DNA of 57,161 nt. It comes from Candidatus Poseidoniaceae archaeon. GTDB taxonomy: Archaea > Thermoplasmatota > Poseidoniia > Poseidoniales > Poseidoniaceae. Where the stretch lies: the NCBI GenBank assembly GCA_938084455.1, contig CALKDX010000002.1:1-57161 (forward strand), given 5' to 3'. The translations under genes and the position numbers were made by a program. The notes beneath the pieces were generated by a model. The model saw only the letters and a program-made list of their open reading frames with translations, searched no databases and was not told where the DNA came from. This document shows positions 1-57,161 of this stretch, piece after piece (within the stretch, counting starts at the first letter, position 1; each line of letters opens with the position of its first letter).

Positions 1-3000
1 GTAATACGTGTAAGCGCGATCTGCACAGACGTTGTATGACGATGGGTATCCGCCACCATAGCCTTCAGGAGGCGTGAATGGTCCGTTGGTTCCACCGTGG
101 TATGAGGTGTAGTAGAGAGCCCAGTAGTGGTACGGGTAGTAAGCGTAGGAACCGGTTGGGGTCACGCCATCGATGTTTTCCCACCCGAAGCCGAACTGAT
201 CTGGAGCTTCGTAGTAGCCAGGGTATCCCGGATTGGTCCCGGGGCCACCAGGCCAGTAGCGCCACATGTAGTAGAAGTAGCCTTCAAGCCCAGACGGGTA
301 GTTTGGCCCGAATGAGTAACCATAGTAGTCACATGACCAACTTGGCACACCACCGGTAGCACCAGCAGCGTAGGTAGCGGTTGTACCGACACCAGATGCT
401 GGGTCTGCTGAACTGTATGGGTAGTAACCGAGGTCAGAGGATTGGGTGACGTTCCAAGCGTTTCCGTTGCTGTCTTCCAACTCAATGTTGTATCGGTCAG
501 TGATCATGTAGTACTTCGTGGTAGCGTAGTTGTATGTTGGGTGAGCGTTACCGCCACCGTAAATACTGTTCCAGCCAACTTGGAGGTAGTCCTGCGAGAG
601 GTAGGTCGACAAGTCGATCTTGTACGTTTTCCAACCAGTGCTTTCACCGCTAAGCAAAGTGCTGCGGTAAACGGTAGGCAAGGACATACCACCGTACACG
701 TCAACACCAACGGTGTTGTCGGTTGCGGTGAATCCATCAACCTGAGGAGCGCCGTTGTAGGATTGAATACCAACTGCAGCGTTCTTTACGATGATGTTTT
801 CGATGGTTCCGCCGGATGCTTCAACCCACAGTGCGGTACCGGTTTGTCCGGTGTTAATGATGCTTGAATCTGCGATGTTTGCAGTTCCGCCATCAACCTT
901 CACCGTAGCCATTTCTGAGTTCGATGCGGAGGCACCAAACACTGTAGCGCTGTTGCTCATGACAAGAGTAGCACCGTCACCGATTAGGAGAGCAGCACCA
1001 GTTGTGGAGTCTTGAGCGACGTCACGGAGAACACCACCGTCGAGTTCGAGGGTTCCATCTTGGATGTCCATGTGGAGCCCGTAGGTAGACGAAACAGCCT
1101 TCACAGTACCAATAGCACCTGTGTCAGGTGACACAGTTACCTTGAGTGAACCACCATCGCTGAGGGTGAGCACTGGGGAACTGGTTGCTGTGCTCTTGAC
1201 CTTTAGGACAGATCCCAAGAGGACAATGTTACAGCCGTCGAGTTCGAGGTCAGCAGCCAAGGTCATTGGAGTGCTGTCGAAGACGTATGCGTTGAGCGCA
1301 GCATCGTAGGTGGTTGCGAGGGTCACGTTAGCAGCAATCCATGCACAGTCCATACCTGCTTGATCGAATTCCACAGGAGCAGGTTCGAGCAAGAGGTCAA
1401 TGGTGTCCCCAACGGTGTAGGTTCCATCTGCTGGGTACCATGCATCCGTGTAGAGGGTTTCATTCTGTCCTGCTGCACCGAACGCACGCAAGTTGTGGTC
1501 GTCGTAGCTGTTACCAGATTCGTCAGCGGTGATGACCCATACAGTGGCCATACCGTTCGCATCGGTGATGTGGGAGCCAACTTCGAAGAGTTCAGATCCC
1601 GAAGAATCAACGACGGTTGCACTGACGTAGTGTCCAGATTTGTACACTGTAGTGGCTACGTTGTTGATCAATGCGTTACGGTAAGTGTAAGCTGTTGCCA
1701 GTCCACCGTACCAGATTTCCGAGGAGGATGAAGCAGTCACCTTTCCATCAGTTCCATCGTAGGCGGAGGTAGCTCCGTCAACGAGGACGTGAATCAAGCG
1801 GACATCCGAGTTGGTGTCTGCGTAGGCAAAGTCTGCAAGTCCGGTACCGGAGGTGGTCACGTCAGTTTGACCGATGGTGACATCGGAGTATCGGGCGTAA
1901 ACCATTGGATCAACGGTGTTGGCGTGGGTGATGTCTCCATTCTCGATGGTCATCGTGTTCGCAGCGATTGAACAACCATTGGAACTGACACCGGTAGTTG
2001 TGACAGTGTTCATGTGGATGTTCCAACCACAACCGCTCACTGAAATGTCAGTAGCGACCATGTTGTTCATAGGCACCAAAGTCGAGGTGATTGCATTACC
2101 AGTCATCGATAGCGAACCAATGGTCACGCTATCGAAGGTTCCAGGTTGCACACGGGTCATGGCGGTGTCACCAGCGGTCACGTCGTCGAAGACGGCGTTA
2201 TCTTCTGATGGTCCGTTACCGGTGCTCGCTGTTCCACCAGGGGTGATGGTCATGGTTGCGGAACCGAAATCGACGGTTGTCATCATGATGGCGTCCATAG
2301 CTTCGATTGAAACCGATGCATAGTCGTCTGCGTCAAAGTTGTGAAGCACCACTTCGCTGCCACTGCCTGCTGCGGATCCGAATGCGGTTCCGGTTTGGGC
2401 GCTAGCTGCGTTAGCGGTCACGTTGCTGACGGTGACGGATGCAAAGTCGACATCGATGAGGTTGACATATGCGTTGGTCACTGTAGTGTTCTCTAGGAAG
2501 AGAGCACCGCCAGTCGATCCGGCGACGTTGACGATTGCACCACCAGCGGAGTTTCCGTCGGTGTTACAGTCCTTCATGGTACCTTCAGTGAGTGTTGCCA
2601 CGGTGTCTTCTGCGAAGTCGAAACAAGCAGAGTCTGCGCCGTCAACGCTGAAGTCGTTCATGGTCACCACAGTGCCTTGTCCGCTTCCGTGAGAGAAAGC
2701 AGAGCCGACATCGGTGAACGTCACATGGTCCATCGTGAAGTTACCAACGTTAGAGTTGGTGCTTGGCGAGGATCCGTGGCGTGAACCAGCGGAGATTGCA
2801 GCGTCAGAGGTGTTTGCGAAGTCAACGTAGGAGAAGGTATGACGGTCATCTGTGCCCGACGAGCAAGCAGCAGTGAATGCCATTCCAGTCCATTCAGCAC
2901 CATCTGCACCCTCGATGAGGATGTGGTCGGTGCTGTTTCCATTGAGCGTCATCTGATCGCAGGTACCGTCAAAGGAAATCCCCTTGCCGGCTGCGACCTG

Positions 3001-6000
3001 GATGGTCACACCTGGTTGCACAGTCAAATCAGCCGAAATGGTGAGGTAGTCACCGCTTGGGTTGATTCGGATTGGGCTGTCAGTAGCGTCCCATGTGGTG
3101 TCTTGGGTGATGTCGGATGTGACATCAGTACCCTTGCCTTCGAAAGGCATGGTTCGATAGTAGACACCGCAATCGACGTTTGTGTTCTGGTAGCAGTAGT
3201 AGGTACCGTAGTACGACCAGTATGGTGCGATTGTACCTGCACGAGCAAAGCTGCTCGAGGAGTATGGCAACTGTGGCATGTTACCATACCATGTGGTCAT
3301 ACTTCGAACCAATGCAGTGGATCCAGAACTCACAAAGTGCATGTTACCGTGTCGTCCGAGGTTGATACGGTCGTTGCTGTCTGTGTAGTTGTAATCAGTA
3401 CCGAAGTACGTAAAGTTGAATCCATCAGGCATTGCGATGTTATCAGCACACTTGTTCGCCCATGTGTTCCAGTAGTAACTGGATGCACAGTAGTAACCAG
3501 ACGGTTGACCACTGGATGAACCCGTGATTGCCGAGGCATCAGCGTTCACCAAGCCAGAGAGGCCACGGTCGAAAGACTCGAAGCTGCTACCGGTCGAAGT
3601 TGTTGAGATTCGGTAGTTGGCAGGGTGGGGGTTTGTTCCAGAGATGTACTGAGTGCTGGTTCGGTGTCGGATGGTTTGACCCATTGTTCGGGTTTGATCC
3701 ATGAATCCAACAGTGGCAGCATCGTACGAGTTGGTACAAGCGTCGTCGTACTTGAACTCGATTTCGTTGGTGACGTCATAGAAGACGGCTTGGTAAGTAC
3801 AGTAGTCATTCGAGGAGTAACCCATGTCTCGCCATTCAACAATGAACATCTTGTTTGGATCGCCGACTGTGAAAGATTCGGTCGATGTCGTCTGGGTGTT
3901 AATTCCACCAGCGACTGCCGATACGTCTTCAGCCTTCATGTAATACTCAACGGTGTCTCCACGTTCTAGGTCCTCGATGTCTGCAGACCAGTCACAGTTC
4001 GACAACGAACAATCTGCTCGTGTCTTACCAGATTCTTGAGTCATGACGACGGAGGTCCAGGAACCAGCGGTGCCGCCATCAGGGGTCACACGGTAGTACA
4101 TGGTTGGACCGACGCCAGCAGAGGTGCTCACGTTGAGACCTGCTGGTGGGTCGCCTGCATCAGCGATTGTTGCGGTGATCGTTCGTGACTTGCTGTGGGA
4201 ATCAGCAAGTGCAGAATGGGTGAATTCAGGTTTGAACGTATCAGGTGTTGGTGCAACATTACCGAACTTGTAGGTGACATCGCCAGAGGAGGCGATTCGG
4301 CCGTAGTAGCCCATACCGAGTGCGAATCCGCTCCACTTGTAGTTGGTGACACCAGAGTATGCACCAGCGTAGTAGTAGGCAGGGGAACAGTCGTTGTAAG
4401 AGCTGTATGGGCTGCGCCAGAAGTAGGTGAAACCATTGCTGGTCACACACAAGCGGTTAGCGTTTGTTCCAGCACCGCCGGTTTCGTTACCGAATCCGAA
4501 CTTGCCAAACATGCCACCGTAGTCGCTGCCCAAGGTGATCTTGTAGGCGTTGGTGTACCCGTACGATCGGCTGCCGTCAGCGGAGGTTCCGCCGTTGAGC
4601 GTTTCGTCGATTGAAGTCGATGTACCGATTCCAACCATTGCGAAGGCATCGCTTGAACTGTCGTAGAGGAACATGAGGTTCATTCCAGGACCGTTAGCAG
4701 CGGAGATGGTGAGGTATCCACCATCATCCTTGTGCAGTTGGTCGATGTTCGAGCGTGTTCCACCCATACCGTTGTACCCAGACGACGCAGTGGTCGTGTG
4801 CTGAGCAATCCAGTTCGAGTAGAAGTAGTACGACGAGGAGTAGAAGCAAGAGCTGCTACCGGTTCCACAAGACGAAGTATCGAATTCGAAGTAGAATTCG
4901 TTGCTGTCGTCGAAGTGAGTCATCTGTCGATCGAAGTATTGGTTTGCACCTGGCGAGTAGTAGTTTGCTGCGTGCACATCTGTGGTGAGCACAGTCAACT
5001 TCTTGGTGGTTCCAGCATCCACAACATCTTCCACTGCGAAGTAGTAAGGTGTCGGGGTGGTTTGGGCACCGGTCAATGCTGGATCGTATCCAACGTTTGC
5101 ACCGCCAGCGGTGTTTAGATCTTGGAACTTCCAATAGTACTCGACGTAATCGCCTGCAGAGATCGTCGCTGTGGTTGCCTTGAACTGGCACTCAGAGGAG
5201 GTCGAACTGCAGGTACCAATGCTGCTTGCTGTAACGCTGGTGTACGAACCGTTGTTGAGTGCGTAGTTGAGCGTTGGAGCGTTTGCAGTTGTGGTGTCAA
5301 TACCAGACATGTCGGTGAGGGTCGTGAAGAAAGTGCGGGCACCTTCAATGTACGATGTCACACCGCTGTATGGGACAAAGCCAGACAGAGGAGCGTCCGT
5401 ATCCGAGCCACCAGAGTAGGTGATTTGGATGTAGGAGTTCGACGAACCTGAGGTGTAAGCGTAGCTGTACAAGTAAGTCGATGACGTAATTCGTTGTCCG
5501 ATTCCGACGGTACCAGCGTTGGTTTGAGCGGACGTGATGTATCCCGCTGCGGTTCCGGAGGAACATGTAGCTGCGGAGGTACAAACATCAGCGGTCTTCC
5601 AGCTGTAACTGCTACCAATCGAGTAGGTGTCGAAGGATGGGCTGTTCCACAAGGAAGTGATCATTCGGCGGGATGCAGCGGAGTTGTAGCTGCTTCCTGT
5701 CAGGATCTGGCTTGCGGTCAGCGCTCCGGAACACGAAGCGGTTGGCATCGTGTGAGAGTACGACGACAAGGTTGGAGAGCCACAGTTCTCAAGAACGGTT
5801 GCGGTCACTGATGTCGAGGAAGAACCCGAGCGGTATTGGAGGTAGGACTTCCAGCTGATTGCGTCAACAGTAGCACCGGATGGCAGTGCGTTGCTGGAGG
5901 TGTAGGTGTAGCGGTGCCATGGCATGTATCGCATCTGAGAGTAGTACCGGTATGTGTAGCGGTAGGAACTGGAGTAACAGTTACGGTAGTAGCGGTAGCA

Positions 6001-7014
6001 GTATCCACCGGCGTTGCTGTAGACCTTGATGGTTGGGTCAATAGCAAGCGGGAACACACGGTCTTCAGACATCAACCACTCGGATTCCACTGCGGTCGTA
6101 ATGACAACTTGTGGGCCGTAGACTTGGATGAAGAAAGTCGCCGTGTAGGGTTCCGCAGAGCCTTCTTCCAACACAGTCGGGACTGGGATCTCTGCAAGGA
6201 GTTCACCGGTTTCGATGTGTCGGATTTCGAGGGCTTCCTGGGTTTGCGTCATTTCTTCGCCGAGCATGTTGTCGCCGAGGAAGAGAGCGAAACCGGATGG
6301 AATTTGGATGGTTTCTGAGAGACCGAACCAAGCAGCTCCTGGCTCAAGGACAGGTCGCTCGCGGATGACGAGGTTCTGCTTGAGTTGGGTTGACTCGACG
6401 GTGTAGTCGAGGTCGAAGCCTTCTGCGATCGGGTAACGGAGGACGTTTCCACCGACGGTCACGCCTTCTTGCGAAGGAGCAACGTGGTACGGTTGTGGCG
6501 CAGTGCCAGATTCGTCCAAAGTCACGATCATTGGTGCGATACCTGTGATGATTGGGTCAACAAATTGGTTTGGTTGAACCGCAACACCGTAGGCCATTTC
6601 AGGAGCGAAATGGGTCGTAAACGTGTTGTCAGCTACTTCCCAACCATTAGCAGTTGCGACGACATTCAAATCGATGTCTTCCCATGCACCACTGTCGTCC
6701 ATGAAGTGAACTGGCGTAGCGTGGTTGAGCTGCGCAAACTTGCCGTCTTCAGTGACGTAGGTCTTGGTCGTTTGGTCTCTCATGCCGATGAGTTCATCGG
6801 ATGGTTCTTGTTCATAGTCAGTTGCCTTCACAGCTTCTGGCAATGCAAAGAAGTCATTCTCTGCAGTGTCGTTTGAATCAACAAACTCCACGTCGCCTGT
6901 GTTGTTATCGACAAACCCAGCCATAGGCATTAGGGCCATCAAAGCGCACAACAACAGTGCGATGCCAATGCCGCTGAAGACTGACGTTTTCTTGGTGTTC
7001 TTATTTCCCAACAT
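1..7014 (-). CDS. Giant (>2338 aa, 3'-truncated by window edge) secreted Tyr-rich multidomain surface protein with WapA/RHS-type N-terminal domain and probable beta-helix region
   Basis: Not in the ORF track because the frame has no stop inside the window; no track ORF uses this frame. ATG at 7014 follows GGTGA. Manual translation gives MLGNKNTKKTSVFSGIGIALLLCALMALMPMAG (signal peptide), RDQTTKTYVTEDG..PVHFMDDSGAWEDIDL, GNVLRYPIAEGFDLDYTVESTQLKQNLVIR and WLMSEDRVFPLAIDPT. The same frame is still coding at base 1 (..SYNVCADRAYTYY). I spot-checked the frame rather than reading every codon. Confidence 0.9.
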   Translation of the reverse strand, partial: MLGNKNTKKTSVFSGIGIALLLCALMALMPMAGFVDNNTGDVEFVDSNDTAENDFFALPEAVKATDYEQEPSDELIGMRDQTTKTYVTEDGKFAQLNHATPVHFMDDSGAWEDIDLNVVATANGWEVADNTFTTHFAPEMAYGVAVQPNQFVDPIITGIAPMIVTLDESGTAPQPYHVAPSQEGVTVGGNVLRYPIAEGFDLDYTVESTQLKQNLVIRERPVLEPGAAWFGLSETIQIPSGFALFLGDNMLGEEMTQTQEALEIRHIETGELLAEIPVPTVLEEGSAEPYTATFFIQVYGPQVVITTAVESEWLMSEDRVFPLAIDPTIKVYSNAGGYCYRYYRNCYSSSYRYTYRYYSQMRYMPWHRYTYTSSNALPSGATVDAISWKSYLQYRSGSSSTSVTATVLENCGSPTLSSYSHTMPTASCSGALTASQILTGSSYNSAASRRMITSLWNSPSFDTYSIGSSYSWKTADVCTSAATCSSGTAAGYITSAQTNAGTVGIGQRITSSTYLYSYAYTSGSSNSYIQITYSGGSDTDAPLSGFVPYSGVTSYIEGARTFFTTLTDMSGIDTTTANAPTLNYALNNGSYTSVTASSIGTCSSTSSECQFKATTATISAGDYVEYYWKFQDLNTAGGANVGYDPALTGAQTTPTPYYFAVEDVVDAGTTKKLTVLTTDVHAANYYSPGANQYFDRQMTHFDDSNEFYFEFDTSSCGTGSSSCFYSSSYYFYSNWIAQHTTTASSGYNGMGGTRSNIDQLHKDDGGYLTISAANGPGMNLMFLYDSSSDAFAMVGIGTSTSIDETLNGGTSADGSRSYGYTNAYKITLGSDYGGMFGKFGFGNETGGAGTNANRLCVTSNGFTYFWRSPYSSYNDCSPAYYYAGAYSGVTNYKWSGFALGMGYYGRIASSGDVTYKFGNVAPTPDTFKPEFTHSALADSHSKSRTITATIADAGDPPAGLNVSTSAGVGPTMYYRVTPDGGTAGSWTSVVMTQESGKTRADCSLSNCDWSADIEDLERGDTVEYYMKAEDVSAVAGGINTQTTSTESFTVGDPNKMFIVEWRDMGYSSNDYCTYQAVFYDVTNEIEFKYDDACTNSYDAATVGFMDQTRTMGQTIRHRTSTQYISGTNPHPANYRISTTSTGSSFESFDRGLSGLVNADASAITGSSSGQPSGYYCASSYYWNTWANKCADNIAMPDGFNFTYFGTDYNYTDSNDRINLGRHGNMHFVSSGSTALVRSMTTWYGNMPQLPYSSSSFARAGTIAPYWSYYGTYYCYQNTNVDCGVYYRTMPFEGKGTDVTSDITQDTTWDATDSPIRINPSGDYLTISADLTVQPGVTIQVAAGKGISFDGTCDQMTLNGNSTDHILIEGADGAEWTGMAFTAACSSGTDDRHTFSYVDFANTSDAAISAGSRHGSSPSTNSNVGNFTMDHVTFTDVGSAFSHGSGQGTVVTMNDFSVDGADSACFDFAEDTVATLTEGTMKDCNTDGNSAGGAIVNVAGSTGGALFLENTTVTNAYVNLIDVDFASVTVSNVTANAASAQTGTAFGSAAGSGSEVVLHNFDADDYASVSIEAMDAIMMTTVDFGSATMTITPGGTASTGNGPSEDNAVFDDVTAGDTAMTRVQPGTFDSVTIGSLSMTGNAITSTLVPMNNMVATDISVSGCGWNIHMNTVTTTGVSSNGCSIAANTMTIENGDITHANTVDPMVYARYSDVTIGQTDVTTSGTGLADFAYADTNSDVRLIHVLVDGATSAYDGTDGKVTASSSSEIWYGGLATAYTYRNALINNVATTVYKSGHYVSATVVDSSGSELFEVGSHITDANGMATVWVITADESGNSYDDHNLRAFGAAGQNETLYTDAWYPADGTYTVGDTIDLLLEPAPVEFDQAGMDCAWIAANVTLATTYDAALNAYVFDSTPMTLAADLELDGCNIVLLGSVLKVKSTATSSPVLTLSDGGSLKVTVSPDTGAIGTVKAVSSTYGLHMDIQDGTLELDGGVLRDVAQDSTTGAALLIGDGATLVMSNSATVFGASASNSEMATVKVDGGTANIADSSIINTGQTGTALWVEASGGTIENIIVKNAAVGIQSYNGAPQVDGFTATDNTVGVDVYGGMSLPTVYRSTLLSGESTGWKTYKIDLSTYLSQDYLQVGWNSIYGGGNAHPTYNYATTKYYMITDRYNIELEDSNGNAWNVTQSSDLGYYPYSSADPASGVGTTATYAAGATGGVPSWSCDYYGYSFGPNYPSGLEGYFYYMWRYWPGGPGTNPGYPGYYEAPDQFGFGWENIDGVTPTGSYAYYPYHYWALYYTSYHGGTNGPFTPPEGYGGGYPSSYNVCADRAYTYY

Positions 7015-7340
7015 GTGTCATTCACCCATACGGATTGTATGCAAAGCATCCCACGCTCTGCACCCCTTATAGGAGTTGGGGTGCGAAATCTTTGAATTTC
7101 GGCTTTGAGATAGAATAGCCAAACGAGATACATGGGCGTATTTTTTGTGAAATTCACACATTTCATATCACTCACAGATCCAATAAAAAATCAAGAAGTA
7201 AATACATCAAGATTCACTGAGCATTTGTACCCCATACGCAGCACCCCGATTAGACTCAGAATAGAGAAGAGGGAAACCTAGATTTATGAATTTTCTTTCG
7301 AAAAAAAATAACTTTGACTTCGAGAAAGAAGGAGGTAAAG

Positions 7341-7403
7341 AAAAATTGGCCGATGGGGGCCGTCGAAACGGCCCCCTCGGCGGCTCTTCCCCTCGCAAGG
7401 GGA
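7341..7403 (-). terminator. GC-rich double hairpin followed by a U-tract downstream of the 1027-aa gene
   Basis: GCCGA-T-GGGGGCCGT-CGAA-ACGGCCCCC-TCGGC (7349-7381) and TCCCCT-CGCA-AGGGGA (7388-7403); on the minus strand these are followed by AATTTTTCTTT. Confidence 0.7.
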
Positions 7404-7434
7404 TGATGTTCGTCGATGAGAAGACTAGATGAGA

Positions 7435-10400
7435 TCAGTAATCCCAGTCTTTGTTCTCATCGTCCTCTCCACCACGGGAAAGGATGAACGCTCCAACAAT
7501 GAATGCTGCGAAGACAACACCACCGATAACGCCCCAAGTCCAGGTTGGAACCTCGCCGGCAGTCACATCGCCAGTGACGTTCGTTCCGTCATCAACGTTG
7601 GAAGTGTCTGCATCTCGCTGGTAGTCGATGCTGTTCAATGCCGCAGATGCAGCGGAGTTACCGAGTGCATCCACAGGAACCGCAGTGAAATAGTACGTGT
7701 AGGTACCTGCTGCAGTTGGCTTGTCGATGACAACATCAGTTGTTGTGGTCGATGCACATGTGGTTGGCATGTTGGCTGCATCGAATGTACCGCGTTGGTA
7801 GCACACATCCCATGAAGCAACATCGAATGTTTCGCCGGTAGCGTCCCAATCAATAACCCATGTTTCGCCAACTTCGGAAACTGCGAAGTTCATTGCTGAG
7901 ACCCCACCGTCGACAGACTTGTCTGCAGTGACATTGCCAACACCCTTTGGAGTGCTGCAACCAACATCGTTGCAGATTTCTACAAGCACGTTGTAGTAAG
8001 CACCGTGAACTGTGTTTGATCCAGAGTATGAGAAGGTGGATGTTCCAACACCTAATCCGGTAGTGAATGCATCTGCACAGCCAGCCTCACCTTCACAGAT
8101 GGTCACGTCAATGCTGTCAGAATCGAGCATTGTACCCTCAACATCCCAGTTGAGGACAATTGCTCCACCCTTTGCAGCAGCTGCGCTGAATCCAGTGATG
8201 CTCGCATCGGGGACATCGGCTTGGGCGAGTGAACCGCCCATGAGCACCAATGCTCCAGCAGAGAGCACAGGGCTGTCTGCAGGGATATCATAAGCGAACA
8301 TTTCAGTTGTAGCATCGACATCCGTTGCCTCAGCAACAATCAAGGTCCAAAGACCAGAATCTGTGACGTACCAAAGGGAGGTTGCTTCTAGGCTCTTTGG
8401 CAGTGTGACATCCATCGATTGTTCGAGGACATCCGATGCAGAGTAAGTTGTGCTTGGAGCGTAGTCAATGGCTCCGACTGCAGAGTAGGTGCCCGAGTAT
8501 CCAGGAAGTTCCTTGTTCTCGTAGTTTGAGAGATCGGCATCGGTAGCGTTCAGAGAGAACGCATCTGGTGCTTTGTACTTGAGAGCGTATGAAACTGACA
8601 ATCCGGAGTCAGTGGTTGCCGAGGCACCGCCGTTGTTCCAGATGAACAGCATCATTTCTTCGCTGGTTGAGCCACCGTTTGAATCGTAAACAGTGAACGA
8701 AATTGGGAAGTCAAGCACATAGGTGTCGAGCACAGGAATTGTGCAGGTTTGTGCTGTGGTAGAGCGCTCGCAACCAGGCAGAGCAGCACCGCTGTAGGTC
8801 CAAGCGTACTCAAGGCCCATTCCAGATGGTTCGTCAACGTCAAAGACCTGGGCAGACAACTGCAACGGCTCTTCTTGGTTGGTGAACAAGTCGCCCTCAT
8901 TCATCAAATCCAGGGAAAGAATCAGTGGGTTGTTGTTTCGAACATCCACGGTCATGGTTCGATCGTTGTTGGATGGGCGTGCGTCGAGGGCATCCTTGTG
9001 GACGAGTTCTAGGTCGACGCTGAAGGTGTGTTCGCCGGAGTCCAAGGTGACCATCATGCAAGCGTATCCGGTGAGTTCTCCCGGTTGGTCAGGGTTACCA
9101 TCGCCGTCGGAATCGTACAAAGCGGTTCCAAGTTGCTTGTAGGTGTAAGCAGGTTCAATACCGGTCTCACAGGAATTAGTGACCACGGTTTGGCTTTCTC
9201 CAGCCTCATCAGTCACGGTCAGTGTAGCATCCCATGCGTAGTTTGTGGAAGGATCGCTACCGCGGTGTTCGACTTCGACGTGGAAGTATGAGACACCGAC
9301 GTTCAAGTCAGTAGGAGCATCATCGCTCATCATGCTGGTAGGGTTACCTGTTCCATCTGCGTTGTAGCCTTGAGCCACAGTCATACGAGCAACTCGGATG
9401 TCGTGGTAAGTTGAGGCGCTTCCGAGGATTTCATCCTCGTTGGTTTCCGGATAAGAATCCTGAGTGAATTCTTCTTCACAGATATGGTTGAGCGTTTCAT
9501 TGGTTGTTGGATCAGTTTCGATACAAGAATCCCATTGGCTGTACTGAGTGTAAGACAACAACTGAGCAGTCAATTCATAGGTGGAATCAGATTTGTTTGA
9601 ATCAAAGGTCAATTCCCCGGTGTATGTCCACTCGGTGTTGTATGCCAGAACGTTGCGTGTGGCGTTCGTGATGGCTGGAGGTTCGGTGGAAACATTGGTG
9701 AATGTTTCGACGGTTGTTGCTGTTCCAACGGTGACATCGTGGAAAGCCGTACCGAGGATATCGCCGTCGACGGTCGATGTGAGCCCGGTGACATCGCCAC
9801 CTGCCTTCAGGCGGATGACAACTTCACGAGGATTGAATGTGTCCGAGCCGTTTGCGAGAACAGAAAGAGTCCATGCTTTGACACCTGGGCCAGATTCTGC
9901 GGCTTCTCCGCTGTCCCAAGAGAGGTCGACTTGAATGTCGTACCAGTTGACGACGCTGACCTCGATGGTTTGAGCATCGTTTCCAGCATCGACATCGCTT
10001 GGCGTGTCGGCGGTGATTTGGACAATGTAATCACCAGGCATTGGCGTCCATACGATTGGGTTACCACCGTACATCAAGATGTACTTTCCGCCGCCCAAGA
10101 CACCGCTTGCAGCAAGAGAGGTGAAATCACAGAGGCTTGCAGATCCGCAAATAACATCTGTGTTTTGCCACTGGAGGTCGTTACCAGCAGCGTCCTTGGC
10201 GATCATGGATTGACCGCCGCTCCCATCGTCGAGGTAGACAGTTACGGTGTACGACATTTCTGTGATGTCGACATCACCGCTGTTTTGAATGTAGGCTTCG
10301 AAGTTTGTCGCTTCGCCTGCATTCAATGTGTTGCGGCAGCCTGCTTGGGTACAGACGGTTTCTTTCGGGCTTGTTATGGCGATGACTTCAGCATCTGCAC

Positions 10401-10518
10401 CGGCACGGGCGCTGCTTTCGTCAACATCAATGGTTTCTTGCAACTCGGCGATGTCAATGCTAGAGAGTAGACTTAGCATCAACATGGCAACGAGAATCAT
10501 AGGGGTTGTTTTCTTCAT
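7435..10518 (-). CDS. Secreted acidic beta-rich (Ig/FN3-like) cell-surface protein with C-terminal TM anchor
   Basis: 1027 aa; signal peptide MKKTTPMILVAMLMLSLLS; GGAGG upstream; several N-x-S/T sequons; C-terminal TM (WTWGVIGGVVFAAFIVGAFIL) and tail SRGGEDDENKDWDY. Confidence 0.85.
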   Translation of the reverse strand: MKKTTPMILVAMLMLSLLSSIDIAELQETIDVDESSARAGADAEVIAITSPKETVCTQAGCRNTLNAGEATNFEAYIQNSGDVDITEMSYTVTVYLDDGSGGQSMIAKDAAGNDLQWQNTDVICGSASLCDFTSLAASGVLGGGKYILMYGGNPIVWTPMPGDYIVQITADTPSDVDAGNDAQTIEVSVVNWYDIQVDLSWDSGEAAESGPGVKAWTLSVLANGSDTFNPREVVIRLKAGGDVTGLTSTVDGDILGTAFHDVTVGTATTVETFTNVSTEPPAITNATRNVLAYNTEWTYTGELTFDSNKSDSTYELTAQLLSYTQYSQWDSCIETDPTTNETLNHICEEEFTQDSYPETNEDEILGSASTYHDIRVARMTVAQGYNADGTGNPTSMMSDDAPTDLNVGVSYFHVEVEHRGSDPSTNYAWDATLTVTDEAGESQTVVTNSCETGIEPAYTYKQLGTALYDSDGDGNPDQPGELTGYACMMVTLDSGEHTFSVDLELVHKDALDARPSNNDRTMTVDVRNNNPLILSLDLMNEGDLFTNQEEPLQLSAQVFDVDEPSGMGLEYAWTYSGAALPGCERSTTAQTCTIPVLDTYVLDFPISFTVYDSNGGSTSEEMMLFIWNNGGASATTDSGLSVSYALKYKAPDAFSLNATDADLSNYENKELPGYSGTYSAVGAIDYAPSTTYSASDVLEQSMDVTLPKSLEATSLWYVTDSGLWTLIVAEATDVDATTEMFAYDIPADSPVLSAGALVLMGGSLAQADVPDASITGFSAAAAKGGAIVLNWDVEGTMLDSDSIDVTICEGEAGCADAFTTGLGVGTSTFSYSGSNTVHGAYYNVLVEICNDVGCSTPKGVGNVTADKSVDGGVSAMNFAVSEVGETWVIDWDATGETFDVASWDVCYQRGTFDAANMPTTCASTTTTDVVIDKPTAAGTYTYYFTAVPVDALGNSAASAALNSIDYQRDADTSNVDDGTNVTGDVTAGEVPTWTWGVIGGVVFAAFIVGAFILSRGGEDDENKDWDY

Positions 10519-10756
10519 TTCAATACCTCCGATGGTTCGGTACTCTTATCCACGGCATGTGTCGTATTTATACTATAGGAACAATGTTTGCGTAACAGCG
10601 TTTGTAAACGAGTGCAATTTGGAGCATTGTCGGAGTCAGAAACCGAAGTTAATCACGGCACAGCGGTCCATTCTGAGGTTTTTTTTACCGTTTCAATGCC
10701 TTTGAAAATAAAAATTATTCGCCGCAGTCGATGAAAATCGAATTCAAAAAGCAACA

Positions 10757-13700
10757 TTATGATTCTCTGAGGGCCGCAGAAGGCGGTATCATCGAGGCTT
10801 TACGGATCGGATAAGCTGTCGCACAAATCACCAATGCCATCCCTCCTACGAGAACTGCCAAAATCGTCCCATAAGGCAATGTGAAGGCAGCACCTTGCCC
10901 CTCCCAGAACGTTTCATACAAGGCACGATGGAATCCAATCGCAATCAACGCACCGTTGATCATTCCAAACACAGCCACCCAAACGACTTCGATGGTGAAC
11001 GTGGCCATCACCATGCTTCGCCGATAACCGAGTGCACGCAGGATTCCGATTGTCTTTGTGCGTTCGGAGACCGAACGAACCGTCACAACCCCGATCCCAG
11101 CAATCCCTACAATCAGACCGAGCGCGAGGTAGGCTTCAAAGATGGCTAGCAAGGCAAGCACGAGCGATTGAATCACCATGACGTCCTTGGCAATAATTGA
11201 GATTTGAACTCCTTCGCTGTTCAGGGTGTTCTCAAGATCCTCTGCCAATTCAGCAGCTGCCGTTCGTGCATCTCCAGGTTTGCCCATTGGCGGCATGGAT
11301 TCATCCTCAACAAATTCCTCGCTGGATTGAGCCTCATCTTTGACGCTGACATACATTCGCGTCAATCGCCCATCGAATTGTTCCGAAGTCACATCATCTG
11401 AAATCCAGACGCCCGCAGAGAACAAATATGAGGATTGTTCCATGAACCCAGCAACCTTGACATCACGGGTGTTTCCGGGGTTTGAAATATCAATTAGTGA
11501 AATTGATTCCCCAATTGAAAAACTGAGCATCGATAGACCGCTACCATCTGCTACAGACTCGAGGCCAAATGAAGCGTCAACAAACACCAAATCATCCCTT
11601 GAACCAACCGTTATCCACGCTTCTCGCTGAGATTCACCAAGGCTTGGATCCCACTGGTACAATGGCAATCCCCCATGGGATGAAAAATTCTCATCAAAGC
11701 CCCTGAGAAGGTAGGGCATTCGATCGCCTTCGCCGTTTTCTAAAAACACTTGACTTCGTTCGATGCGAGCGACAGAATCAATGGACGATGCGACGGATGA
11801 GGTCAGATTCCATTCTGCGGGGTCATCAGGTAACTCGATTGGACGGGACATTGAACCTGTGAGGAGAAGTTCGTATTCACCCTCTGCGTCTTCAACGAAT
11901 GAACTGGAATAATTGTCAAATTGCTCGGCATACCCACCAAGGACCACCACCGAAAACACAGTGATTGAGAACATACCCATCACCACAGCCGTTCGAACCG
12001 GTGCTGCGAGTGGATGGGCGAGAGCAACTGGCAAGACAGGTCCAAATCGTTTTGTCAATCGCTTCGATTTTCCAAGCCGTCCAACAAGCAAGGGTGCTGC
12101 ACTTGTCAGCAAAAGTACACCAGCAAACACTTCCACAAGACCAAGCACGATGAACGACAATTCGTCAGGCGTCATCCCTTGGCGCACGGGATCGATGCCG
12201 TGCAGGCCAACGGTCCAAATCAACAAAGAAAGACCGAGCACACCCAATGTGTTTCTGCCTGCATGACGGTGAAGATTGGCCCATGCTTTGGAACGTGCCC
12301 GCAGGAAGGTTGGCACTTCCAGAGTCAGTGCTGGAACGAAGGCAATCAAAAAACAAACGCCAGACACAACCCAAGTGAAGTATGCAAAGGAACTTTCGAG
12401 ACCAACAACCGCCAAGACCGCAAGGCAAAGCGCCCCCGTTCCTGCAAAGAGCACCTGAATCAACACAAGAAGCCAAGACACCGACCCTGTAGAGGGTTCA
12501 CGACCACCCCTTAATGCCACCACAATATTGGTTCGTGCCGTCCACACAGCGGTGCACCAAAGGGTTAGCATTGCAAGTAAAAAGCCCCAAGCCCATCCAG
12601 CAAAAACGGAACCCAAGGTCCATTTGAAAACAAATTGACCAGATCCTACTGAACTGAACATTTGTTGGAACCCAATGCTGATGAACCATGCCAAACCAAG
12701 TCCAAGAATCGAACCAAGTGCAGCGGATACGCTACCTACAAGCCCCCCTTCCATCACGGCAAGTGCGCGTGCATCAGATTGTGATAATCCAATTGAACGG
12801 AGGGTGCCAAATTCACTTCTTCGTGCTTCTGCAAGCATCAGGACGATGGTGAGGACCAAAAGCACGCCTGCTGCGATTGTGAACGAACCAAACACAAGGA
12901 ACATTGCTGCAAGAACACCTGAAGATTCTGCAGCCATTGCCGCAGCCTCGATTTTTACCGCCTGTACATTGAGGTTGAGGTCTGAACCCGTCGCTTGTTC
13001 ATCAAACCAGGACTGAACCGTGATGGCAGTGCTGGAACTGTTTCCATCAAGAGATGTCAAAACAAGGAGATTTCGTTCATCTTCAGCGGCTGAGGCGAGG
13101 CGTTCTGCATCGGTCAAACTTACCAATCCTAGAACCACTCCGTCCAATTCAGAGAGGCCTTCTAACCCATCAACATCGGTGTAATATCCCGCGTTTGTCA
13201 ATCGATATGCCGTATCGTCACCAAAGGCGTAGGGAATCAATCCCTTCAGCCAAAAGTTCGCATCATCTTCTGGAAGATCCAGAACACTGAGCCGTTGACT
13301 GATCAGCATGGATGAATTTTCAACCTCGAAGGGTGCGTCTTGTCCGCCAAAGGCAAGCAGCAATTGAGGCATGGTTCCAAACCCACCCGCAGAAGAGAGA
13401 ACTGGCAATCTAATTGATTCGACAGTTTGGTCTTGTGCGTTCCAACGCAGCAGTCCCTCCTCAAAACTGCACCAGTGCTGAATGGGCGAAAAACCGCTCA
13501 CTGAGACGCTTCCATCGCAGCGTTGATGTTCAGGCACTGACGAGGTGCTTGGTACGAATGAAGGCCAGTTGTCTCCGTTGTAGACGCTGAACGTGCTGTT
13601 GAGATCAACCGTTTGGGATTCGTACCTTTCAATCGAAAGTAAGCCTTCAATTTCAAGGTAGAAACCATCGTCGATGAACAAATCAATGTTCAAAATTTTA

Positions 13701-15361
13701 GATGGAACATCCACGGCCAACAGTCGTTCTTGATGGGTGGAAAGATCGTGAGAAAAATGATGCAGGAGAAGCGCTTCATCATCAGCTTCAATTGCCCACC
13801 AGCCAGAGGAATCTGATACAAGGGTTCGCATTGAGGCGTCAGAGGAGTAGGATGCCCACTCCTCCGCATCGAGATCTTCTTCTGAGCCAATGACCAGGCC
13901 TCCTGCGTGAACTGCACCCCCCAATTGACCGTCAGATGAGAGTGTGAAATCATACAGTGCTCCCCCATCGGGGACCCTCCAAACCCATGCATCACCCAAT
14001 CCATCAATTTGGACACCGAAGCCGGAAGGACTCGAATGCCACAGCCCACGGGCTCCAACGACCAATTCATTCGGTTGGTTGTTTGCAAGCGTCAGCAATG
14101 ATTCATCTTCTAGGCTAAGATCAACCAAGGGTACTTGCAGGACTTCCATCATTGTATCAATGCCCAGAGAAGTTGTGTTTTCTCGCAAAGCCACCACATC
14201 CGTTCCTGCAAGACGCCCAAGGCCGGAAGTGGACGAAACACTGATGGTATCCGTTGAACCATCCACATCAAATTGTAAACCGATCGATTCAGCGGTCAGC
14301 GCATCATCAAGATGGAGTTCGAGCGCCTCAACAATCGATTCAATGCCTGCTGCGTGTTCATGGCTTGTTGCAACGGCATAGTGCAGGGTATTCACGCGGC
14401 CATCGAGTTGTTGCAAGCGTTGAGCGGTGTGAAGATCGGTAAACAAAGCAGGTGTCGAAGTCCCTGCTGCAGCGCCTTGACCAGTGTTTGCTACCACCTT
14501 CAAAACAGATGCATTGGCCGTTAGCCGTTGTCTTTGATTGTCATTTGTGACATACCAGCCCAACTCGATAGAATCACCCTCTGTGAGATTGAGTTCTGCC
14601 GCCAGCACAGCATTGACCACAACCATGAGTGGGCGTTCCGGGCCGTTTGTGGTTGCGATTTCAGCATAGCGAATCCCGTTTGAACCTCCGATACCAGGCC
14701 AGACTTCATTTTCGTCAATGAAGCCATCAAAGGCCAACCAAGTGATGCTGGGAAGGGATCGTTCCTGCCCCTCAACACTTACACCCGCAATGAGGCCTCT
14801 CTGTTGGCCGAGAAGTGTCTTGGAAAGTTGGAGGTCGGCCTGGGACTGATTCCAGATTGAAGAGCTCACATCCTCGCTTATCGTCACACGCTCCCCTGTT
14901 GAGAGATCAAATCCACCAATGGTGATGTCTGTTTCACCCCAAGCGCCCTCGACCTCGTATTGCACGGTCGCATCCAGTGAATCACCAACCACCAAGGAAG
15001 AGGTGATAATGGCAGAAGCAATGATGAGGCCGAGCATGAGCAAGGCTGCTTGGCGTTTGCGCCGCATTACAGTTTCACGAGCCAAACGCCAGACTACAAG
15101 CCGTTGAGGGATCAACAGTGGTTGGACAAAAACAAGAGAAATCACACCGAAGGAAATGGCTCCCACCAACCGAGTTGCCCCGTCAATCAACCACCAATCA
15201 AGAAGCAAAAAAGCGAGTATTGTGTCTGCAACTGGCACACCGATAAGGGCGAGCAAGCGTATGCTGGAGGTCGAATGAGCACGCCAAAGGCTCCACGCTG
15301 AAACCGTTGCCAAGAAGGCAACAATCATCACAACGAGAGCCAGTGGGAGGAGCAGATTCAT
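10757..15361 (-). CDS. ABC transporter permease, FtsX/MacB family (tandem-duplicated, very large extracellular insert)
   Basis: 1534 aa; two FtsX-type motifs (EARRSEFGTLRSIGLS and SERTKTIGILRALGYRR); multiple TM clusters; overlaps the ATPase stop (ATGA). Confidence 0.88.
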   Translation of the reverse strand: MNLLLPLALVVMIVAFLATVSAWSLWRAHSTSSIRLLALIGVPVADTILAFLLLDWWLIDGATRLVGAISFGVISLVFVQPLLIPQRLVVWRLARETVMRRKRQAALLMLGLIIASAIITSSLVVGDSLDATVQYEVEGAWGETDITIGGFDLSTGERVTISEDVSSSIWNQSQADLQLSKTLLGQQRGLIAGVSVEGQERSLPSITWLAFDGFIDENEVWPGIGGSNGIRYAEIATTNGPERPLMVVVNAVLAAELNLTEGDSIELGWYVTNDNQRQRLTANASVLKVVANTGQGAAAGTSTPALFTDLHTAQRLQQLDGRVNTLHYAVATSHEHAAGIESIVEALELHLDDALTAESIGLQFDVDGSTDTISVSSTSGLGRLAGTDVVALRENTTSLGIDTMMEVLQVPLVDLSLEDESLLTLANNQPNELVVGARGLWHSSPSGFGVQIDGLGDAWVWRVPDGGALYDFTLSSDGQLGGAVHAGGLVIGSEEDLDAEEWASYSSDASMRTLVSDSSGWWAIEADDEALLLHHFSHDLSTHQERLLAVDVPSKILNIDLFIDDGFYLEIEGLLSIERYESQTVDLNSTFSVYNGDNWPSFVPSTSSVPEHQRCDGSVSVSGFSPIQHWCSFEEGLLRWNAQDQTVESIRLPVLSSAGGFGTMPQLLLAFGGQDAPFEVENSSMLISQRLSVLDLPEDDANFWLKGLIPYAFGDDTAYRLTNAGYYTDVDGLEGLSELDGVVLGLVSLTDAERLASAAEDERNLLVLTSLDGNSSSTAITVQSWFDEQATGSDLNLNVQAVKIEAAAMAAESSGVLAAMFLVFGSFTIAAGVLLVLTIVLMLAEARRSEFGTLRSIGLSQSDARALAVMEGGLVGSVSAALGSILGLGLAWFISIGFQQMFSSVGSGQFVFKWTLGSVFAGWAWGFLLAMLTLWCTAVWTARTNIVVALRGGREPSTGSVSWLLVLIQVLFAGTGALCLAVLAVVGLESSFAYFTWVVSGVCFLIAFVPALTLEVPTFLRARSKAWANLHRHAGRNTLGVLGLSLLIWTVGLHGIDPVRQGMTPDELSFIVLGLVEVFAGVLLLTSAAPLLVGRLGKSKRLTKRFGPVLPVALAHPLAAPVRTAVVMGMFSITVFSVVVLGGYAEQFDNYSSSFVEDAEGEYELLLTGSMSRPIELPDDPAEWNLTSSVASSIDSVARIERSQVFLENGEGDRMPYLLRGFDENFSSHGGLPLYQWDPSLGESQREAWITVGSRDDLVFVDASFGLESVADGSGLSMLSFSIGESISLIDISNPGNTRDVKVAGFMEQSSYLFSAGVWISDDVTSEQFDGRLTRMYVSVKDEAQSSEEFVEDESMPPMGKPGDARTAAAELAEDLENTLNSEGVQISIIAKDVMVIQSLVLALLAIFEAYLALGLIVGIAGIGVVTVRSVSERTKTIGILRALGYRRSMVMATFTIEVVWVAVFGMINGALIAIGFHRALYETFWEGQGAAFTLPYGTILAVLVGGMALVICATAYPIRKASMIPPSAALRES

Positions 15362-16056
15362 TCCTCCTCAGCCTGCATTGGGTCACCGATGATCAACCCG
15401 TCTTCCATCTGGAGGACACGATCGCAGAGTTCGGCAATTCTAGCATCGTGAGTCACGATGAGAAATGTCGTTTGATGTTCCTCGTTGATTCGTTTTAGGA
15501 GCGCTAGGACTTCTTCGGAAGTTTTCGAATCAAGGTTCCCTGTAGGTTCATCACACAGGATAACCGCTGGGCGGTGAACCACTGCACGAGCAACAGCAAC
15601 CCGCTGTTGCTGGCCACCAGAGAGTTCTGCGGGCCGATGTTGGCTGCGTTCAGCCAAACCGACGTCCGTGAGGGCCTGCATGGCACGCGACCGAGCCTCG
15701 CTCGCAGCAACCCCAAGCAAAAGCAAGGGCAATTCCACATTCTCCACCGCCGAGAGGACAGGCAGGAGATTGAAATCTTGGAAAATAAATCCGAGGTAAT
15801 TGGAACGCATTGTCGTTCTTTCATTGTCACTGACACCAAACAGAGGTCTGCCATCTACGAACACATCACCTGCACTCGGGACATCAATCCCACTCAGCAC
15901 ATTGAGCAGGGTGGTTTTGCCGCATCCCGATGGCCCCATGATCGCCACCATTTCACCAACCTTCAGAGTGACATCGACGCCCCGAACCGCTTCAACGGTT
16001 GAGGTCCCGGAAGCATAGAGTTTCCATACACCAGTGGCTTGCATTGAGGTGCTCAT
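15358..16056 (-). CDS. ABC transporter ATP-binding protein, LolD/MacB family
   Basis: Walker A GPSGCGKT, signature LSGGQQQRV, Walker B ILCDEPTGNLD, H-loop VTHD. Confidence 0.95.
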   Translation of the reverse strand: MSTSMQATGVWKLYASGTSTVEAVRGVDVTLKVGEMVAIMGPSGCGKTTLLNVLSGIDVPSAGDVFVDGRPLFGVSDNERTTMRSNYLGFIFQDFNLLPVLSAVENVELPLLLLGVAASEARSRAMQALTDVGLAERSQHRPAELSGGQQQRVAVARAVVHRPAVILCDEPTGNLDSKTSEEVLALLKRINEEHQTTFLIVTHDARIAELCDRVLQMEDGLIIGDPMQAEEE

Positions 16057-16078
16057 GCCTCTTGGACAACCGAGTGCG

Positions 16079-16086
16079 TTGATAAA
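16079..16086. promoter_or_regulatory. Putative bidirectional TATA-like box (TTGATAAA / TTTATCAA)
   Basis: Exactly 22 nt from both divergent start codons (16056 on minus, 16109 on plus). Confidence 0.6.
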
Positions 16087-16108
16087 CTACCGCTTAGAAC
16101 CCACCAAC

Positions 16109-16360
16109 ATGGACGATGATGGCCAAGGATCTGTTCGTGTCATTGTCTTCGGACCTTTGATTGATGTGCTTGGCTCTCGTAGTCACAAGGTCCCAATTGG
16201 AAACAACACAAGCATCGAAGACATCCTCGTTTACTTAGAGATCGGAGATTGGATTGCAAAAGGGATTACGGTCGCATTGAACAACGAACGATGCCCTATG
16301 GACATTCATCCCTCAAACGGTGATGAAATTGCAGTGTTACCCCCTGTATCTGGTGGATGA
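16109..16360 (+). CDS. MoaD/ThiS-family ubiquitin-like small archaeal modifier protein (SAMP)
   Basis: 83 aa; VRVIVFGPL...GDEIAVLPPVSGG with C-terminal diglycine; start moved to the ATG at 16109. Confidence 0.9.
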   Translation: MDDDGQGSVRVIVFGPLIDVLGSRSHKVPIGNNTSIEDILVYLEIGDWIAKGITVALNNERCPMDIHPSNGDEIAVLPPVSGG

Positions 16361-16432
16361 ACACCACCCCAAGTCCCACTGAAGCCGAAGCCTTGAACAG
16401 CACCGGCCTCCACCCCGACTCGAGGAAGCAGC

Positions 16433-16747
16433 ATGATAGGTGGCTTGGGTCCGTTGGAAATGTTCATTTTGGTCGGGATTTTCTTTGTCCTTTTTGGAGC
16501 AGAGCGCTTACCAAAAATGGCCAATGCATTGGGACGTTCCAAAGGTGAGTTTCAGAAAGGGCTTGCAGATACATCTCGTGCACTTGACCCATCAAAGGCC
16601 ATCGAAGACATGGAAGCTGGGGGACGAACTGCCGAACAACGCTTGTTCGAGCGAGCCAAGGCTGTTGGCATTGAACCCGCTGGGATGGAGATGGGGCAAC
16701 TGGAGAAGAAAGTCGAAGCCCTTGAGGCACTTTCCTCCGACGAATGA
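16433..16747 (+). CDS. tatA: Twin-arginine translocase TatA/TatE subunit
   Basis: GPLEMFILVGIFFVLFGAERLPKMANALGRSKGEFQKG: TM helix, FG hinge and amphipathic helix. Confidence 0.92.
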   Translation: MIGGLGPLEMFILVGIFFVLFGAERLPKMANALGRSKGEFQKGLADTSRALDPSKAIEDMEAGGRTAEQRLFERAKAVGIEPAGMEMGQLEKKVEALEALSSDE

Positions 16748-16749
16748 GT

Positions 16750-17244
16750 TCATCTGGCTCGCTTGATGTTCATCGGCGAACCGCAAATGTCACACTCGGC
16801 CACCGTTCCCTTTTTCGAACGATCAACATTTGCAGGCACCGGCGTTGTAGCCCTGCACCCTGTACACCGTAATTCCCAACGCCATACCTTTTTTGCACCA
16901 ACAGTACCAACAGACTGCGTGTTTAAATTCATTGACTGCATAACATTTTGGAGACGGTAATCGTCTGTGACAAGGGTTACATTAAGGGCAAGAGCGAGAG
17001 ACAGAACATCCAAATCGACGTCCGAAAGGCGCGGTAGGTCTCCACTTGCGGCTGCCGCTTCTCTGCCGCCTTCCAACCAACCGGGTGGGACATCGCGCCA
17101 TTGAATGGTGTCAAGGCTCTCGATCAAGAGGGAGCGTTGCGGGCTAACGCGTTCCAATTCTGCCTGTTGGCTGAAAGCGCATACGCCATCGGCCAATTGG
17201 TCAACAGGCCAATGAAGCAAAGCCGCCGTATCAAGCACCCGCAT
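16750..17244 (-). CDS. nob1: NOB1-family PIN endonuclease (rRNA maturation)
   Basis: VLDTAALL, LSDVDLDVL, TDDYRLQN PIN motifs plus CTGC...CDICG zinc ribbon. Confidence 0.9.
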   Translation of the reverse strand: MRVLDTAALLHWPVDQLADGVCAFSQQAELERVSPQRSLLIESLDTIQWRDVPPGWLEGGREAAAASGDLPRLSDVDLDVLSLALALNVTLVTDDYRLQNVMQSMNLNTQSVGTVGAKKVWRWELRCTGCRATTPVPANVDRSKKGTVAECDICGSPMNIKRAR

Positions 17245-17324
17245 GTAGTGTACGACCGAAGAACATACTCAATGAACTCACCGCTCGCCCACATCTTCAT
17301 ATCGAAGTGCATCGAGTCGGCAGC

Positions 17325-17933
17325 ATGACATGGAAGGAGGCAATTGTGGACGCCTTCGATGTCTTTGGCCCGGCAAGTTTGGCGATGGTTTCACTGACAG
17401 AGGCCATCATTCAACCAGTCCCCCCAGATGTGGTTTACATCCCTCTGCTGCTGAATGAAATGGGCAACCTGAATGTCGTCGTTTGGTTGTGGCTTGTCGT
17501 CACCCTTTCATCGGTCGCTGGATCATTCATTGGCTACCTAATTGGCCAACGTTGGGGGCGAACGCTCATCCAAAAATTTGGTTCAAGCGCCCACGTCGAG
17601 AAAATCGAGGCACTCACTCAACGCTACGGTACGTTTGGGATCTTTATCGCCGCATTTTCCCCAATTCCATACAAGGTGTTTGGCTGGATTGCGGGAATGG
17701 GTGAGATGGAAAAGCGCCCGTTCATTGCCGCCGGTTTGGCAGGGCGTGGCCTGCGATTTGGTCTTGAAGCAGTTTTGATTGGCATCTATGGCAGCCAAGC
17801 CTATGATGCCTTGATGTGGTTCTTGGACAATGAAATTCTCCTCGGAGTCCTTCTCATTGTCCTTGGATGTGTGGCCTTCATCAGCCTACGCTGGTGGAAC
17901 AACTTGAATGTTGAAAGCAAGCCACAAGCCTGA
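17325..17933 (+). CDS. YqaA/DedA (VTT, SNARE-associated) membrane protein
   Basis: SLTEAIIQPVPPD, SVAGSFIGYLIG, AAFSPIPYKVF, GRGLRF motifs. Confidence 0.88.
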   Translation: MTWKEAIVDAFDVFGPASLAMVSLTEAIIQPVPPDVVYIPLLLNEMGNLNVVVWLWLVVTLSSVAGSFIGYLIGQRWGRTLIQKFGSSAHVEKIEALTQRYGTFGIFIAAFSPIPYKVFGWIAGMGEMEKRPFIAAGLAGRGLRFGLEAVLIGIYGSQAYDALMWFLDNEILLGVLLIVLGCVAFISLRWWNNLNVESKPQA

Positions 17934-18011
17934 CTGCTGCTCCAAGAGGTGCAAAGCGGCGAACGCATGCGAGCGAATCATTATCAAGGGGTGGTCGGTG
18001 GCTTGGCTGTC

Positions 18012-18086
18012 GCTCGTGTGGTGTAGCTAGGTCCATCATAGTGGGTTTTCATCCCGCCGACCCGGGTTCGAATCCCGGCACGAGCA
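18012..18086 (+). tRNA. tRNA-Glu (anticodon UUC), intron-less, CCA not encoded
   Basis: Acceptor stem GCTCGTG/CACGAGC plus discriminator A; anticodon arm GTGGG-TTTTCAT-CCCGC; T-arm CCGGG-TTCGAAT-CCCGG; followed by TTTT. Confidence 0.95.
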
Positions 18087-18158
18087 TTTTGACAAAAAAT
18101 AGGCTCTGAGTTGCCTCTTTGGAAATATTTTTCCGGTCGAATATCCATCGGCCACCAG

Positions 18159-19001
18159 TCAGGCAAGTGTGCCATTTTGATAATCCGTCACCGCTTGATG
18201 AATTTCTTCACGGGTGTTCATGACAAATGGACCGTATCGTGCGATTGGCTCCCCGAGTTCAGGTCCCGCTAGAATCAAAAATTCTGCATCGCCATCTCGT
18301 GCTTCAAACAGCACCTCGTCGCCATCCGTCATCAGTGCCAACTGTCCGTCTTGAACTGCACGACCGTCCAAGTGAACCGTCCCGCCAAAAACGTAAATCA
18401 TCCCGTTGAGTCCTGATTTGATGGATTGAACGTGAGATGAACCATGATCCATTTTCATGTGGAGATAGGTGATTGGGATAACCGTGTCAATCACGGCTTT
18501 GACGCCCATAGTTTCTCCCGCTATGACGTTCGCCCACACACTGCCATCTTCGGACCGTACACTTGGAATGTCTTTGGCTGGAATGTCTTGGTACCGGGGT
18601 GCCATCATTTTGTCCTTCGCTGGAAGATTTACCCATATCTGGAACCCATGAGTGGTCCCACCTGTTTTGTAGAATTCCTCCTGAGGCAATTCCGAATGAA
18701 TAATACCGCGCCCAGCCGTCATCCACTGAACGTCTCCGGGATTCAAATCGCCTTTGTTACCCGCACTGTCACGATGTTGCATCGCACCTTGAAGCATGTA
18801 GGTGACCGTTTCAAACCCGCGGTGAGGGTGATCTGGTGCACCGATTGCTGAATATGGATCCCAATGAACTGGACCCATCTCATCAAGAAGCAGGAAGGGG
18901 CTCATCAGCGAGCCCATTGCAGCCGGGCGGCGGACAGGGAAGCCCCCTCCTTCGAGAACGGTGTGAGTTGGAACTGTAGTTTTCAGTGTTCTTCGCTTCA
19001 T
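18159..19001 (-). CDS. Pirin family protein
   Basis: PFLLLDE, HPHRGFETVTY, QWMTAGRGIIHSE, GPFVMNT. Confidence 0.95.
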   Translation of the reverse strand: MKRRTLKTTVPTHTVLEGGGFPVRRPAAMGSLMSPFLLLDEMGPVHWDPYSAIGAPDHPHRGFETVTYMLQGAMQHRDSAGNKGDLNPGDVQWMTAGRGIIHSELPQEEFYKTGGTTHGFQIWVNLPAKDKMMAPRYQDIPAKDIPSVRSEDGSVWANVIAGETMGVKAVIDTVIPITYLHMKMDHGSSHVQSIKSGLNGMIYVFGGTVHLDGRAVQDGQLALMTDGDEVLFEARDGDAEFLILAGPELGEPIARYGPFVMNTREEIHQAVTDYQNGTLA

Positions 19002-19495
19002 GCAATCACTCCTTCAACAAGTGCTTCAATGGTTTTGAGGTTGATGGGCTTGCTTGAATTGACGATCGCCACTCGACCCAGAACATTCGCTCCAAGGTGA
19101 GAAAATTGAATGCGCATCGAGGTCATCAAGTTGTGCCCTCCCCCACCACTGTGGGTGGCTAAGGCGACGAACTTCCCGTTGAAGTGTTCACGGAAGTCCT
19201 CAGTGCTTGTTGAAAGCCATGCTATGAAATTGTTCAGGACAGGCGGCATCGAACCATTGTACTCTGGAGCGCAAACTATGAGCCCCTTTGCGGCTTTGAT
19301 CTCGTTAGATGCAGTTTTGAAGCCTGGCATTTCAATCCCCTTTTCTTCTTGCTCCGTGGTGTACATTGGAAGGTCTAAATCACAAAGATGAAGCGTGCTG
19401 AATGGAATGCTTTTCGAAGCAAGTTGTTGCTCAAACGCCTTGGCAAGTGCTACGTTCTTTCCTGATGAGGCCACGAGGATGGTCACGCTGTCCAT
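18998..19495 (-). CDS. NADPH-dependent FMN reductase
   Basis: APEYNGSMPPVLNNFIAWLS and SGGGG motifs; overlaps pirin start by 4 nt. Confidence 0.9.
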   Translation of the reverse strand: MDSVTILVASSGKNVALAKAFEQQLASKSIPFSTLHLCDLDLPMYTTEQEEKGIEMPGFKTASNEIKAAKGLIVCAPEYNGSMPPVLNNFIAWLSTSTEDFREHFNGKFVALATHSGGGGHNLMTSMRIQFSHLGANVLGRVAIVNSSKPINLKTIEALVEGVIA

Positions 19496-19543
19496 GTTGC
19501 AACGAGTGACTGGTCCTTCTTCAACACAGGGGTATCAAATGAA

Positions 19544-22500
19544 CTACCATCTTATCCTGTATGCAATCAATAATCCGCCAAGAATGGTTGGCACAAGGGC
19601 CATGGCCAATAATCCAAGAATCAAGCTCTGTACCTCACCCTCATCGTCCATTGCTTGAGGTTCGATTTCATCGGATGCAGTTTCGTTGCATGTGGTGACA
19701 AAGGGGTTGCATTCGATGCCGCTTTCTTCCTCTTCTGGTGTATCGTAATCCAAATCTTCTGTCAGGTCCTGGCACCCGTCTGCATCTGAGTCGGTGACGT
19801 TGTAAGATTGCCAATCCAAGTCGCCTTTTTGACACGAATCATCCAGATCAGTGACGCCATCATTGTCGTCATCGAGATCTTCTGTGGCGTCGCGGCATCC
19901 ATCGCCATCGTAGTCGAGCACGGAATCTGAAATCCAGTCCAGTTCCCCTACTGGACAGTTATCGTACAAATCTTCAACCCCGTCGTTATCATCATCAATG
20001 TCTTCAGTCAGGTCCTGACATCCATCAGAGTCATGATCTGTTGTTAAGTTTGATTCCCAGTTTAATTCACCATCGAGGCAGAAATCAACTGAATCCAAGA
20101 CAAGATCGTTATCGTCATCAAGATCTTCGAGTTGATCTTGACATCCATCCGAATCAAAATCCGTTAGGGAATTAGAAAACCAACCCAAATCCCCTGTAGG
20201 GCATTCATCGGTTATGTCCAAAACAAGGTCATTGTCGTCGTCGAGGTCTTCACCAGAATCCTGACAACCATCGCTGTCATAATCTGTTATGGGTGATGCA
20301 AGCCAATCGACATCCCCTGCACGACATTGGTCCAAGAGGTCGAGGATTCCATCGTTATCATCATCTGGGTCTTCAAGAAGGTCCAAACACCCATCTGAGT
20401 CCTTATCCAAGGTCGGAGAGGGAACCCAACCAACTGTTCCAAGAGGACATGTATCTTCCTCATCGGGATATGAATCATTGTCATCGTCTAAATCTTCATC
20501 ATCATCTCTACAGCCATCGCCGTCATGATCTGTCGCTTTGGTTGAACTCCAATTCACTGCACCCTTGCAGTCGTCAAAAATATCTGCGACTTTGTCATTA
20601 TCATCATCCGAATCCTCTGTTGCGTCCAAGCAACCATCGCCATCATAATCCAAAGTTGGGGATGATGTCCAATTTAAGGTACCAGATTTGCAAGAGTCGT
20701 AATCGTTCAATACCCCGTCATTGTCCCAATCATCGTCTTCATACGTGTCATAGCAGCCATCTTGGTCGTAATCAATGCCAGGTGTGGGCTCGGAAATCCA
20801 ACCAACGATTCCCTTCGGGCATGAATCCGCTTCATCAAGGATACCATCGTTATCGTCATCAGCATCTTCAACATCATCTTTGCATCCATCGGCATCGTGG
20901 TCCGTTCCTGATTCGGAAAGCCAATCAAGAATCGTGAACGGGCATAAATCGTTTGAATCGAACACACCATCATTGTCATCATCGACATCTTCCCCGGTGT
21001 CTTGGCAGCCGTCTGAATCAAAGTCGGTCTCAGCAGTTGGAGTCCATCCCACATCCCCTCGAGGACATGAATCTGCACCGTCAAAAATTGAATCGTTATC
21101 ATCATCAGTATCTTCCCCATCATCCCAGCAACCGTCGGCATCATGGTCTGTTGAAGGGCTGCTGATCCAGCCTAAATCTCCATAGTGGCAGTCATCGGAA
21201 ACATCGGGAACTTCATCATTGTCATCATCAAGGTCCTCTTCCATCGAAAAGAATCCGTTGTTCCACATGTCGTCCATACAGCCATCGCTGTCGTGATCAC
21301 CGAAGTTCGCAGAGGACCAGTTCCAGTGTGTAAATCTGGGGCAGAGATCATCGCTGTCAAGGACCCTGTCGTTATCGTCATCGAGGTCCTCCCCGACATC
21401 TCGGCAGCCGTCACCATCCCAGTCCGTAATCAGATTTTGATCAGGGTCCACGAACACTGAAATCCATCCAACATCACCTGTCTGACACGCATCGAGGTTA
21501 TCTGGCACCCCATCGTTGTCGTCATCGTTGTCTTCCGACGCATCATTGCATCCATCCGCATCGTGATCAGTGGTCGCATTTGAAGTCCAACCTAAATCTC
21601 CCGGCATGCATTGATCATCCACGTCGAGGATGAGATCATTGTCATCATCGTTGTCTTCTGTTGCGTCTCTACAGCCATCCGAATCATAATCATTGGCCGG
21701 ATTCGAAACCCAACCAAGTTCACCGAGGCGGCAATCGTCGTTCACGTCTGCCACGCCATCGTTATCGTCGTCTAAATCCTCTTGCGAATCTTGACAACCA
21801 TCGCTATCATAATCTGTTGCGTTAGATGAAACCCAACCGATGTCTCCTCGCACGCAAACATCCTCATTGTCGATGACTCCATCGTTGTCATCATCGGGAT
21901 CTTCTGTGAGGTCTTGGCAACCGTCCGAGTCGTAGTCATTGGCAGGGGTTGGCGTCCAGTTCATTTCCCCCTTTGGGCAGTTGTCGTTAAGATCAATGAC
22001 GCCGTCGTTATCATCATCCGTGTCTTCTAACGCATCTTGACAACCATCGCTGTCATAGTCGGTTGTACTATTTGATGTCCAACCAATGTCACCAGGGGTG
22101 CAATCATCCACGTTGTCTAAGTAGCCATCGTTATCATCGTCAGGATCCTCAGTGGAATCTCTACAACCATCACGGTCATGATCATTCGCAGTGGTGGAAG
22201 TCCACCCAAGTTCTCCGTACTGACAACGCTCATTGTCTTCCGAGAGTGTCCAATTACCGTCTAACCCTGCATCTGGAATGCCATCGTCGTCATCGTCAGA
22301 GTCGCATGGGTTCCCTGCGCCATCTGAATCATAATCCTCTTGTCCACTGTTGGAGTGATTGGGACAATTGTCGCTCGAATCTGAGACGCCATCATTGTCG
22401 TCATCTGCGTCTTCTGTGGAATCATTACAACCGTCGCCATCCCGGTCCGTGGCCCAGCTTACCGTCCATCCTAACGACCCTGTTGGGCACTCATCAGGAG

Positions 22501-24781
22501 CAATGTAGCGCCAACCATTGCTCCAACTGATGGCATAGCCGTTGTCACATGTACTTGCTGACTTCACTTGAGACCCTCCATAACTTGAGTTGCCACCTGT
22601 GTCGCACAAGTTATCGTTATCGTCATCCAGGTCTTCTCCAGCATCCCTGCAACCATCGCTATCGTGATCGGTGGAAGTGGATGGAGTCCAGCCCATGTCG
22701 CCCCTTGGGCAATCATCGAGGGTGTCAGCAATGCCGTCTTCATCATCGTCCAAATCTTCATTTGAGTAATCTTTGCAGCCATCGCCATCACGGTCTGTAA
22801 CTGAACTTGAAACCCAATTCAATTCGCCGATTTGGCAGTCGTCGACGTTGTCGTTTACGCCATCATTATCGTCATCTGAGTCTTCGACTGTGTCGAGACA
22901 ACCATCGGAATCGTAATCGTTGGAAGAACTGGAGGTCCAAGGTTGGTTGCCTTGGGCACATAGATCATCAACATCATCGACGCCATCGTTGTCATCATCA
23001 GGGTCGCAGACATCGCCAAGAGCGTCGAAGTCGTAGTTGCTTTGATCAGAATTTGAATCGAGTGGGCAATTGTCGCTGCTGTCAGCGTCCCCATCGTTAT
23101 CGTCATCGGAATCCTCAGATGTATCTTCACAGCCATCCCCATCGTTATCTGTAGCGGGTGTCGAGGTCCAGCCAAGCAAACCCTTCTCACACAGGTCAGA
23201 AGTATCGGCAACACCGTCATTGTCATCATCCGTGTCTTCACCTGCATCCCGGCAACCATCGCTGTCATGGTCGGTTGATGACGATGGCGTCCAGCCAACG
23301 TCCCCCGTTGGGCATTGATCGCTTCCGTCAGCGATTCCATCATTGTCGTCGTCTCCGTCTTCACCGCTGTCTTGACAACCATCGCCGTCGTTGTCTGTTG
23401 CCCCAGACGAGACCCAGTTGAGGTCGCCGTCAGGGCAGTCATCTGAACCATCAAGGATACCGTCGTTGTCTCGATCATCGTCCTCGCTGCCATCTTGGCA
23501 ACCATCGCTATCGTAGTCATTGGTAGGCGTTGAAGTCCATCCAAGGTCGCCCGTTGGACAGTTGTCATTGCTATCGACGACACCATCGTTGTCGTCGTCA
23601 GTGTCTTCTCCGCTGTCTTGGCAACCGTCAGAATCGTAATCGGTGCCGAGCGAAGGTGACCACCCCACATCACCGGTTGGGCAGTTGTCGCTACCGTCGG
23701 AGATGCCATCGTTATCGTCATCCGTGTCTTCTGGAGAAGCGTCTTCACATCCATCACCGTCGTTATCAGTTCCTGGTGTTGAAGTCCAACCAAGATTCCC
23801 TGTGGGGCAATCATCGACAGAATCCTCGACATCATCGTTGTCATCATCATTGTCTTCATTGCTGTCTTGGCAACCGTCAGAATCGTAATCGGTGCCGAGC
23901 GAAGGTGACCACCCCATATCGCCTGTTTGGCAATCGTCCGTGGAGTCGAGGACACTGTCGTTATCATCATCCGTGTCTTCAGCAGCATCTTGACAACCAT
24001 CGGTGTCGTAGTCAGTGCCCCCATTTGAGACCCAGCCTGTGTCTCCAGGGGTGCAATCATCGTCGCCGTCATCGACGCCGTCGTTATCGTCGTCGGTGTC
24101 CTCAACAGCATCTTGACATCCATCATTATCATAATCTGTGGCAGCGGAAGAAACCCAATTCAAATCACCAGTCGGGCAATCATCAAAAGGATCCGGACGG
24201 GTGTCGTTATCGTCATCGATGTCTTCTGTAGCGGAATCTAAACATCCATCGGAATCGTAGTCGGTCGTTGAGGAAGGAGTCCAGCCAACCTCACCGGTAG
24301 GACAATCATCTGAACCATCAGGGATAGAATCATTGTCGTCATCTGAGTCTTCGGGAGTGTTGTCCCTGCACCCATCACCATCGTGGTCGGTCGAAGTTGA
24401 AGAAGTCCAACCAAGAACTCCTTTAGCGCATGTGTCATCATTATCCAAGACGCCATCATTGTCATCATCATCGTCCTCATCGGAATCACGGCACCCATCA
24501 GAATCGTGATCGGTAACAGACGTTGAATTCCAACCTGTAACGCCGTTGGGACATGCATCGTCTCCGTCAGAGACATTGTCGCCATCAGAATCGCTTCTAG
24601 CCCCGGTTTCGAGAAGGGCGAATGGGTCTTCTAACTCGAGGGATGCTGGTTGGAGTGCGACGGAAACAGAACTGAAAATAAACAAGGCCAGGGTGGCAAA
24701 AACGGCTAACTTTTTGCGCGTCGCCTCCCCATCCATGAAGAAAGGTGGGAGAGTGGTCTTTTTATCCTTCCGTCCATCCAT
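19544..24781 (-). CDS. Giant Asp-rich thrombospondin type-3-like (Ca-binding) repeat protein, membrane anchored
   Basis: About 36 copies of DxDDDNDGxxDxxDxCPxGxxGWxSxxxTDxDxDGCxDxxE plus two canonical TSP3-type units (DNCP...Q..D.D..G..CD); N-terminal hydrophobic helix and C-terminal TM; start taken as the ATG after GGTGA (alternative 24736). Confidence 0.88.
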   Translation of the reverse strand: MDGRKDKKTTLPPFFMDGEATRKKLAVFATLALFIFSSVSVALQPASLELEDPFALLETGARSDSDGDNVSDGDDACPNGVTGWNSTSVTDHDSDGCRDSDEDDDDDNDGVLDNDDTCAKGVLGWTSSTSTDHDGDGCRDNTPEDSDDDNDSIPDGSDDCPTGEVGWTPSSTTDYDSDGCLDSATEDIDDDNDTRPDPFDDCPTGDLNWVSSAATDYDNDGCQDAVEDTDDDNDGVDDGDDDCTPGDTGWVSNGGTDYDTDGCQDAAEDTDDDNDSVLDSTDDCQTGDMGWSPSLGTDYDSDGCQDSNEDNDDDNDDVEDSVDDCPTGNLGWTSTPGTDNDGDGCEDASPEDTDDDNDGISDGSDNCPTGDVGWSPSLGTDYDSDGCQDSGEDTDDDNDGVVDSNDNCPTGDLGWTSTPTNDYDSDGCQDGSEDDDRDNDGILDGSDDCPDGDLNWVSSGATDNDGDGCQDSGEDGDDDNDGIADGSDQCPTGDVGWTPSSSTDHDSDGCRDAGEDTDDDNDGVADTSDLCEKGLLGWTSTPATDNDGDGCEDTSEDSDDDNDGDADSSDNCPLDSNSDQSNYDFDALGDVCDPDDDNDGVDDVDDLCAQGNQPWTSSSSNDYDSDGCLDTVEDSDDDNDGVNDNVDDCQIGELNWVSSSVTDRDGDGCKDYSNEDLDDDEDGIADTLDDCPRGDMGWTPSTSTDHDSDGCRDAGEDLDDDNDNLCDTGGNSSYGGSQVKSASTCDNGYAISWSNGWRYIAPDECPTGSLGWTVSWATDRDGDGCNDSTEDADDDNDGVSDSSDNCPNHSNSGQEDYDSDGAGNPCDSDDDDDGIPDAGLDGNWTLSEDNERCQYGELGWTSTTANDHDRDGCRDSTEDPDDDNDGYLDNVDDCTPGDIGWTSNSTTDYDSDGCQDALEDTDDDNDGVIDLNDNCPKGEMNWTPTPANDYDSDGCQDLTEDPDDDNDGVIDNEDVCVRGDIGWVSSNATDYDSDGCQDSQEDLDDDNDGVADVNDDCRLGELGWVSNPANDYDSDGCRDATEDNDDDNDLILDVDDQCMPGDLGWTSNATTDHDADGCNDASEDNDDDNDGVPDNLDACQTGDVGWISVFVDPDQNLITDWDGDGCRDVGEDLDDDNDRVLDSDDLCPRFTHWNWSSANFGDHDSDGCMDDMWNNGFFSMEEDLDDDNDEVPDVSDDCHYGDLGWISSPSTDHDADGCWDDGEDTDDDNDSIFDGADSCPRGDVGWTPTAETDFDSDGCQDTGEDVDDDNDGVFDSNDLCPFTILDWLSESGTDHDADGCKDDVEDADDDNDGILDEADSCPKGIVGWISEPTPGIDYDQDGCYDTYEDDDWDNDGVLNDYDSCKSGTLNWTSSPTLDYDGDGCLDATEDSDDDNDKVADIFDDCKGAVNWSSTKATDHDGDGCRDDDEDLDDDNDSYPDEEDTCPLGTVGWVPSPTLDKDSDGCLDLLEDPDDDNDGILDLLDQCRAGDVDWLASPITDYDSDGCQDSGEDLDDDNDLVLDITDECPTGDLGWFSNSLTDFDSDGCQDQLEDLDDDNDLVLDSVDFCLDGELNWESNLTTDHDSDGCQDLTEDIDDDNDGVEDLYDNCPVGELDWISDSVLDYDGDGCRDATEDLDDDNDGVTDLDDSCQKGDLDWQSYNVTDSDADGCQDLTEDLDYDTPEEEESGIECNPFVTTCNETASDEIEPQAMDDEGEVQSLILGLLAMALVPTILGGLLIAYRIRW
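23612..23916. repeat. Perfect 56-bp direct repeat pair (23612-23667 and 23861-23916) inside the repeat gene
   Basis: GCTGTCTTGGCAACCGTCAGAATCGTAATCGGTGCCGAGCGAAGGTGACCACCCCA occurs twice, 249 bp (83 codons, two repeat units) apart. Confidence 0.9.
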
Positions 24782-24894
24782 GGAATCACCATATTCTCTA
24801 TCTGTTCTTTTGTCTCTGCTTCCACTTAGATGTATTGACAGGGTCGTCAACTCGGACGCAAAGAACTTCATGCCATAAACACCGACGAAGTGTT

Positions 24895-25326
24895 ATGCGA
24901 GGGGTGCGGTTTTTTGGCAATCCCGACTTGAACCTTGATTGGCTGCAAAACGAGGGTTGGACCATCCTCAAGGATGGCCGAGGCGGGAGTCGAGTCCTCA
25001 TCTGCACCTTTGACAATCAAGCCAAAGATCCACTCGAACGCCTTGGAGGGACCATTGCCCCGATGTGCAAAGCGATGAATCATGTTGAACAGGGATCAGT
25101 GGACCGCGTTGTTTTGGTCACTGACGGAGCCGGTTACGCTGGGACACGTCGTGTGGCCCAATCTCCGACCAGTGCCACGTTCATTGATGAACACGGCATG
25201 GGGAGTCTCACCTCAGAGATTCTCACCAGCATTGCATCCAAAGCTGGCGTAAACGTGAGCATTATTCGAGGCATCCCTGAGCGCGAAGAAACGGTACGCA
25301 AAGCCATCATTGAGGCACTGAAATAA
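24895..25326 (+). CDS. Hypothetical protein, possibly a degenerate Rossmann/SDR-like fold
   Basis: 143 aa from the ATG at 24895; VDRVVLVT..and SLTSEILTSIASKAGVNVSII resemble SDR C-terminal elements, but there is no GxxxGxG or YxxxK. Confidence 0.6.
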   Translation: MRGVRFFGNPDLNLDWLQNEGWTILKDGRGGSRVLICTFDNQAKDPLERLGGTIAPMCKAMNHVEQGSVDRVVLVTDGAGYAGTRRVAQSPTSATFIDEHGMGSLTSEILTSIASKAGVNVSIIRGIPEREETVRKAIIEALK

Positions 25327-25366
25327 CCTCAAGGTGTTCAAGTAGGTGCTACGCCCCCCCGGAATC

Positions 25367-25651
25367 ATGAGCGAAGAATCTGTCCTCAATGATGCGGCAA
25401 ACGCAGGTACACAATTTCTCTTGTACACGGGTAATTTCTGTGGTTATTGCACTGCAGCAAAGCGGTTGCTGGACGGAAAAGGCTTGACCTATACAGAGTT
25501 GAATTTCGACGCTGGAGATGCACAAAGAAGCGAAGTTGTTGCGGCGACTGGGCACCGAACGGTTCCCGTTGTGCTTGATATTCGAAAGGAACAACCGATG
25601 TTTATCGGTGGATTTACAGAACTACAATCCTACTTGTCCAAGGGCAACTAA
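25367..25651 (+). CDS. Glutaredoxin
   Basis: CGYC active site, RTVPVV cis-Pro motif, FIGGF. Confidence 0.92.
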   Translation: MSEESVLNDAANAGTQFLLYTGNFCGYCTAAKRLLDGKGLTYTELNFDAGDAQRSEVVAATGHRTVPVVLDIRKEQPMFIGGFTELQSYLSKGN

Positions 25652-26236
25652 CCATTCTTTGAGAGCATCGTGGTGCTCCATCGGAATCATGTGACCCTTG
25701 GGGTGCTCTATGAGTTCAAGCGCCCACCCGGCGGCCTCGAAGGTGTGTGCGACCGCCCATCCGTCCTGAATCGAAACTCGGACGTCGCGTTCCCCATGCA
25801 TCCAGAAAAGATGTTTCGGGCCGAGTTCTGCTAAACGAAGGCCAAGTTCCATGCCCCGTACCAGCCGCGTTCCAATGGCGATCACGCCAATGATTCGGTC
25901 CGCCATGGGCAGTTGGAGCATTTCTTGGGCCATCGCCCCACCTTGGGAGAAACCACCCACGACGAGAGGACCCATTGGTGCGTGTTCAGCAATCAATTGC
26001 TCGAGTTGAGACAGGCTTGAATCCACATCGATTAGTTCCCGCCTCGAGAGGTTCATGCGCCGAGTTGCGTCTGCGTCTTCATCCTCATAGCGCCACCAAG
26101 TTCGACCTCGGCGTGGGTGCATGTACCTCGCTTCTGGAACAATTAACGTCCAACCTTCAGGGAGGATTTTTTCGGCAAAGGGTCGCATCATTGCAGCATT
26201 GCCAGTCATGCCATGCATCATCACTAATGTCGGCAT
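25622..26236 (-). CDS. Phospholipase/carboxylesterase (alpha/beta hydrolase)
   Basis: MHG, GFSQGG nucleophile elbow, HGERD, KGH catalytic triad motifs. Confidence 0.9.
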   Translation of the reverse strand: MPTLVMMHGMTGNAAMMRPFAEKILPEGWTLIVPEARYMHPRRGRTWWRYEDEDADATRRMNLSRRELIDVDSSLSQLEQLIAEHAPMGPLVVGGFSQGGAMAQEMLQLPMADRIIGVIAIGTRLVRGMELGLRLAELGPKHLFWMHGERDVRVSIQDGWAVAHTFEAAGWALELIEHPKGHMIPMEHHDALKEWLVALGQVGL

Positions 26237-26246
26237 AGCAACGGCC

Positions 26247-27218
26247 TCAAAGCGAATATTGGAAAACCTGAGCACCTGCAACACGCAAATGGACAAATGA
26301 GTCCGGCCCACGAACGGTTACGGTAAGTGAATACTCGCCGGTGTTGGAAGGAATGGTGCCAATGGCACCTTTTTCAGTTGCTCCTGAACCCCATGCGCGA
26401 GTCAGTGGGGAAGCGCCTGCATGGTCCTTCATCGACAAGGATCCAGAAGAGCCTCCAGTCGAAGCGATTTCCACGTCAAGGTACCACACAAGTGTGTCCC
26501 AATCACCATCATTTGGGTGGCCTTCATCGACAAATGTGTCATAGATTTCTTGGTCATTTTCCTCATACAAACTGTCGAGTAGGTCCCTTGCACGGTAGAA
26601 ATAGACATCACCGGAATAGCCGCTTCGTGCGACATTGAGGTCCATACGCAATTGGCGCACATCATCTGCGTCGATCCAAACGAAGGATTCCATGAAGCCT
26701 TTCGAGCCGCTGAACGTATATCGCAATTCATGCCCTTCAGCAGAAACAGCTGTGACACGAGCGTTCCCATTGGTGATTGAATCTGTGGTTGCTGTCCACT
26801 CTTGCCCAAGTAAGGTGAACGACCATGTGTCACCAATCGTCCATGGGAAAGAAAACACTGACTGTGGTTCTCCGTTTTCATACACCGACAGACCATCAAT
26901 CGTAACTCGACCTAAAAACGGATTGTGATTGATCACAGCATGGCGTTGTGCCTCTCGTTCAGATGAGATTCCTAATTGATACAGGCCCTCTGACTCATCG
27001 ATTTCAGCAACCACCAAACGAGCACTGTCCTCGCCAAATTGCGGGGTGATGAAGGTGTAAAGCCACTGGTCGCCAACCTCCCACTCTGGTAGAAGTTTCT
27101 GCGCTTCAGTCGTTGTGTCTGGAGAAGAGCCTTCTGTCGCACCACCAGTGCAGCCTGCAAGCGTGGTTGAACACACAAACAGAAGCACAAGCGTAAGTGC
27201 ACGGGTCTGTCCCTTCAT
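26247..27218 (-). CDS. Hypothetical lipoprotein
   Basis: Signal peptide with lipobox LAGC; PEWEVGDQWLY motif; TATA-like box upstream of the ATG at 27218. Confidence 0.8.
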   Translation of the reverse strand: MKGQTRALTLVLLFVCSTTLAGCTGGATEGSSPDTTTEAQKLLPEWEVGDQWLYTFITPQFGEDSARLVVAEIDESEGLYQLGISSEREAQRHAVINHNPFLGRVTIDGLSVYENGEPQSVFSFPWTIGDTWSFTLLGQEWTATTDSITNGNARVTAVSAEGHELRYTFSGSKGFMESFVWIDADDVRQLRMDLNVARSGYSGDVYFYRARDLLDSLYEENDQEIYDTFVDEGHPNDGDWDTLVWYLDVEIASTGGSSGSLSMKDHAGASPLTRAWGSGATEKGAIGTIPSNTGEYSLTVTVRGPDSFVHLRVAGAQVFQYSL

Positions 27219-27266
27219 GGTATGTCCTACCATGAGGCCTTCATGAGCCTAACGCTCTAACGCGCC

Positions 27267-29414
27267 TCAAACAAGTTGCCCGGTGCCAGCCAATACAACG
27301 GCAACAATGGACATCAATTTGATGAGAATGTTGAGTGATGGACCAGAGGTGTCCTTGAATGGGTCTCCGATCGTGTCACCGATGACGGCTGCTTCGTGAG
27401 CATCATCGCCCTTCTTTGCGCCTTCAATGTGACCTTGTTCAATTGCTTTCTTTGCGTTGTCCCAAGCGCCACCGGCGTTTGCCATGAACAGAGCCATGAG
27501 GACACCAGTTACGAGGGAACCTGCAAGAAGTCCACCCAGGGCATCTGCGCCAAGAGCGAGACCGACGATGACCGGTGCGAGGACGGCGACAACACCTGGA
27601 CCGACCATTTCTCGCAGAGCAGCCTTGGTCGAGATATCGACGCATGTTTGTGAGTCAGGATACGTCATGTCACCTGCAACGACCTTTTCAGGCCATGTTG
27701 TGGCGTCTTCGATGTCGCCATCGAACGAGGAGTCCTTGGACAAAGTTTCTCGCATGATCGCAAATTGGCGTCGAATTTCAACCACCATGTCGCCTGCTGC
27801 CTTGCCGACCGAAGTCATGGTCATAGCAGCGACAACAAACGGTAGACCACCGCCAATGAGGAGGCCGATAACGACCATTGGGTTTGTCAATGTCAAGTCT
27901 AGATTGGATGGGCCGACAGCTGCGGTGTAAGCTGCAAAGAGTGCAAGTGCGGTCAATGCGGCAGATCCAATTGCGAATCCTTTTCCAACTGCTGCAGTTG
28001 TGTTTCCAATTGAATCGAGTTCATCGGTGATTGCTCGAACATCAGAACCGAGTCCGCTCATCTCAGCAATTCCACCTGCGTTGTCAGCAACTGGTCCGTA
28101 AGCATCGACGGTCATGGTCACACCGACTGTAGCAAGCATGCCCATTGCCGCCATTGCGATGCAATAGAGGCCGAAATCATCTCCACCGAAGTGGTTTGCT
28201 CCAAAGATACCCGCAGCAATCAGAATGATTGGGATGAAGGTTGACATCATGCCGACTGAAAGTCCGGCAATGGCGTTGGTTGCAGGTCCAGTCTTGGACA
28301 TTTCACCGATGTGAGGGATGGCTTTGGTTTTGATTCCAAAGACGGGTTCGATTCCAGTGTAGTATTCTGTAATGAGACCGATTGCGATTCCGACAACACT
28401 GCCCAAAACAACCGAATGCATGACTCCAGAACTCACATCAATCAATCCGAGTCCTGAATATTCGAAGCCGGCGATTGAACCGCTTTCGAGCGAAAGGTAT
28501 CCGCCAATCCAGAACAGTAGGGCTGCGATGAAGGTGGTGTTGCGAAGAGCTGCTGCTGCGTCTTTGCCGTTCTTTAGAACAAACATTGAGAACACACCAA
28601 TGATGGAGGCGACGTATCCGATTAGGCCGAGCATAATCGGCATCATGATGTAGTCGGAAGCACCGGCAAAGTCCTCAGAACTTGCGATGATCATAGCAGC
28701 GATGATTGAACCCACAAAGGATTCGAAGATGTCAGCACCCATCCCTGCGACGTCACCAACGTTGTCACCGACGTTGTCAGCAATGACACCGGGGTTTCGT
28801 GGGTCGTCCTCAGGAATTCCTGCTTCGACCTTACCAACGAGGTCTGCACCGACATCAGCAGCCTTGGTGTAGATACCGCCACCAACACGAGCGAAGAGCG
28901 CAATGGATGAGGCACCCATACCGAATCCTGCAGCTGCGGAAAGGTCAGGGTTGGCATCGCCAGCTCCAAGCCAATACGCAACTAGAGAGATACCGAGAAG
29001 CCCGAGTCCACCAACTGAAAGACCCATAACGGCCCCTCCGTTGTACGATACGGCTAATGCTCCAGCCTTACCGTCGTTCTTAGCAGCCATGGTTGTTCGA
29101 CCGTTGGCTGATGTTGCAGCACGCATTCCAGAGAAGCCAGCAGCAACAGATGCAAGTGCACCTCCAAAGAAGGCAAGAGCGGTGTTCATGTCATTGAGTT
29201 GTGTAAGAGCAGCTCCGACAACCACGACGAATATGGCAAGAACTCGGTATTCTGCAAAGAGGAACGCCATGGCGCCTTTTTGAATTTCTTCGGTGATGTT
29301 GGCAACCTTATCGTTGTCAATTTTCACTTTGTTCACTTGTTGATACAGCATAAACGCAATCGCAAGTCCAAACAAACCTGCACCTGCGGCAATCATCGGT
29401 ATATTATCCATCAT
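27267..29414 (-). CDS. hppA: Membrane-bound K+-dependent (probably Na+-translocating) pyrophosphatase
   Basis: [45 protein letters not shown] (Ala marks the K+-dependent class), [14 protein letters not shown]. Confidence 0.95.
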
Positions 29415-29579
29415 AACAGAACACCTGTGCCTCGGCGACCAAAGAACCCCTCATAAGTGGTTCGCCTTGTAAAACCCGTACTATTGCCCTTTTTGGCCCA
29501 TTTTCTGAATCGCCGAAAGCACTCACACCCTCATGCGAACGAAGCAATCGTTGAAAGAGGAGAAACCTGAGGGAGCGGC

Positions 29580-29915
29580 ATGACCATGACAGCCGAGGAG
29601 GTGCTTGCCGAGATTGGACCTGTCCAGGAAATCCTTGACGAGCATGATGGAGTAGTTACCGTCCTTGATACAAGCGATGGCAACATTATGCTCTCGCTTG
29701 ATGGAGGCTGCAATGGATGCTCTTCGACACCAATGACGGCAATGCAGATTTACTATTCACTGAAAAAACTCGAGGCCATCAACGATGTCATCTTCGTCAA
29801 CGGCGAACTTCCTGAATACATGCGCACCTTCATTGACCAGAAAATGGCAAAAGAATCCCTTGAGAACACCACAAGCGATGAAGATGGTCCACAACCCAAA
29901 GGCGAGATTGTTTGA
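29580..29915 (+). CDS. NifU/NfuA C-terminal domain Fe-S carrier
   Basis: HDGVV..LSLDGGCNGCSST CxxC motif. Confidence 0.85.
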   Translation: MTMTAEEVLAEIGPVQEILDEHDGVVTVLDTSDGNIMLSLDGGCNGCSSTPMTAMQIYYSLKKLEAINDVIFVNGELPEYMRTFIDQKMAKESLENTTSDEDGPQPKGEIV

Positions 29916-30245
29916 TCATTCTTCTTTGTCTTCCTTCCCAATGGTGTGTGGATTCGCTCCGAACGATACGTTCTCGCCTTTGATGTTCATACGGGCGGAA
30001 ATAGCGATGACAATGCAGACCAATGACAGTGGCTTAGGTAGGTAATTGGACCCCCATAATTCGCCACCGGAAAGGGACAGCCACCACAATACCCCGGCAG
30101 CAGCAATTAAACTCCCAGCAATCAGATTTTGCACCAAACGCTCCACGGGTGGAGAACGGGAAAAAGTGGCGATGAAGGTGAATAAAACGGCTGAAAAACC
30201 GCACAAACCCTCTGCCAAATGCTCGATGGTTGTTGGTTCGACCAT
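29916..30245 (-). CDS. Hypothetical membrane protein (about 3 TM)
   Basis: 109 aa, hydrophobic; TATA-like box 21 nt upstream. Confidence 0.75.
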   Translation of the reverse strand: MVEPTTIEHLAEGLCGFSAVLFTFIATFSRSPPVERLVQNLIAGSLIAAAGVLWWLSLSGGELWGSNYLPKPLSLVCIVIAISARMNIKGENVSFGANPHTIGKEDKEE

Positions 30246-30337
30246 GGTTTAGGGCAGGGGCCGGAGTTCTTCAATGTGCAGACAAAGGAAACCTTCGGAG
30301 GGGAATGTTTGACAAGGGTCAGCGTCCCAGTTAAATC

Positions 30338-32272
30338 ATGGCAGGTGGCGGTTTTTCTCTTCCAAAGGCGAGGCCGAGTGGGCCACCATATTTTTCGCGG
30401 AATCAAGTCGCAAAGGCACTGCATCAAGTGGCAGTGCTTTTGGAACTCCAAGGAGCGAATGTGTTTCGCGTTCGATCTTACCAAAACGCAAGCAGGATGC
30501 TTGGCTCATTGACCGAGGATTTGGGTGAGCTTGTCGCCACTGGTCGTTTATTGGAAATGAAGGGTATTGGCAAAGGACTCGGCTCAGCGCTTACACAAGT
30601 GATTGCAGAAGGCCAGTGGCCGTCAGATTGGATTGAACTCCATGCCTCAACACCAGAAGGGATGATTGAGATGCTTGGCATTCCTGGCCTCGGCCCAAAA
30701 CGAATCAAATTGATGAATCAAGAACTTGGCGTCGACTCGGTTGCATCGCTCAAAGAGGCCGCTGAAGCAGGTAAAATCGCCCCAATGAAGGGTTTTGGAG
30801 CCAAATCACAGGCCCGAATGTTGGACGGAATTGAACTTTTAGCCCGCTTCAGAGCACGGCGAAGGTTGGACGTCGGACTGATGTACGGAGAGGCGTTTGA
30901 AACACGTGTGGCTCACATTGATGGCGTGATTAAAGCACAATTGGCAGGAAGCGCAAGACGAAGAAAGGAAACAATCGGAGATTTGGATTTGGTCGTTGCG
31001 GTCGAACCTGAACATCATGAAGCGGTCGCTACCGCAATCCTCAGCCTTCCTGGAATCGCTGATGTCAAAGGTGCTGGCGATTCAAAAATCAGCATCATTC
31101 TCGACACATCGGTGTTTGAAGAAGGCTTCACTGTCGGTCACATTGACCCGAATGTATTGGATGCCATTGGTGGCGACGATTATGAGCAATTGGAAAGCGG
31201 GGGAACCATTGACGCTCAAGTGCGATTGGTCACACCACAAGTCTTCCCATTCACGCTCGCATACTTCACCGGAAGTAAGGAGCATAACATTGCTATGCGA
31301 CAAAGGGCCATCGATCGAGGCTTGCGGCTCAATGAATTCGGATTGATTCCAGAGGCAAAAGCAGGTGAACTCAAGGGCATGGCCGCTGCAGAATTTTCCT
31401 TAGACGCCATTGACGAGCAATCCATTTACCGTCACCTTGACCTCGAGTGGGTTACTCCGGAATTGAGAGAGGACACTGGAGAGATCTTGGCTGCAGAACG
31501 AAGTGCACTGCCTCATTTGCTCGAAACCAGCGAAATTCGAGGAGCATGGCACAACCACACAACCCTTTCTGACGGCGAGGCAAGTCTGGAACAGATGGCT
31601 GAAACGGCTCGCAAAATGGGATGGAATTGGTTGGGAATTGCTGACCATTCTCCTACGTTGCAAGTAGCCAATGGCGCCAGCGCTGAGGACCTTCTCGCCC
31701 AAGGTGAAACGATCAAGCAATACAATGCTGCATGGGCTGATGAAGGCGTAGATTTCCGCCTGTTCCATGGTGTTGAATCAGACATTCTACCCGGGGGCAA
31801 ACTGGATCACCCTGACGATGTTTTGGGAACTTTGGATTACACTGTGGCCTCAGTTCACGCCATCTCAAAATGGCGAGCGAGGGATGAAATTGAAAACACA
31901 GAAGAATTGATTCGCTGCATTGACCACCCTGCAACAACGGTTCTTGGCCATCCCACTGGGAGAATTCTTCAGGGAAGAGATGGCTATGAGGTCGATCTTT
32001 TCGCCGTGTTAGAGCACATGGCAGAGCACAACGATGAGGGTCGTTTGAAGGCGGTTGAATTGAACGCTAGCCCCTACCGATTGGACCTTGATTGGCGGTT
32101 GTGCAAGCATGCGAAGGGGCTTGGTGTACCGGTGATCATCAACCCAGACGCTCATTCATTGCGCGGCCTTGCCGACATCAGTTACGGCGTGATGGCTGCC
32201 CGCAAGGGTTGGTTAGAAGCCAATGATGTGCTCAATACCCTGACTGCGGAGCAGTTGTCAGCCATGATTTAA
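30338..32272 (+). CDS. polX: DNA polymerase X / PHP-domain protein (non-canonical polymerase site)
   Basis: NVFRVRSY, HhH motifs (KGIGKG, PGLGPKR, KGFGAK), AGSARR..ETIGDLD, YFTGSKEHN, PHP motifs HNHT, DHS, SVH, HPTGR, DAH. Confidence 0.93.
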   Translation: MAGGGFSLPKARPSGPPYFSRNQVAKALHQVAVLLELQGANVFRVRSYQNASRMLGSLTEDLGELVATGRLLEMKGIGKGLGSALTQVIAEGQWPSDWIELHASTPEGMIEMLGIPGLGPKRIKLMNQELGVDSVASLKEAAEAGKIAPMKGFGAKSQARMLDGIELLARFRARRRLDVGLMYGEAFETRVAHIDGVIKAQLAGSARRRKETIGDLDLVVAVEPEHHEAVATAILSLPGIADVKGAGDSKISIILDTSVFEEGFTVGHIDPNVLDAIGGDDYEQLESGGTIDAQVRLVTPQVFPFTLAYFTGSKEHNIAMRQRAIDRGLRLNEFGLIPEAKAGELKGMAAAEFSLDAIDEQSIYRHLDLEWVTPELREDTGEILAAERSALPHLLETSEIRGAWHNHTTLSDGEASLEQMAETARKMGWNWLGIADHSPTLQVANGASAEDLLAQGETIKQYNAAWADEGVDFRLFHGVESDILPGGKLDHPDDVLGTLDYTVASVHAISKWRARDEIENTEELIRCIDHPATTVLGHPTGRILQGRDGYEVDLFAVLEHMAEHNDEGRLKAVELNASPYRLDLDWRLCKHAKGLGVPVIINPDAHSLRGLADISYGVMAARKGWLEANDVLNTLTAEQLSAMI

Positions 32273-32322
32273 CCAACCGCTTGAATGCACACCTTCTTGA
32301 CTTGCCGCCTCATCCTCCCATC

Positions 32323-32535
32323 ATGCGACTCTTACGCACCTTGATTATGGGCGCAACAATGCTGCTTCCTGGCCTCTTGCTGGGATTCTTAGTCTGGTAC
32401 ATCGCAGGGCAACCGACCAGCGAACCAATAGAATCCCTGATCTGCAACGGCATCCCCCTCCTCTCCGTGACATTAGGTTTGGTCTTTGGCTGGGCAACCG
32501 GAGAGGCCTACTCTGTGAAGATGGAAGCAAAGTGA
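32323..32535 (+). CDS. Small 2-TM hypothetical membrane protein
   Basis: 70 aa with two hydrophobic helices; TATA-like box 21 nt upstream. Confidence 0.7.
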   Translation: MRLLRTLIMGATMLLPGLLLGFLVWYIAGQPTSEPIESLICNGIPLLSVTLGLVFGWATGEAYSVKMEAK

Positions 32536-32544
32536 GGCGGTGTG

Positions 32545-32862
32545 ATGGCAAAACGCATCTCACGAAGCGAATGGACCAACCTCGCTGAAACCTTCACTGA
32601 ATTTTTTGCCGGGCTCGGAGTTGTGAATGCAGAAAATGAACTGCTTTCCTTCCACAGCCATTCTCATCACGTACAAACTGGATTTTCGATCCATTCAGAT
32701 GGATTGGTCAACGCCTCCATGCCCCTCCATGGTTTGCAATCGAAGTTCGAAGAATTTGAATTTCATCCTACCGGTCATCTCATCATTTGTCACGCTGAAG
32801 CATCAACCTACACTTACAAAGTACCCGATGTCTTGCTCACAAACAGGAGGCAACGCTCATGA
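32545..32862 (+). CDS. Hypothetical protein
   Basis: 105 aa; fills the gap between co-oriented genes; stop overlaps the nth start (ATGA). Confidence 0.7.
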   Translation: MAKRISRSEWTNLAETFTEFFAGLGVVNAENELLSFHSHSHHVQTGFSIHSDGLVNASMPLHGLQSKFEEFEFHPTGHLIICHAEASTYTYKVPDVLLTNRRQRS

Positions 32863-33509
32863 AACGCGCTGACAAGGCCATCCGCATTGTGGAAATGCTT
32901 GAGGAACTGTACCCCGAAACTCCGGTCCCTCTTGACCACACCAACACCTTCGAATTGCTCGTGGCGGTTTTGATGAGTGCACAAACGACCGATCTCAAAG
33001 TCAACGAGGTGACCCCCGCATTGTTCGCAAAAGCCAACACTCCAGAACAGATGTCCAAACTCCCCGTTCAAACAATTCTTGAGGACATACGCCAAGTGGG
33101 CTTGGCACCGACCAAGGCGAAAAACATCCGTCGACTCTCTGAATTGCTCGTTGAACGCCACGATGGAGTGATTCCAGACTCATTTGAAGCGCTCGAGGCG
33201 TTGCCCGGCGTTGGCCATAAGACCGCAGGTGTTGTGCTTGCACAGGCCTTTGGCATACCAGCCTTCCCAATCGACACCCACATTCACCGCTTAGCTGCAA
33301 GATGGGGGCTATCGAAGGGAACGACAGTTGAACGAACAGAGCGTGATTTGAAGGCGATATTCCCCAAGGCGTTGTGGAACAAATTACACTTGCAAATTAT
33401 TTTCTTCGGGCGTGAGTATTGCCCCGCCCGTAACCATGATCTAACGCAATGTCCGATCTGTTCGTGGACGGCAACAAAAAAGCGAATTGCTCAGGAAGCA
33501 AAACGGTAA
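32859..33509 (+). CDS. nth: Endonuclease III
   Basis: FELLVAVLMSAQTTD, HhH LPGVGHKTA, IDTHIHR, GREYCPAR. Confidence 0.95.
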   Translation: MKRADKAIRIVEMLEELYPETPVPLDHTNTFELLVAVLMSAQTTDLKVNEVTPALFAKANTPEQMSKLPVQTILEDIRQVGLAPTKAKNIRRLSELLVERHDGVIPDSFEALEALPGVGHKTAGVVLAQAFGIPAFPIDTHIHRLAARWGLSKGTTVERTERDLKAIFPKALWNKLHLQIIFFGREYCPARNHDLTQCPICSWTATKKRIAQEAKR

Positions 33510-33959
33510 TCATACCAGGTTGAGGCTTCGTGCTGCAAGGTTGGTCACAACAAGAATTCCCAAAATCATCGAGGTCACCCTCAACGCGGTGTGCTCATGA
33601 GTGCCAGAATGTGCCTCACGAAGCAAAGCATAGCCAATCAGACCCAAGCCAATCGTTTGGAGCATTGTACCGATGGAAGTGACAACTCGGTCGAGATCGT
33701 TGTATCCATCCACATCTGAGAGGTATTCCGAAATGTCTTCCAACGTTGCTTCATCACCCAGTGCATCAGGAGGGCCCCACATGGTGACGACCTCTGAAAA
33801 TAGAGTTGCAGCGAGAATGAGGATGATTCCAATCATCAACCAACGCTCAAAGGAATAGGAAATTTTGGCCTTGTCGAAGCCTTGTGGGGGTTGATACGGC
33901 GACACAGGTGGAGGGGCAGTTTGGGCGGCAGTTCCGGGTGGAGGAGGTATGGCTTGCAT
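33510..33959 (-). CDS. Hypothetical membrane protein with Pro-rich N-terminus
   Basis: 149 aa, three hydrophobic segments. Confidence 0.75.
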   Translation of the reverse strand: MQAIPPPPGTAAQTAPPPVSPYQPPQGFDKAKISYSFERWLMIGIILILAATLFSEVVTMWGPPDALGDEATLEDISEYLSDVDGYNDLDRVVTSIGTMLQTIGLGLIGYALLREAHSGTHEHTALRVTSMILGILVVTNLAARSLNLV

Positions 33960-34004
33960 GCTTAGGCATCGTGATTCATGTTATTGTCCTTCGCTTGAAG
34001 AACA

Positions 34005-35807
34005 TCAAACTCCAAAGATTCCTGAAGCACTTTCAAGAACAACAGAAGTCAGGAATGAGGTGATTCCAGCAACCCAAAGCAATTGAATGGCTTGCCCAAG
34101 GGCCGTGATTTTTCCACCGCCACGTAACCGATTTGAGATCATTGAAACTGCTGCCACTTGGAACAACACCAAAATCGACACGACAATCTTGAACATTCGA
34201 ATGTTCTCCCCGACTGCAGATGCATCTTCCATAATTGGTAAAGCAAGATCTGAGCCAAAGCTAGAAAGCGCTGAGACATCGGTGTCGACAAATCCTTCGG
34301 CGACACCTGCAATTGAATCTCCCAGTTTCAAGACAATTGCAATGGTCACGTTGAGGCTGGTCACCGTTGCAATCAGTAAACCGAGCGCCACACCGCGCAT
34401 GGTGTTGGCAGACAGTGCACGGCGCCGGCGTAGGGAAAGTAAATTTCCAACCGAACGAGAAACCATCTCTGCAGTTCCTGCAGGTTGGCCAGAGGATTGT
34501 GACCCTTCGATGTAAATTCGGGTGTATCGAGAAATGACTGCAGAGTTTGTGTCTGCGGTAAAATAATCCCAAGCACGATCAGAGTTAATCCGAGTCGAAA
34601 GTCGCTTTTCCAAGCGGTCGATGGAATCATCCAGGACACCAAAGTCAATACCACGAAGGGCTTTGATGGTGGCCGATGGTTCAGCAGAGCGCGCTTGTGC
34701 AGTGCCTCCAAGAGCACGGATAAAATCTGGATAAGTTTCATCTCGACGCAGAACAGCGCTTTCTTCTCGGCCAACCATAAATGCTGGAATGAGCATAGGG
34801 GAAAGCGGGGCAGCAAAAAGAAGTAAACCGTACCGATCCCATTGGCTGCTGACCTCTTGCCAAGAAGCGAGGATGATAATTACGGTGATGAAGAGGAGAA
34901 GAATCGAAAGGAGTGAGGCACCAATGAGGGCCCTGAGAAAATTAATTCGAAACGGAGTGTCCATTTCGTCGCGTGCGAAGGTTGGGTCTTCTGGGATGGT
35001 CGAATTGAACGCATAGACCCCACCAACTTGGATAATGGTGAACAACAAACCCGCTAGCAAAAGAAACCGCATACGACTCGCCACTTCGATTGGAAGATCA
35101 CTTGCAGATCCAACTTCGAACAGCACCAAGTGAATTCCAGCAATCACAAGGCCAAACAATCCAGCAGATACCAGAGACACATAGATTTCCTTCATGGTGT
35201 CTACAGATTCAAGACGCGTGTCGTACAAGGTCGTGTACTGTTCTGCAATTGTTTCCTGTTCGGAACGCATGAACTCATCGATTGGTTGGCCTGCTTCAAT
35301 GGAAAACGCCATTCGATCAAGAAAATCCGCCCACAATGGAGACGGACTTTGTTGGGCCACGATTCGTGAAGCTTCCGGAAGCGACGTGTGCCACTTGTCC
35401 ACAAGCGTTTCAATCCGCTGAACTTCACTGGCTAACTCGCCATAATCCCTCATTTGTTTGAGGATGTCGAAAATAGACTGAGCACCAACTTCACCCAAAG
35501 AAAGGATGCCCATTCGAGTGATGAACATGTGCATTTCTTTCTCAATCAACGCTGCTGAGCGTTGAACATCGAGAAGGGGAAAAGCAATTGCTGCACCCCC
35601 TGCAAGAGTGGGAAGCAACACAAGAAGGAAGATCCCTGCGAAGCCGGAAAACAAGGCCCCTTCCGAAAGACCACCGGTGAGGAGAATGATGACAACTGCG
35701 GAGAAAAAGCCTGCAAAAGCGGCACCACCTACGAAGTAGCCAAGGAAATTCAAAATGGGCATTTCAAGACGCCGCAAAGCGATTTGCCACATCGACATTC
35801 GCTGCAT
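34005..35807 (-). CDS. flaJ: Archaellum membrane platform protein ArlJ/FlaJ (GspF-like)
   Basis: WHTSLPEASR..PSPLWADFLDRMAFSIEAGQ, YPDFIRALG, multi-TM; lies downstream of flaI. Confidence 0.9.
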   Translation of the reverse strand: MQRMSMWQIALRRLEMPILNFLGYFVGGAAFAGFFSAVVIILLTGGLSEGALFSGFAGIFLLVLLPTLAGGAAIAFPLLDVQRSAALIEKEMHMFITRMGILSLGEVGAQSIFDILKQMRDYGELASEVQRIETLVDKWHTSLPEASRIVAQQSPSPLWADFLDRMAFSIEAGQPIDEFMRSEQETIAEQYTTLYDTRLESVDTMKEIYVSLVSAGLFGLVIAGIHLVLFEVGSASDLPIEVASRMRFLLLAGLLFTIIQVGGVYAFNSTIPEDPTFARDEMDTPFRINFLRALIGASLLSILLLFITVIIILASWQEVSSQWDRYGLLLFAAPLSPMLIPAFMVGREESAVLRRDETYPDFIRALGGTAQARSAEPSATIKALRGIDFGVLDDSIDRLEKRLSTRINSDRAWDYFTADTNSAVISRYTRIYIEGSQSSGQPAGTAEMVSRSVGNLLSLRRRRALSANTMRGVALGLLIATVTSLNVTIAIVLKLGDSIAGVAEGFVDTDVSALSSFGSDLALPIMEDASAVGENIRMFKIVVSILVLFQVAAVSMISNRLRGGGKITALGQAIQLLWVAGITSFLTSVVLESASGIFGV

Positions 35808-35817
35808 CCATCATCCC

Positions 35818-37533
35818 TCACTCGTGATTGATGCCCTTCCATGAATCGACGGCACGGTCGAAGTGTTCCCAGCCGCTGTTGTAGTAGATTCCAAGCAGAT
35901 CAAACACGTCATCGTAATGGGTTAGGTCTCGATCAACCATTCGCTGGAGCGCTTCTGCCCTCTTGAGCATTTCATCGTAAATATCACGCTTGTTGGCAAA
36001 ACCTGCCATTGCAGCAATTTTGTTTTCAAGCAAATGGCTTTGGAACATTCCGCGGAAGTAGTGTTTATCCTTCACAGGATCCCATTCGAACATACCACGG
36101 GTTAACACACCGTCACTGTGTTTGTTGTATCCAATAACTTCGTCAATACCTGTAACACGCCGGGCGATTCCTCCCCCTGGTGCTTCGACGACCTCTTGGA
36201 AAATAGCGAAATTCAGGTTATCGAAGAAACGAATTGGAACATTGATTGGGTCGCCGGTAAACCGTTGAATCATCTTCACAATTGACGATGCGTGGAACGT
36301 CGCAATGACCGGGTGGCCCGTTTGCATTGCCTGGAATGCTGTCGCTCCTTCGACACCACGTATTTCACCGATGATGATGTAACGTGGCCGGCTACGCAAT
36401 GCTGCCTTGAGTAAATCGAACATTTCCACACGAGACTCTTCGTTCTTTGAGGAACGGGTCACCAATCGTTGCCAAATCTTGTGGCGCACCTTGACTTCAG
36501 GAGTGTCTTCTGCCGAGTAAATCTTGACATTGTGGTCAATAAAAGGGAGAATGGCATTGAGGGTTGTGGTTTTTCCAGATGCAGTTTCCCCGGACACAAG
36601 AACCGACATACCGTATTCAAGGCAAATCCAGATGTAGGCTGCGACCTGCGAAGAAATGGTCCCCCAAGCAATGAGTTGTGTGATGGAGATGGTTTCTTCA
36701 GCAAACTTACGAATGGTGAATGATGGTCCTAACATGGACACGTCATCGGAGAAAATGATGTTGATACGAGAGCCATCGAGCAATGCGCCATCAATGATTG
36801 GTTTGTTGTCCGAAACAGGACGCCCGATACGCTCAGACATTGCTCTGAGGAAACGGGAAAGAATTTCTCGGTCCCTAAAGCGAATGTTGGATGTCACCAT
36901 GCCGAACACCTTGTGATCCATGTGGACGTGTTTCAGGCCAATTGAGTGAATATCTTCCAGCATCTCATCAGAAAGAAGGGGTTCAAGCGGTCCGTTTCGA
37001 ATGAGGTCACGAATCACGATGTACTCCAAGCGTGTGCGCTGCTCTTGATTGACAACGAGCCGCCTGTCTTCTAGCCCCAGCATTTCCCAAAGACGCCCTT
37101 GGCGCCGAGGTGCGACACCGATTTCTGTATCGAGAACAGTGTAACGAGCAACCATCTGACGGAGGATGTTTTCAAACTCATTATCTGTTGTGAAGGATGG
37201 AGCAGCTGGTGCTTCTTGGAGGAGAGTTTCAGTTAATTCTCTACGAATGTTTTCTTCCTCTTCAGTGAGTTGAGGCTCAAGGCCAAACCACAAAATTTGG
37301 CCACCACCCTCTTCATCAGCAGGAGGTTCGTAAATGTGAATGAAAATTGGTTCTTTTGCAAGGTAAATGAGGTTGAGGGGGCGTTCCTTTTTGGCATCCC
37401 TGTCAAGTTCACCGTAGTAGATCGGGCGAGTCCCGTAGCGAGCCTCGAAATCACGAACCCAGTCTGCGACGTGTTGGTGGGCAGCCATGACCCCATTGAG
37501 GTCACCCTTTGCGAATGTAGGTTCATCTGACAT
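35818..37533 (-). CDS. flaI: Archaellum motor ATPase ArlI/FlaI
   Basis: GETASGKTT, AEDTPE, LRSRPRYIIIGEIRG, AMQTGH..TFHA. Confidence 0.95.
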   Translation of the reverse strand: MSDEPTFAKGDLNGVMAAHQHVADWVRDFEARYGTRPIYYGELDRDAKKERPLNLIYLAKEPIFIHIYEPPADEEGGGQILWFGLEPQLTEEEENIRRELTETLLQEAPAAPSFTTDNEFENILRQMVARYTVLDTEIGVAPRRQGRLWEMLGLEDRRLVVNQEQRTRLEYIVIRDLIRNGPLEPLLSDEMLEDIHSIGLKHVHMDHKVFGMVTSNIRFRDREILSRFLRAMSERIGRPVSDNKPIIDGALLDGSRINIIFSDDVSMLGPSFTIRKFAEETISITQLIAWGTISSQVAAYIWICLEYGMSVLVSGETASGKTTTLNAILPFIDHNVKIYSAEDTPEVKVRHKIWQRLVTRSSKNEESRVEMFDLLKAALRSRPRYIIIGEIRGVEGATAFQAMQTGHPVIATFHASSIVKMIQRFTGDPINVPIRFFDNLNFAIFQEVVEAPGGGIARRVTGIDEVIGYNKHSDGVLTRGMFEWDPVKDKHYFRGMFQSHLLENKIAAMAGFANKRDIYDEMLKRAEALQRMVDRDLTHYDDVFDLLGIYYNSGWEHFDRAVDSWKGINHE

Positions 37534-37547
37534 TCATGGTACCTCCT

Positions 37548-38276
37548 TCAACTGACCGCCGTGATGTCGACGATGAAGCCCATGCTCGGCTCAACACGCC
37601 ATCCAACAGAAGTTTGAACTGGGCCTGCAGCCCTCAAAAACCTCGTAACAACGATGTTTCTTTTGATTTCACCACCGATCATAGCGGTGGTGAGATCAAG
37701 AACAATTTCTGCTGATGCACGCAAAGTGTGCATCATTTTGTGGTCCATTTCGTCAGGGTCGACGCACAACATGAGCGAGCGACCATCGGCACAAATGCGA
37801 CGAAGCCGCTGCATCATGGTAAAACGTTGAGTTTCGTCGAGCGAATCAGGCATTAGTGAACTCGCTGCATCGATAATCACGACGTCTGCGAGTGCGATTG
37901 CCTCTGCTTCAAGCAGTTCGTTTAGCCCGACATCCGGTAGGGCTTCTGCAATAGTTCCAAAACGGGAGAAGACCATCAGTTGGCCTTCCCGAATGGCATC
38001 TGTGATACCGTAACCAATGGATTCCATTTGCTCAATCCAGCCGCGAGTCGTGAGTTCAGTTGTGATCACGAGTACTTTCACACCGTTTTCTACCATACCA
38101 TAGGCAAGTCGTTGTGAGATGAGTGATTTACCGCCACCCACTCCACCTTGGAGGACATACAAGGAACGGTTTGGTAACCGCAATCCCATGGAATCACCCA
38201 GGGAGTCTGTTTCCAAATCGAAAGGAAAACCGTCTTCTATCGGCTTGTGAGCCGTCAAAAATGGATCTTCCTTCAA
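37548..38276 (-). CDS. flaH: Archaellum accessory KaiC/RecA-like protein ArlH/FlaH
   Basis: GGVGGGKSLISQRLAYG, ITTELTT..QMESIG, WRVEPSMGFIVDI; TTG start overlaps the flaG stop. Confidence 0.9.
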   Translation of the reverse strand: MKEDPFLTAHKPIEDGFPFDLETDSLGDSMGLRLPNRSLYVLQGGVGGGKSLISQRLAYGMVENGVKVLVITTELTTRGWIEQMESIGYGITDAIREGQLMVFSRFGTIAEALPDVGLNELLEAEAIALADVVIIDAASSLMPDSLDETQRFTMMQRLRRICADGRSLMLCVDPDEMDHKMMHTLRASAEIVLDLTTAMIGGEIKRNIVVTRFLRAAGPVQTSVGWRVEPSMGFIVDITAVS

Positions 38277-38764
38277 GAGAGCCTCACCTCGACATTCATT
38301 GATGCACTTGATGACATGCCACCAACGACTTCAGATGTGACGATGGCGTACAATTTGACATCGTCCCCTGCCGCAAATGGAGTGGTTCCGTAAGAGGAAT
38401 CTTCAATCACAATTTCAGCAAGTTCGTTTGAGTCCCACGTGGGCCCGGTGATTGTGGCAGTGGTATTGGTTGGAGCTTGCCCGTTCACGAGCACGGCGAT
38501 GAGTTGTTCATCCAGTGGATGGATTCCGGTGTTTTGCAGGTAGAAGGTGATGGACGGTGTCGAACCGCTGGTGTCAACATCCACCATCATTGGGTCGCCG
38601 GCAAAATCCAAGCCGAGTTCACCCGTGAAGGTGATGCCCTGCTGATTTTTTTGAGCCGTTCTCGCCATTGCCGACCATTCCGTGATCAGCAGTGCACTCA
38701 CAGAACTCGAGATCAACAAGCCCGTGATGAGCATGATGAAGGTTGATGCGCCACCGTCTGCCAT
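38273..38764 (-). CDS. flaG: Archaellum accessory protein ArlG/FlaG
   Basis: N-terminal TM MADGGASTFIMLITGLLISS, GDP..ITFYLQNTG, W..E motif; position upstream of flaH. Confidence 0.82.
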   Translation of the reverse strand: MADGGASTFIMLITGLLISSSVSALLITEWSAMARTAQKNQQGITFTGELGLDFAGDPMMVDVDTSGSTPSITFYLQNTGIHPLDEQLIAVLVNGQAPTNTTATITGPTWDSNELAEIVIEDSSYGTTPFAAGDDVKLYAIVTSEVVGGMSSSASMNVEVRLS

Positions 38765-38773
38765 AGCCAGTCC

Positions 38774-39415
38774 TCAGAGCGTAGTACCTACTGTTGTACC
38801 GCCATAGGTGAAGGCAAGGCGGACATGGTTTGTAGGTGATAATTCCCAACGCAGATCAAGCGTTTCCCCAGAATACCAATACCCGCTGGACAAGCCAATT
38901 GGGTTTGATGCTGAGAGCGTTTGCGGATCTGTCCCATCGAGGAACAGCCAAACATCCTCGGTAGGGAGGGTGACTGCACCATCGTTGGTGATCACGGCAA
39001 AAACGTAAGTCTTCATGACGGGGGTAAGTGTTGCAGCAGCTGTAGGTGTCTGAGCGGGTGTTCCAAAAGAGATGACAGGAGTGGATGTCGAACAATCGCC
39101 GGTGCTGGTGATGGACACGGCGTCGATGACTCCATTGCTGTCAACTGTGAAACTTGCGCTAAATCCTGTACACGAGGACGCAACAAGGGTCCCGTTGACG
39201 TAATCTGTTCCTCCGTTCGTGATGGTGATGTCTTCAAGGGCGAAAAGCCAGATATCACTCGAATCAACGGTGAAACTCGGTAGAGGCTCAGCAGCGGATT
39301 CAATCGAATCCATTGAGGATTCAAACTGATTTCCAATCGTTTGAACGGCCATGGAAAACACGACCAATAACGATACCCCAATGATGAGGCCACCAATACC
39401 CACCGAGCCAGCCAT
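38774..39415 (-). CDS. flaF: Archaellum accessory protein ArlF/FlaF-like, with internal insertion
   Basis: N-terminal TM, ITNDGAVTL..VWLFLDG..YWYSGET motif; position upstream of flaG. Confidence 0.75.
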   Translation of the reverse strand: MAGSVGIGGLIIGVSLLVVFSMAVQTIGNQFESSMDSIESAAEPLPSFTVDSSDIWLFALEDITITNGGTDYVNGTLVASSCTGFSASFTVDSNGVIDAVSITSTGDCSTSTPVISFGTPAQTPTAAATLTPVMKTYVFAVITNDGAVTLPTEDVWLFLDGTDPQTLSASNPIGLSSGYWYSGETLDLRWELSPTNHVRLAFTYGGTTVGTTL

Positions 39416-39416
39416 T

Positions 39417-40250
39417 TCAGGCTCCACCTCGGAGAGAACTCACACTTCGCCAGGAACTGACGAGTGATGAGAACGTTAGCAAATCTTTGTGGGGCAGATG
39501 GTCATCAAGCGCAGCCTCGGCTTCACCGGGTGCTGCAAGTTGAACAATTGCCAGAACAGATCGACCTTCTTCGTCGTTCAGCATACCTGAAGACATGGCC
39601 TTCTGAGTGAAACTAACTGCCGCCATGCCAGACATGTTGTCGAGCAAGAGGGCAGAAACTGTCGGTGCGCCCACGCTGTTTCCAGCAGTGGTTGCGCCAT
39701 GCGATGGAGCGTGCAAGAATGGATTTGCAGCGAGAGCTTGCGCTTCGTACAATTCCACCAAGGGTGCTTCATCAACTTCCTTCAGTCGGTCGTTGCCTGT
39801 AACGGAGATCACTTCTCCGCTTGCGGTGACAATCATGTCTCCATCAAGCGCAGTTGGGTCGTCACCGTCTTCGGATGCCTCACCTTCTGCTGCGAGTGCT
39901 GCAGAGGGCGTCTCAAGACGAACTTCGACATTCCGAAGCACATCCTCGACCATGTCGAGGCGGCTGCTGATCATGCGTTCAAGTCCCGAGGTGTCAACTG
40001 TGGCGTTCACAGGAGAGGCAGGTGCTGGTGCGAGGCTTGCTGCAACGCTGGGCACACTGCCGATGCTGTTGAGGCGTGCTTTGGTAGGACCTGGAGAGAT
40101 GGTCCACGCATCTTCCTCGCCAAGTTCACCCTCTTCGGGAAGAGGGACTTGCTCAATAGCGATGTTCGCCATTATTTTGAGCCGATCTTCAGTGAGAGCC
40201 GCGTCTTCATCAATGTCCTCATTTGCACTGTTGCCAAATGGCCATGCCAT
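39417..40250 (-). CDS. Acidic cytoplasmic protein in the ArlC/D/E slot; possible divergent ArlD/E
   Basis: 277 aa; short coiled coil (LERMISSRLDMVEDVLRNVEVRLE); C-terminal LPHKDLLTFSSLV loosely recalls the ArlD/E C-terminal helix; operon position. Confidence 0.6.
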   Translation of the reverse strand: MAWPFGNSANEDIDEDAALTEDRLKIMANIAIEQVPLPEEGELGEEDAWTISPGPTKARLNSIGSVPSVAASLAPAPASPVNATVDTSGLERMISSRLDMVEDVLRNVEVRLETPSAALAAEGEASEDGDDPTALDGDMIVTASGEVISVTGNDRLKEVDEAPLVELYEAQALAANPFLHAPSHGATTAGNSVGAPTVSALLLDNMSGMAAVSFTQKAMSSGMLNDEEGRSVLAIVQLAAPGEAEAALDDHLPHKDLLTFSSLVSSWRSVSSLRGGA

Positions 40251-40300
40251 GATAATTCCTCCTCTAAGGGCGCTTTTTCAAGCAGAGCCCTTAGAAAGCA

Positions 40301-40867
40301 TCAAACAACCTTGGACCCAGCAGCTGTGGCACCCAAACTAAGGGTCTCAAAGGTGGTTCCTCCGGAGCCGACGTGGATGTAAGCTTGGACTGTGTTGCCG
40401 CTGCCTACGGTGGCAGCGGTACAATCCAGGCCTCCAGCAGCCGTACCGGAAAGGATCATTGTGTAACCGGTCGAGGGTTGCATGGTAGCAGCTGCTCCGC
40501 CAGTTCCGTCCATCAGTTCAACGGTTCCAACTGCGCCTTCAACTGGCAATGTACCTGGGCACATCAATTGGTAGGTGATTGAGTTGGTTGGGGCTGGCTC
40601 ACTGCCTGGTGCGAGACGCACATACAGTTTGTAGCCAGTGGTTCCGTCGACGTATGCGGCATTAATCATGACTTTACCAGCCATGTTGTCTGCGGTGTCG
40701 TCGCCAGTTTGTTGAGCGTTCTGTTGAAGCGCTTCAGCAGTCTGGATGATCACTGCTGCTGCAACTGCAGCAACAAGGATCAAAGCAATGAAGACGATCA
40801 TAGCGCCGATACCAATGGCAGCGACCTTGTCATCTTGGAATTCTTGATTGCGAGTGTTTGCCTTCAT
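40301..40867 (-). CDS. flaB: Archaellin (ArlB/FlaB) 2
   Basis: AIGIGAMIVFIALILVAAVAAAVIIQTAEALQQNAQQTG; LAPGS motif. Confidence 0.92.
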   Translation of the reverse strand: MKANTRNQEFQDDKVAAIGIGAMIVFIALILVAAVAAAVIIQTAEALQQNAQQTGDDTADNMAGKVMINAAYVDGTTGYKLYVRLAPGSEPAPTNSITYQLMCPGTLPVEGAVGTVELMDGTGGAAATMQPSTGYTMILSGTAAGGLDCTAATVGSGNTVQAYIHVGSGGTTFETLSLGATAAGSKVV

Positions 40868-41415
40868 ACAACCACCACTCCTCTGTCGACACTACCGCCG
40901 TAGCTGAGTAGTTCGTAAGTGAATCCACCGGATCCGGATTGAATCATGAATTCATTTGCGGTGTTTGCTGTTGGTGGGCAGTTGGTAGCACCAGCCAAGT
41001 TGAGCGTGATGCTGTAGGTCGAACCTGTGTTGAGGGTCACTGCGTTTCCGTTTGCGCCGACTTGGCTAGCGGTTGTGAAATCGCCAGCGTTTGAGTTTGC
41101 TCCACACTCAATTGCCCACATGACGTTTGCGGCAGTGATTGAATCAGAGCCGGGTGCGAGTTCAAATGTGACAAAGATCGATGTTGCAGGGTCTGCTGCA
41201 CCGGTTGTCACAATGCTCTTGATGAAGACCTTGGAGGCCAACAAATCTGTTGTTTCTTCACCGGTTGTCTGTGCGTTTTGTTGCAATTGCTCTGCAGTCT
41301 GAATAATGACTGCTGCTGCAACCGCCGCAACAAGAATCAGGGCAATGAAGACAATCATTGCACCAATACCAATTGCAGCGAGGTTATCGCTGTTTTCGTT
41401 CGTATTTTCTTTCAT
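40864..41415 (-). CDS. flaB: Archaellin (ArlB/FlaB) 1
   Basis: AIGIGAMIVFIALILVAAVAAAVIIQTAEQLQQNAQTTG; LAPGSD; start at the ATG after GGTGA (alternative 41427); ATGA overlap with the next archaellin. Confidence 0.92.
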   Translation of the reverse strand: MKENTNENSDNLAAIGIGAMIVFIALILVAAVAAAVIIQTAEQLQQNAQTTGEETTDLLASKVFIKSIVTTGAADPATSIFVTFELAPGSDSITAANVMWAIECGANSNAGDFTTASQVGANGNAVTLNTGSTYSITLNLAGATNCPPTANTANEFMIQSGSGGFTYELLSYGGSVDRGVVVV

Positions 41416-41474
41416 ATTTTTCACCATTTTTTGTTTTTTTTTGTATCCCCCACGTAGGGTGGAATTGGAGTGGT

Positions 41475-42536
41475 TCAGGCGTTGCCTCCCGAACCGATTT
41501 TGATGCGCAGAGGCATGCGAATAAGAGCGACTTCATCTGGTGCGAGACGATTGATGAAGGGAACCTTAGGTGTTGTAAACCCGGGCGGTATCCACGGCGA
41601 TAGCACGATGTCTTGCAGTGGCTCCATGGACCGGTTTTGCGCACGAATGGTGGCTGTGATTTCACCTGTACGCATTTCGTATGAGGTTGCAATGGCGAGT
41701 TTTCTCGACAAAGGAATTTCATCCGCTCCATACCTTCGGTTTGCTTTGACTTCAAACCGAAGCGGTAGGTTGCCACCAGGTGCAATGATTGGAAGGTCAA
41801 CCGATGAAGGAACGCAAGTCCAGCCCTCCGGCACAGGAGGGGCGAGTCGCATGTTTGGCATGGCAACTGGGCCATCGTTGATGATTCGCACGATCAACAC
41901 GCCTTCATCGCCACCAGCAGGCCATCGAGTGTCAAGGCCGAGCCAGAAGTGTCGGAATAAGAAGGGATTGAGGGTGGATGTGTTGCCACCAATCAGGTCA
42001 TCGACAAGGTGCTCGACTTCGCCTGCAGCGATGGCTACATCGCCAATTTCTGCTGCACCGGTTGCAGAACGCAAACGCAGCAGAATCGTTTCCACTTCCG
42101 ACTCGTTAATTTTTTTCTCGCTCAAGAGTCGGTGGAGCATAGCGATGTTTCTGCGCAAATGAAGAACATCTTCCTCAAGCAGTGCAAGCGATTGTTCGGC
42201 TTTCTTGACCGACTTGCGGGCCTTTCGAAGGTTGTGGGTGTTGAGGAATTGCTTTGCGTCAGCGATGTCAACTTCGGTACCCGCTAACGAATTGCCCTCA
42301 TCTTGTATGACGCCAAAGACAAGCGATTCGAGTTCTCTTGATGCAGAAATTAAACGGTCTGCAGAATCTTTGCTTGCTGCAATAGCAGCCCGTGCTTCCT
42401 CTACTTCACCCTCAGACATCTCTGTGGTTGTCGCCATCGATTCGCCCAATTCCGCATCAGGAACATCGAACCCTGCATCGACTTCGTCGAGCAGCATATC
42501 TGGGTCGTCAATGACGTCAACATCTTGCTTAGACAT
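41475..42536 (-). CDS. Hypothetical cytoplasmic protein: acidic/coiled-coil N-half plus Ig-like (NEW3-like) C-terminal domains
   Basis: 353 aa, no signal peptide; IINDG..VPEGW..IAPGG and AQNRS..IPPGF..LAPDE beta-sandwich motifs; overlaps the upstream gene by 8 nt. Confidence 0.8.
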   Translation of the reverse strand: MSKQDVDVIDDPDMLLDEVDAGFDVPDAELGESMATTTEMSEGEVEEARAAIAASKDSADRLISASRELESLVFGVIQDEGNSLAGTEVDIADAKQFLNTHNLRKARKSVKKAEQSLALLEEDVLHLRRNIAMLHRLLSEKKINESEVETILLRLRSATGAAEIGDVAIAAGEVEHLVDDLIGGNTSTLNPFLFRHFWLGLDTRWPAGGDEGVLIVRIINDGPVAMPNMRLAPPVPEGWTCVPSSVDLPIIAPGGNLPLRFEVKANRRYGADEIPLSRKLAIATSYEMRTGEITATIRAQNRSMEPLQDIVLSPWIPPGFTTPKVPFINRLAPDEVALIRMPLRIKIGSGGNA

Positions 42537-45500
42537 CGTCGTTCACCTCCTCTGTTGAAGCCTCACCTGAAACGATGGAACCAACGGTTGCAGTACCGGA
42601 GAGTTCTCCAAAGATTTCGTCCAAATCCAAGCCATCATTTGCCAGTTCGTTGAACAGGCGTGCCGGGTCGCCAAGGTCGCGTTCAATGCGAGTGGCCTTG
42701 ACTTCGATGTCCGTCAAACGACCGTAGAGATTACCATACGCACGGTCAGCGCGGAGAATGATCATCCAAACGCCGAGCATGACAATCGTGACATAAACGA
42801 CCACTGAAACGAGGTTGTTTTGGTCGTTGTAGATTTGTGGAGGTAGCCCGAGGACAACCGCCAAGAATCCCAACACCGGCACAGCAAGAATGACGCTGAG
42901 TTGTCTTCTGCTGTCGCGTAGAGCGTCGAAGTGATCCGCATAGAGCGTGGAAACGCCACGACGGGCTCTTTGGTAATCTTCGTGAATGAGTTTGAACTCT
43001 TCAGCACTGGCCCAACTCATTCGCCAAATCCAAAGGGCTGCGAGGAAAAGCACGGAAAGCCCCCAGAATGGTAAATCGAGGACATGGAACGCGAAGCCGA
43101 ACCCAAGCACACCGGAGTAGACCGATAGAAGGCGGAATTTCTCATTTTGACCTGTTAAGCGCAAAAGAATGAACGATGTGAGGAAACAAATGATGAGTGC
43201 AATGAAGCTCGTAGATACCCCTGGGGATGACGATTCAACATCAAGTTCAATGGTTCGAACGTCATTGCCTACAACGTTCTTTGCCATGTACACCGCATCG
43301 ACGGTTGCTGTGCAGGTTGTAGATTGGGATTGAATCCACCAGTCGATGGCATTGGGTTGAATGACCCATGTGAGTTCTACCGATTGGCCCGGTCCAAGCA
43401 GACCAATCATTGGTCCGTCACTCGGGTTTGTTGGAATATTGATAATCACTGCGTCAGGGCATTCAAGCGCCACATCGATGCCGATTGCTGATGCCGTACC
43501 GGCGTTGAGCACGGTTAGCGTTAGGTCGTATTCTTCACCCTCAGCAAGACTCACCTCACCCATTGCTTCGACCAGTGGATCTGCAAAGACATCCAAGGCA
43601 AAACTGAACGTTTCCGGGTCGAAATTCGAGTAATTGGCGTTCTCGGTCGGATGGTACAAACGGAATTCCAAGTCCCATCCATCGCCAGAGAGGATGTTTG
43701 GACGAACGGGGGTTTGGACTCGAATCTTAATCGGATTGGTTGTGTCCCACGCACTGCGTTCTGGCAGAGAAATTCTGGCCGCCTCGCCTTGGGTACCAGA
43801 GGCACACGAAGAGGATTCAAGCGGCAAGGTGATTTCCGTGTTGTTGGCATCTGGAAGGATGACTGTGAATGACCATGGGTAGTCCGCCTCATTCAGGTTC
43901 AACGAACTGAAGTCCAGCATGCGGGTAGCGCCGCACAATTCAAGCTCATAGGCAGCGCTCAATGCTTGGCCGTTTGGAATGTGAGAATACGTGAGGTCGA
44001 TGTCCAATGGAGGGTCACCGACCTCCGGTCGAAGTACAATTTCCCCGGTGCTGAAGAACCGAGACATCATGAGTTGAGTTGCGAACGAGGCGTTTCCTTC
44101 GACCAATGCATCGCTTGGCTGATAGTAGATCTTGAAGTCAGCAGTTGTCGACAAATCGGGTTCGAAATTCAGAGCCTCGACGCTGAAGATATGAGTCACA
44201 GGGACGCCAATTGGCAATGTAAGTGTGGTTGGGGCGTCTGAGACCATTGCCCAATCGGTCGATTGGATGGTCAGCCCGGGTGCATTGATGACGTAACCGA
44301 CTTGAACCTCAACATCTCGATTTCCAGTGTTGAGCAGCGAAACTTCCCATGTTCGTGTGCCTTGGCGATAAAATTCCATTTCTGTAGGCCAGTCTTCTAC
44401 TTCCAAGGTGAACAACGCACCAACTCTGAGTTGAATCACCACGCTTGTTTTGAAGGCTGAAGAATCAGCATCATACACTGAGATTGTCAAATTGTGCACT
44501 GAACCATCGAGCAGCGTTGTCTCGCCACCGAGGCTTGGAACGCTCACAACAACCTGCCCTGCGATGGTTTGATTGATCGATAATGTCATGCCGATTTCAC
44601 TGACATCGGTTGACCATTCGCCTTCAACAGTAGGCTTGACAATCACCGACTCCTGAAGGTTGCCAATGTTGGTCACATTGAACTCAACCATGGTCATTTC
44701 ACCGGGTGTGACGGCAACGACCTGAGGACCTTCGACTTGAATATCAGAACTCTTGGTGATGTTGGCAGTAATGTTTGCAGACATGTTGACGACGCCGCTT
44801 GAATCTTCGACCCAAACAGTGGTGACGTAGTTTTGGTCAGCACTGGCTGTGGAGGATGGTGTGGCCCTCACCTTGATGATGTCCTCGTAATTTGGGGCGA
44901 TTAACATCGATGGATTCGAATCAAGTTCGAACATTACGTCGCCTGCTTCACTGTTGTCAAGCCAGACATAGAATGTCGTTGGAGCGTTTCCAGTGTTTGT
45001 GATCTTGATGGTCTTGAATTCGCCCACATCAGTGGGTGCTAACGATAGAGTTTGGGTCAGCGGGAAAAGAGTCCCATTGCGGATTTCACCAACCCGAATT
45101 GGCAGAATGTGTTCGGTAATGATTTCGCCTGTGTCTCGGTGTTCAACCGTGAGGGTGAGTGGGATAATCGAATTTGCTGGAACAAAGGGGTCGGTTGTAA
45201 TCAGCAACTCAACAATGGTTTTGTGAGCGCCTCCGACATCTGGATGATCAGCAACATCCGCGGAGAGGTTATCGATTGTGTCAGTGGTTCCATTGAATTC
45301 AACGGTCCAATCGCTTGGTACATCTGCCACTCGCAATCTGTAAGAAGTAAGGTCGTTTCCGGTGTTTGCCAGTTGGAAGGCCACGGGCGTTTGGACACCG
45401 ACCATCACATCGACCGGTCCGTCTTCGAGAATATCCGCTCCATAGACGGTTGGAATGATGATTGACAAGTTCCTTGTGACAGGAGTGGCGCCAACGCCGC

Positions 45501-47448
45501 TACCAGTGTGCACGCCACCAAGGGAGGGCGTCACAGTAACTGAGAGGGTGAGCGTACCTGCTAACGGATAGTCATCATCAGGGCCTTGAATGGCGAGGAT
45601 TGCCGGTTGGGTATCGCCCGGGCGCAGTCCGGTCAAACTTGGTGGAGAAACTGAGGCAGACCAACGTTCTGCTTCGGTGAACCCGCCAGTGTTTGCTGCT
45701 AGGAATGAAATGCTCGATACCACAACTTCAGCGGAGAGTGTTTCATCGATGTTGGAATACAAATTGTGTCGGACCTCGACATCAAGCGACAAGATGTCTT
45801 CGAGGCCTTGGCCGTTTCTTGCCGCAATTACATCTTCTGCAGTTAGGGTCAATTCCTCAACAGGCAAACCTGGGTCAACCACAATCGTTGGAAGGACTTC
45901 GATGTTGGAGGAGTTTTGAACCGGGAGGCCGCCACCATTTGCTTGAACCTGCAACCAAACTTGGAGCGGTTGGCCTGCCAGATTGAATTCGCCAGGGTTC
46001 AATGGGCTCTTGATGGGTGGAACCTTAATGTCAATTGGAACTTGAATCGTTTGAGAACGATTGATGTACATCGAAACCTCTTCGCATGGCTCACCTTGGA
46101 GATCCAACACCCAATTCACCGCAGCCACGGAAAGCCCGCAATCGAAGGTGAATTCGCCGCCTACATTCCCCTCATTGGTGATGTTGGCCATCACCGAGGC
46201 TGAAACGCCTGGTTTGAGCATTGTCGTGGTGCTGGGCATTTCTATTGATGCAAGGTAGGACTCGCCGGCTTGGACGACAGCGGTTGTCACCAGAGTGTAT
46301 CCGTCTTGAAGCGACAAAAGAGTGAGTGTGATGGTAGTGGCATTGGTCCTGTTTTCATCCACTGGAACCGTTACGGCAATGGCGATCGAGGTCGTGGCGC
46401 CTGGAGCAATCGTAGAGGTGGATGTGGTGACAAGTGAGGTGTCGGCCCAACTCCGACTGATGGGCGAAGCGCTGATCGATTGTATGCGATAGGAATCCAT
46501 CAAGGCACCTGTGTTCTTCAGAAGGAATGTGAGGGTTCCCGTTTGACCTGGTTCGATGGAACGGTCGCCCAGCGAAGACAAGGAGGCCGTATAATTGGAG
46601 AATCGTGCCGTGAATGAATCAACAGTTTCGTTGTAATTCCACATTGTACCGTTGTAGGTCACCGTGAATGTCATGTCCCAGAGACCACTAAAAGTCGAAG
46701 AATCGAACGAGTAGGTCAGGTTCTCAACGCCCGAGGCAGAAAACAGGGACCCCGCTTCAAGCGTCTGAGTGTTCGACCAGAAAGTGAAGGAAGTGGAGGG
46801 GTCGTTCGAATCGGTCACGGTCAGATTCATCACTGCTGAGATTGTTTTCACCCCAGCATTTCGAACCGAGACATTGAATGTCTTCATGGAGCGAGTGATG
46901 CCAATTTCTGTTTCACCGGGTGAAATGTCTGGGAGGTTGTCATCGGTTGTGATCCCGCTGTGGTTGTTCTTGACATCGAAATCTTTGCGTTGTTCGTTGT
47001 TGCCGGGGTTGCTATCACCTGCGCCCGAGACACGGGCAAAGAGCGTTTGAGCGTCCCCGGTGGTTGCTGTCCAAGGAATAACGATTGGATTGGAGGTTGT
47101 GAGCGCAGGAATGGACCCAAGGGCGATGGTCGTTACGATGTATTCGCCAGAAGTGGGCGAGCCTTTGTGAACGAGTTGCAGGGAAGCGCTTCCGCTCAAG
47201 TCGCCTGTGTTTCGAACGACAACCCGCACATCATGTTCTGCTGGTTCAAGATAAATTCCAACCCCGCGGTCAATCGATCCTGCCCCGCTAAAGGTCAGGA
47301 GCGTGACACCGAAGTCAGGTGCCGCCCTGCCCGAAGTTTGAGCGCCACTGCTTCCAATCAGGGGAGTGGCCATTGGGACCAAGAAGAGAATCACTAACGC
47401 TAAAGCAAGCTTTGTCGTTGAGGAACGGTGTTCACGCAGAGGCTTCAC
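42529..47448 (-). CDS. About 1640-aa membrane-anchored protein with tandem CARDB/NEW3-like Ig domains and a C-terminal multi-TM domain
   Basis: Repeated N(T/E/I/A)G(N/D) and PG(Q/E) Ig motifs; signal-like KLALALVILFLVPMATPL; about 5 C-terminal TMs plus a cytoplasmic tail; start reassigned to the GTG at 47448 (CTG 47439 also possible) because the track start overlaps another gene. Confidence 0.85.
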   Translation of the reverse strand: MKPLREHRSSTTKLALALVILFLVPMATPLIGSSGAQTSGRAAPDFGVTLLTFSGAGSIDRGVGIYLEPAEHDVRVVVRNTGDLSGSASLQLVHKGSPTSGEYIVTTIALGSIPALTTSNPIVIPWTATTGDAQTLFARVSGAGDSNPGNNEQRKDFDVKNNHSGITTDDNLPDISPGETEIGITRSMKTFNVSVRNAGVKTISAVMNLTVTDSNDPSTSFTFWSNTQTLEAGSLFSASGVENLTYSFDSSTFSGLWDMTFTVTYNGTMWNYNETVDSFTARFSNYTASLSSLGDRSIEPGQTGTLTFLLKNTGALMDSYRIQSISASPISRSWADTSLVTTSTSTIAPGATTSIAIAVTVPVDENRTNATTITLTLLSLQDGYTLVTTAVVQAGESYLASIEMPSTTTMLKPGVSASVMANITNEGNVGGEFTFDCGLSVAAVNWVLDLQGEPCEEVSMYINRSQTIQVPIDIKVPPIKSPLNPGEFNLAGQPLQVWLQVQANGGGLPVQNSSNIEVLPTIVVDPGLPVEELTLTAEDVIAARNGQGLEDILSLDVEVRHNLYSNIDETLSAEVVVSSISFLAANTGGFTEAERWSASVSPPSLTGLRPGDTQPAILAIQGPDDDYPLAGTLTLSVTVTPSLGGVHTGSGVGATPVTRNLSIIIPTVYGADILEDGPVDVMVGVQTPVAFQLANTGNDLTSYRLRVADVPSDWTVEFNGTTDTIDNLSADVADHPDVGGAHKTIVELLITTDPFVPANSIIPLTLTVEHRDTGEIITEHILPIRVGEIRNGTLFPLTQTLSLAPTDVGEFKTIKITNTGNAPTTFYVWLDNSEAGDVMFELDSNPSMLIAPNYEDIIKVRATPSSTASADQNYVTTVWVEDSSGVVNMSANITANITKSSDIQVEGPQVVAVTPGEMTMVEFNVTNIGNLQESVIVKPTVEGEWSTDVSEIGMTLSINQTIAGQVVVSVPSLGGETTLLDGSVHNLTISVYDADSSAFKTSVVIQLRVGALFTLEVEDWPTEMEFYRQGTRTWEVSLLNTGNRDVEVQVGYVINAPGLTIQSTDWAMVSDAPTTLTLPIGVPVTHIFSVEALNFEPDLSTTADFKIYYQPSDALVEGNASFATQLMMSRFFSTGEIVLRPEVGDPPLDIDLTYSHIPNGQALSAAYELELCGATRMLDFSSLNLNEADYPWSFTVILPDANNTEITLPLESSSCASGTQGEAARISLPERSAWDTTNPIKIRVQTPVRPNILSGDGWDLEFRLYHPTENANYSNFDPETFSFALDVFADPLVEAMGEVSLAEGEEYDLTLTVLNAGTASAIGIDVALECPDAVIINIPTNPSDGPMIGLLGPGQSVELTWVIQPNAIDWWIQSQSTTCTATVDAVYMAKNVVGNDVRTIELDVESSSPGVSTSFIALIICFLTSFILLRLTGQNEKFRLLSVYSGVLGFGFAFHVLDLPFWGLSVLFLAALWIWRMSWASAEEFKLIHEDYQRARRGVSTLYADHFDALRDSRRQLSVILAVPVLGFLAVVLGLPPQIYNDQNNLVSVVVYVTIVMLGVWMIILRADRAYGNLYGRLTDIEVKATRIERDLGDPARLFNELANDGLDLDEIFGELSGTATVGSIVSGEASTEEVNDDV

Positions 47449-47863
47449 CTCCCGGTTTTTCAAAGCGGTCAATGGTGACTCGCTTGCCTTGTGACTTCCA
47501 CTGCAGCAGCAATTGGTGGAGAAGGCGATCATGCTCTTGCTCTGAAATCCCCAAACGACGTCGCTCCTCCCAAAGAAGCAGTTGTTCAGTGCGCGTGAGC
47601 AAGGCGTCGCGAAGGTAGAGTTCGAGGGTCCGCCGATAGGCGTCCCGATCTGATATCGCATAGACAATGGTGTCTCCGGGCAACTGATCGGCACGGTGCT
47701 GAATCAAGTTACCCAGCGTTAGGGCCTCATCGTAAGACACGTTTCTTTTGTCCAAATCAGTTTGAATCGAGCTGGCTATGGCCTGTAGATCAAACTTGGT
47801 CGTCACACGCTGTATGCGCTTGAAGTACCGACGAGAACGTCGAGACATACGCGATGCGACCAT
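47432..47863 (-). CDS. Hypothetical protein with ENT/TerB-like helical motif
   Basis: AYRRTLELYLRDALLTRTEQLLLWEERRRLGISEQEHDRLL; TATA-like TTCAATAA 21 nt upstream. Confidence 0.78.
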   Translation of the reverse strand: MVASRMSRRSRRYFKRIQRVTTKFDLQAIASSIQTDLDKRNVSYDEALTLGNLIQHRADQLPGDTIVYAISDRDAYRRTLELYLRDALLTRTEQLLLWEERRRLGISEQEHDRLLHQLLLQWKSQGKRVTIDRFEKPGGEASA

Positions 47864-48061
47864 GCCTCTTCGTTTACCTGCCGGTTATTGAAAGAATCGG
47901 TCACCATTAGAGGTTCTACTACATGTGAATCGACATCTATGCATCCCGCATAAAACGCTCACAGAGTGTGATTTTAACCACGAAAGACTCGCAAAACAAG
48001 GTCAAATACCTCCAAATTGCAAAAAGCAACCCTTCTTGATGTACCAGCGGTTGCACAAACC

Positions 48062-48547
48062 ATGAACGAAGCCATTTCACACACTGTTGGGTCGAAGTCC
48101 CCACGGTTCTCTGTGCAAGACTCAGCCGGCAACCAACACGACCTTGAAGCCTACATGGCCGAGGGAAAAACGGTCATTCTGTACTTCTACCCAAGAGATT
48201 CAACCCCGGGATGCACCACCCAAGCCTGCGACTTCCGCGACTCAATGGACCGCCTCGTCCACGAAGGCTATGTCGTCCTCGGAGTTTCAAAAGATTCTGC
48301 GGCTTCCCACGAGAAATTCATTCAGAAGCAAGAACTCAATTTCCCGCTCCTGCTTGACTCCGAAGGTGTGCTTCATGACGCCTTTGGAACATGGCGAATG
48401 AAGAAGAATTACGGTAGAGAGTACATGGGATGCGCCCGATCCACATTTGTGATTGGCCCAGAGGGAACCTTCGAATGGCTCCGATACAACGTCAAAGCCA
48501 AAGGACACGTACCAATGTTGATGCGTGAACTTGGCCTGACTGAATGA
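48062..48547 (+). CDS. bcp: Peroxiredoxin Bcp/PrxQ
   Basis: LYFYPRDSTPGCTTQACDFRD, GVSKD, RSTFVI. Confidence 0.95.
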   Translation: MNEAISHTVGSKSPRFSVQDSAGNQHDLEAYMAEGKTVILYFYPRDSTPGCTTQACDFRDSMDRLVHEGYVVLGVSKDSAASHEKFIQKQELNFPLLLDSEGVLHDAFGTWRMKKNYGREYMGCARSTFVIGPEGTFEWLRYNVKAKGHVPMLMRELGLTE

Positions 48548-48557
48548 GCGTGGGGCC

Positions 48558-49040
48558 ATGAACGAAAGAATCGACGTTGGCGCAGAAAGCGTTGCGTGGA
48601 GCCCTTGTCACCTTGGAGAAGGACTGTTGATCGGCCGTAAGTGTTCAATCGGGGCACTTGCGCACATTGGAAGAAACGTGGAGCTTGGCGATGGTTGCCG
48701 GATCCAAGGAGGGGCGTACATCGCCGATGGATCGATTCTTGGCAGCAATGTCTTCATCGGACCAAATGCAACGCTCCTGAACGATCTCTATCCGCCCTCA
48801 AAGGATTCAACCAAATGGTTGCCCGTCAGAGTGGCTTCGGGAGCAGTCGTTGGAGGGGGAGCTACAGTGGTGGCTGGCGTGAGCATCGGTGAAAATTCAG
48901 TTCTGGGAGCCGGGGCCACCCTCACACGTAACCTTCCAAAAAACGAGGTCTGGGTCGGAACACCTGCACGGTACCACTCAACTCGCGAAGAATACGAACG
49001 CAAGGGCGGACGAGAAAGCACAACAAATGGAGAGGATTGA
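48558..49040 (+). CDS. Hexapeptide-repeat N-acyltransferase (WbpD/WlbB-like)
   Basis: Left-handed beta-helix hexapeptides, VFIGPNATLLNDLYP, VWVGTPAR. Confidence 0.88.
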   Translation: MNERIDVGAESVAWSPCHLGEGLLIGRKCSIGALAHIGRNVELGDGCRIQGGAYIADGSILGSNVFIGPNATLLNDLYPPSKDSTKWLPVRVASGAVVGGGATVVAGVSIGENSVLGAGATLTRNLPKNEVWVGTPARYHSTREEYERKGGRESTTNGED

Positions 49041-49847
49041 ATGGATGAAAAGGGCGTCATTGTTGATTATTTGAATAAATGCAATGCCTATGCAGAAGCA
49101 TCGATTGCTCGGAAAATCGAACGCGGAGAAGATGCCGAACTCGATGCATGGCGAAGTTACATCATGTTCAATGAGCACGCCATAGAAGAACTTGGAAACG
49201 GCAAACTCGATGCATGGTTCACACCTGCACCAACGCATTCCTTGAGCGATGCCCGCAGGCTGGATGCCGATGAACTGGACCATGCCGTTCGCGCTGGATG
49301 GCTGTCTGGCATCCTTTCCCCACGACCTCTGATCGTCGCTTCAACCCAAGATGAAGACGGCCATTTCAATCTCGCACCGTACACTTCGGTGATGGCCGTA
49401 TCCACCGGCCCTCCGTTGCTCATTGCCTCTTTCAGTTGCAATCGGGATGGGAAATACAGGGACACATTGCACAACCTAAGAGCGACGAAGCGAGCAATGC
49501 TCCACCTGATGCCAGCGAATCTATCCACCGTCAAAGCCGTTGATGAAACTGCAGCACCATTGCCAAGCGATGAGAGCGAATGGAACATGACCGCCTTCAC
49601 CCATCATGCAGAAGAACCACTGCTCATCAATGAGGCTGTGGCCGCCATCGAAGTTGAATTCATAGAAGACCGCCCGCTTCCAGATGCTGTAGCTCGATTG
49701 GCTGTGCTTCGAGTAAAGGCGCTGTGGACGACAGAGCAAACATTGCCACCAGAAGGCCTCGATGTGCTGTGTCAACACGGCCATGACCGTTTATCGCCAG
49801 CTCCAAGCGGCTGGGGTGAAAAGGTGCAAAAGCACTACAATCGCTGA
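49041..49847 (+). CDS. Flavin reductase-like (DIM6/NTAB) protein with extra N-terminal domain
   Basis: PRPLIVAST..NLAPYTS..PP..DTLHNL motif after a ~60-aa helical extension. Confidence 0.8.
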   Translation: MDEKGVIVDYLNKCNAYAEASIARKIERGEDAELDAWRSYIMFNEHAIEELGNGKLDAWFTPAPTHSLSDARRLDADELDHAVRAGWLSGILSPRPLIVASTQDEDGHFNLAPYTSVMAVSTGPPLLIASFSCNRDGKYRDTLHNLRATKRAMLHLMPANLSTVKAVDETAAPLPSDESEWNMTAFTHHAEEPLLINEAVAAIEVEFIEDRPLPDAVARLAVLRVKALWTTEQTLPPEGLDVLCQHGHDRLSPAPSGWGEKVQKHYNR

Positions 49848-50842
49848 TCATCGCGCAGATGGGCCCACATGAACGCCAGCCCTTCATCAAGGCTCGTGGT
49901 TGGCTTCCAGTCAAGCAACGACTCACTCAATGAAGCATCTGGGACCCGTCGTTGAGCGTCACCATGGTACCCAGGAATGAACTCAACCTCAGGTAAGGCA
50001 GAGGTCCATTTTGAATCGCTTTCGACAATACTGTAGATCTTTTCTTGCAATTCTTTGATGCTGACTTCCTCAGAAGAACCAATGTTGAACGCTCCACTGC
50101 TCAAGCGTTTAGAAGAGTCCTCTGGCGTAAGGCCTGCTTTGAGGAATCCATCGATGATGTCATCAATCCATGTGAACGAGCGTGTTTGGGCGCCCTGATT
50201 ATGAATCTGAATCGGTTGAGAGGTGAGAATGGCCTCAAAGAACATCGCCACAACTTGACCGTAGGCGCCCCCGTTCAACCGAGGACCGTAGGCATTGAAG
50301 GGTCGTACAATTCGGACATCTAACCCGTCGCGTGCAGCATGTTGTGCCGCAACTTCATCGAGGTACTTGCTTGCACCATAGGAGTGGCGTTGATGGGCCT
50401 GTGGATCGGTGAACGACATCGGGTTTCCATTCTTTATCGGCTGGACTTCCGCTTCCCCAAACGCTTCGGGGGATGAGGCTAAGACGTACCTAGCGTCGTG
50501 TGCCATAGCCAATTCAAGGGTCCTCAAGGTCCCATTGATGTTGACATCAATCACGGAATGGGCTGCTTCATGAAACCACTTGGTCCCGTTGATTGCAGCT
50601 AAGTGATAGATGAGGTCGAGACCGCCCAGCATTTCAGCACAGGCATCCAGTGCCTCGATGCTTCTCACGTCACCCTGGACAAAGAAAAAATCTGGATGGG
50701 TTTCTAGGGCGGCGATGTTGTCGAGCGAACCTCGGAACAAGGAGTCTAAGGCCACCACTCGGTGCCCGTCTGCAATCAAAGCCTCACACAAGGACGAGCC
50801 GAGGAATCCAGCGCCACCGGTGACAAGAATTTGTAATGCCAT
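49835..50842 (-). CDS. NAD-dependent NDP-sugar epimerase/dehydratase (UDP-glucuronate decarboxylase-like)
   Basis: VTGGAGFLGS, YHLAA, YGASK, RPFNAYGPR, TRSFTWIDD. Confidence 0.92.
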   Translation of the reverse strand: MALQILVTGGAGFLGSSLCEALIADGHRVVALDSLFRGSLDNIAALETHPDFFFVQGDVRSIEALDACAEMLGGLDLIYHLAAINGTKWFHEAAHSVIDVNINGTLRTLELAMAHDARYVLASSPEAFGEAEVQPIKNGNPMSFTDPQAHQRHSYGASKYLDEVAAQHAARDGLDVRIVRPFNAYGPRLNGGAYGQVVAMFFEAILTSQPIQIHNQGAQTRSFTWIDDIIDGFLKAGLTPEDSSKRLSSGAFNIGSSEEVSIKELQEKIYSIVESDSKWTSALPEVEFIPGYHGDAQRRVPDASLSESLLDWKPTTSLDEGLAFMWAHLRDDQRL

Positions 50843-50846
50843 ACCT

Positions 50847-52619
50847 TCAACTCGCACGTTCAAGGACCTTGATGTGGACCACGCCATCCAAAGAGGTCAT
50901 TTCAATCAGATCACCGTCGTTGATGTTCATGCATGGGTCTTGATCGAAGGCGTGACCGTAGGGGAGGTTGAGTAAGGAACATGCTGGCAAGGTGAGGGGG
51001 CAAACATCGCTGTTCACGATGGCTTTCGGGCCCTTACCGGTGTAGAGCAAACCCATCAACACGTACGGCGCAACCGTCGAACCTGAGCCCTTTGGATACA
51101 TCAAAATCGTGTCCTCGATGGCCCGACCATCAAGTGGGTGACCAAATTCTTCCACCACGCCTGTGTCTCGATTCACATAGCCAAGGTAGGTGATGGGCAC
51201 ATCGGTAACCATCGCTCGGCCGCGAACCGAGAACTCCTTTTGACTCAGCAGACCTTCTCCCCTGAGGGTCAACAAACCAGTTTGTGGCGTCTTGTTGCTT
51301 GCGTGCTGCGGTTGTGCTTTTGCTGCCAGTTGCGGACGTTCGCCCGATGAAAGCTCAGGGTCAAAGGCGTGGGCAACACACTTTTGAATGGGAGCCACGC
51401 TTGTTGGTAGGCGATTCAAGCCGCTGGTGAGGTAATGTTCTGCTTTGAGCGAGTTGGTCAGCAGGTGATTGTACTTGCTTCGGTTGTAAGGGGTCACTTC
51501 CGGACAGGTGTCCTTCAAAATGACAGCACCAGCCTGCTCAAGCAATTCGATGCTCCCATCGGCAAGAGCAAGATCGTAATTGGCCCCGCTTGTGAACACC
51601 CAAAGCCGTTGGTCTGGTATTTTGGAGCCCATTTCTGCATAGGAGCGGACGGTTGAAGCCGTGATTCTGATTTCTTCCAAACTTGCTTGTGGGCATCCAA
51701 TCACGACCAAATCAACTTGGCCCTCAGGCGCAAGATCAGCGTACCGAGAGGCGAGGTCCTCTGCGGTGAAGGTGAGTTCCCCCTGCCAGCCTCCATCAGG
51801 TGCGCTCCATGCTCCGTCCTCGTCTTGCTTCAACGGAGGGTCCTGTGACAAACCTTCTGCCCAAAGCATGGGTGTTCCATAATTCGCTGCTGCAGCAGTG
51901 AGTGCTTTTTTCCGAGCAAAGGTTGCTTTTTCAGGCAACCCTTGGATAAACGGCATTGGGCCCCAAGGAAGCTTCCATCCAGGAAGAACTTGCTTGCCAA
52001 TCCAATCCCCAAGCACCGACCAATCTGCAAGTGTATGGAGTTCACATTCGACCTGAACACGAATGTTTGGCGTTCTGTTTGATTCAAGATGGAGGCCCCA
52101 TTTTGGAGCGAAACCGGTTAATGCGGTGGCAAGTGCGGACAGGCCGGATTCACGGTTCGTAATCAGGGAGGTCCATGTGTTTGAGAAACAGACTGCATTT
52201 GATTCAGCCCAAGAGGCCACCCCTTCTTCTTGCTCAATACCACGGTCGTAAGGCGTACAAGAAAGCGTCGCCTCGAGGCCAAGCGCATCGTAGGCTTGCA
52301 CGATTTCGAATTGTTGTTCAAGGAAGTCTGGCCATTCAATGTCCATCTCTTCCATCTTTTCCTTATCGCAACCTGCAGAGTTCAATGTGGTCGGGATGAC
52401 CACTTTTCCGTCGCCTGAACTCGATAGATCGGCCAGAAAACGGCGAAGTCCATGTCCGCCAGTGATGACAGATACGCCTGAAACGTGTGCATGGTCCACT
52501 TCAATGAACCCGCTTGCGTTGGCGGTGATGGCAAGGTCAACGACCAAGCGTGCGGCTTTTTGCCGAGTTGGACCTTCATCTCCATTCAGTTGGGCTGAGA
52601 GGCGAGGTGGCAACTCCAT
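50847..52619 (-). CDS. Aconitase X, fused catalytic (DUF521) and swivel (DUF126) domains; candidate phosphomevalonate dehydratase
   Basis: AHVSGVS, TTLN, SCTPY, WAESNAV..NS/NT..TNRE, GCPQAS, DTCP, TNSLKAEHY; C-terminal HPLDG..KGSGSTV swivel domain. Confidence 0.88.
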   Translation of the reverse strand: MELPPRLSAQLNGDEGPTRQKAARLVVDLAITANASGFIEVDHAHVSGVSVITGGHGLRRFLADLSSSGDGKVVIPTTLNSAGCDKEKMEEMDIEWPDFLEQQFEIVQAYDALGLEATLSCTPYDRGIEQEEGVASWAESNAVCFSNTWTSLITNRESGLSALATALTGFAPKWGLHLESNRTPNIRVQVECELHTLADWSVLGDWIGKQVLPGWKLPWGPMPFIQGLPEKATFARKKALTAAAANYGTPMLWAEGLSQDPPLKQDEDGAWSAPDGGWQGELTFTAEDLASRYADLAPEGQVDLVVIGCPQASLEEIRITASTVRSYAEMGSKIPDQRLWVFTSGANYDLALADGSIELLEQAGAVILKDTCPEVTPYNRSKYNHLLTNSLKAEHYLTSGLNRLPTSVAPIQKCVAHAFDPELSSGERPQLAAKAQPQHASNKTPQTGLLTLRGEGLLSQKEFSVRGRAMVTDVPITYLGYVNRDTGVVEEFGHPLDGRAIEDTILMYPKGSGSTVAPYVLMGLLYTGKGPKAIVNSDVCPLTLPACSLLNLPYGHAFDQDPCMNINDGDLIEMTSLDGVVHIKVLERAS

Positions 52620-52754
52620 GAGTAACGCACGCAAAGGACGCTCATGAACTCACCCCCTCAGAAATCACAAAGGATGTTCGCTCAAACCTCGACAACTTGC
52701 GAAATTTCGCTCCAACCGAAGGATTTGATACCATTGAGGTCATTTTCCAATCAC

Positions 52755-54965
52755 ATGTCAACCCCCGACGAACTGGAAGGCCCCAGACTTATCGCAGGCG
52801 AACCTGCAACCGACACCGCCTCAAAACCGGTGCCTGCTCTCACGGCGAGGCAAAACTCCACCTCTCCACAAAGCACCAGTCCAGCCCGAAAACCGATGGT
52901 CCTTGCTGTGCTCCAAGTCTTCATGCTCATGCTTGCCTTAGCTGGTTCCAGTTATGCTGCATACACCGTCGCAACATGGACGGAAGAATCGGATCGGACA
53001 ACAGAACCCAATGAATTGCTCGTCCGAACCGAGGGACGGGATGCAGATGGGCTGTGCGCTGAAGGTGGTTCCCTCATCCTCATCGGCGTTGATCACAACC
53101 TCAATCAGTACTTGGATGGCGAGGAAGTCACCTCAACCACGAACCTTTGCCACGGTGAACGTGGTAACAATGGCGTTTCAATCGTTGGAGCGACAGGGCC
53201 GTCAAGTTGGGTGGAAACAGAAACCCTACCGTTAGGCAATGAGACCTGTCCTTCAGGCGGTTCGGCCATTTCAACCGGCGTTGACGAAAATGCCAATGGA
53301 TACCTCGATTCAGACGAGGTTTTGGAAGTGCAGTTGCTTTGCAATGGAGCCGTTGGCCCATCAGGTGCGAACGGTGGCCAAGGGTCCAATGGCGCGAGCG
53401 GCGTTAATGGCGCTCCAGCGCTTGTGGAGCAACGCACGCCTCTAGCCAGCGTCTGTTCAAGCGGCATCAGCATCAAATTTGGAATCGATGACGGCATGGG
53501 TGAGGGCCAAGCGTTTGATGGAATGCTTCATGCAGATGAAGTCCGCAGCAGCCTCAACTTGTGCAGCCAACCGCTCAACTCAGGACCTGTTGGTGATTTC
53601 AACTCTGGCAATTCTGATGGAGTCGCGCCTGGTTGCGACCAACTGGCATGGATGCCCCAATCTTCGGTGCTGATCACCGCAGGCAGCGACGGCTCCAGCG
53701 GGTGTGAATTGTGGTCGAAAAACAGCACTGGAACAGCATCGATGCTGGTCGATTTGAACCCCACAGGAGATTCCCTCCCAGGGCGATACACTGGATTCAT
53801 ACCCTTGAACAACAACGGTACAGAAGCAGTTGTCTTCGATGCTGACGATGGCATGAATGGTCGGCATCTTTGGATAACCGACGGCACGGCAGCTGGAACC
53901 CAGAGGCTCAACGGCCCGGTGAACACCAACGTCAATGGCCCGGTTCAATCTGTGGCGTGGCTTGATGGCGTGGTGATGCTCAATGGAATCGACGCACTCT
54001 TGTGGACCAACGGAAGTTCAACCATCGATGCGTTTGATCATCCAAGCCTCAACGTTGCCTTGGGAGCCAACGAACGAGCGACCCTTACCAACCTCACCTC
54101 ATACCAGTCATCATTGTTGACCGTCGAAGAAGGGTGGTTGTGGTTCAGCGCAAAGTCATCTGCAGGAATTGAACCATACGCTTTGAATGCGAATGGAATG
54201 TTGCGAAGTTGGGATTTGGCGCAGGGTGATTCAACCCCGAGTGCTTCAGTTGGCGTCTCAGGAGGCCTCGTAACGGTCGCAGACAACGGTCAAGGGCGGC
54301 AATTGGTTCGTTTGAATCATGATTCATCGCACCTTTGGTTGACGGCCATGAGCCACTCCGGAACAGGGAATCCAACCCAATACGTGGGAGAACACCTTGG
54401 GTTGCACCTGCTTGGCGATGTGATTGTGTTTGATGCCCTCACCTCCGGTGTCGATCCTCAGGTGTGGAGCCATCACTTGACTGAGGCGACAACCTCTTTG
54501 CTTTCTCAAACCATTCTGGCCCCAGGTGATTTGGCTGGGGGCGTTGTGCATCAGGACCGATTGTGGTTCGATTGCGTCGCACCATCGATTGCTCAAGAGG
54601 TGTGCTCCACCGATGGCACCGCAACTGGAACCCGAACTGAAACGGACTTACGTGCAGGTTCAGCCAGCGCTCTTGTTCGTGGTTTTGCAACATCGGGCGA
54701 GGTTCTGTTTATGATCGCAAGTGGTCAAATCGATGGCGTAGAAACTGGTTCATGCCTCTGGGTGTTGAATGAAGCAAGTGCACCACAGATGGTTCACGAC
54801 CCGTGGTCGGGCCTCAACAACAACTCCAACGCAGGGACGTATGGGGGGCTTGTGGTGTCAGAACATCAAGTGTTTTTCATTGCCAACGACGGAACAACAG
54901 GCCATGAATGGCAAGCATTCAGCCACGGAAGCCTAAACGGTGAATGGCTGATTTGGCCGGCATAA
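52755..54965 (+). CDS. Membrane-anchored surface protein with Cys-bounded EF-hand-like repeats, collagen-like G-x-x stretch and ELWxxDGT beta-propeller
   Basis: Three CxxGxxIxxGxDxxxxxxLxxxEVxxxxxLC units, GPSGANGGQGSNGASGVNGAP, LWITDGT, CSTDGT, GHEW. Confidence 0.85.
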   Translation: MSTPDELEGPRLIAGEPATDTASKPVPALTARQNSTSPQSTSPARKPMVLAVLQVFMLMLALAGSSYAAYTVATWTEESDRTTEPNELLVRTEGRDADGLCAEGGSLILIGVDHNLNQYLDGEEVTSTTNLCHGERGNNGVSIVGATGPSSWVETETLPLGNETCPSGGSAISTGVDENANGYLDSDEVLEVQLLCNGAVGPSGANGGQGSNGASGVNGAPALVEQRTPLASVCSSGISIKFGIDDGMGEGQAFDGMLHADEVRSSLNLCSQPLNSGPVGDFNSGNSDGVAPGCDQLAWMPQSSVLITAGSDGSSGCELWSKNSTGTASMLVDLNPTGDSLPGRYTGFIPLNNNGTEAVVFDADDGMNGRHLWITDGTAAGTQRLNGPVNTNVNGPVQSVAWLDGVVMLNGIDALLWTNGSSTIDAFDHPSLNVALGANERATLTNLTSYQSSLLTVEEGWLWFSAKSSAGIEPYALNANGMLRSWDLAQGDSTPSASVGVSGGLVTVADNGQGRQLVRLNHDSSHLWLTAMSHSGTGNPTQYVGEHLGLHLLGDVIVFDALTSGVDPQVWSHHLTEATTSLLSQTILAPGDLAGGVVHQDRLWFDCVAPSIAQEVCSTDGTATGTRTETDLRAGSASALVRGFATSGEVLFMIASGQIDGVETGSCLWVLNEASAPQMVHDPWSGLNNNSNAGTYGGLVVSEHQVFFIANDGTTGHEWQAFSHGSLNGEWLIWPA

Positions 54966-55790
54966 TCACCGAAGGTGAATGCAGTAAGGGCAGGACACTT
55001 CCACCACATAATCTGGAGATTCTTGCTCTTCCATTGAGAGAGGTTGCCTGCATGCAAAGCACTGCACTGCATCTGATTCCTCCAGCTCGGGAGTCAAGGC
55101 CACACGATGATCAAAGACAAAGCAATCTCCGTTCCAATGTGCACCGCCTACCTGTTCGAAGTAACCGAGAATTCCACCCTCAAGTTGACGGACATCTTTG
55201 AAGCCAGCTTCAAGCATGACGACACTGGCTTTCTCACATCGAATGCCTCCCGTGCAAAACATCACCACTGGTGTGTCTTTGAGGTCTTCCGGCAAGGTTT
55301 CAATGGCGGCAGGGAAGGCTCGAAAACTGGTGATGTCAAGATCCACAGCGTTTTCGAACGTCCCTAAGCGGATCTCGTAATCGTTGCGGGTATCGAGGAC
55401 AGTAACGCTTTTTCCTTCATCGAGCCATTGTTTGAACTCGGTTGGTGCAATCGTATCTCCGGTGAATTCTGCTGGCTTGACTTCATCCATTCCGATGGAA
55501 ATAATTTCTTGCTTTAACCTCACGTTCATTCGATTAAACGGTTGGTAGGTGGTGTGGGATCGTTTGAGCGGGATATCGAGGAACCGAACATCCTGATCAA
55601 GAAAAGACAAGAAGGCGTCGATGCCTTGTTCATCACCCGCCAAGAAAAAATTGATGCCTTCATGGGCAAGAAGGATGGTTCCCCTCAATTGAGAGGAGGT
55701 GCACGCATCAATCATGGGTTGGCGAAGGGAATCGCGGTCGGGCAAGTCAACAAAACGGTACCCCGCTATGTTCACAATTGCCTGCTCCAT
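54966..55790 (-). CDS. trhO: tRNA uridine(34) hydroxylase TrhO-like rhodanese-domain protein
   Basis: LRGTILLAHEGIN, LDTRNDYE..GTF, FCTGGIRCEKA, QLEGGILGYF, CFVFDHR. Confidence 0.88.
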   Translation of the reverse strand: MEQAIVNIAGYRFVDLPDRDSLRQPMIDACTSSQLRGTILLAHEGINFFLAGDEQGIDAFLSFLDQDVRFLDIPLKRSHTTYQPFNRMNVRLKQEIISIGMDEVKPAEFTGDTIAPTEFKQWLDEGKSVTVLDTRNDYEIRLGTFENAVDLDITSFRAFPAAIETLPEDLKDTPVVMFCTGGIRCEKASVVMLEAGFKDVRQLEGGILGYFEQVGGAHWNGDCFVFDHRVALTPELEESDAVQCFACRQPLSMEEQESPDYVVEVSCPYCIHLR

Positions 55791-55829
55791 GCATGGGGCA
55801 GTAGGTCCTGTTTTTGAGTCATTCCGACA

Positions 55830-57161
55830 TCAGGAGCGACGCCAATCATGGCGCGATGCAAGGGGTCGACGCCACCCTTGGCCGAAGGCTCTGGTTGAAA
55901 CGCGAGGCGCAGGTGACATTTGCCAGCGCTTGTGTTCGTTGCGCTCAAGCCTTGTAAGGACATCAAGAACGACAGCGGAATCGTGCCCACGCTCGGCAAT
56001 GCTTGCTCCGTCCAAGCCCTCTTCGATGTGCGCACTCAGAATTGCGTCAAGTTCGGGATAGGGCGGCAATGAATCTTCATCAATTTGATCGGGAGCAAGT
56101 TCGGCCGATGGGGGTTTTGTCAGTGTGGAAGCGTTGACTGGAGGTGTGAGGCCGCCTTCGATGGCGCGTCGATTGAACACTTCTGCCAATCCATAGACCT
56201 GCATTTTGTAGAGGTCACCAAGGGGCGTGTATCCACCAGCCATGTCTCCATAGAGGGTACAATACCCTTGAGCCAGTTCAGATTTATTTCCTGTAGCAAT
56301 GGCCATTTTACCTTGTGCGTTGGCATGAGCCATAACCGTCAGTCCACGCAACCTCGCTTGCAGGTTCTCGCCGGCAACCGCTGCACCCGCATCAAGCATT
56401 GAACCAATAGAGGCTTCAACCGCCACATGCATGCCGTCAATTGGAATGGTTTCAAACACCAACCCAAGCGCTTGAGCAGTATGAGCAGCATCATCGATGG
56501 AATGTTTCGAAGAATGCCGAGAGGGTAGGGCCAACCCAGTCACATTGTGTGGCCCAACCGCTGCTGCTGCAACACACGCAGCGACAGCGGAATCAATCCC
56601 GCCAGAAAGGCCCAGAACAATCGAGGTGATCCCGGACTTTCGGCAATAATCACTCAAGCCAGTCACCACGGCATCCGCTAAATCATCGAGAATTTCTCGC
56701 TCGTGTTCTCTGCCGTCTTCGTGAGGAGCAACTTGCCGAAGTGCATCATTACCGACGTCCAAAGCATCGTCTGAAGTGGAAGCAATCCAAACGCAAGCAT
56801 CGGGATCATCCAGGTCAACCATAAGCACACCTTCCTTCCAAGCGGGGGCAATAACCACCCGTCCATCCGGCCATGCGGCAAGGGAGTTTCCATCGAACAG
56901 GAGGTCATCGTTTCCACCCACTTGGTTCGCCATGAGGAATGGATGACCAAGCACGGAAGCGGCTGTTCGGCACACGTGGATGCGATCTGCTAATTTGTCG
57001 GCGTGGTAGGGTGATGCAGAGAGGTTCACCGTCGCATCGAGGTGCACGCCTTGGCGACCCCACTCAGCGAGCGATTCAATCGGGTCGGCTGCGTATGCGG
57101 ATGGTGTCATGCCCGCAGCCTGCCAAGCGTCTTCGCATATCGTCACACCGAGATCCAAACC
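55830..57161 (-). CDS. nadE: Glutamine-dependent NAD+ synthetase (5'-truncated by window edge)
   Basis: Nitrilase-type ICEDAW, NLSASPY, NQVGGNDDLLFDG; synthetase GLSGGIDS, ENLQARLRG, TGNKSE, TLYGD, PPSAEL. Confidence 0.93.
   Translation of the reverse strand, partial: GLDLGVTICEDAWQAAGMTPSAYAADPIESLAEWGRQGVHLDATVNLSASPYHADKLADRIHVCRTAASVLGHPFLMANQVGGNDDLLFDGNSLAAWPDGRVVIAPAWKEGVLMVDLDDPDACVWIASTSDDALDVGNDALRQVAPHEDGREHEREILDDLADAVVTGLSDYCRKSGITSIVLGLSGGIDSAVAACVAAAAVGPHNVTGLALPSRHSSKHSIDDAAHTAQALGLVFETIPIDGMHVAVEASIGSMLDAGAAVAGENLQARLRGLTVMAHANAQGKMAIATGNKSELAQGYCTLYGDMAGGYTPLGDLYKMQVYGLAEVFNRRAIEGGLTPPVNASTLTKPPSAELAPDQIDEDSLPPYPELDAILSAHIEEGLDGASIAERGHDSAVVLDVLTRLERNEHKRWQMSPAPRVSTRAFGQGWRRPLASRHDWRRS

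Follow-up and report, generated by a model that had tools for sequence, protein, structure and literature searches.

The window, i.e. the whole stretch of 57,161 nucleotides that was analysed, begins with a single open frame on the reverse strand (1..7014), which in the ORF listing has an ATG start, encodes 2338 aa and runs past the contig edge at its 3' end. The original prediction had noticed a giant frame missing from the ORF track, and translation of the full 2,338-codon frame indeed showed no in-frame stop across 1..7014 before the frame leaves the contig. The features of the gene and its product are as follows (C29 is a further contig of the same assembly):

1..7014, reverse strand: 5' part of a surface-protein gene, codons 1-2338 of a 13,542-nt gene (4,513 aa in total), defined by open frame and ortholog
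C29:883-7410, same assembly: remainder of the gene, the frame continuing from the window
1..882, reverse strand: overlap with C29:1-882, 98% identity
6916..7014, reverse strand: N-terminal signal, aa 1-33, basic N-region and ~21-residue hydrophobic stretch, kept in orthologs
6019..6807, reverse strand: N-module, aa ~70-332, unnamed domain ending with a conserved FP..IDPT strand
aa 101-115: motif PVHFMDDSGAWEDID
aa 130-136: motif NTFTTHF
aa 189-217: motif GNVLRY...DLDYTV....LKQNLVI
aa 313-328: motif WLMSEDRVFPLAIDPT
5410..6009, reverse strand: Tyr/Cys/Ser-rich domain, aa ~336-535, predicted CBM96 (DNRLRE-domain) fold
aa 377-391: DNRLRE-like segment LPSGATVDAISWKSY, within the preceding domain
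3148..5409, reverse strand: Tyr/Ser/Thr/Gly-rich region, aa ~536-1289, by composition
1750..3147, reverse strand: right-handed parallel beta-helix, aa ~1290-1755, predicted from a model
694..1719, reverse strand: beta-sandwich insert and second run of short beta-strand coils, aa ~1766-2107, from model secondary structure

The overlap at the window start contains 17 differences between the two contigs, 11 of them at third codon positions, with 5 amino-acid changes. Judging from these sequences, the contig break appears to be a strain-variant assembly break rather than the end of the gene. An intact ortholog of 4,513 aa is present in genome G208, where 2292 of 2338 residues are identical to the window part and 2421 of 2469 to the other stretch compared, in both cases without gaps. 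A public contig of 9,706 nt also crosses the junction and shows the window's letter at 13 of the 17 differing sites. Since both span it, the join between the window and C29 is confirmed. The choice of the start codon is supported by the orthologs, which open with MLGNKN...KKT as well.

The first 33 residues are predicted to be a Sec-type signal peptide or signal anchor. A lipobox at Cys23 was considered and dismissed, because the residue at position -1 is Leu and the Cys is missing in ortholog P0023. The Tyr-rich stretch described earlier was readily found, with 16 Tyr within aa 301-400. Within the Tyr/Ser/Thr/Gly-rich region the sole HMM match was PKD_4 at aa 604-642, which is weak (E 0.039, below cut-off), and an ESM Atlas search with aa 540-1295 returned one unnamed cluster at 0.89 and nothing usable. 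The probable parallel beta-helix of the original prediction agrees with the right-handed beta-helix fold predicted by the model, the fold search being well tested for model residues 1-392 only. The beta-sandwich insert at aa ~1766-1853 corresponds to model residues 477-564, and the run of short coils after it (model residues 613-818, about aa 1900-2110) is probably a second beta-helix. Beta_helix and NosD HMMs gave no match in the window part; in the C29 part NosD reached 21.4 bits against a cut-off of 23.6.

The motif series reported for the N-module is present, but two of its spacings had been given wrongly: RDQTTKTY and the following G are separated by four residues, not three, and GNVLRY and DLDYTV by six, not four. 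In a library of 1.84 billion, a phmmer search with aa 60-345 retrieved 1,513 representative proteins at E<=1e-3, of which 120 reached E<=1e-10, so the series goes beyond chance. The N-module matches over its full length at target residues ~30-350, i.e. at the N-terminal ends of >1,500 protein clusters, and it comes directly after an N-terminal signal sequence in the window protein just as in the targets. RHS_repeat was found in 7 of 28 scanned matches and Rhs_assc_core in 5 of 9, and a match with DUF6531 and RHS repeats was also seen. Against RHS-core proteins the phmmer E values lay between 1e-13 and 1e-10. All ten plasmid matches are DNRLRE-annotated genes, Paenibacillus and Streptomyces being among the DNRLRE-annotated, and tblastn gave E 1e-8 across query residues 15-273 with the WapA/RHS-type genes of this annotation. 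A Clostridia MAG was the only organism named by cluster membership among 10 distant matches. Conserved residues of the N-module include R79, K84, H103, Y194, K212, W313 and R319. The likeness of this region to the N-termini of WapA/RHS and DNRLRE-domain proteins, put forward in the original prediction, is thus borne out: aa ~70-332 matches these clusters, RHS-core and DNRLRE-annotated proteins included. No Pfam or NCBIfam model covers the N-module; searching the PDB by sequence gave no match at E<=10 (phmmer, aa 60-345), and an N-module alignment profile found only a weak match there, to the BMP9 pro-domain (E 0.068).

In the AlphaFold model of the head, the N-module is predicted to adopt a galactose-mutarotase-like beta-supersandwich, which covers most of it in structure comparison, followed by a CBM96 (DNRLRE) fold. 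Both folds were assigned by a VIA-align wide search with the model; Foldseek against the PDB returned low-TM matches only. NF033679 and PF24517 found no match at E<=1 in the window protein, the DNRLRE/CBM96 domain not being HMM-detectable. Of the DNRLRE-like segment noted earlier, the predicted CBM96 fold therefore stands but an HMM match at E<=1 does not. Supersandwich and CBM96 folds are both typical of carbohydrate recognition, and the head is therefore most likely glycan-binding.

We located the C-terminus of the giant protein on C29, outside the window. There a PGF-CTERM-like motif and a membrane helix precede an acidic loop, behind which an archaeal type IV pilin domain continues in frame. 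Leftward extension, for which either an RHS core with toxin or a membrane anchor had been envisaged, thus led to an anchor with a pilin domain and to no RHS core or toxin. The RHS/YD models PF05593 and TIGR01643 gave no match at E<=1 in the window part, in line with the earlier failure to see YD repeats there, nor in the C29 continuation. RHS/YD, DUF6531, Rhs_assc_core (TIGR03696) and toxin domains were likewise absent at E<=1 from both halves and at E<=0.01 from five full-length orthologs.

The pilin domain scored 36.4 bits with the Pilin_N HMM (cut-off 25.2) and 32 bits with arch_flag_Nterm of TIGRFAM (cut-off 20), the AVSPVIATILMVAITVVLSGVI segment passing both the Pfam and the TIGRFAM cut-offs. 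Pilin_N was found in all five full-length orthologs scanned. A class III signal-like site lies in frame at residue ~4,337 of 4,513 in 6 of 6 full-length orthologs, and not at the protein N-terminus. The same genome encodes a stand-alone pilin with a helix almost identical to the giant's AVSPVIATILMVAITVVLSGVI segment. Upstream of the pilin, the PGF-like motif reads VPSF (APGF in ortholog P0035), followed by a hydrophobic helix of ~19 residues and SSRR; TIGR04126 gave no match to it at E<=1. As for possible processing enzymes, an ArtA homolog (TIGR04125) is present in the window's genome with 101.8 bits against a cut-off of 75, and the exosortase model PF09721 has no match there. Peptidase_A24 (PF01478) did not exceed its cut-off in any of 31 genomes (the window's genome and 30 relatives). 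This reflects the sensitivity of the model, since a candidate divergent prepilin peptidase exists at C26:4811-5806 (Arc_PepC_II 29.0 versus 29.9 bits, GGADAK motif).

The giant is a single conserved copy of ~4,500 codons per genome. Among the genomes sampled, 37 of the 42 from the family of the window yielded it, against 5 of the 21 from a sister family; most of the other 16 sister-family genomes are at least 91% complete. Its sequence is also present in marine RNA libraries. The genes downstream encode a HAD hydrolase, the PolD small subunit and CinA.

We conclude that the window probably holds the N-terminal half of a membrane-anchored, glycan-binding giant adhesin of Poseidoniales (Marine Group II). 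The protein would be exported through its N-terminal Sec-type signal and anchored in the membrane at its C-terminal end, in which a P(S/G)F motif would be followed by a membrane helix, Arg-Arg and a short acidic loop on the cytoplasmic side, and then by the class-III-signal-like pilin helix and a pilin globular domain of ~150 aa. A stalk of beta-helices and Ig-like domains would carry a two-domain head at the far, N-terminal tip, with the supersandwich first and the CBM96-fold domain second. The predicted supersandwich is homologous to an uncharacterised domain found at the N-terminus of WapA/RHS toxins from Gram-positive bacteria, of surface proteins of the T9SS and of proteins annotated as 'DNRLRE domain'. 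The target of the head would be a glycan, either a particle or algal polysaccharide or the surface of another cell. Of the overall reading offered by the original prediction, the adhesin or glycan-binding part is the most likely one and has gained predicted head folds of carbohydrate type, while the export or autoprocessing part was not upheld.

A more elaborate version of the adhesin model, which we put forward as a speculation, regards the giant as a pre-protein with tandem sorting signals. ArtA might cut at the PGF-like signal to leave a lipid-anchored ectodomain of 4,290 aa, and the divergent prepilin peptidase might free the pilin, so that a single translation product would bring both the adhesin and a pilin (or docking subunit) of its own to the same membrane spot. 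The head would then represent a new widespread carbohydrate-recognition family (>1,500 clusters in two domains of life, comprising archaeal adhesins, T9SS proteins and WapA/RHS toxins) choosing the target surface. Full-text word searches of the open-access subset, which are no proof, found no description of the giant/pilin architecture in MGII nor of a combination of PGF-CTERM and pilin. The paper of Rinke et al. (PMC6461757) does not mention 'pilin', 'giant' or 'large protein', and has 'pili' only in its reference list.

The giant might instead be a surface-anchored polysaccharide-processing enzyme, with catalytic beta-helices (lyase, epimerase or depolymerase) and a supersandwich and CBM96 head targeting the substrate. 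By analogy CBM96 could act as it does in alginate lyase and chondroitinase, where it plays such a targeting role, yet we consider this reading unlikely. Less probable still is a structural protein of the envelope, for instance a scaffold or spacer associated with the S-layer, in which the head would attach to surface glycans of the cell that made it. In favour of this reading, the first proteins in which DNRLRE domains were noted are archaeal S-layer proteins and disaggregatase, the gene is a single conserved copy, and in S. suis WapA-CT1, a WapA/RHS polymorphic toxin used for comparison, the corresponding N-terminal fragment attaches to the wall of the producing cell (PMC12704120). However, since 16 of the 21 sister-family genomes yielded no copy of the gene, the giant is dispensable, as would suit an accessory adhesin more than a core component of the envelope.

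It is very unlikely that the N-module serves for export or autoprocessing, with a cut at the conserved Asp-Pro bond (IDP|T) releasing a fragment that starts at PTIKV. D326-P327 is conserved in at least 90% of 71 aligned sequences, P322 in all, and the bond falls exactly between the N-module and the CBM96-fold domain. However, the fold predicted for the N-module is a common carbohydrate-related supersandwich without protease-like features, the bond is placed inside strands that were modelled with confidence (pLDDT 92 and 81 for the blocks), and the N-terminal signal sequence already explains export. Moreover, N-terminal sequencing of S. suis WapA-CT1 found cuts only after E735, D1819 and H2716, and its N-terminal fragment of ~82 kDa remains whole (PMC12704120). 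The giant is hardly credible as a WapA/RHS-like polymorphic toxin of archaea or as a protein of contact-dependent competition, since, although the head cassette is common to RHS-repeat and Rhs_assc_core proteins, the corresponding repeat, plug, core and toxin domains were not found in either half at E<=1, the C-terminus is conserved instead of polymorphic and ends in a membrane helix and pilin domain, and no immunity-like gene is found among the downstream genes.

No archaea are more abundant in the surface ocean than the Poseidoniales, which are still uncultured. Their attachment to particles and algae has been argued just from archaellum genes and thrombospondin-like proteins (PMC6461757). 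Because one conserved copy of the giant occurs in most genomes of its own family and in RNA libraries, it is a concrete candidate for an attachment organelle, and its head, at ~500 aa, is defined and expressible. The N-module domain occurs in protein clusters that include Gram-positive WapA toxins, yet has no family model, and to identify the ligand of this domain would help to explain both how archaea adhere and how RHS toxins choose their targets. The internal pilin signal, together with the PGF-like one, would if processed constitute an undescribed way of sorting surface proteins.

Several known systems resemble parts of the giant. The WapA/RHS toxins of Gram-positive bacteria, a group to which B. 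subtilis WapA also belongs, share with it a Sec-type signal, an N-module at aa ~50-330 and a domain of DNRLRE/CBM96 type. These toxins possess a DUF6531 plug, YD/RHS shell, Rhs_assc_core, toxin and LysM, all of which the giant lacks; unlike them it has beta-helices, Ig-like domains, a membrane anchor, a pilin domain and an archaeal host. A plasmid-encoded RHS protein of Paenibacillus urinalis annotated as 'DNRLRE domain-containing protein' (NZ_CP118110.1) serves as a further comparison, and a 2025 paper on WapA names the shared region 'an unknown N-terminal domain' (PMC12704120). With supersandwich domains, such as the C-terminal domain of GH38, domain 5 of beta-galactosidase, the beta-domain of PL8 lyases and aldose 1-epimerases, the modelled N-module shares just 4-12% identity, a resemblance at the level of fold. 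CBM96/DNRLRE structures include the alginate-binding TM6-N4 (7VBO) and a chondroitin-sulfate-binding module (8WAB), whereas the domain in the window has no HMM match to that family and stands out by its high content of Tyr, Cys and Ser. In archaeal type IV pilins that have Pilin_N (PF07790), such as Haloferax volcanii PilA1-6, the signal is at the N-terminus; in the giant it lies behind the 4,290-aa ectodomain and a membrane helix. The giant's VPSF-helix-SSRR resembles the PGF-CTERM tails (TIGR04126) of its own genome, but PGF-CTERM sits at the extreme C-terminus, whereas here 238 residues follow. Although their anchoring and secretion are wholly different and the likeness is one of fold, not of sequence, the bacterial giant beta-helix/Ig-repeat adhesins (the passengers of the autotransporters Ag43 and Vag8, and PfbA) resemble the giant in their beta-helix stalk, large size and distal ligand-binding head.

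The gene under study occupies the left end of the window:

1..7014, minus strand, 5' part of the gene of a giant surface protein, 2,338 codons, start codon ATG at 7012..7014

In an open-ended ORF listing this single frame runs past the left edge of the window, and its translation contains no stop, in agreement with the uninterrupted ORF of more than 2338 aa claimed in the original prediction. The N-terminal motif series named there was found completely, apart from two small spacing errors in its notation. Since the window represents the initial 57 kb of contig C2 (assembly of 1.93 Mb, 131 contigs, 85% complete), the frame ends there only because the contig does. Window bases 1–882 are 98% identical to the reverse complement of positions 1–882 of contig C29 from the same assembly, which adds 2,469 codons to the frame before it reaches a stop at 7410. 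The overlap holds 17 differences, 11 of them at third codon positions, with 5 residues altered, the pattern that two strain variants leave when they break an assembly. The protein P0020 (4,595 aa) aligns colinearly with both pieces at 55% (window) and 60% (C29) identity, the C29 piece beginning at its residue 2074. An intact gene of 13,542 nt encoding 4,513 aa is present in G208, a genome of the same genus in 6 contigs, and ungapped comparison with its product gave 2,292 of 2,338 identical residues for the window piece and 2,421 of 2,469 for the C29 piece. A public contig of 9,706 nt from sequencing runs X2 and X3, which have equal record lengths (possibly one data set filed twice) and may originate from the source sample, carries C29:1-3000 unbroken plus a further 5.6 kb upstream. 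It has the window's letter at 13/17 variant positions and is otherwise identical across the overlap. Given the C29 continuation, the colinearity with P0020, the intact G208 gene and the spanning contig, the giant gene is one unit of 4,513 codons. In two near-complete genomes of the same genus (G003:C1 and G009:C1; 10 and 3 contigs) we found the giant in two open frames (2,203 + 2,480 aa and 2,343 + 2,354 aa), which could mean that the gene's frame is broken there or that the assembly is wrong.

Leftward extension, as suggested in the original prediction, reached a C-terminus on C29 consisting of a membrane helix and a pilin domain, not an RHS core or toxin. Pilin_N (PF07790) and arch_flag_Nterm both scored above cut-off (36.4 vs 25.2 and 32 vs 20 bits) at residues 2293–2337 of the C29 piece, which puts the match near residue 4,337 of the complete giant. 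The preceding segment reads ...SVPSF-APSLVAVSLTGLFVSALAF-SSRR-ADDEEE..., and the order of P(S/G)F motif, helix, RR, acidic stretch and pilin is kept in frame in 6/6 full-length orthologs. As ortholog P0028 has no Met between membrane helix and pilin segment, this is a true fusion and not a missed separate gene. Pilin_N was detected in all five orthologs scanned, and the 236-residue tail was matched over at least 200 residues in 22 of 31 genomes of the order, the window's own included, in open frames of 4,510–5,478 aa where contigs permit. Stand-alone pilins with a near-identical helix are also encoded in the window's genome (G000); one such gene lies at a contig end (G000:C108:9157-9443, plus strand), its helix AVSPVIATILMVAITVVLAGVLFVWASSLAE agreeing with the pilin segment of the giant at all but 3 positions. 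PGF-CTERM tails of the same genome look similar to the P(S/G)F-helix-RR segment, which reads APGF in ortholog P0035, and a homolog of archaeosortase A (ArtA, TIGR04125) is present. The PGF-CTERM model TIGR04126 itself gave no match to the giant, where the motif is internal.

None of the 31 genomes showed a match above cut-off to the Pfam prepilin-peptidase model Peptidase_A24, which misses the Poseidoniales prepilin/preflagellin peptidase candidates. At G000:C26:4811-5806 (minus strand) lies the gene of a divergent multi-pass protein that has a GGADAK motif and matches Arc_PepC_II near threshold (29.0 vs 29.9 bits). This candidate peptidase is found in 25/31 genomes (G000 and 24 relatives), in all 22 genomes bearing the giant's tail and, within the sister family, in 4/4 tail-positive vs 1/6 tail-negative genomes. 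The co-occurrence is a hint rather than a test, the genomes being mutually related.

We searched aa 60–345, spanning the N-module (aa ~70–332), against 1.84 billion representatives with phmmer. 1,513 proteins matched at E≤1e-3, 120 at E≤1e-10 and 22 at E≤1e-30; outside the Poseidoniales orthologs, matches cover almost the full query and lie at target residues ~20–450. Among 28 distant relatives scanned with Pfam (E≤1e-5), RHS repeats occur in 7, T9SS sorting domains (Por_Secre_tail or CHU_C) together with SprB, GEVED or Ig_7 domains in 9 and CBM96 (PF24517) in one, while no Pfam family covers the N-module itself in any; no protein scanned with Pfam-A or NCBIfam carried a model for it. NCBIfam places DNRLRE_dom (NF033679) immediately after the N-module in P0016, P0147 and P0109, and Rhs_assc_core in P0017, P0018, P0082, P0087 and P0109. 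The cluster of one RHS relative takes its name from a Clostridia MAG. In a tblastn search of 72,556 plasmids with aa 60–570, 10 records matched at E≤1e-3. Each match falls in a gene annotated 'DNRLRE domain-containing protein' (Paenibacillus 5, Streptomyces 3, Cytobacillus 1, Rossellomorea 1) and is restricted to the N-module (within query residues 10–278). The product of the Paenibacillus urinalis gene (1,626 aa) contains DUF6531, RHS repeats and RHS core; an 82-aa ORF comes after this gene. The tie to Firmicute and Actinobacterial WapA/RHS and DNRLRE proteins, stated in the original prediction, is borne out by these RHS-bearing relatives and DNRLRE genes. In S. suis WapA-CT1, the N-terminal fragment, which binds the cell wall, comprises 'an unknown N-terminal domain', a DNRLRE domain and LysM repeats, according to a December 2025 paper (PMC12704120); from that published description we infer that the domain corresponds to the N-module.

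An AlphaFold2 model of aa 60–570 built from a 71-sequence alignment reached a mean pLDDT of 85.3 and a pTM of 0.84. Foldseek against PDB returned nothing informative for this head, and an exhaustive VIA-align search assigned its predicted folds: a supersandwich followed by a CBM96 domain (aa ~336–535). The authors of 7VBO, the founding CBM96 structure, relate CBM96 and the DNRLRE domain, which share about 30% identity. Neither PF24517 nor NF033679 matches the window protein, and the CBM96 assignment therefore rests on fold; the DNRLRE-like segment of the original prediction is retained as a predicted CBM96 fold, not as an HMM match. In the model the FP..IDPT motif forms the final supersandwich strand leading into the CBM96 domain; P322 is invariant in the alignment, and at least 90% of the 71 sequences keep D326 and P327.

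The following region (aa 536–1289) is rich in Tyr, Ser, Thr and Gly, gave only a sub-threshold PKD match and found nothing in an Atlas search. A model of aa 1290–2120 built from 19 sequences (pLDDT 87.0; well tested for its residues 1–392 only) had 10 Foldseek matches at E≤1e-3, nine PL6 alginate-lyase chains and one self-associating autotransporter, in line with the parallel beta-helix suspected earlier. A second coil region (aa ~1902–2107) is called a putative beta-helix from its strand pattern. The C29 continuation shows weak NosD, Big_9 and tandem-95 matches. A cupredoxin (Copper-bind) is located at residues ~3100–3300 in 4/5 full-length orthologs (P0023, P0025, P0028, P0035; 3 above the Pfam cut-off), where the window genome's giant has a different, Tyr/Ser-rich insert, suggesting domain swapping within the stalk.

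Close homologs carry source names including Candidatus Poseidoniales, Poseidoniaceae and Thalassarchaeaceae archaeon. When we searched 301 genomes sampled from the phylum with the N-module, matches came from 37/42 genomes of the window's own family (its own genome excluded), 5/21 of the sister family and 15/237 of the remaining families; in the window's genome the giant is single-copy. Of 40 strong Poseidoniales matches, 29 lie within open frames of 4,110–4,741 aa, the others being cut by contig ends or frame breaks. A longer form of ~5,500 aa (P0043, 5,559 aa; open frames of 5,478–5,515 aa in G013, G173 and G241; some genus members) has a more divergent N-module (E 1e-18 to 1e-29) and, as seen in P0043 and G013, the same C-terminal tail. 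Window:1-3000 was found at ≥0.90 of sampled words in 14 marine/seawater DNA runs from 10 studies and at 0.41–0.86 in 6 RNA-library runs from 4 studies. For C29:1-3000, the contigs of one rRNA-depleted metatranscriptome give piecewise coverage (12/13 pieces at ≥99% identity), a result that fits transcription without proving it.

Upstream of the giant the same strand carries:

7435..10518, minus strand, gene of a 1,027-aa protein, directly upstream of the giant
10757..16056, minus strand, FtsX/MacB_PCD permease (1,534 aa, unusually long) and ABC ATPase, upstream of both surface-protein genes
19544..24871, minus strand, large ORF of 1,775 aa, sole match to a thrombospondin type 3 repeat, below threshold (E 2e-4)

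The 1,027-aa protein has a signal at its N-terminus and, at the C-terminus, a membrane helix with the acidic tail …FILSRGGEDDENKDWDY behind it, matches nothing in Pfam and is probably another surface protein; an AT-rich spacer of 420 nt separates its gene from the giant's start. Permease and ATPase may be connected with export or with upkeep of the surface. PMC6461757 names thrombospondin-like genes as adhesion markers in Poseidoniales.

In summary, the giant is a conserved, single-copy secreted or membrane protein of 4,513 aa, for which head homology, predicted folds and the pilin HMM match are established. The long N-terminal part would lie outside the cell, one helix crossing inward, the RR and acidic loop in the cytoplasm, and the pilin helix crossing outward to a small external pilin domain. 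The head is at the far end from the anchor. Both predicted head folds are carbohydrate-recognition folds. The same cassette is found on T9SS surface proteins among the relatives and, with the N-terminal domain equated by description, on the WapA wall-binding fragment of PMC12704120. Based on the distal head, its folds and these cassettes, we consider a glycan-binding adhesin with a beta-helix/Ig stalk the probable reading. The strongest competing reading is a polysaccharide-processing enzyme tethered to the cell, since lyases often contain beta-helices and CBM96 modules, yet such putative activity seems unlikely here. A structural envelope role is improbable, and the N-module as an export or autoprocessing device, proposed originally, is very doubtful. 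A toxin role is scarcely credible: scanning of both halves and of five full-length orthologs found none of the toxin-defining WapA/RHS parts, extending the earlier remark that the window lacks YD repeats.

Our full-text literature searches of an open-access subset found no description of the pilin-ended giant architecture. What this analysis adds is the head's relation to WapA/RHS/DNRLRE proteins and the folds predicted for it, together with the PGF-CTERM-like motif in the presence of ArtA and the candidate peptidase. The giant has its head in common with the WapA/RHS family and works like these proteins, but is not a member; it combines known kinds, namely giant adhesins, a WapA-type head and archaeal pilins.

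Follow-up and report, generated by a model that had tools for sequence, protein, structure and literature searches.

How archaella are braced against their own torque, and what their base structures are made of, are described as open questions, chiefly for archaea without a crystalline S-layer, and the anchoring of ArlF/G in Thermoplasmatales that lack an S-layer is likewise stated to be open (PMC12448462). The operon that this source describes for cultured motile Thermoplasmatales runs from arlB to arlJ in eight genes and, as described there, includes no genes of the kind reported here. Elsewhere, S-layer-like Ig-fold proteins are encoded in archaellum loci of Methanococcales (arCOG05057) and Thermococcales, and the authors proposed that such a protein acts on the envelope at the site of filament passage (PMC13705601, PLoS Genet 2026). 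For the putative MGII motility operon, Tully (2019) noted "Several orthologous proteins lacking annotations" that are syntenic and conserved between MGII subclades (PMC6336850).

Here, we analyzed a window of 57,161 nt from a Candidatus Poseidoniaceae archaeon in which a large, predicted surface protein and a small cytoplasmic partner are encoded directly ahead of the archaellins. These two proteins are probably unrecognized parts or anchors of the archaellum machine.

Three overlapping genes head an archaellum gene cluster

On the minus strand of the window, the gene order is p143, the large gene and p353, followed by arlB-arlB-p277-arlF-arlG-arlH-arlI-arlJ (Table 1). A sequence-only reading had placed three tightly packed, mutually overlapping minus-strand genes (143 aa, ~1640 aa and 353 aa) at the head of the archaellum cluster, and the ORFs bear this out. 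The frame of the large gene is open from 47694, and a GTG at 47448 fits the signal peptide, giving a 1639-aa protein whose gene ends at 42529; with this start, the overlap is 17 nt between p143 and the large gene and 8 nt between the large gene and p353. The first archaellin gene has its first ATG (41427) 47 nt beyond p353 and its second (41415) 59 nt beyond it. The second ATG has a GGTGA Shine-Dalgarno motif conserved across genera, and the distance of ~60 nt given earlier was thus right for this start. A promoter-like box previously picked out at 47885-47892 falls within a BRE/TATA-like motif, CGATTCTTTCAATAAC, which stands 22-38 nt upstream of the p143 ATG, recurs with variants in the MGIIa loci L013-L020 and L028, and may serve as the promoter. 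The spacer between p353 and arlB1 carries a conserved TTCCACCC motif, and we found no convincing conserved hairpin in it (3 pairs, -0.83 kcal/mol; z-score -0.41). RNA-library contigs from two studies (X1, X2 and X5) span the p143/large junction, and X5 also spans the large/p353 junction, with DNA carry-over possible at both.

Table 1 Features of the locus with window coordinates, strand and basis of assignment.
Feature	Coordinates	Strand	Basis
BRE/TATA-like motif CGATTCTTTCAATAAC, putative promoter	47884..47899	-	Sequence read
p143, 143-aa soluble protein	47432..47863	-	ORF, AF2 model, distant profile matches
Large protein, 1639 aa	42529..47448	-	ORF, Pfam, hydropathy, motif spacing, alignment
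C-terminal membrane module of large protein, residues about 1410-1639	42529..43221	-	Hydropathy, per-window conservation, consensus
p353, soluble 353-aa protein	41475..42536	-	ORF, AF2 model, Pfam
p353-arlB1 spacer: conserved TTCCACCC motif, A-rich run, GGTGA of arlB1	41416..41474	-	
Two archaellin genes, arlB1 (probable start 41415) and arlB2	40301..41427	-	Pfam Arch_flagellin 7.2e-18, 4.4e-19
p277, conserved soluble protein in the slot of ArlC/D elsewhere	39417..40250	-	
ArlF-like stator gene	38774..39427	-	NCBIfam ArlF 8e-5, below curated cut-off
ArlG-like stator gene	38273..38764	-	NCBIfam ArlG 6.3e-13, below curated cut-off
arlH, arlI, arlJ	34005..38276	-	NCBIfam ArlH 1.9e-52; Pfam T2SSE 5.9e-37, T2SSF 1.4e-11

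Profile matches identify the remainder of the locus as an archaellum (arl) gene cluster in which archaellins, ArlF/G, ArlH, ArlI and ArlJ are encoded together. The ArlG-like protein (163 aa) also matches Pfam Arch_flagellin (1.5e-8), and ArlH is a KaiC-type ATPase in Pfam with an NCBIfam ArlH score below the curated cut-off. The p277 gene is kept in 16/16 loci, and the window's copy has no Pfam or NCBIfam match; within the p277 family, FlaC_arch was matched in 2/14 members, at E 0.24 only, and all that p277 shares with ArlD-like proteins is a short LYE..NPF motif (hhalign probability 1.5%). Neither the window's own genome nor any of 63 Poseidoniales genomes (0/42 in family f1 and 0/21 in family f3) gave a match to the ArlD/E domain (PF04659).

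The large protein and p353 track ArlJ across the Poseidoniales

The co-occurrence sample comprised 151 Poseidoniales genomes from 22 genera, the window's own genome included. We detected p353 in 92/151, ArlJ in 95/151 and the C-terminal module of the large protein in 94/151 genomes. p353 and ArlJ occurred in the identical 14 of the 22 genera, and the large-protein module occurred in those 14 ArlJ-bearing genera and, as one weak match, in g14. Among 51 genomes of the eight arl-less genera, neither p353 nor ArlJ was detected, and the weak large-protein match (E 4e-4) was the only one. The possibility that the large protein is the lineage's general S-layer or wall protein was ruled out, as the protein tracks the arl genes (93/100 genomes of arl-bearing genera vs 1/51 of arl-less genera).

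Gene order was equally constant. The p353 gene adjoins the large-protein module wherever the listed places were compared, and the order large-p353-arlB...arlJ was kept in 16/16 loci from 15 genera. The spacing between the large gene and p353 was -20 to +4 nt in 14/17 loci, the three outliers having doubtful starts. The p353 and ArlI trees were broadly congruent, and pairwise identities of p353 and ArlJ co-varied (Pearson 0.95, 136 pairs); both observations fit joint descent, as expected of any vertically inherited genes. The proposed linkage would have been undermined had the genes commonly been unlinked from arl genes or present without them. For the large gene and p353, the opposite was found, genus by genus and locus by locus, and their linkage to the archaellum cluster is supported more strongly than the first reading could show.

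The gene pair recurs in other Thermoplasmatota families

In other Thermoplasmatota families, a 1300-1540-aa protein with a signal peptide and five C-terminal TM helices is followed, directly ahead of an archaellin, by a 330-410-aa soluble protein. Profile comparisons between the Poseidoniales and these families demonstrated homology of both p353 (hhalign probability 98.7%, E 2e-16, 255 columns) and the membrane module (94.1%, E 1.2e-7, 243 columns), with p353 proteins sharing only 16-21% identity across families. Full-length p353-family matches (E <= 2.3e-42) occurred in 28 genomes outside the Poseidoniales, whose arl neighbors we cross-matched by hand. In 24/28, the contig with the match also encoded ArlH within about 5 kb, and ArlD/E adjoined the match in two more, giving arl neighbors in 26/28.

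Could the pair be mere neighbors of the arl cluster that share no function with it? According to Tully (2019), the flanking genes show fair conservation in MGIIa too, as this would lead one to expect (PMC6336850). However, the presence and absence of the pair match those of the arl genes over 22 genera, the two reading frames overlap, and the pair keeps its order in distant families despite differing flanks. We thus regard chance neighborhood as very improbable.

The sequence-only reading had further suggested that the three genes replace ArlF/G, the polar cap or the che link. This idea did not hold: ArlF/G-like genes are present in the window (Table 1), and outside the Poseidoniales the pair coexists with ArlC/D/E (PF04659 in 22/24 in family f19). 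ArlH was detected in 35/35 genomes of family f16 and in 8/9 of family f10, but the p353 family in 0/35 and 0/9, respectively. Many arl-bearing Thermoplasmatota are thus without the pair, so an archaellum as such can be had without it.

The large protein is a predicted Ig-repeat surface protein with a conserved membrane module

The large protein begins with a hydrophobic signal segment, continues with at least 10 CARDB/NPCBM_assoc-type Ig repeats and a non-repeat region at about residues 1050-1300, and ends with a last Ig domain, ~5 TM helices and an acidic tail. Ten x-x-x-N-x-G motifs mark the repeats at a spacing of ~110 aa. Pfam NPCBM_assoc (39.3 bits; cut-off 24.4) and FixG_C (27.0 bits; cut-off 25.6) both match, and CARDB is listed on homologues. 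These features place the protein, as judged from its sequence, in the class of CARDB/NPCBM_assoc-type Ig repeat surface proteins. It holds 25 N-X-S/T sequons, vs 14.75 +/- 3.2 in shuffles, and may be glycosylated. At the C-terminus, four hydrophobic windows exceed the threshold and one is weaker; in non-Poseidoniales homologues, five hydrophobic segments are clear.

The predicted cytoplasmic side is comparatively well conserved. A loop in the membrane module (EFxxIHEDYQRARxGxST) and a motif (YGxLYGRLTDxExKAxRIExDLGDPARL) in the 74-residue tail, whose net charge is -10, are among the best-kept stretches of this fast-evolving protein (per-window conservation 0.34-0.37 vs 0.20-0.32 for most of the ectodomain). 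Within the window's genus, identity is 42% for the ectodomain vs 82% for ArlJ. The C-terminal part has 334 homologues, and every name given by the source is "hypothetical" or "uncharacterized membrane protein". No relatives of the large protein were found among solved structures, and the searches made found no relative of known function for it or for p353.

These traits bear on the main rival explanation, in which the large protein is a co-regulated adhesin made with archaella for particle attachment, p353 and p143 anchor or regulate it from the cytoplasm, and none of them braces the archaellum or belongs to the machine. Ig/CARDB repeats, sequon enrichment and fast ectodomain divergence are typical of adhesins, although the divergence fits a structural anchor as well as an exposed adhesin. 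Rinke et al. posited a role in adhesion for the MGII operon because che genes are missing (PMC6461757), and here too, in line with the earlier remark that no che genes lie in or next to the cluster, searches of the window's genome (85% complete) recovered neither CheF nor CheW, and five relatives (92-97% complete) gave no CheW. The arl-bearing families that lack the pair show that the machine can work without it. On the other hand, an independent adhesin would not be expected to be absent from all eight arl-less genera (one weak large-protein match aside), or to hold the same slot ahead of the archaellins with an overlapping partner gene when p353 identity is only 16-21% across families. In addition, a five-helix membrane module with conserved cytoplasmic loops exceeds the needs of a simple anchor. 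On balance, we consider an adhesin possible, if rather unlikely.

p353 is a soluble protein with predicted helical and beta-sandwich parts

The AF2 model of p353 (pLDDT 76.9) has five helices (42-182) and one or more C-terminal beta-sandwiches (197-345), preceded by an acidic, disordered N-terminus (charge -14 in residues 1-45). No TM-like window was found in the family (maximum 19-residue Kyte-Doolittle mean 1.48 among members). Foldseek matches were generic Ig/PapD/MSP-like folds (E 3e-4 to 1e-3) with low TM-scores. NPCBM_assoc falls below its cut-off in the window's copy (19.6 vs 24.4 bits) and matches 13/16 orthologues at E <= 1 (best 1.1e-5).

A soluble protein with a long helical region and a beta-sandwich that may bind proteins could also be a cytoplasmic motor scaffold, a functional counterpart of ArlX/ArlC that forms a ring or cap around ArlH/I, with the large protein serving mainly as its membrane anchor and the ectodomain being secondary. 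An NPF-type motif following the helical part is common to p353, p277 and ArlD-like proteins, and the lack of a detectable ArlD/E domain in the Poseidoniales families surveyed would leave room for such a counterpart. Yet neither FlaC_arch (PF05377) nor Arch_fla_DE (PF04659) matched any of the p353-family members searched (16 in one set, six in another), the pair's coexistence with ArlC/D/E outside the Poseidoniales marks it as an addition and not a substitute, and a 1400-residue ectodomain is hard to account for as secondary. We thus deem a pure motor scaffold improbable.

p143 is a looser, Poseidoniales-only add-on

Full-length copies of p143 were found in Poseidoniales only, and the gene is not obligatory there. 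The large-p353 pair and arl genes occur without p143 in genera g17 (0/9) and g22 (0/3), and in g18 another gene separates p143 from the large gene. The three genes are therefore not the fixed unit that the sequence-only reading had suggested; p143 is a looser, Poseidoniales-only add-on to the pair.

The AF2 model of p143 (pLDDT 83.6) has six helices; the N-terminus is basic (+8 in residues 1-25), mean column identity is 72% over 12 orthologues, and no TM-like window was found in the family (maximum 19-residue Kyte-Doolittle mean 0.63 among members). The description of p143 as ENT/TerB-like fared unevenly. Direct Pfam searches gave no family for the window's copy and matched ENT or TerB in 0/12 orthologues at E <= 10, whereas 24/26 distant profile matches carry ENT and/or TerB, several above cut-off (for example, ENT at 39.4 bits in P0279 and TerB at 39.1 bits in P0289). 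A language-model search pointed in the same direction (0.84-0.88) and serves as a lead only. Structural matches to the EMSY ENT domain 1utu (Z 6.9, 67 residues aligned, rmsd 5.1), 2fmm (Z 6.9, 77 aligned, rmsd 3.3) and 5zx1 (Z 6.5, 69 aligned, rmsd 3.0) lie within the noise range for helical models, and Foldseek gave no match at E <= 0.001. An ENT/TerB-type helical module in the C-terminal half of p143 is thus supported only transitively. This half (about residues 70-123) matches proteins that have ENT/TerB modules (PF03735, PF05099) at the aligned stretch; in archaea such modules are fused to wHTH regulators. Unlike those, p143 is a standalone protein that begins with a basic helix pair and lies below Pfam detection.

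Discussion

We give an even chance to the reading in which the large protein joins with p353 in a trans-envelope module, an accessory or anchor of the archaellum that is confined to some lineages of the phylum Thermoplasmatota. The large protein would be exported and stand outside the cell as a glycosylated stalk or sheet of ~11 Ig-type domains, fixed in the membrane by its bundle of ~five helices. The soluble p353, made from the overlapping frame, would hold the conserved cytoplasmic loop and tail, and the two proteins together would make up a scaffold at the archaellum base. On its outer side, the scaffold could serve the ArlF/G stator and the passing filament as a mount in the envelope or as a local patch of wall; on its inner side, it could be a cytoplasmic tie to the motor. 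In the Poseidoniales, p143 might act as a small helical adaptor of the ENT/TerB type; its basic N-terminus could dock onto either of two acidic segments, the tail of the large protein or the N-terminus of p353. A role of the module as an anchor that stands in for an S-layer is, for the Poseidoniales, conjectural.

A more specific version is tentative: the pair may be an unrecognized class of structural component, in which the Ig array receives the ArlF/G stator or forms a collar for the filament and the p353-clasped cytoplasmic parts tie this mount to the motor or polar cap. If so, a dedicated mount would explain torque resistance in Thermoplasmatota without a canonical S-layer. Because the pair follows arl clusters across several Thermoplasmatota families and is predicted to span the membrane, with a large part outside and a conserved part inside, it offers a concrete, testable candidate for the bracing role. 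The pair also matters for the question of whether marine Group II archaea, which are very abundant, swim or stick, and it would provide a first lineage-specific handle on the Group II archaellum machine. Even as only an adhesin, it would be a surface protein made with archaella in an archaeon that ranks among the commonest of the surface ocean.

Among described systems, the arCOG05057-type proteins resemble the large protein in being big, multi-Ig and extracellular and in lying in or beside the arl cluster; compared by description, the five-helix membrane module, the coupled cytoplasmic partner gene and the occurrence in Thermoplasmatota are features of our pair that go unmentioned in the account of those proteins (PMC13705601). 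The unannotated proteins of Tully (2019) are very probably the products of the same genes; the domain analysis, the topology, the link beyond MGII and the functional proposal are added here and do not figure in that text as available to us (PMC6336850). The ArlF/ArlG stator and S-layer anchor is extracellular and envelope-directed, and the proposed module would share its side of the membrane. However, ArlF/G are small and archaellin-like and are present here too, whereas the large protein is not archaellin-like and has ~5 predicted membrane spans. The helical part of p353 is comparable to the helical or coiled-coil arl-cluster proteins around the motor, ArlX in Thermoproteota and ArlC/D/E in Euryarchaeota. 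ArlX has a TM helix and p353 does not, and among the NCBIfam models searched none of the ArlX kind matched p353; p353 also differs from ArlC/D/E in lacking a FlaC_arch or Arch_fla_DE match, in having a modelled beta-sandwich and in coexisting with them in other families. What is new here is the co-occurrence of the large protein and p353 with ArlJ, their fixed slot upstream of the archaellins and their recurrence in other Thermoplasmatota families.

Three tightly packed genes head the archaellum cluster

ORF reading of the window confirmed the placement, proposed in the sequence-only reading, of three tightly packed genes at the head of the archaellum (arl) cluster: p143 (encoding 143 aa), a large gene whose product is 1639 aa counted from the GTG ahead of its signal peptide, and p353 (353 aa). 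These open a single unbroken run of minus-strand genes from 47863 to 33510. The run is flanked upstream by a divergent AhpC/TSA peroxiredoxin gene and downstream by endonuclease III and PolX genes, all housekeeping. Neither Pfam nor NCBIfam returned any family match for p277, a soluble protein in the ArlC/D slot. A reading of p277 as ArlD was not supported: it occupies that slot, but its likeness to ArlD-like proteins was not significant. The names that homologues carry in their source records put the archaeon in Poseidoniaceae, within Marine Group II (MGII).

Features of the window, listed along the minus strand
Feature	Coordinates	Strand	Basis or remark
TTATGC...GCATA-like motif	47935-47960	-	conserved, partly palindromic
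p143	47863-47432	-	ORF
Large gene	open from 47694; GTG at 47448 to 42529	-	ORF; GTG precedes signal peptide
p353	42536-41475	-	ORF
TTCCACCC motif, then G-run and A-rich stretch	41440-41470	-	kept in MGIIa loci
Archaellin 1 (arlB1)	41427/41415-40864	-	Pfam and NCBIfam confirm arl genes
Alternative arlB1 starts	41415-41427	-	second ATG (41415) more likely than first (41427)
Archaellin 2	40867-40301	-	Pfam and NCBIfam confirm arl genes
p277, ArlF-like, ArlG-like, arlH, arlI, arlJ, 149-aa membrane protein		-	arl genes by Pfam and NCBIfam
149-aa membrane protein	33510-33959	-	proline-rich N-terminus
1775-aa ORF	19544-24871	-	no Pfam match at E <= 1e-5
FtsX/MacB-type permease	10757-16056	-	unusually long (1534 aa)
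1027-aa ORF	7435-10518	-	no Pfam match at E <= 1e-5
2338-aa ORF	1-7014	-	runs off window; no Pfam match at E <= 1e-5

The second ATG of arlB1 is the more likely start because a GGTGA Shine-Dalgarno sequence 6-8 nt ahead of it is kept from genus to genus, and the first ATG is missing in one relative. The 149-aa protein that comes after arlJ, which had no Pfam or NCBIfam match, is also found behind arlJ in three loci of the same genus (L013, L014 and L028); L015 and L017 show it more weakly. Elsewhere in the window, the three giant ORFs may encode further large surface proteins of this archaeon, and an ABC ATPase gene lies just upstream of the long permease gene and overlaps it.

The large gene and p353 accompany the archaellum throughout the Poseidoniales

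For the pair formed by the large protein and p353, comparison across genomes showed a much firmer tie to the archaellum than a single locus could reveal. Among 151 evenly drawn Poseidoniales genomes from 22 genera, we found p353 in 92, ArlJ in 95 and the C-terminal module of the large protein in 94. p353 and ArlJ occur in the same 14 of the 22 genera (in 72-73 of 74 genomes of family f1), and the eight genera without arl genes (51 genomes) yielded no p353, no ArlJ and one weak match to the large protein, on which count we dropped the idea that the latter is the lineage's general S-layer protein. The order large gene, p353, archaellin(s), p277 and, further on, arlJ was kept in 16/16 loci, which represent 15 genera. 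With the window counted, 14 of 17 loci have the large gene and p353 overlapping or abutting, and the outliers are probably effects of start choice. In at least 15 relatives' genomes the contig ends no more than about 200-900 nt from p353 on the archaellin side, so archaellin genes are a place where assemblies tend to break, as would fit duplicated or hypervariable archaellins.

Synteny and co-occurrence with arl genes held for the pair; the linkage of p143 is looser. Full-length p143 was present in 83/151 genomes (the archaeon's own, 72/74 of family f1, one of f2 and nine of f3, in genera g16, g18 and g20), and g17 (0/9) and g22 (0/3), genera that have both the pair and arl genes, yielded none. 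Where p143 occurs, its overlap with the large gene is 1-32 nt; in g18 a 1015-aa coiled-coil ORF parts the two (L024:53-3100, plus strand).

The pair extends to other Thermoplasmatota and coexists with known archaellum proteins

A p353 profile gave weak Ig-domain matches in further families of Thermoplasmatota. The DNA at these matches repeated the arrangement: a protein of 1300-1540 aa that has a signal peptide and, at its C-terminus, five helices, then an overlapping 330-410-aa soluble protein, followed by archaellin, an ArlD-type protein, ArlF, ArlG, ArlH, ArlI and ArlJ. Profile-profile comparison across families gave a probability of 98.7% (E 2e-16) for p353, covering both its helical and Ig parts, and of 94.1% (E 1.2e-7) for the membrane module of the large protein, a transmembrane-region match that needs care. 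These profile matches support homology of the pair across Thermoplasmatota families. In a 301-genome sample of the phylum, a combined profile matched at full length in 28 non-Poseidoniales genomes, and in 24 of them, by hand cross-matching, ArlH shares the contig and lies no more than about 5 kb away. In two more of the 28 (G169 and G300) ArlD/E adjoins the p353-family match, and in the other two (G303 and G218) the arl genes are on other contigs. Shorter matches to the Ig domain only (f8, f23 and f25), which are not beside arl genes, were left out of the family count. The pair is not universal: f16 has ArlH in 35/35 genomes versus p353 in 0/35, and f10 in 8/9 versus 0/9. A scan of the collection with a narrower alignment (A5) returned only four loci, all already among those compared. 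One non-Poseidoniales locus (L040:2934-7085, minus strand) carries, after an ArlC/D fusion, two 640-715-aa proteins with N-terminal hydrophobic segments and PKD domains, one of them with a weak Arch_flagellin match; its cluster is split, because arlH sits on another contig.

The sequence-only reading had cast the three proteins as a possible anchor, adhesin or polar scaffold replacing known archaellum parts. Its link to the archaellum stood, and the replacement did not: ArlF/G-like genes are in the window, and the ArlD/E domain lies inside pair-bearing clusters of other families (22/24 in f19, and also in f11, f36 and f46). ArlD/E was detected in 0/63 Poseidoniales genomes, and replacement of ArlCDE by the trio was dropped, since ArlD/E shares clusters with the pair outside the order. 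The same coexistence with ArlC/D/E weakens the alternative that p353 is a cytoplasmic scaffold of the ArlX/ArlC type, which we regard as improbable. We did not find CheF or CheW in the archaeon's own genome (a 1.93-Mb assembly of 131 contigs, 85% complete), nor CheW in five relatives that are 92-97% complete, in agreement with the available text of two publications (PMC6461757 and PMC6864105).

Transcription of the cluster

A BRE/TATA-like motif kept in MGIIa loci lies 22-38 nt upstream of the p143 start, a position that would fit a leaderless or short-leader transcript. RNA-library contigs from two studies bridge the junction between p143 and the large gene, and one contig bridges that between the large gene and p353; libraries of this kind may contain DNA, and neither transcript ends nor levels can be read from contigs. 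No contig in four runs joins 41443-41507, which, given these limits of contigs, speaks neither for nor against a single transcript. The archaellin contigs in these runs end at 41300, 41442, 41323 and 41392, and the A-rich spacer may hold an archaellin promoter of its own. The TTCCACCC motif between p353 and arlB1 could be a putative promoter or binding site. A hairpin after p353 from the conserved TTCCACCC...GGGGGA was rejected (z -0.41 alone; three pairs and -0.83 kcal/mol over eight loci). The TTATGC...GCATA-like motif, about 75-95 nt upstream of p143 in MGIIa loci, sits in the divergent spacer common to p143 and the AhpC gene, and may act as a site for a regulator or as the AhpC promoter.

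Predicted architecture and a proposed trans-envelope accessory module

The large protein begins with a hydrophobic segment and carries ten N-x-G motifs of the CARDB/NPCBM_assoc (Ig-type repeat) kind at a spacing of about 110 residues, with a Pfam NPCBM_assoc match that exceeds the cut-off and a region at about 1050-1300 that is unlike the repeats. It has 25 N-glycosylation sequons, versus 14.75 +/- 3.2 in shuffles. In the C-terminal module four hydrophobic windows pass the threshold and a fifth is weaker; homologues outside Poseidoniales show five. If the ectodomain is exported and followed by an odd number of helices, the acidic 74-residue tail (net -10) would lie in the cytoplasm. Conservation is strong in the loop that joins helices 3 and 4 and where the tail begins.

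No hydrophobic segment was found in p353. In its AlphaFold model (pLDDT 76.9) the acidic N-terminus is disordered, residues 42-182 form five helices and residues 197-345 hold beta-strands; fold searches gave generic Ig-like matches and helical hairpins at Z <= 8.6, nothing more specific. Comparison of its Ig domain with the large protein's repeats (hhalign probability 4.7%) gave no sign of derivation either way, and searching solved structures by sequence brought up nothing of use. A COG1470 lead for p353 was discarded, as the single paper found uses COG1470 as a generic adhesion label.

p143 has a basic N-terminus and six helices in its predicted model (pLDDT 83.6), and its conservation is very high, at 72% mean column identity. 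Its earlier description as ENT/TerB-like proved right in kind, transitively only, because distant proteins matching its profile carry these helical domains; directly, none of 12 orthologues had a Pfam match. Against 1.84 billion representatives the profile found 68 proteins, the distant ones aligning over residues about 70-123 only, and ENT, TerB or both are present in 24 of the 26 distant ones scanned, frequently in fusion with wHTH domains or TPR. The model matched ENT domains at Z 6.5-6.9, within noise, and fold searches returned nothing at E <= 0.001 and no match above Z 7.9. The archaeon's own genome also encodes, on contig C32 (L051:1741-2823, minus strand), a 360-aa paralogue of the p143 C-terminal module that has a zinc ribbon and matches ENT weakly (E 0.057); its gene adjoins an MreB/Salactin-like actin gene. 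Similar ORFs of about 350 aa occur order-wide, arl-less genera included.

With moderate confidence, we propose that these proteins form a trans-envelope accessory module of the archaellum. Outside the cell, the Ig array would offer the stator and filament a mount, a collar or a local patch of wall, anchored in the membrane by the five-helix module, and p353 would act in the cytoplasm as a clasp or as a link to the motor. Specific to Poseidoniales, p143 would be an adaptor and might dock electrostatically, either on the large protein's acidic tail or on the acidic N-terminal end of p353. A co-regulated adhesin, which we consider possible but rather unlikely, would account for the fast-evolving, presumably glycosylated ectodomain and for the published adhesion view, but less well for how deeply the position is conserved and how elaborate the conserved cytoplasmic parts are.

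Comparison with published archaellum loci

In the MGII operon, Tully 2019 (PMC6336850) noted syntenic "orthologous proteins lacking annotations", which are very probably the genes described here, there without analysis as far as the available text goes. Beyond that study and one survey (PMC13705601), literature searches over the available text of papers found nothing on the pair, no account of a membrane-spanning protein with a coupled cytoplasmic partner and none of its spread over Thermoplasmatota. In the text available, Gaines et al. 2025 (PMC12448462) state that ArlF/G anchoring without an S-layer is unresolved. The 2026 survey (PMC13705601) describes, in its available text, S-layer-like Ig proteins in arl loci of Methanococcales and Thermococcales and proposes local S-layer modification.
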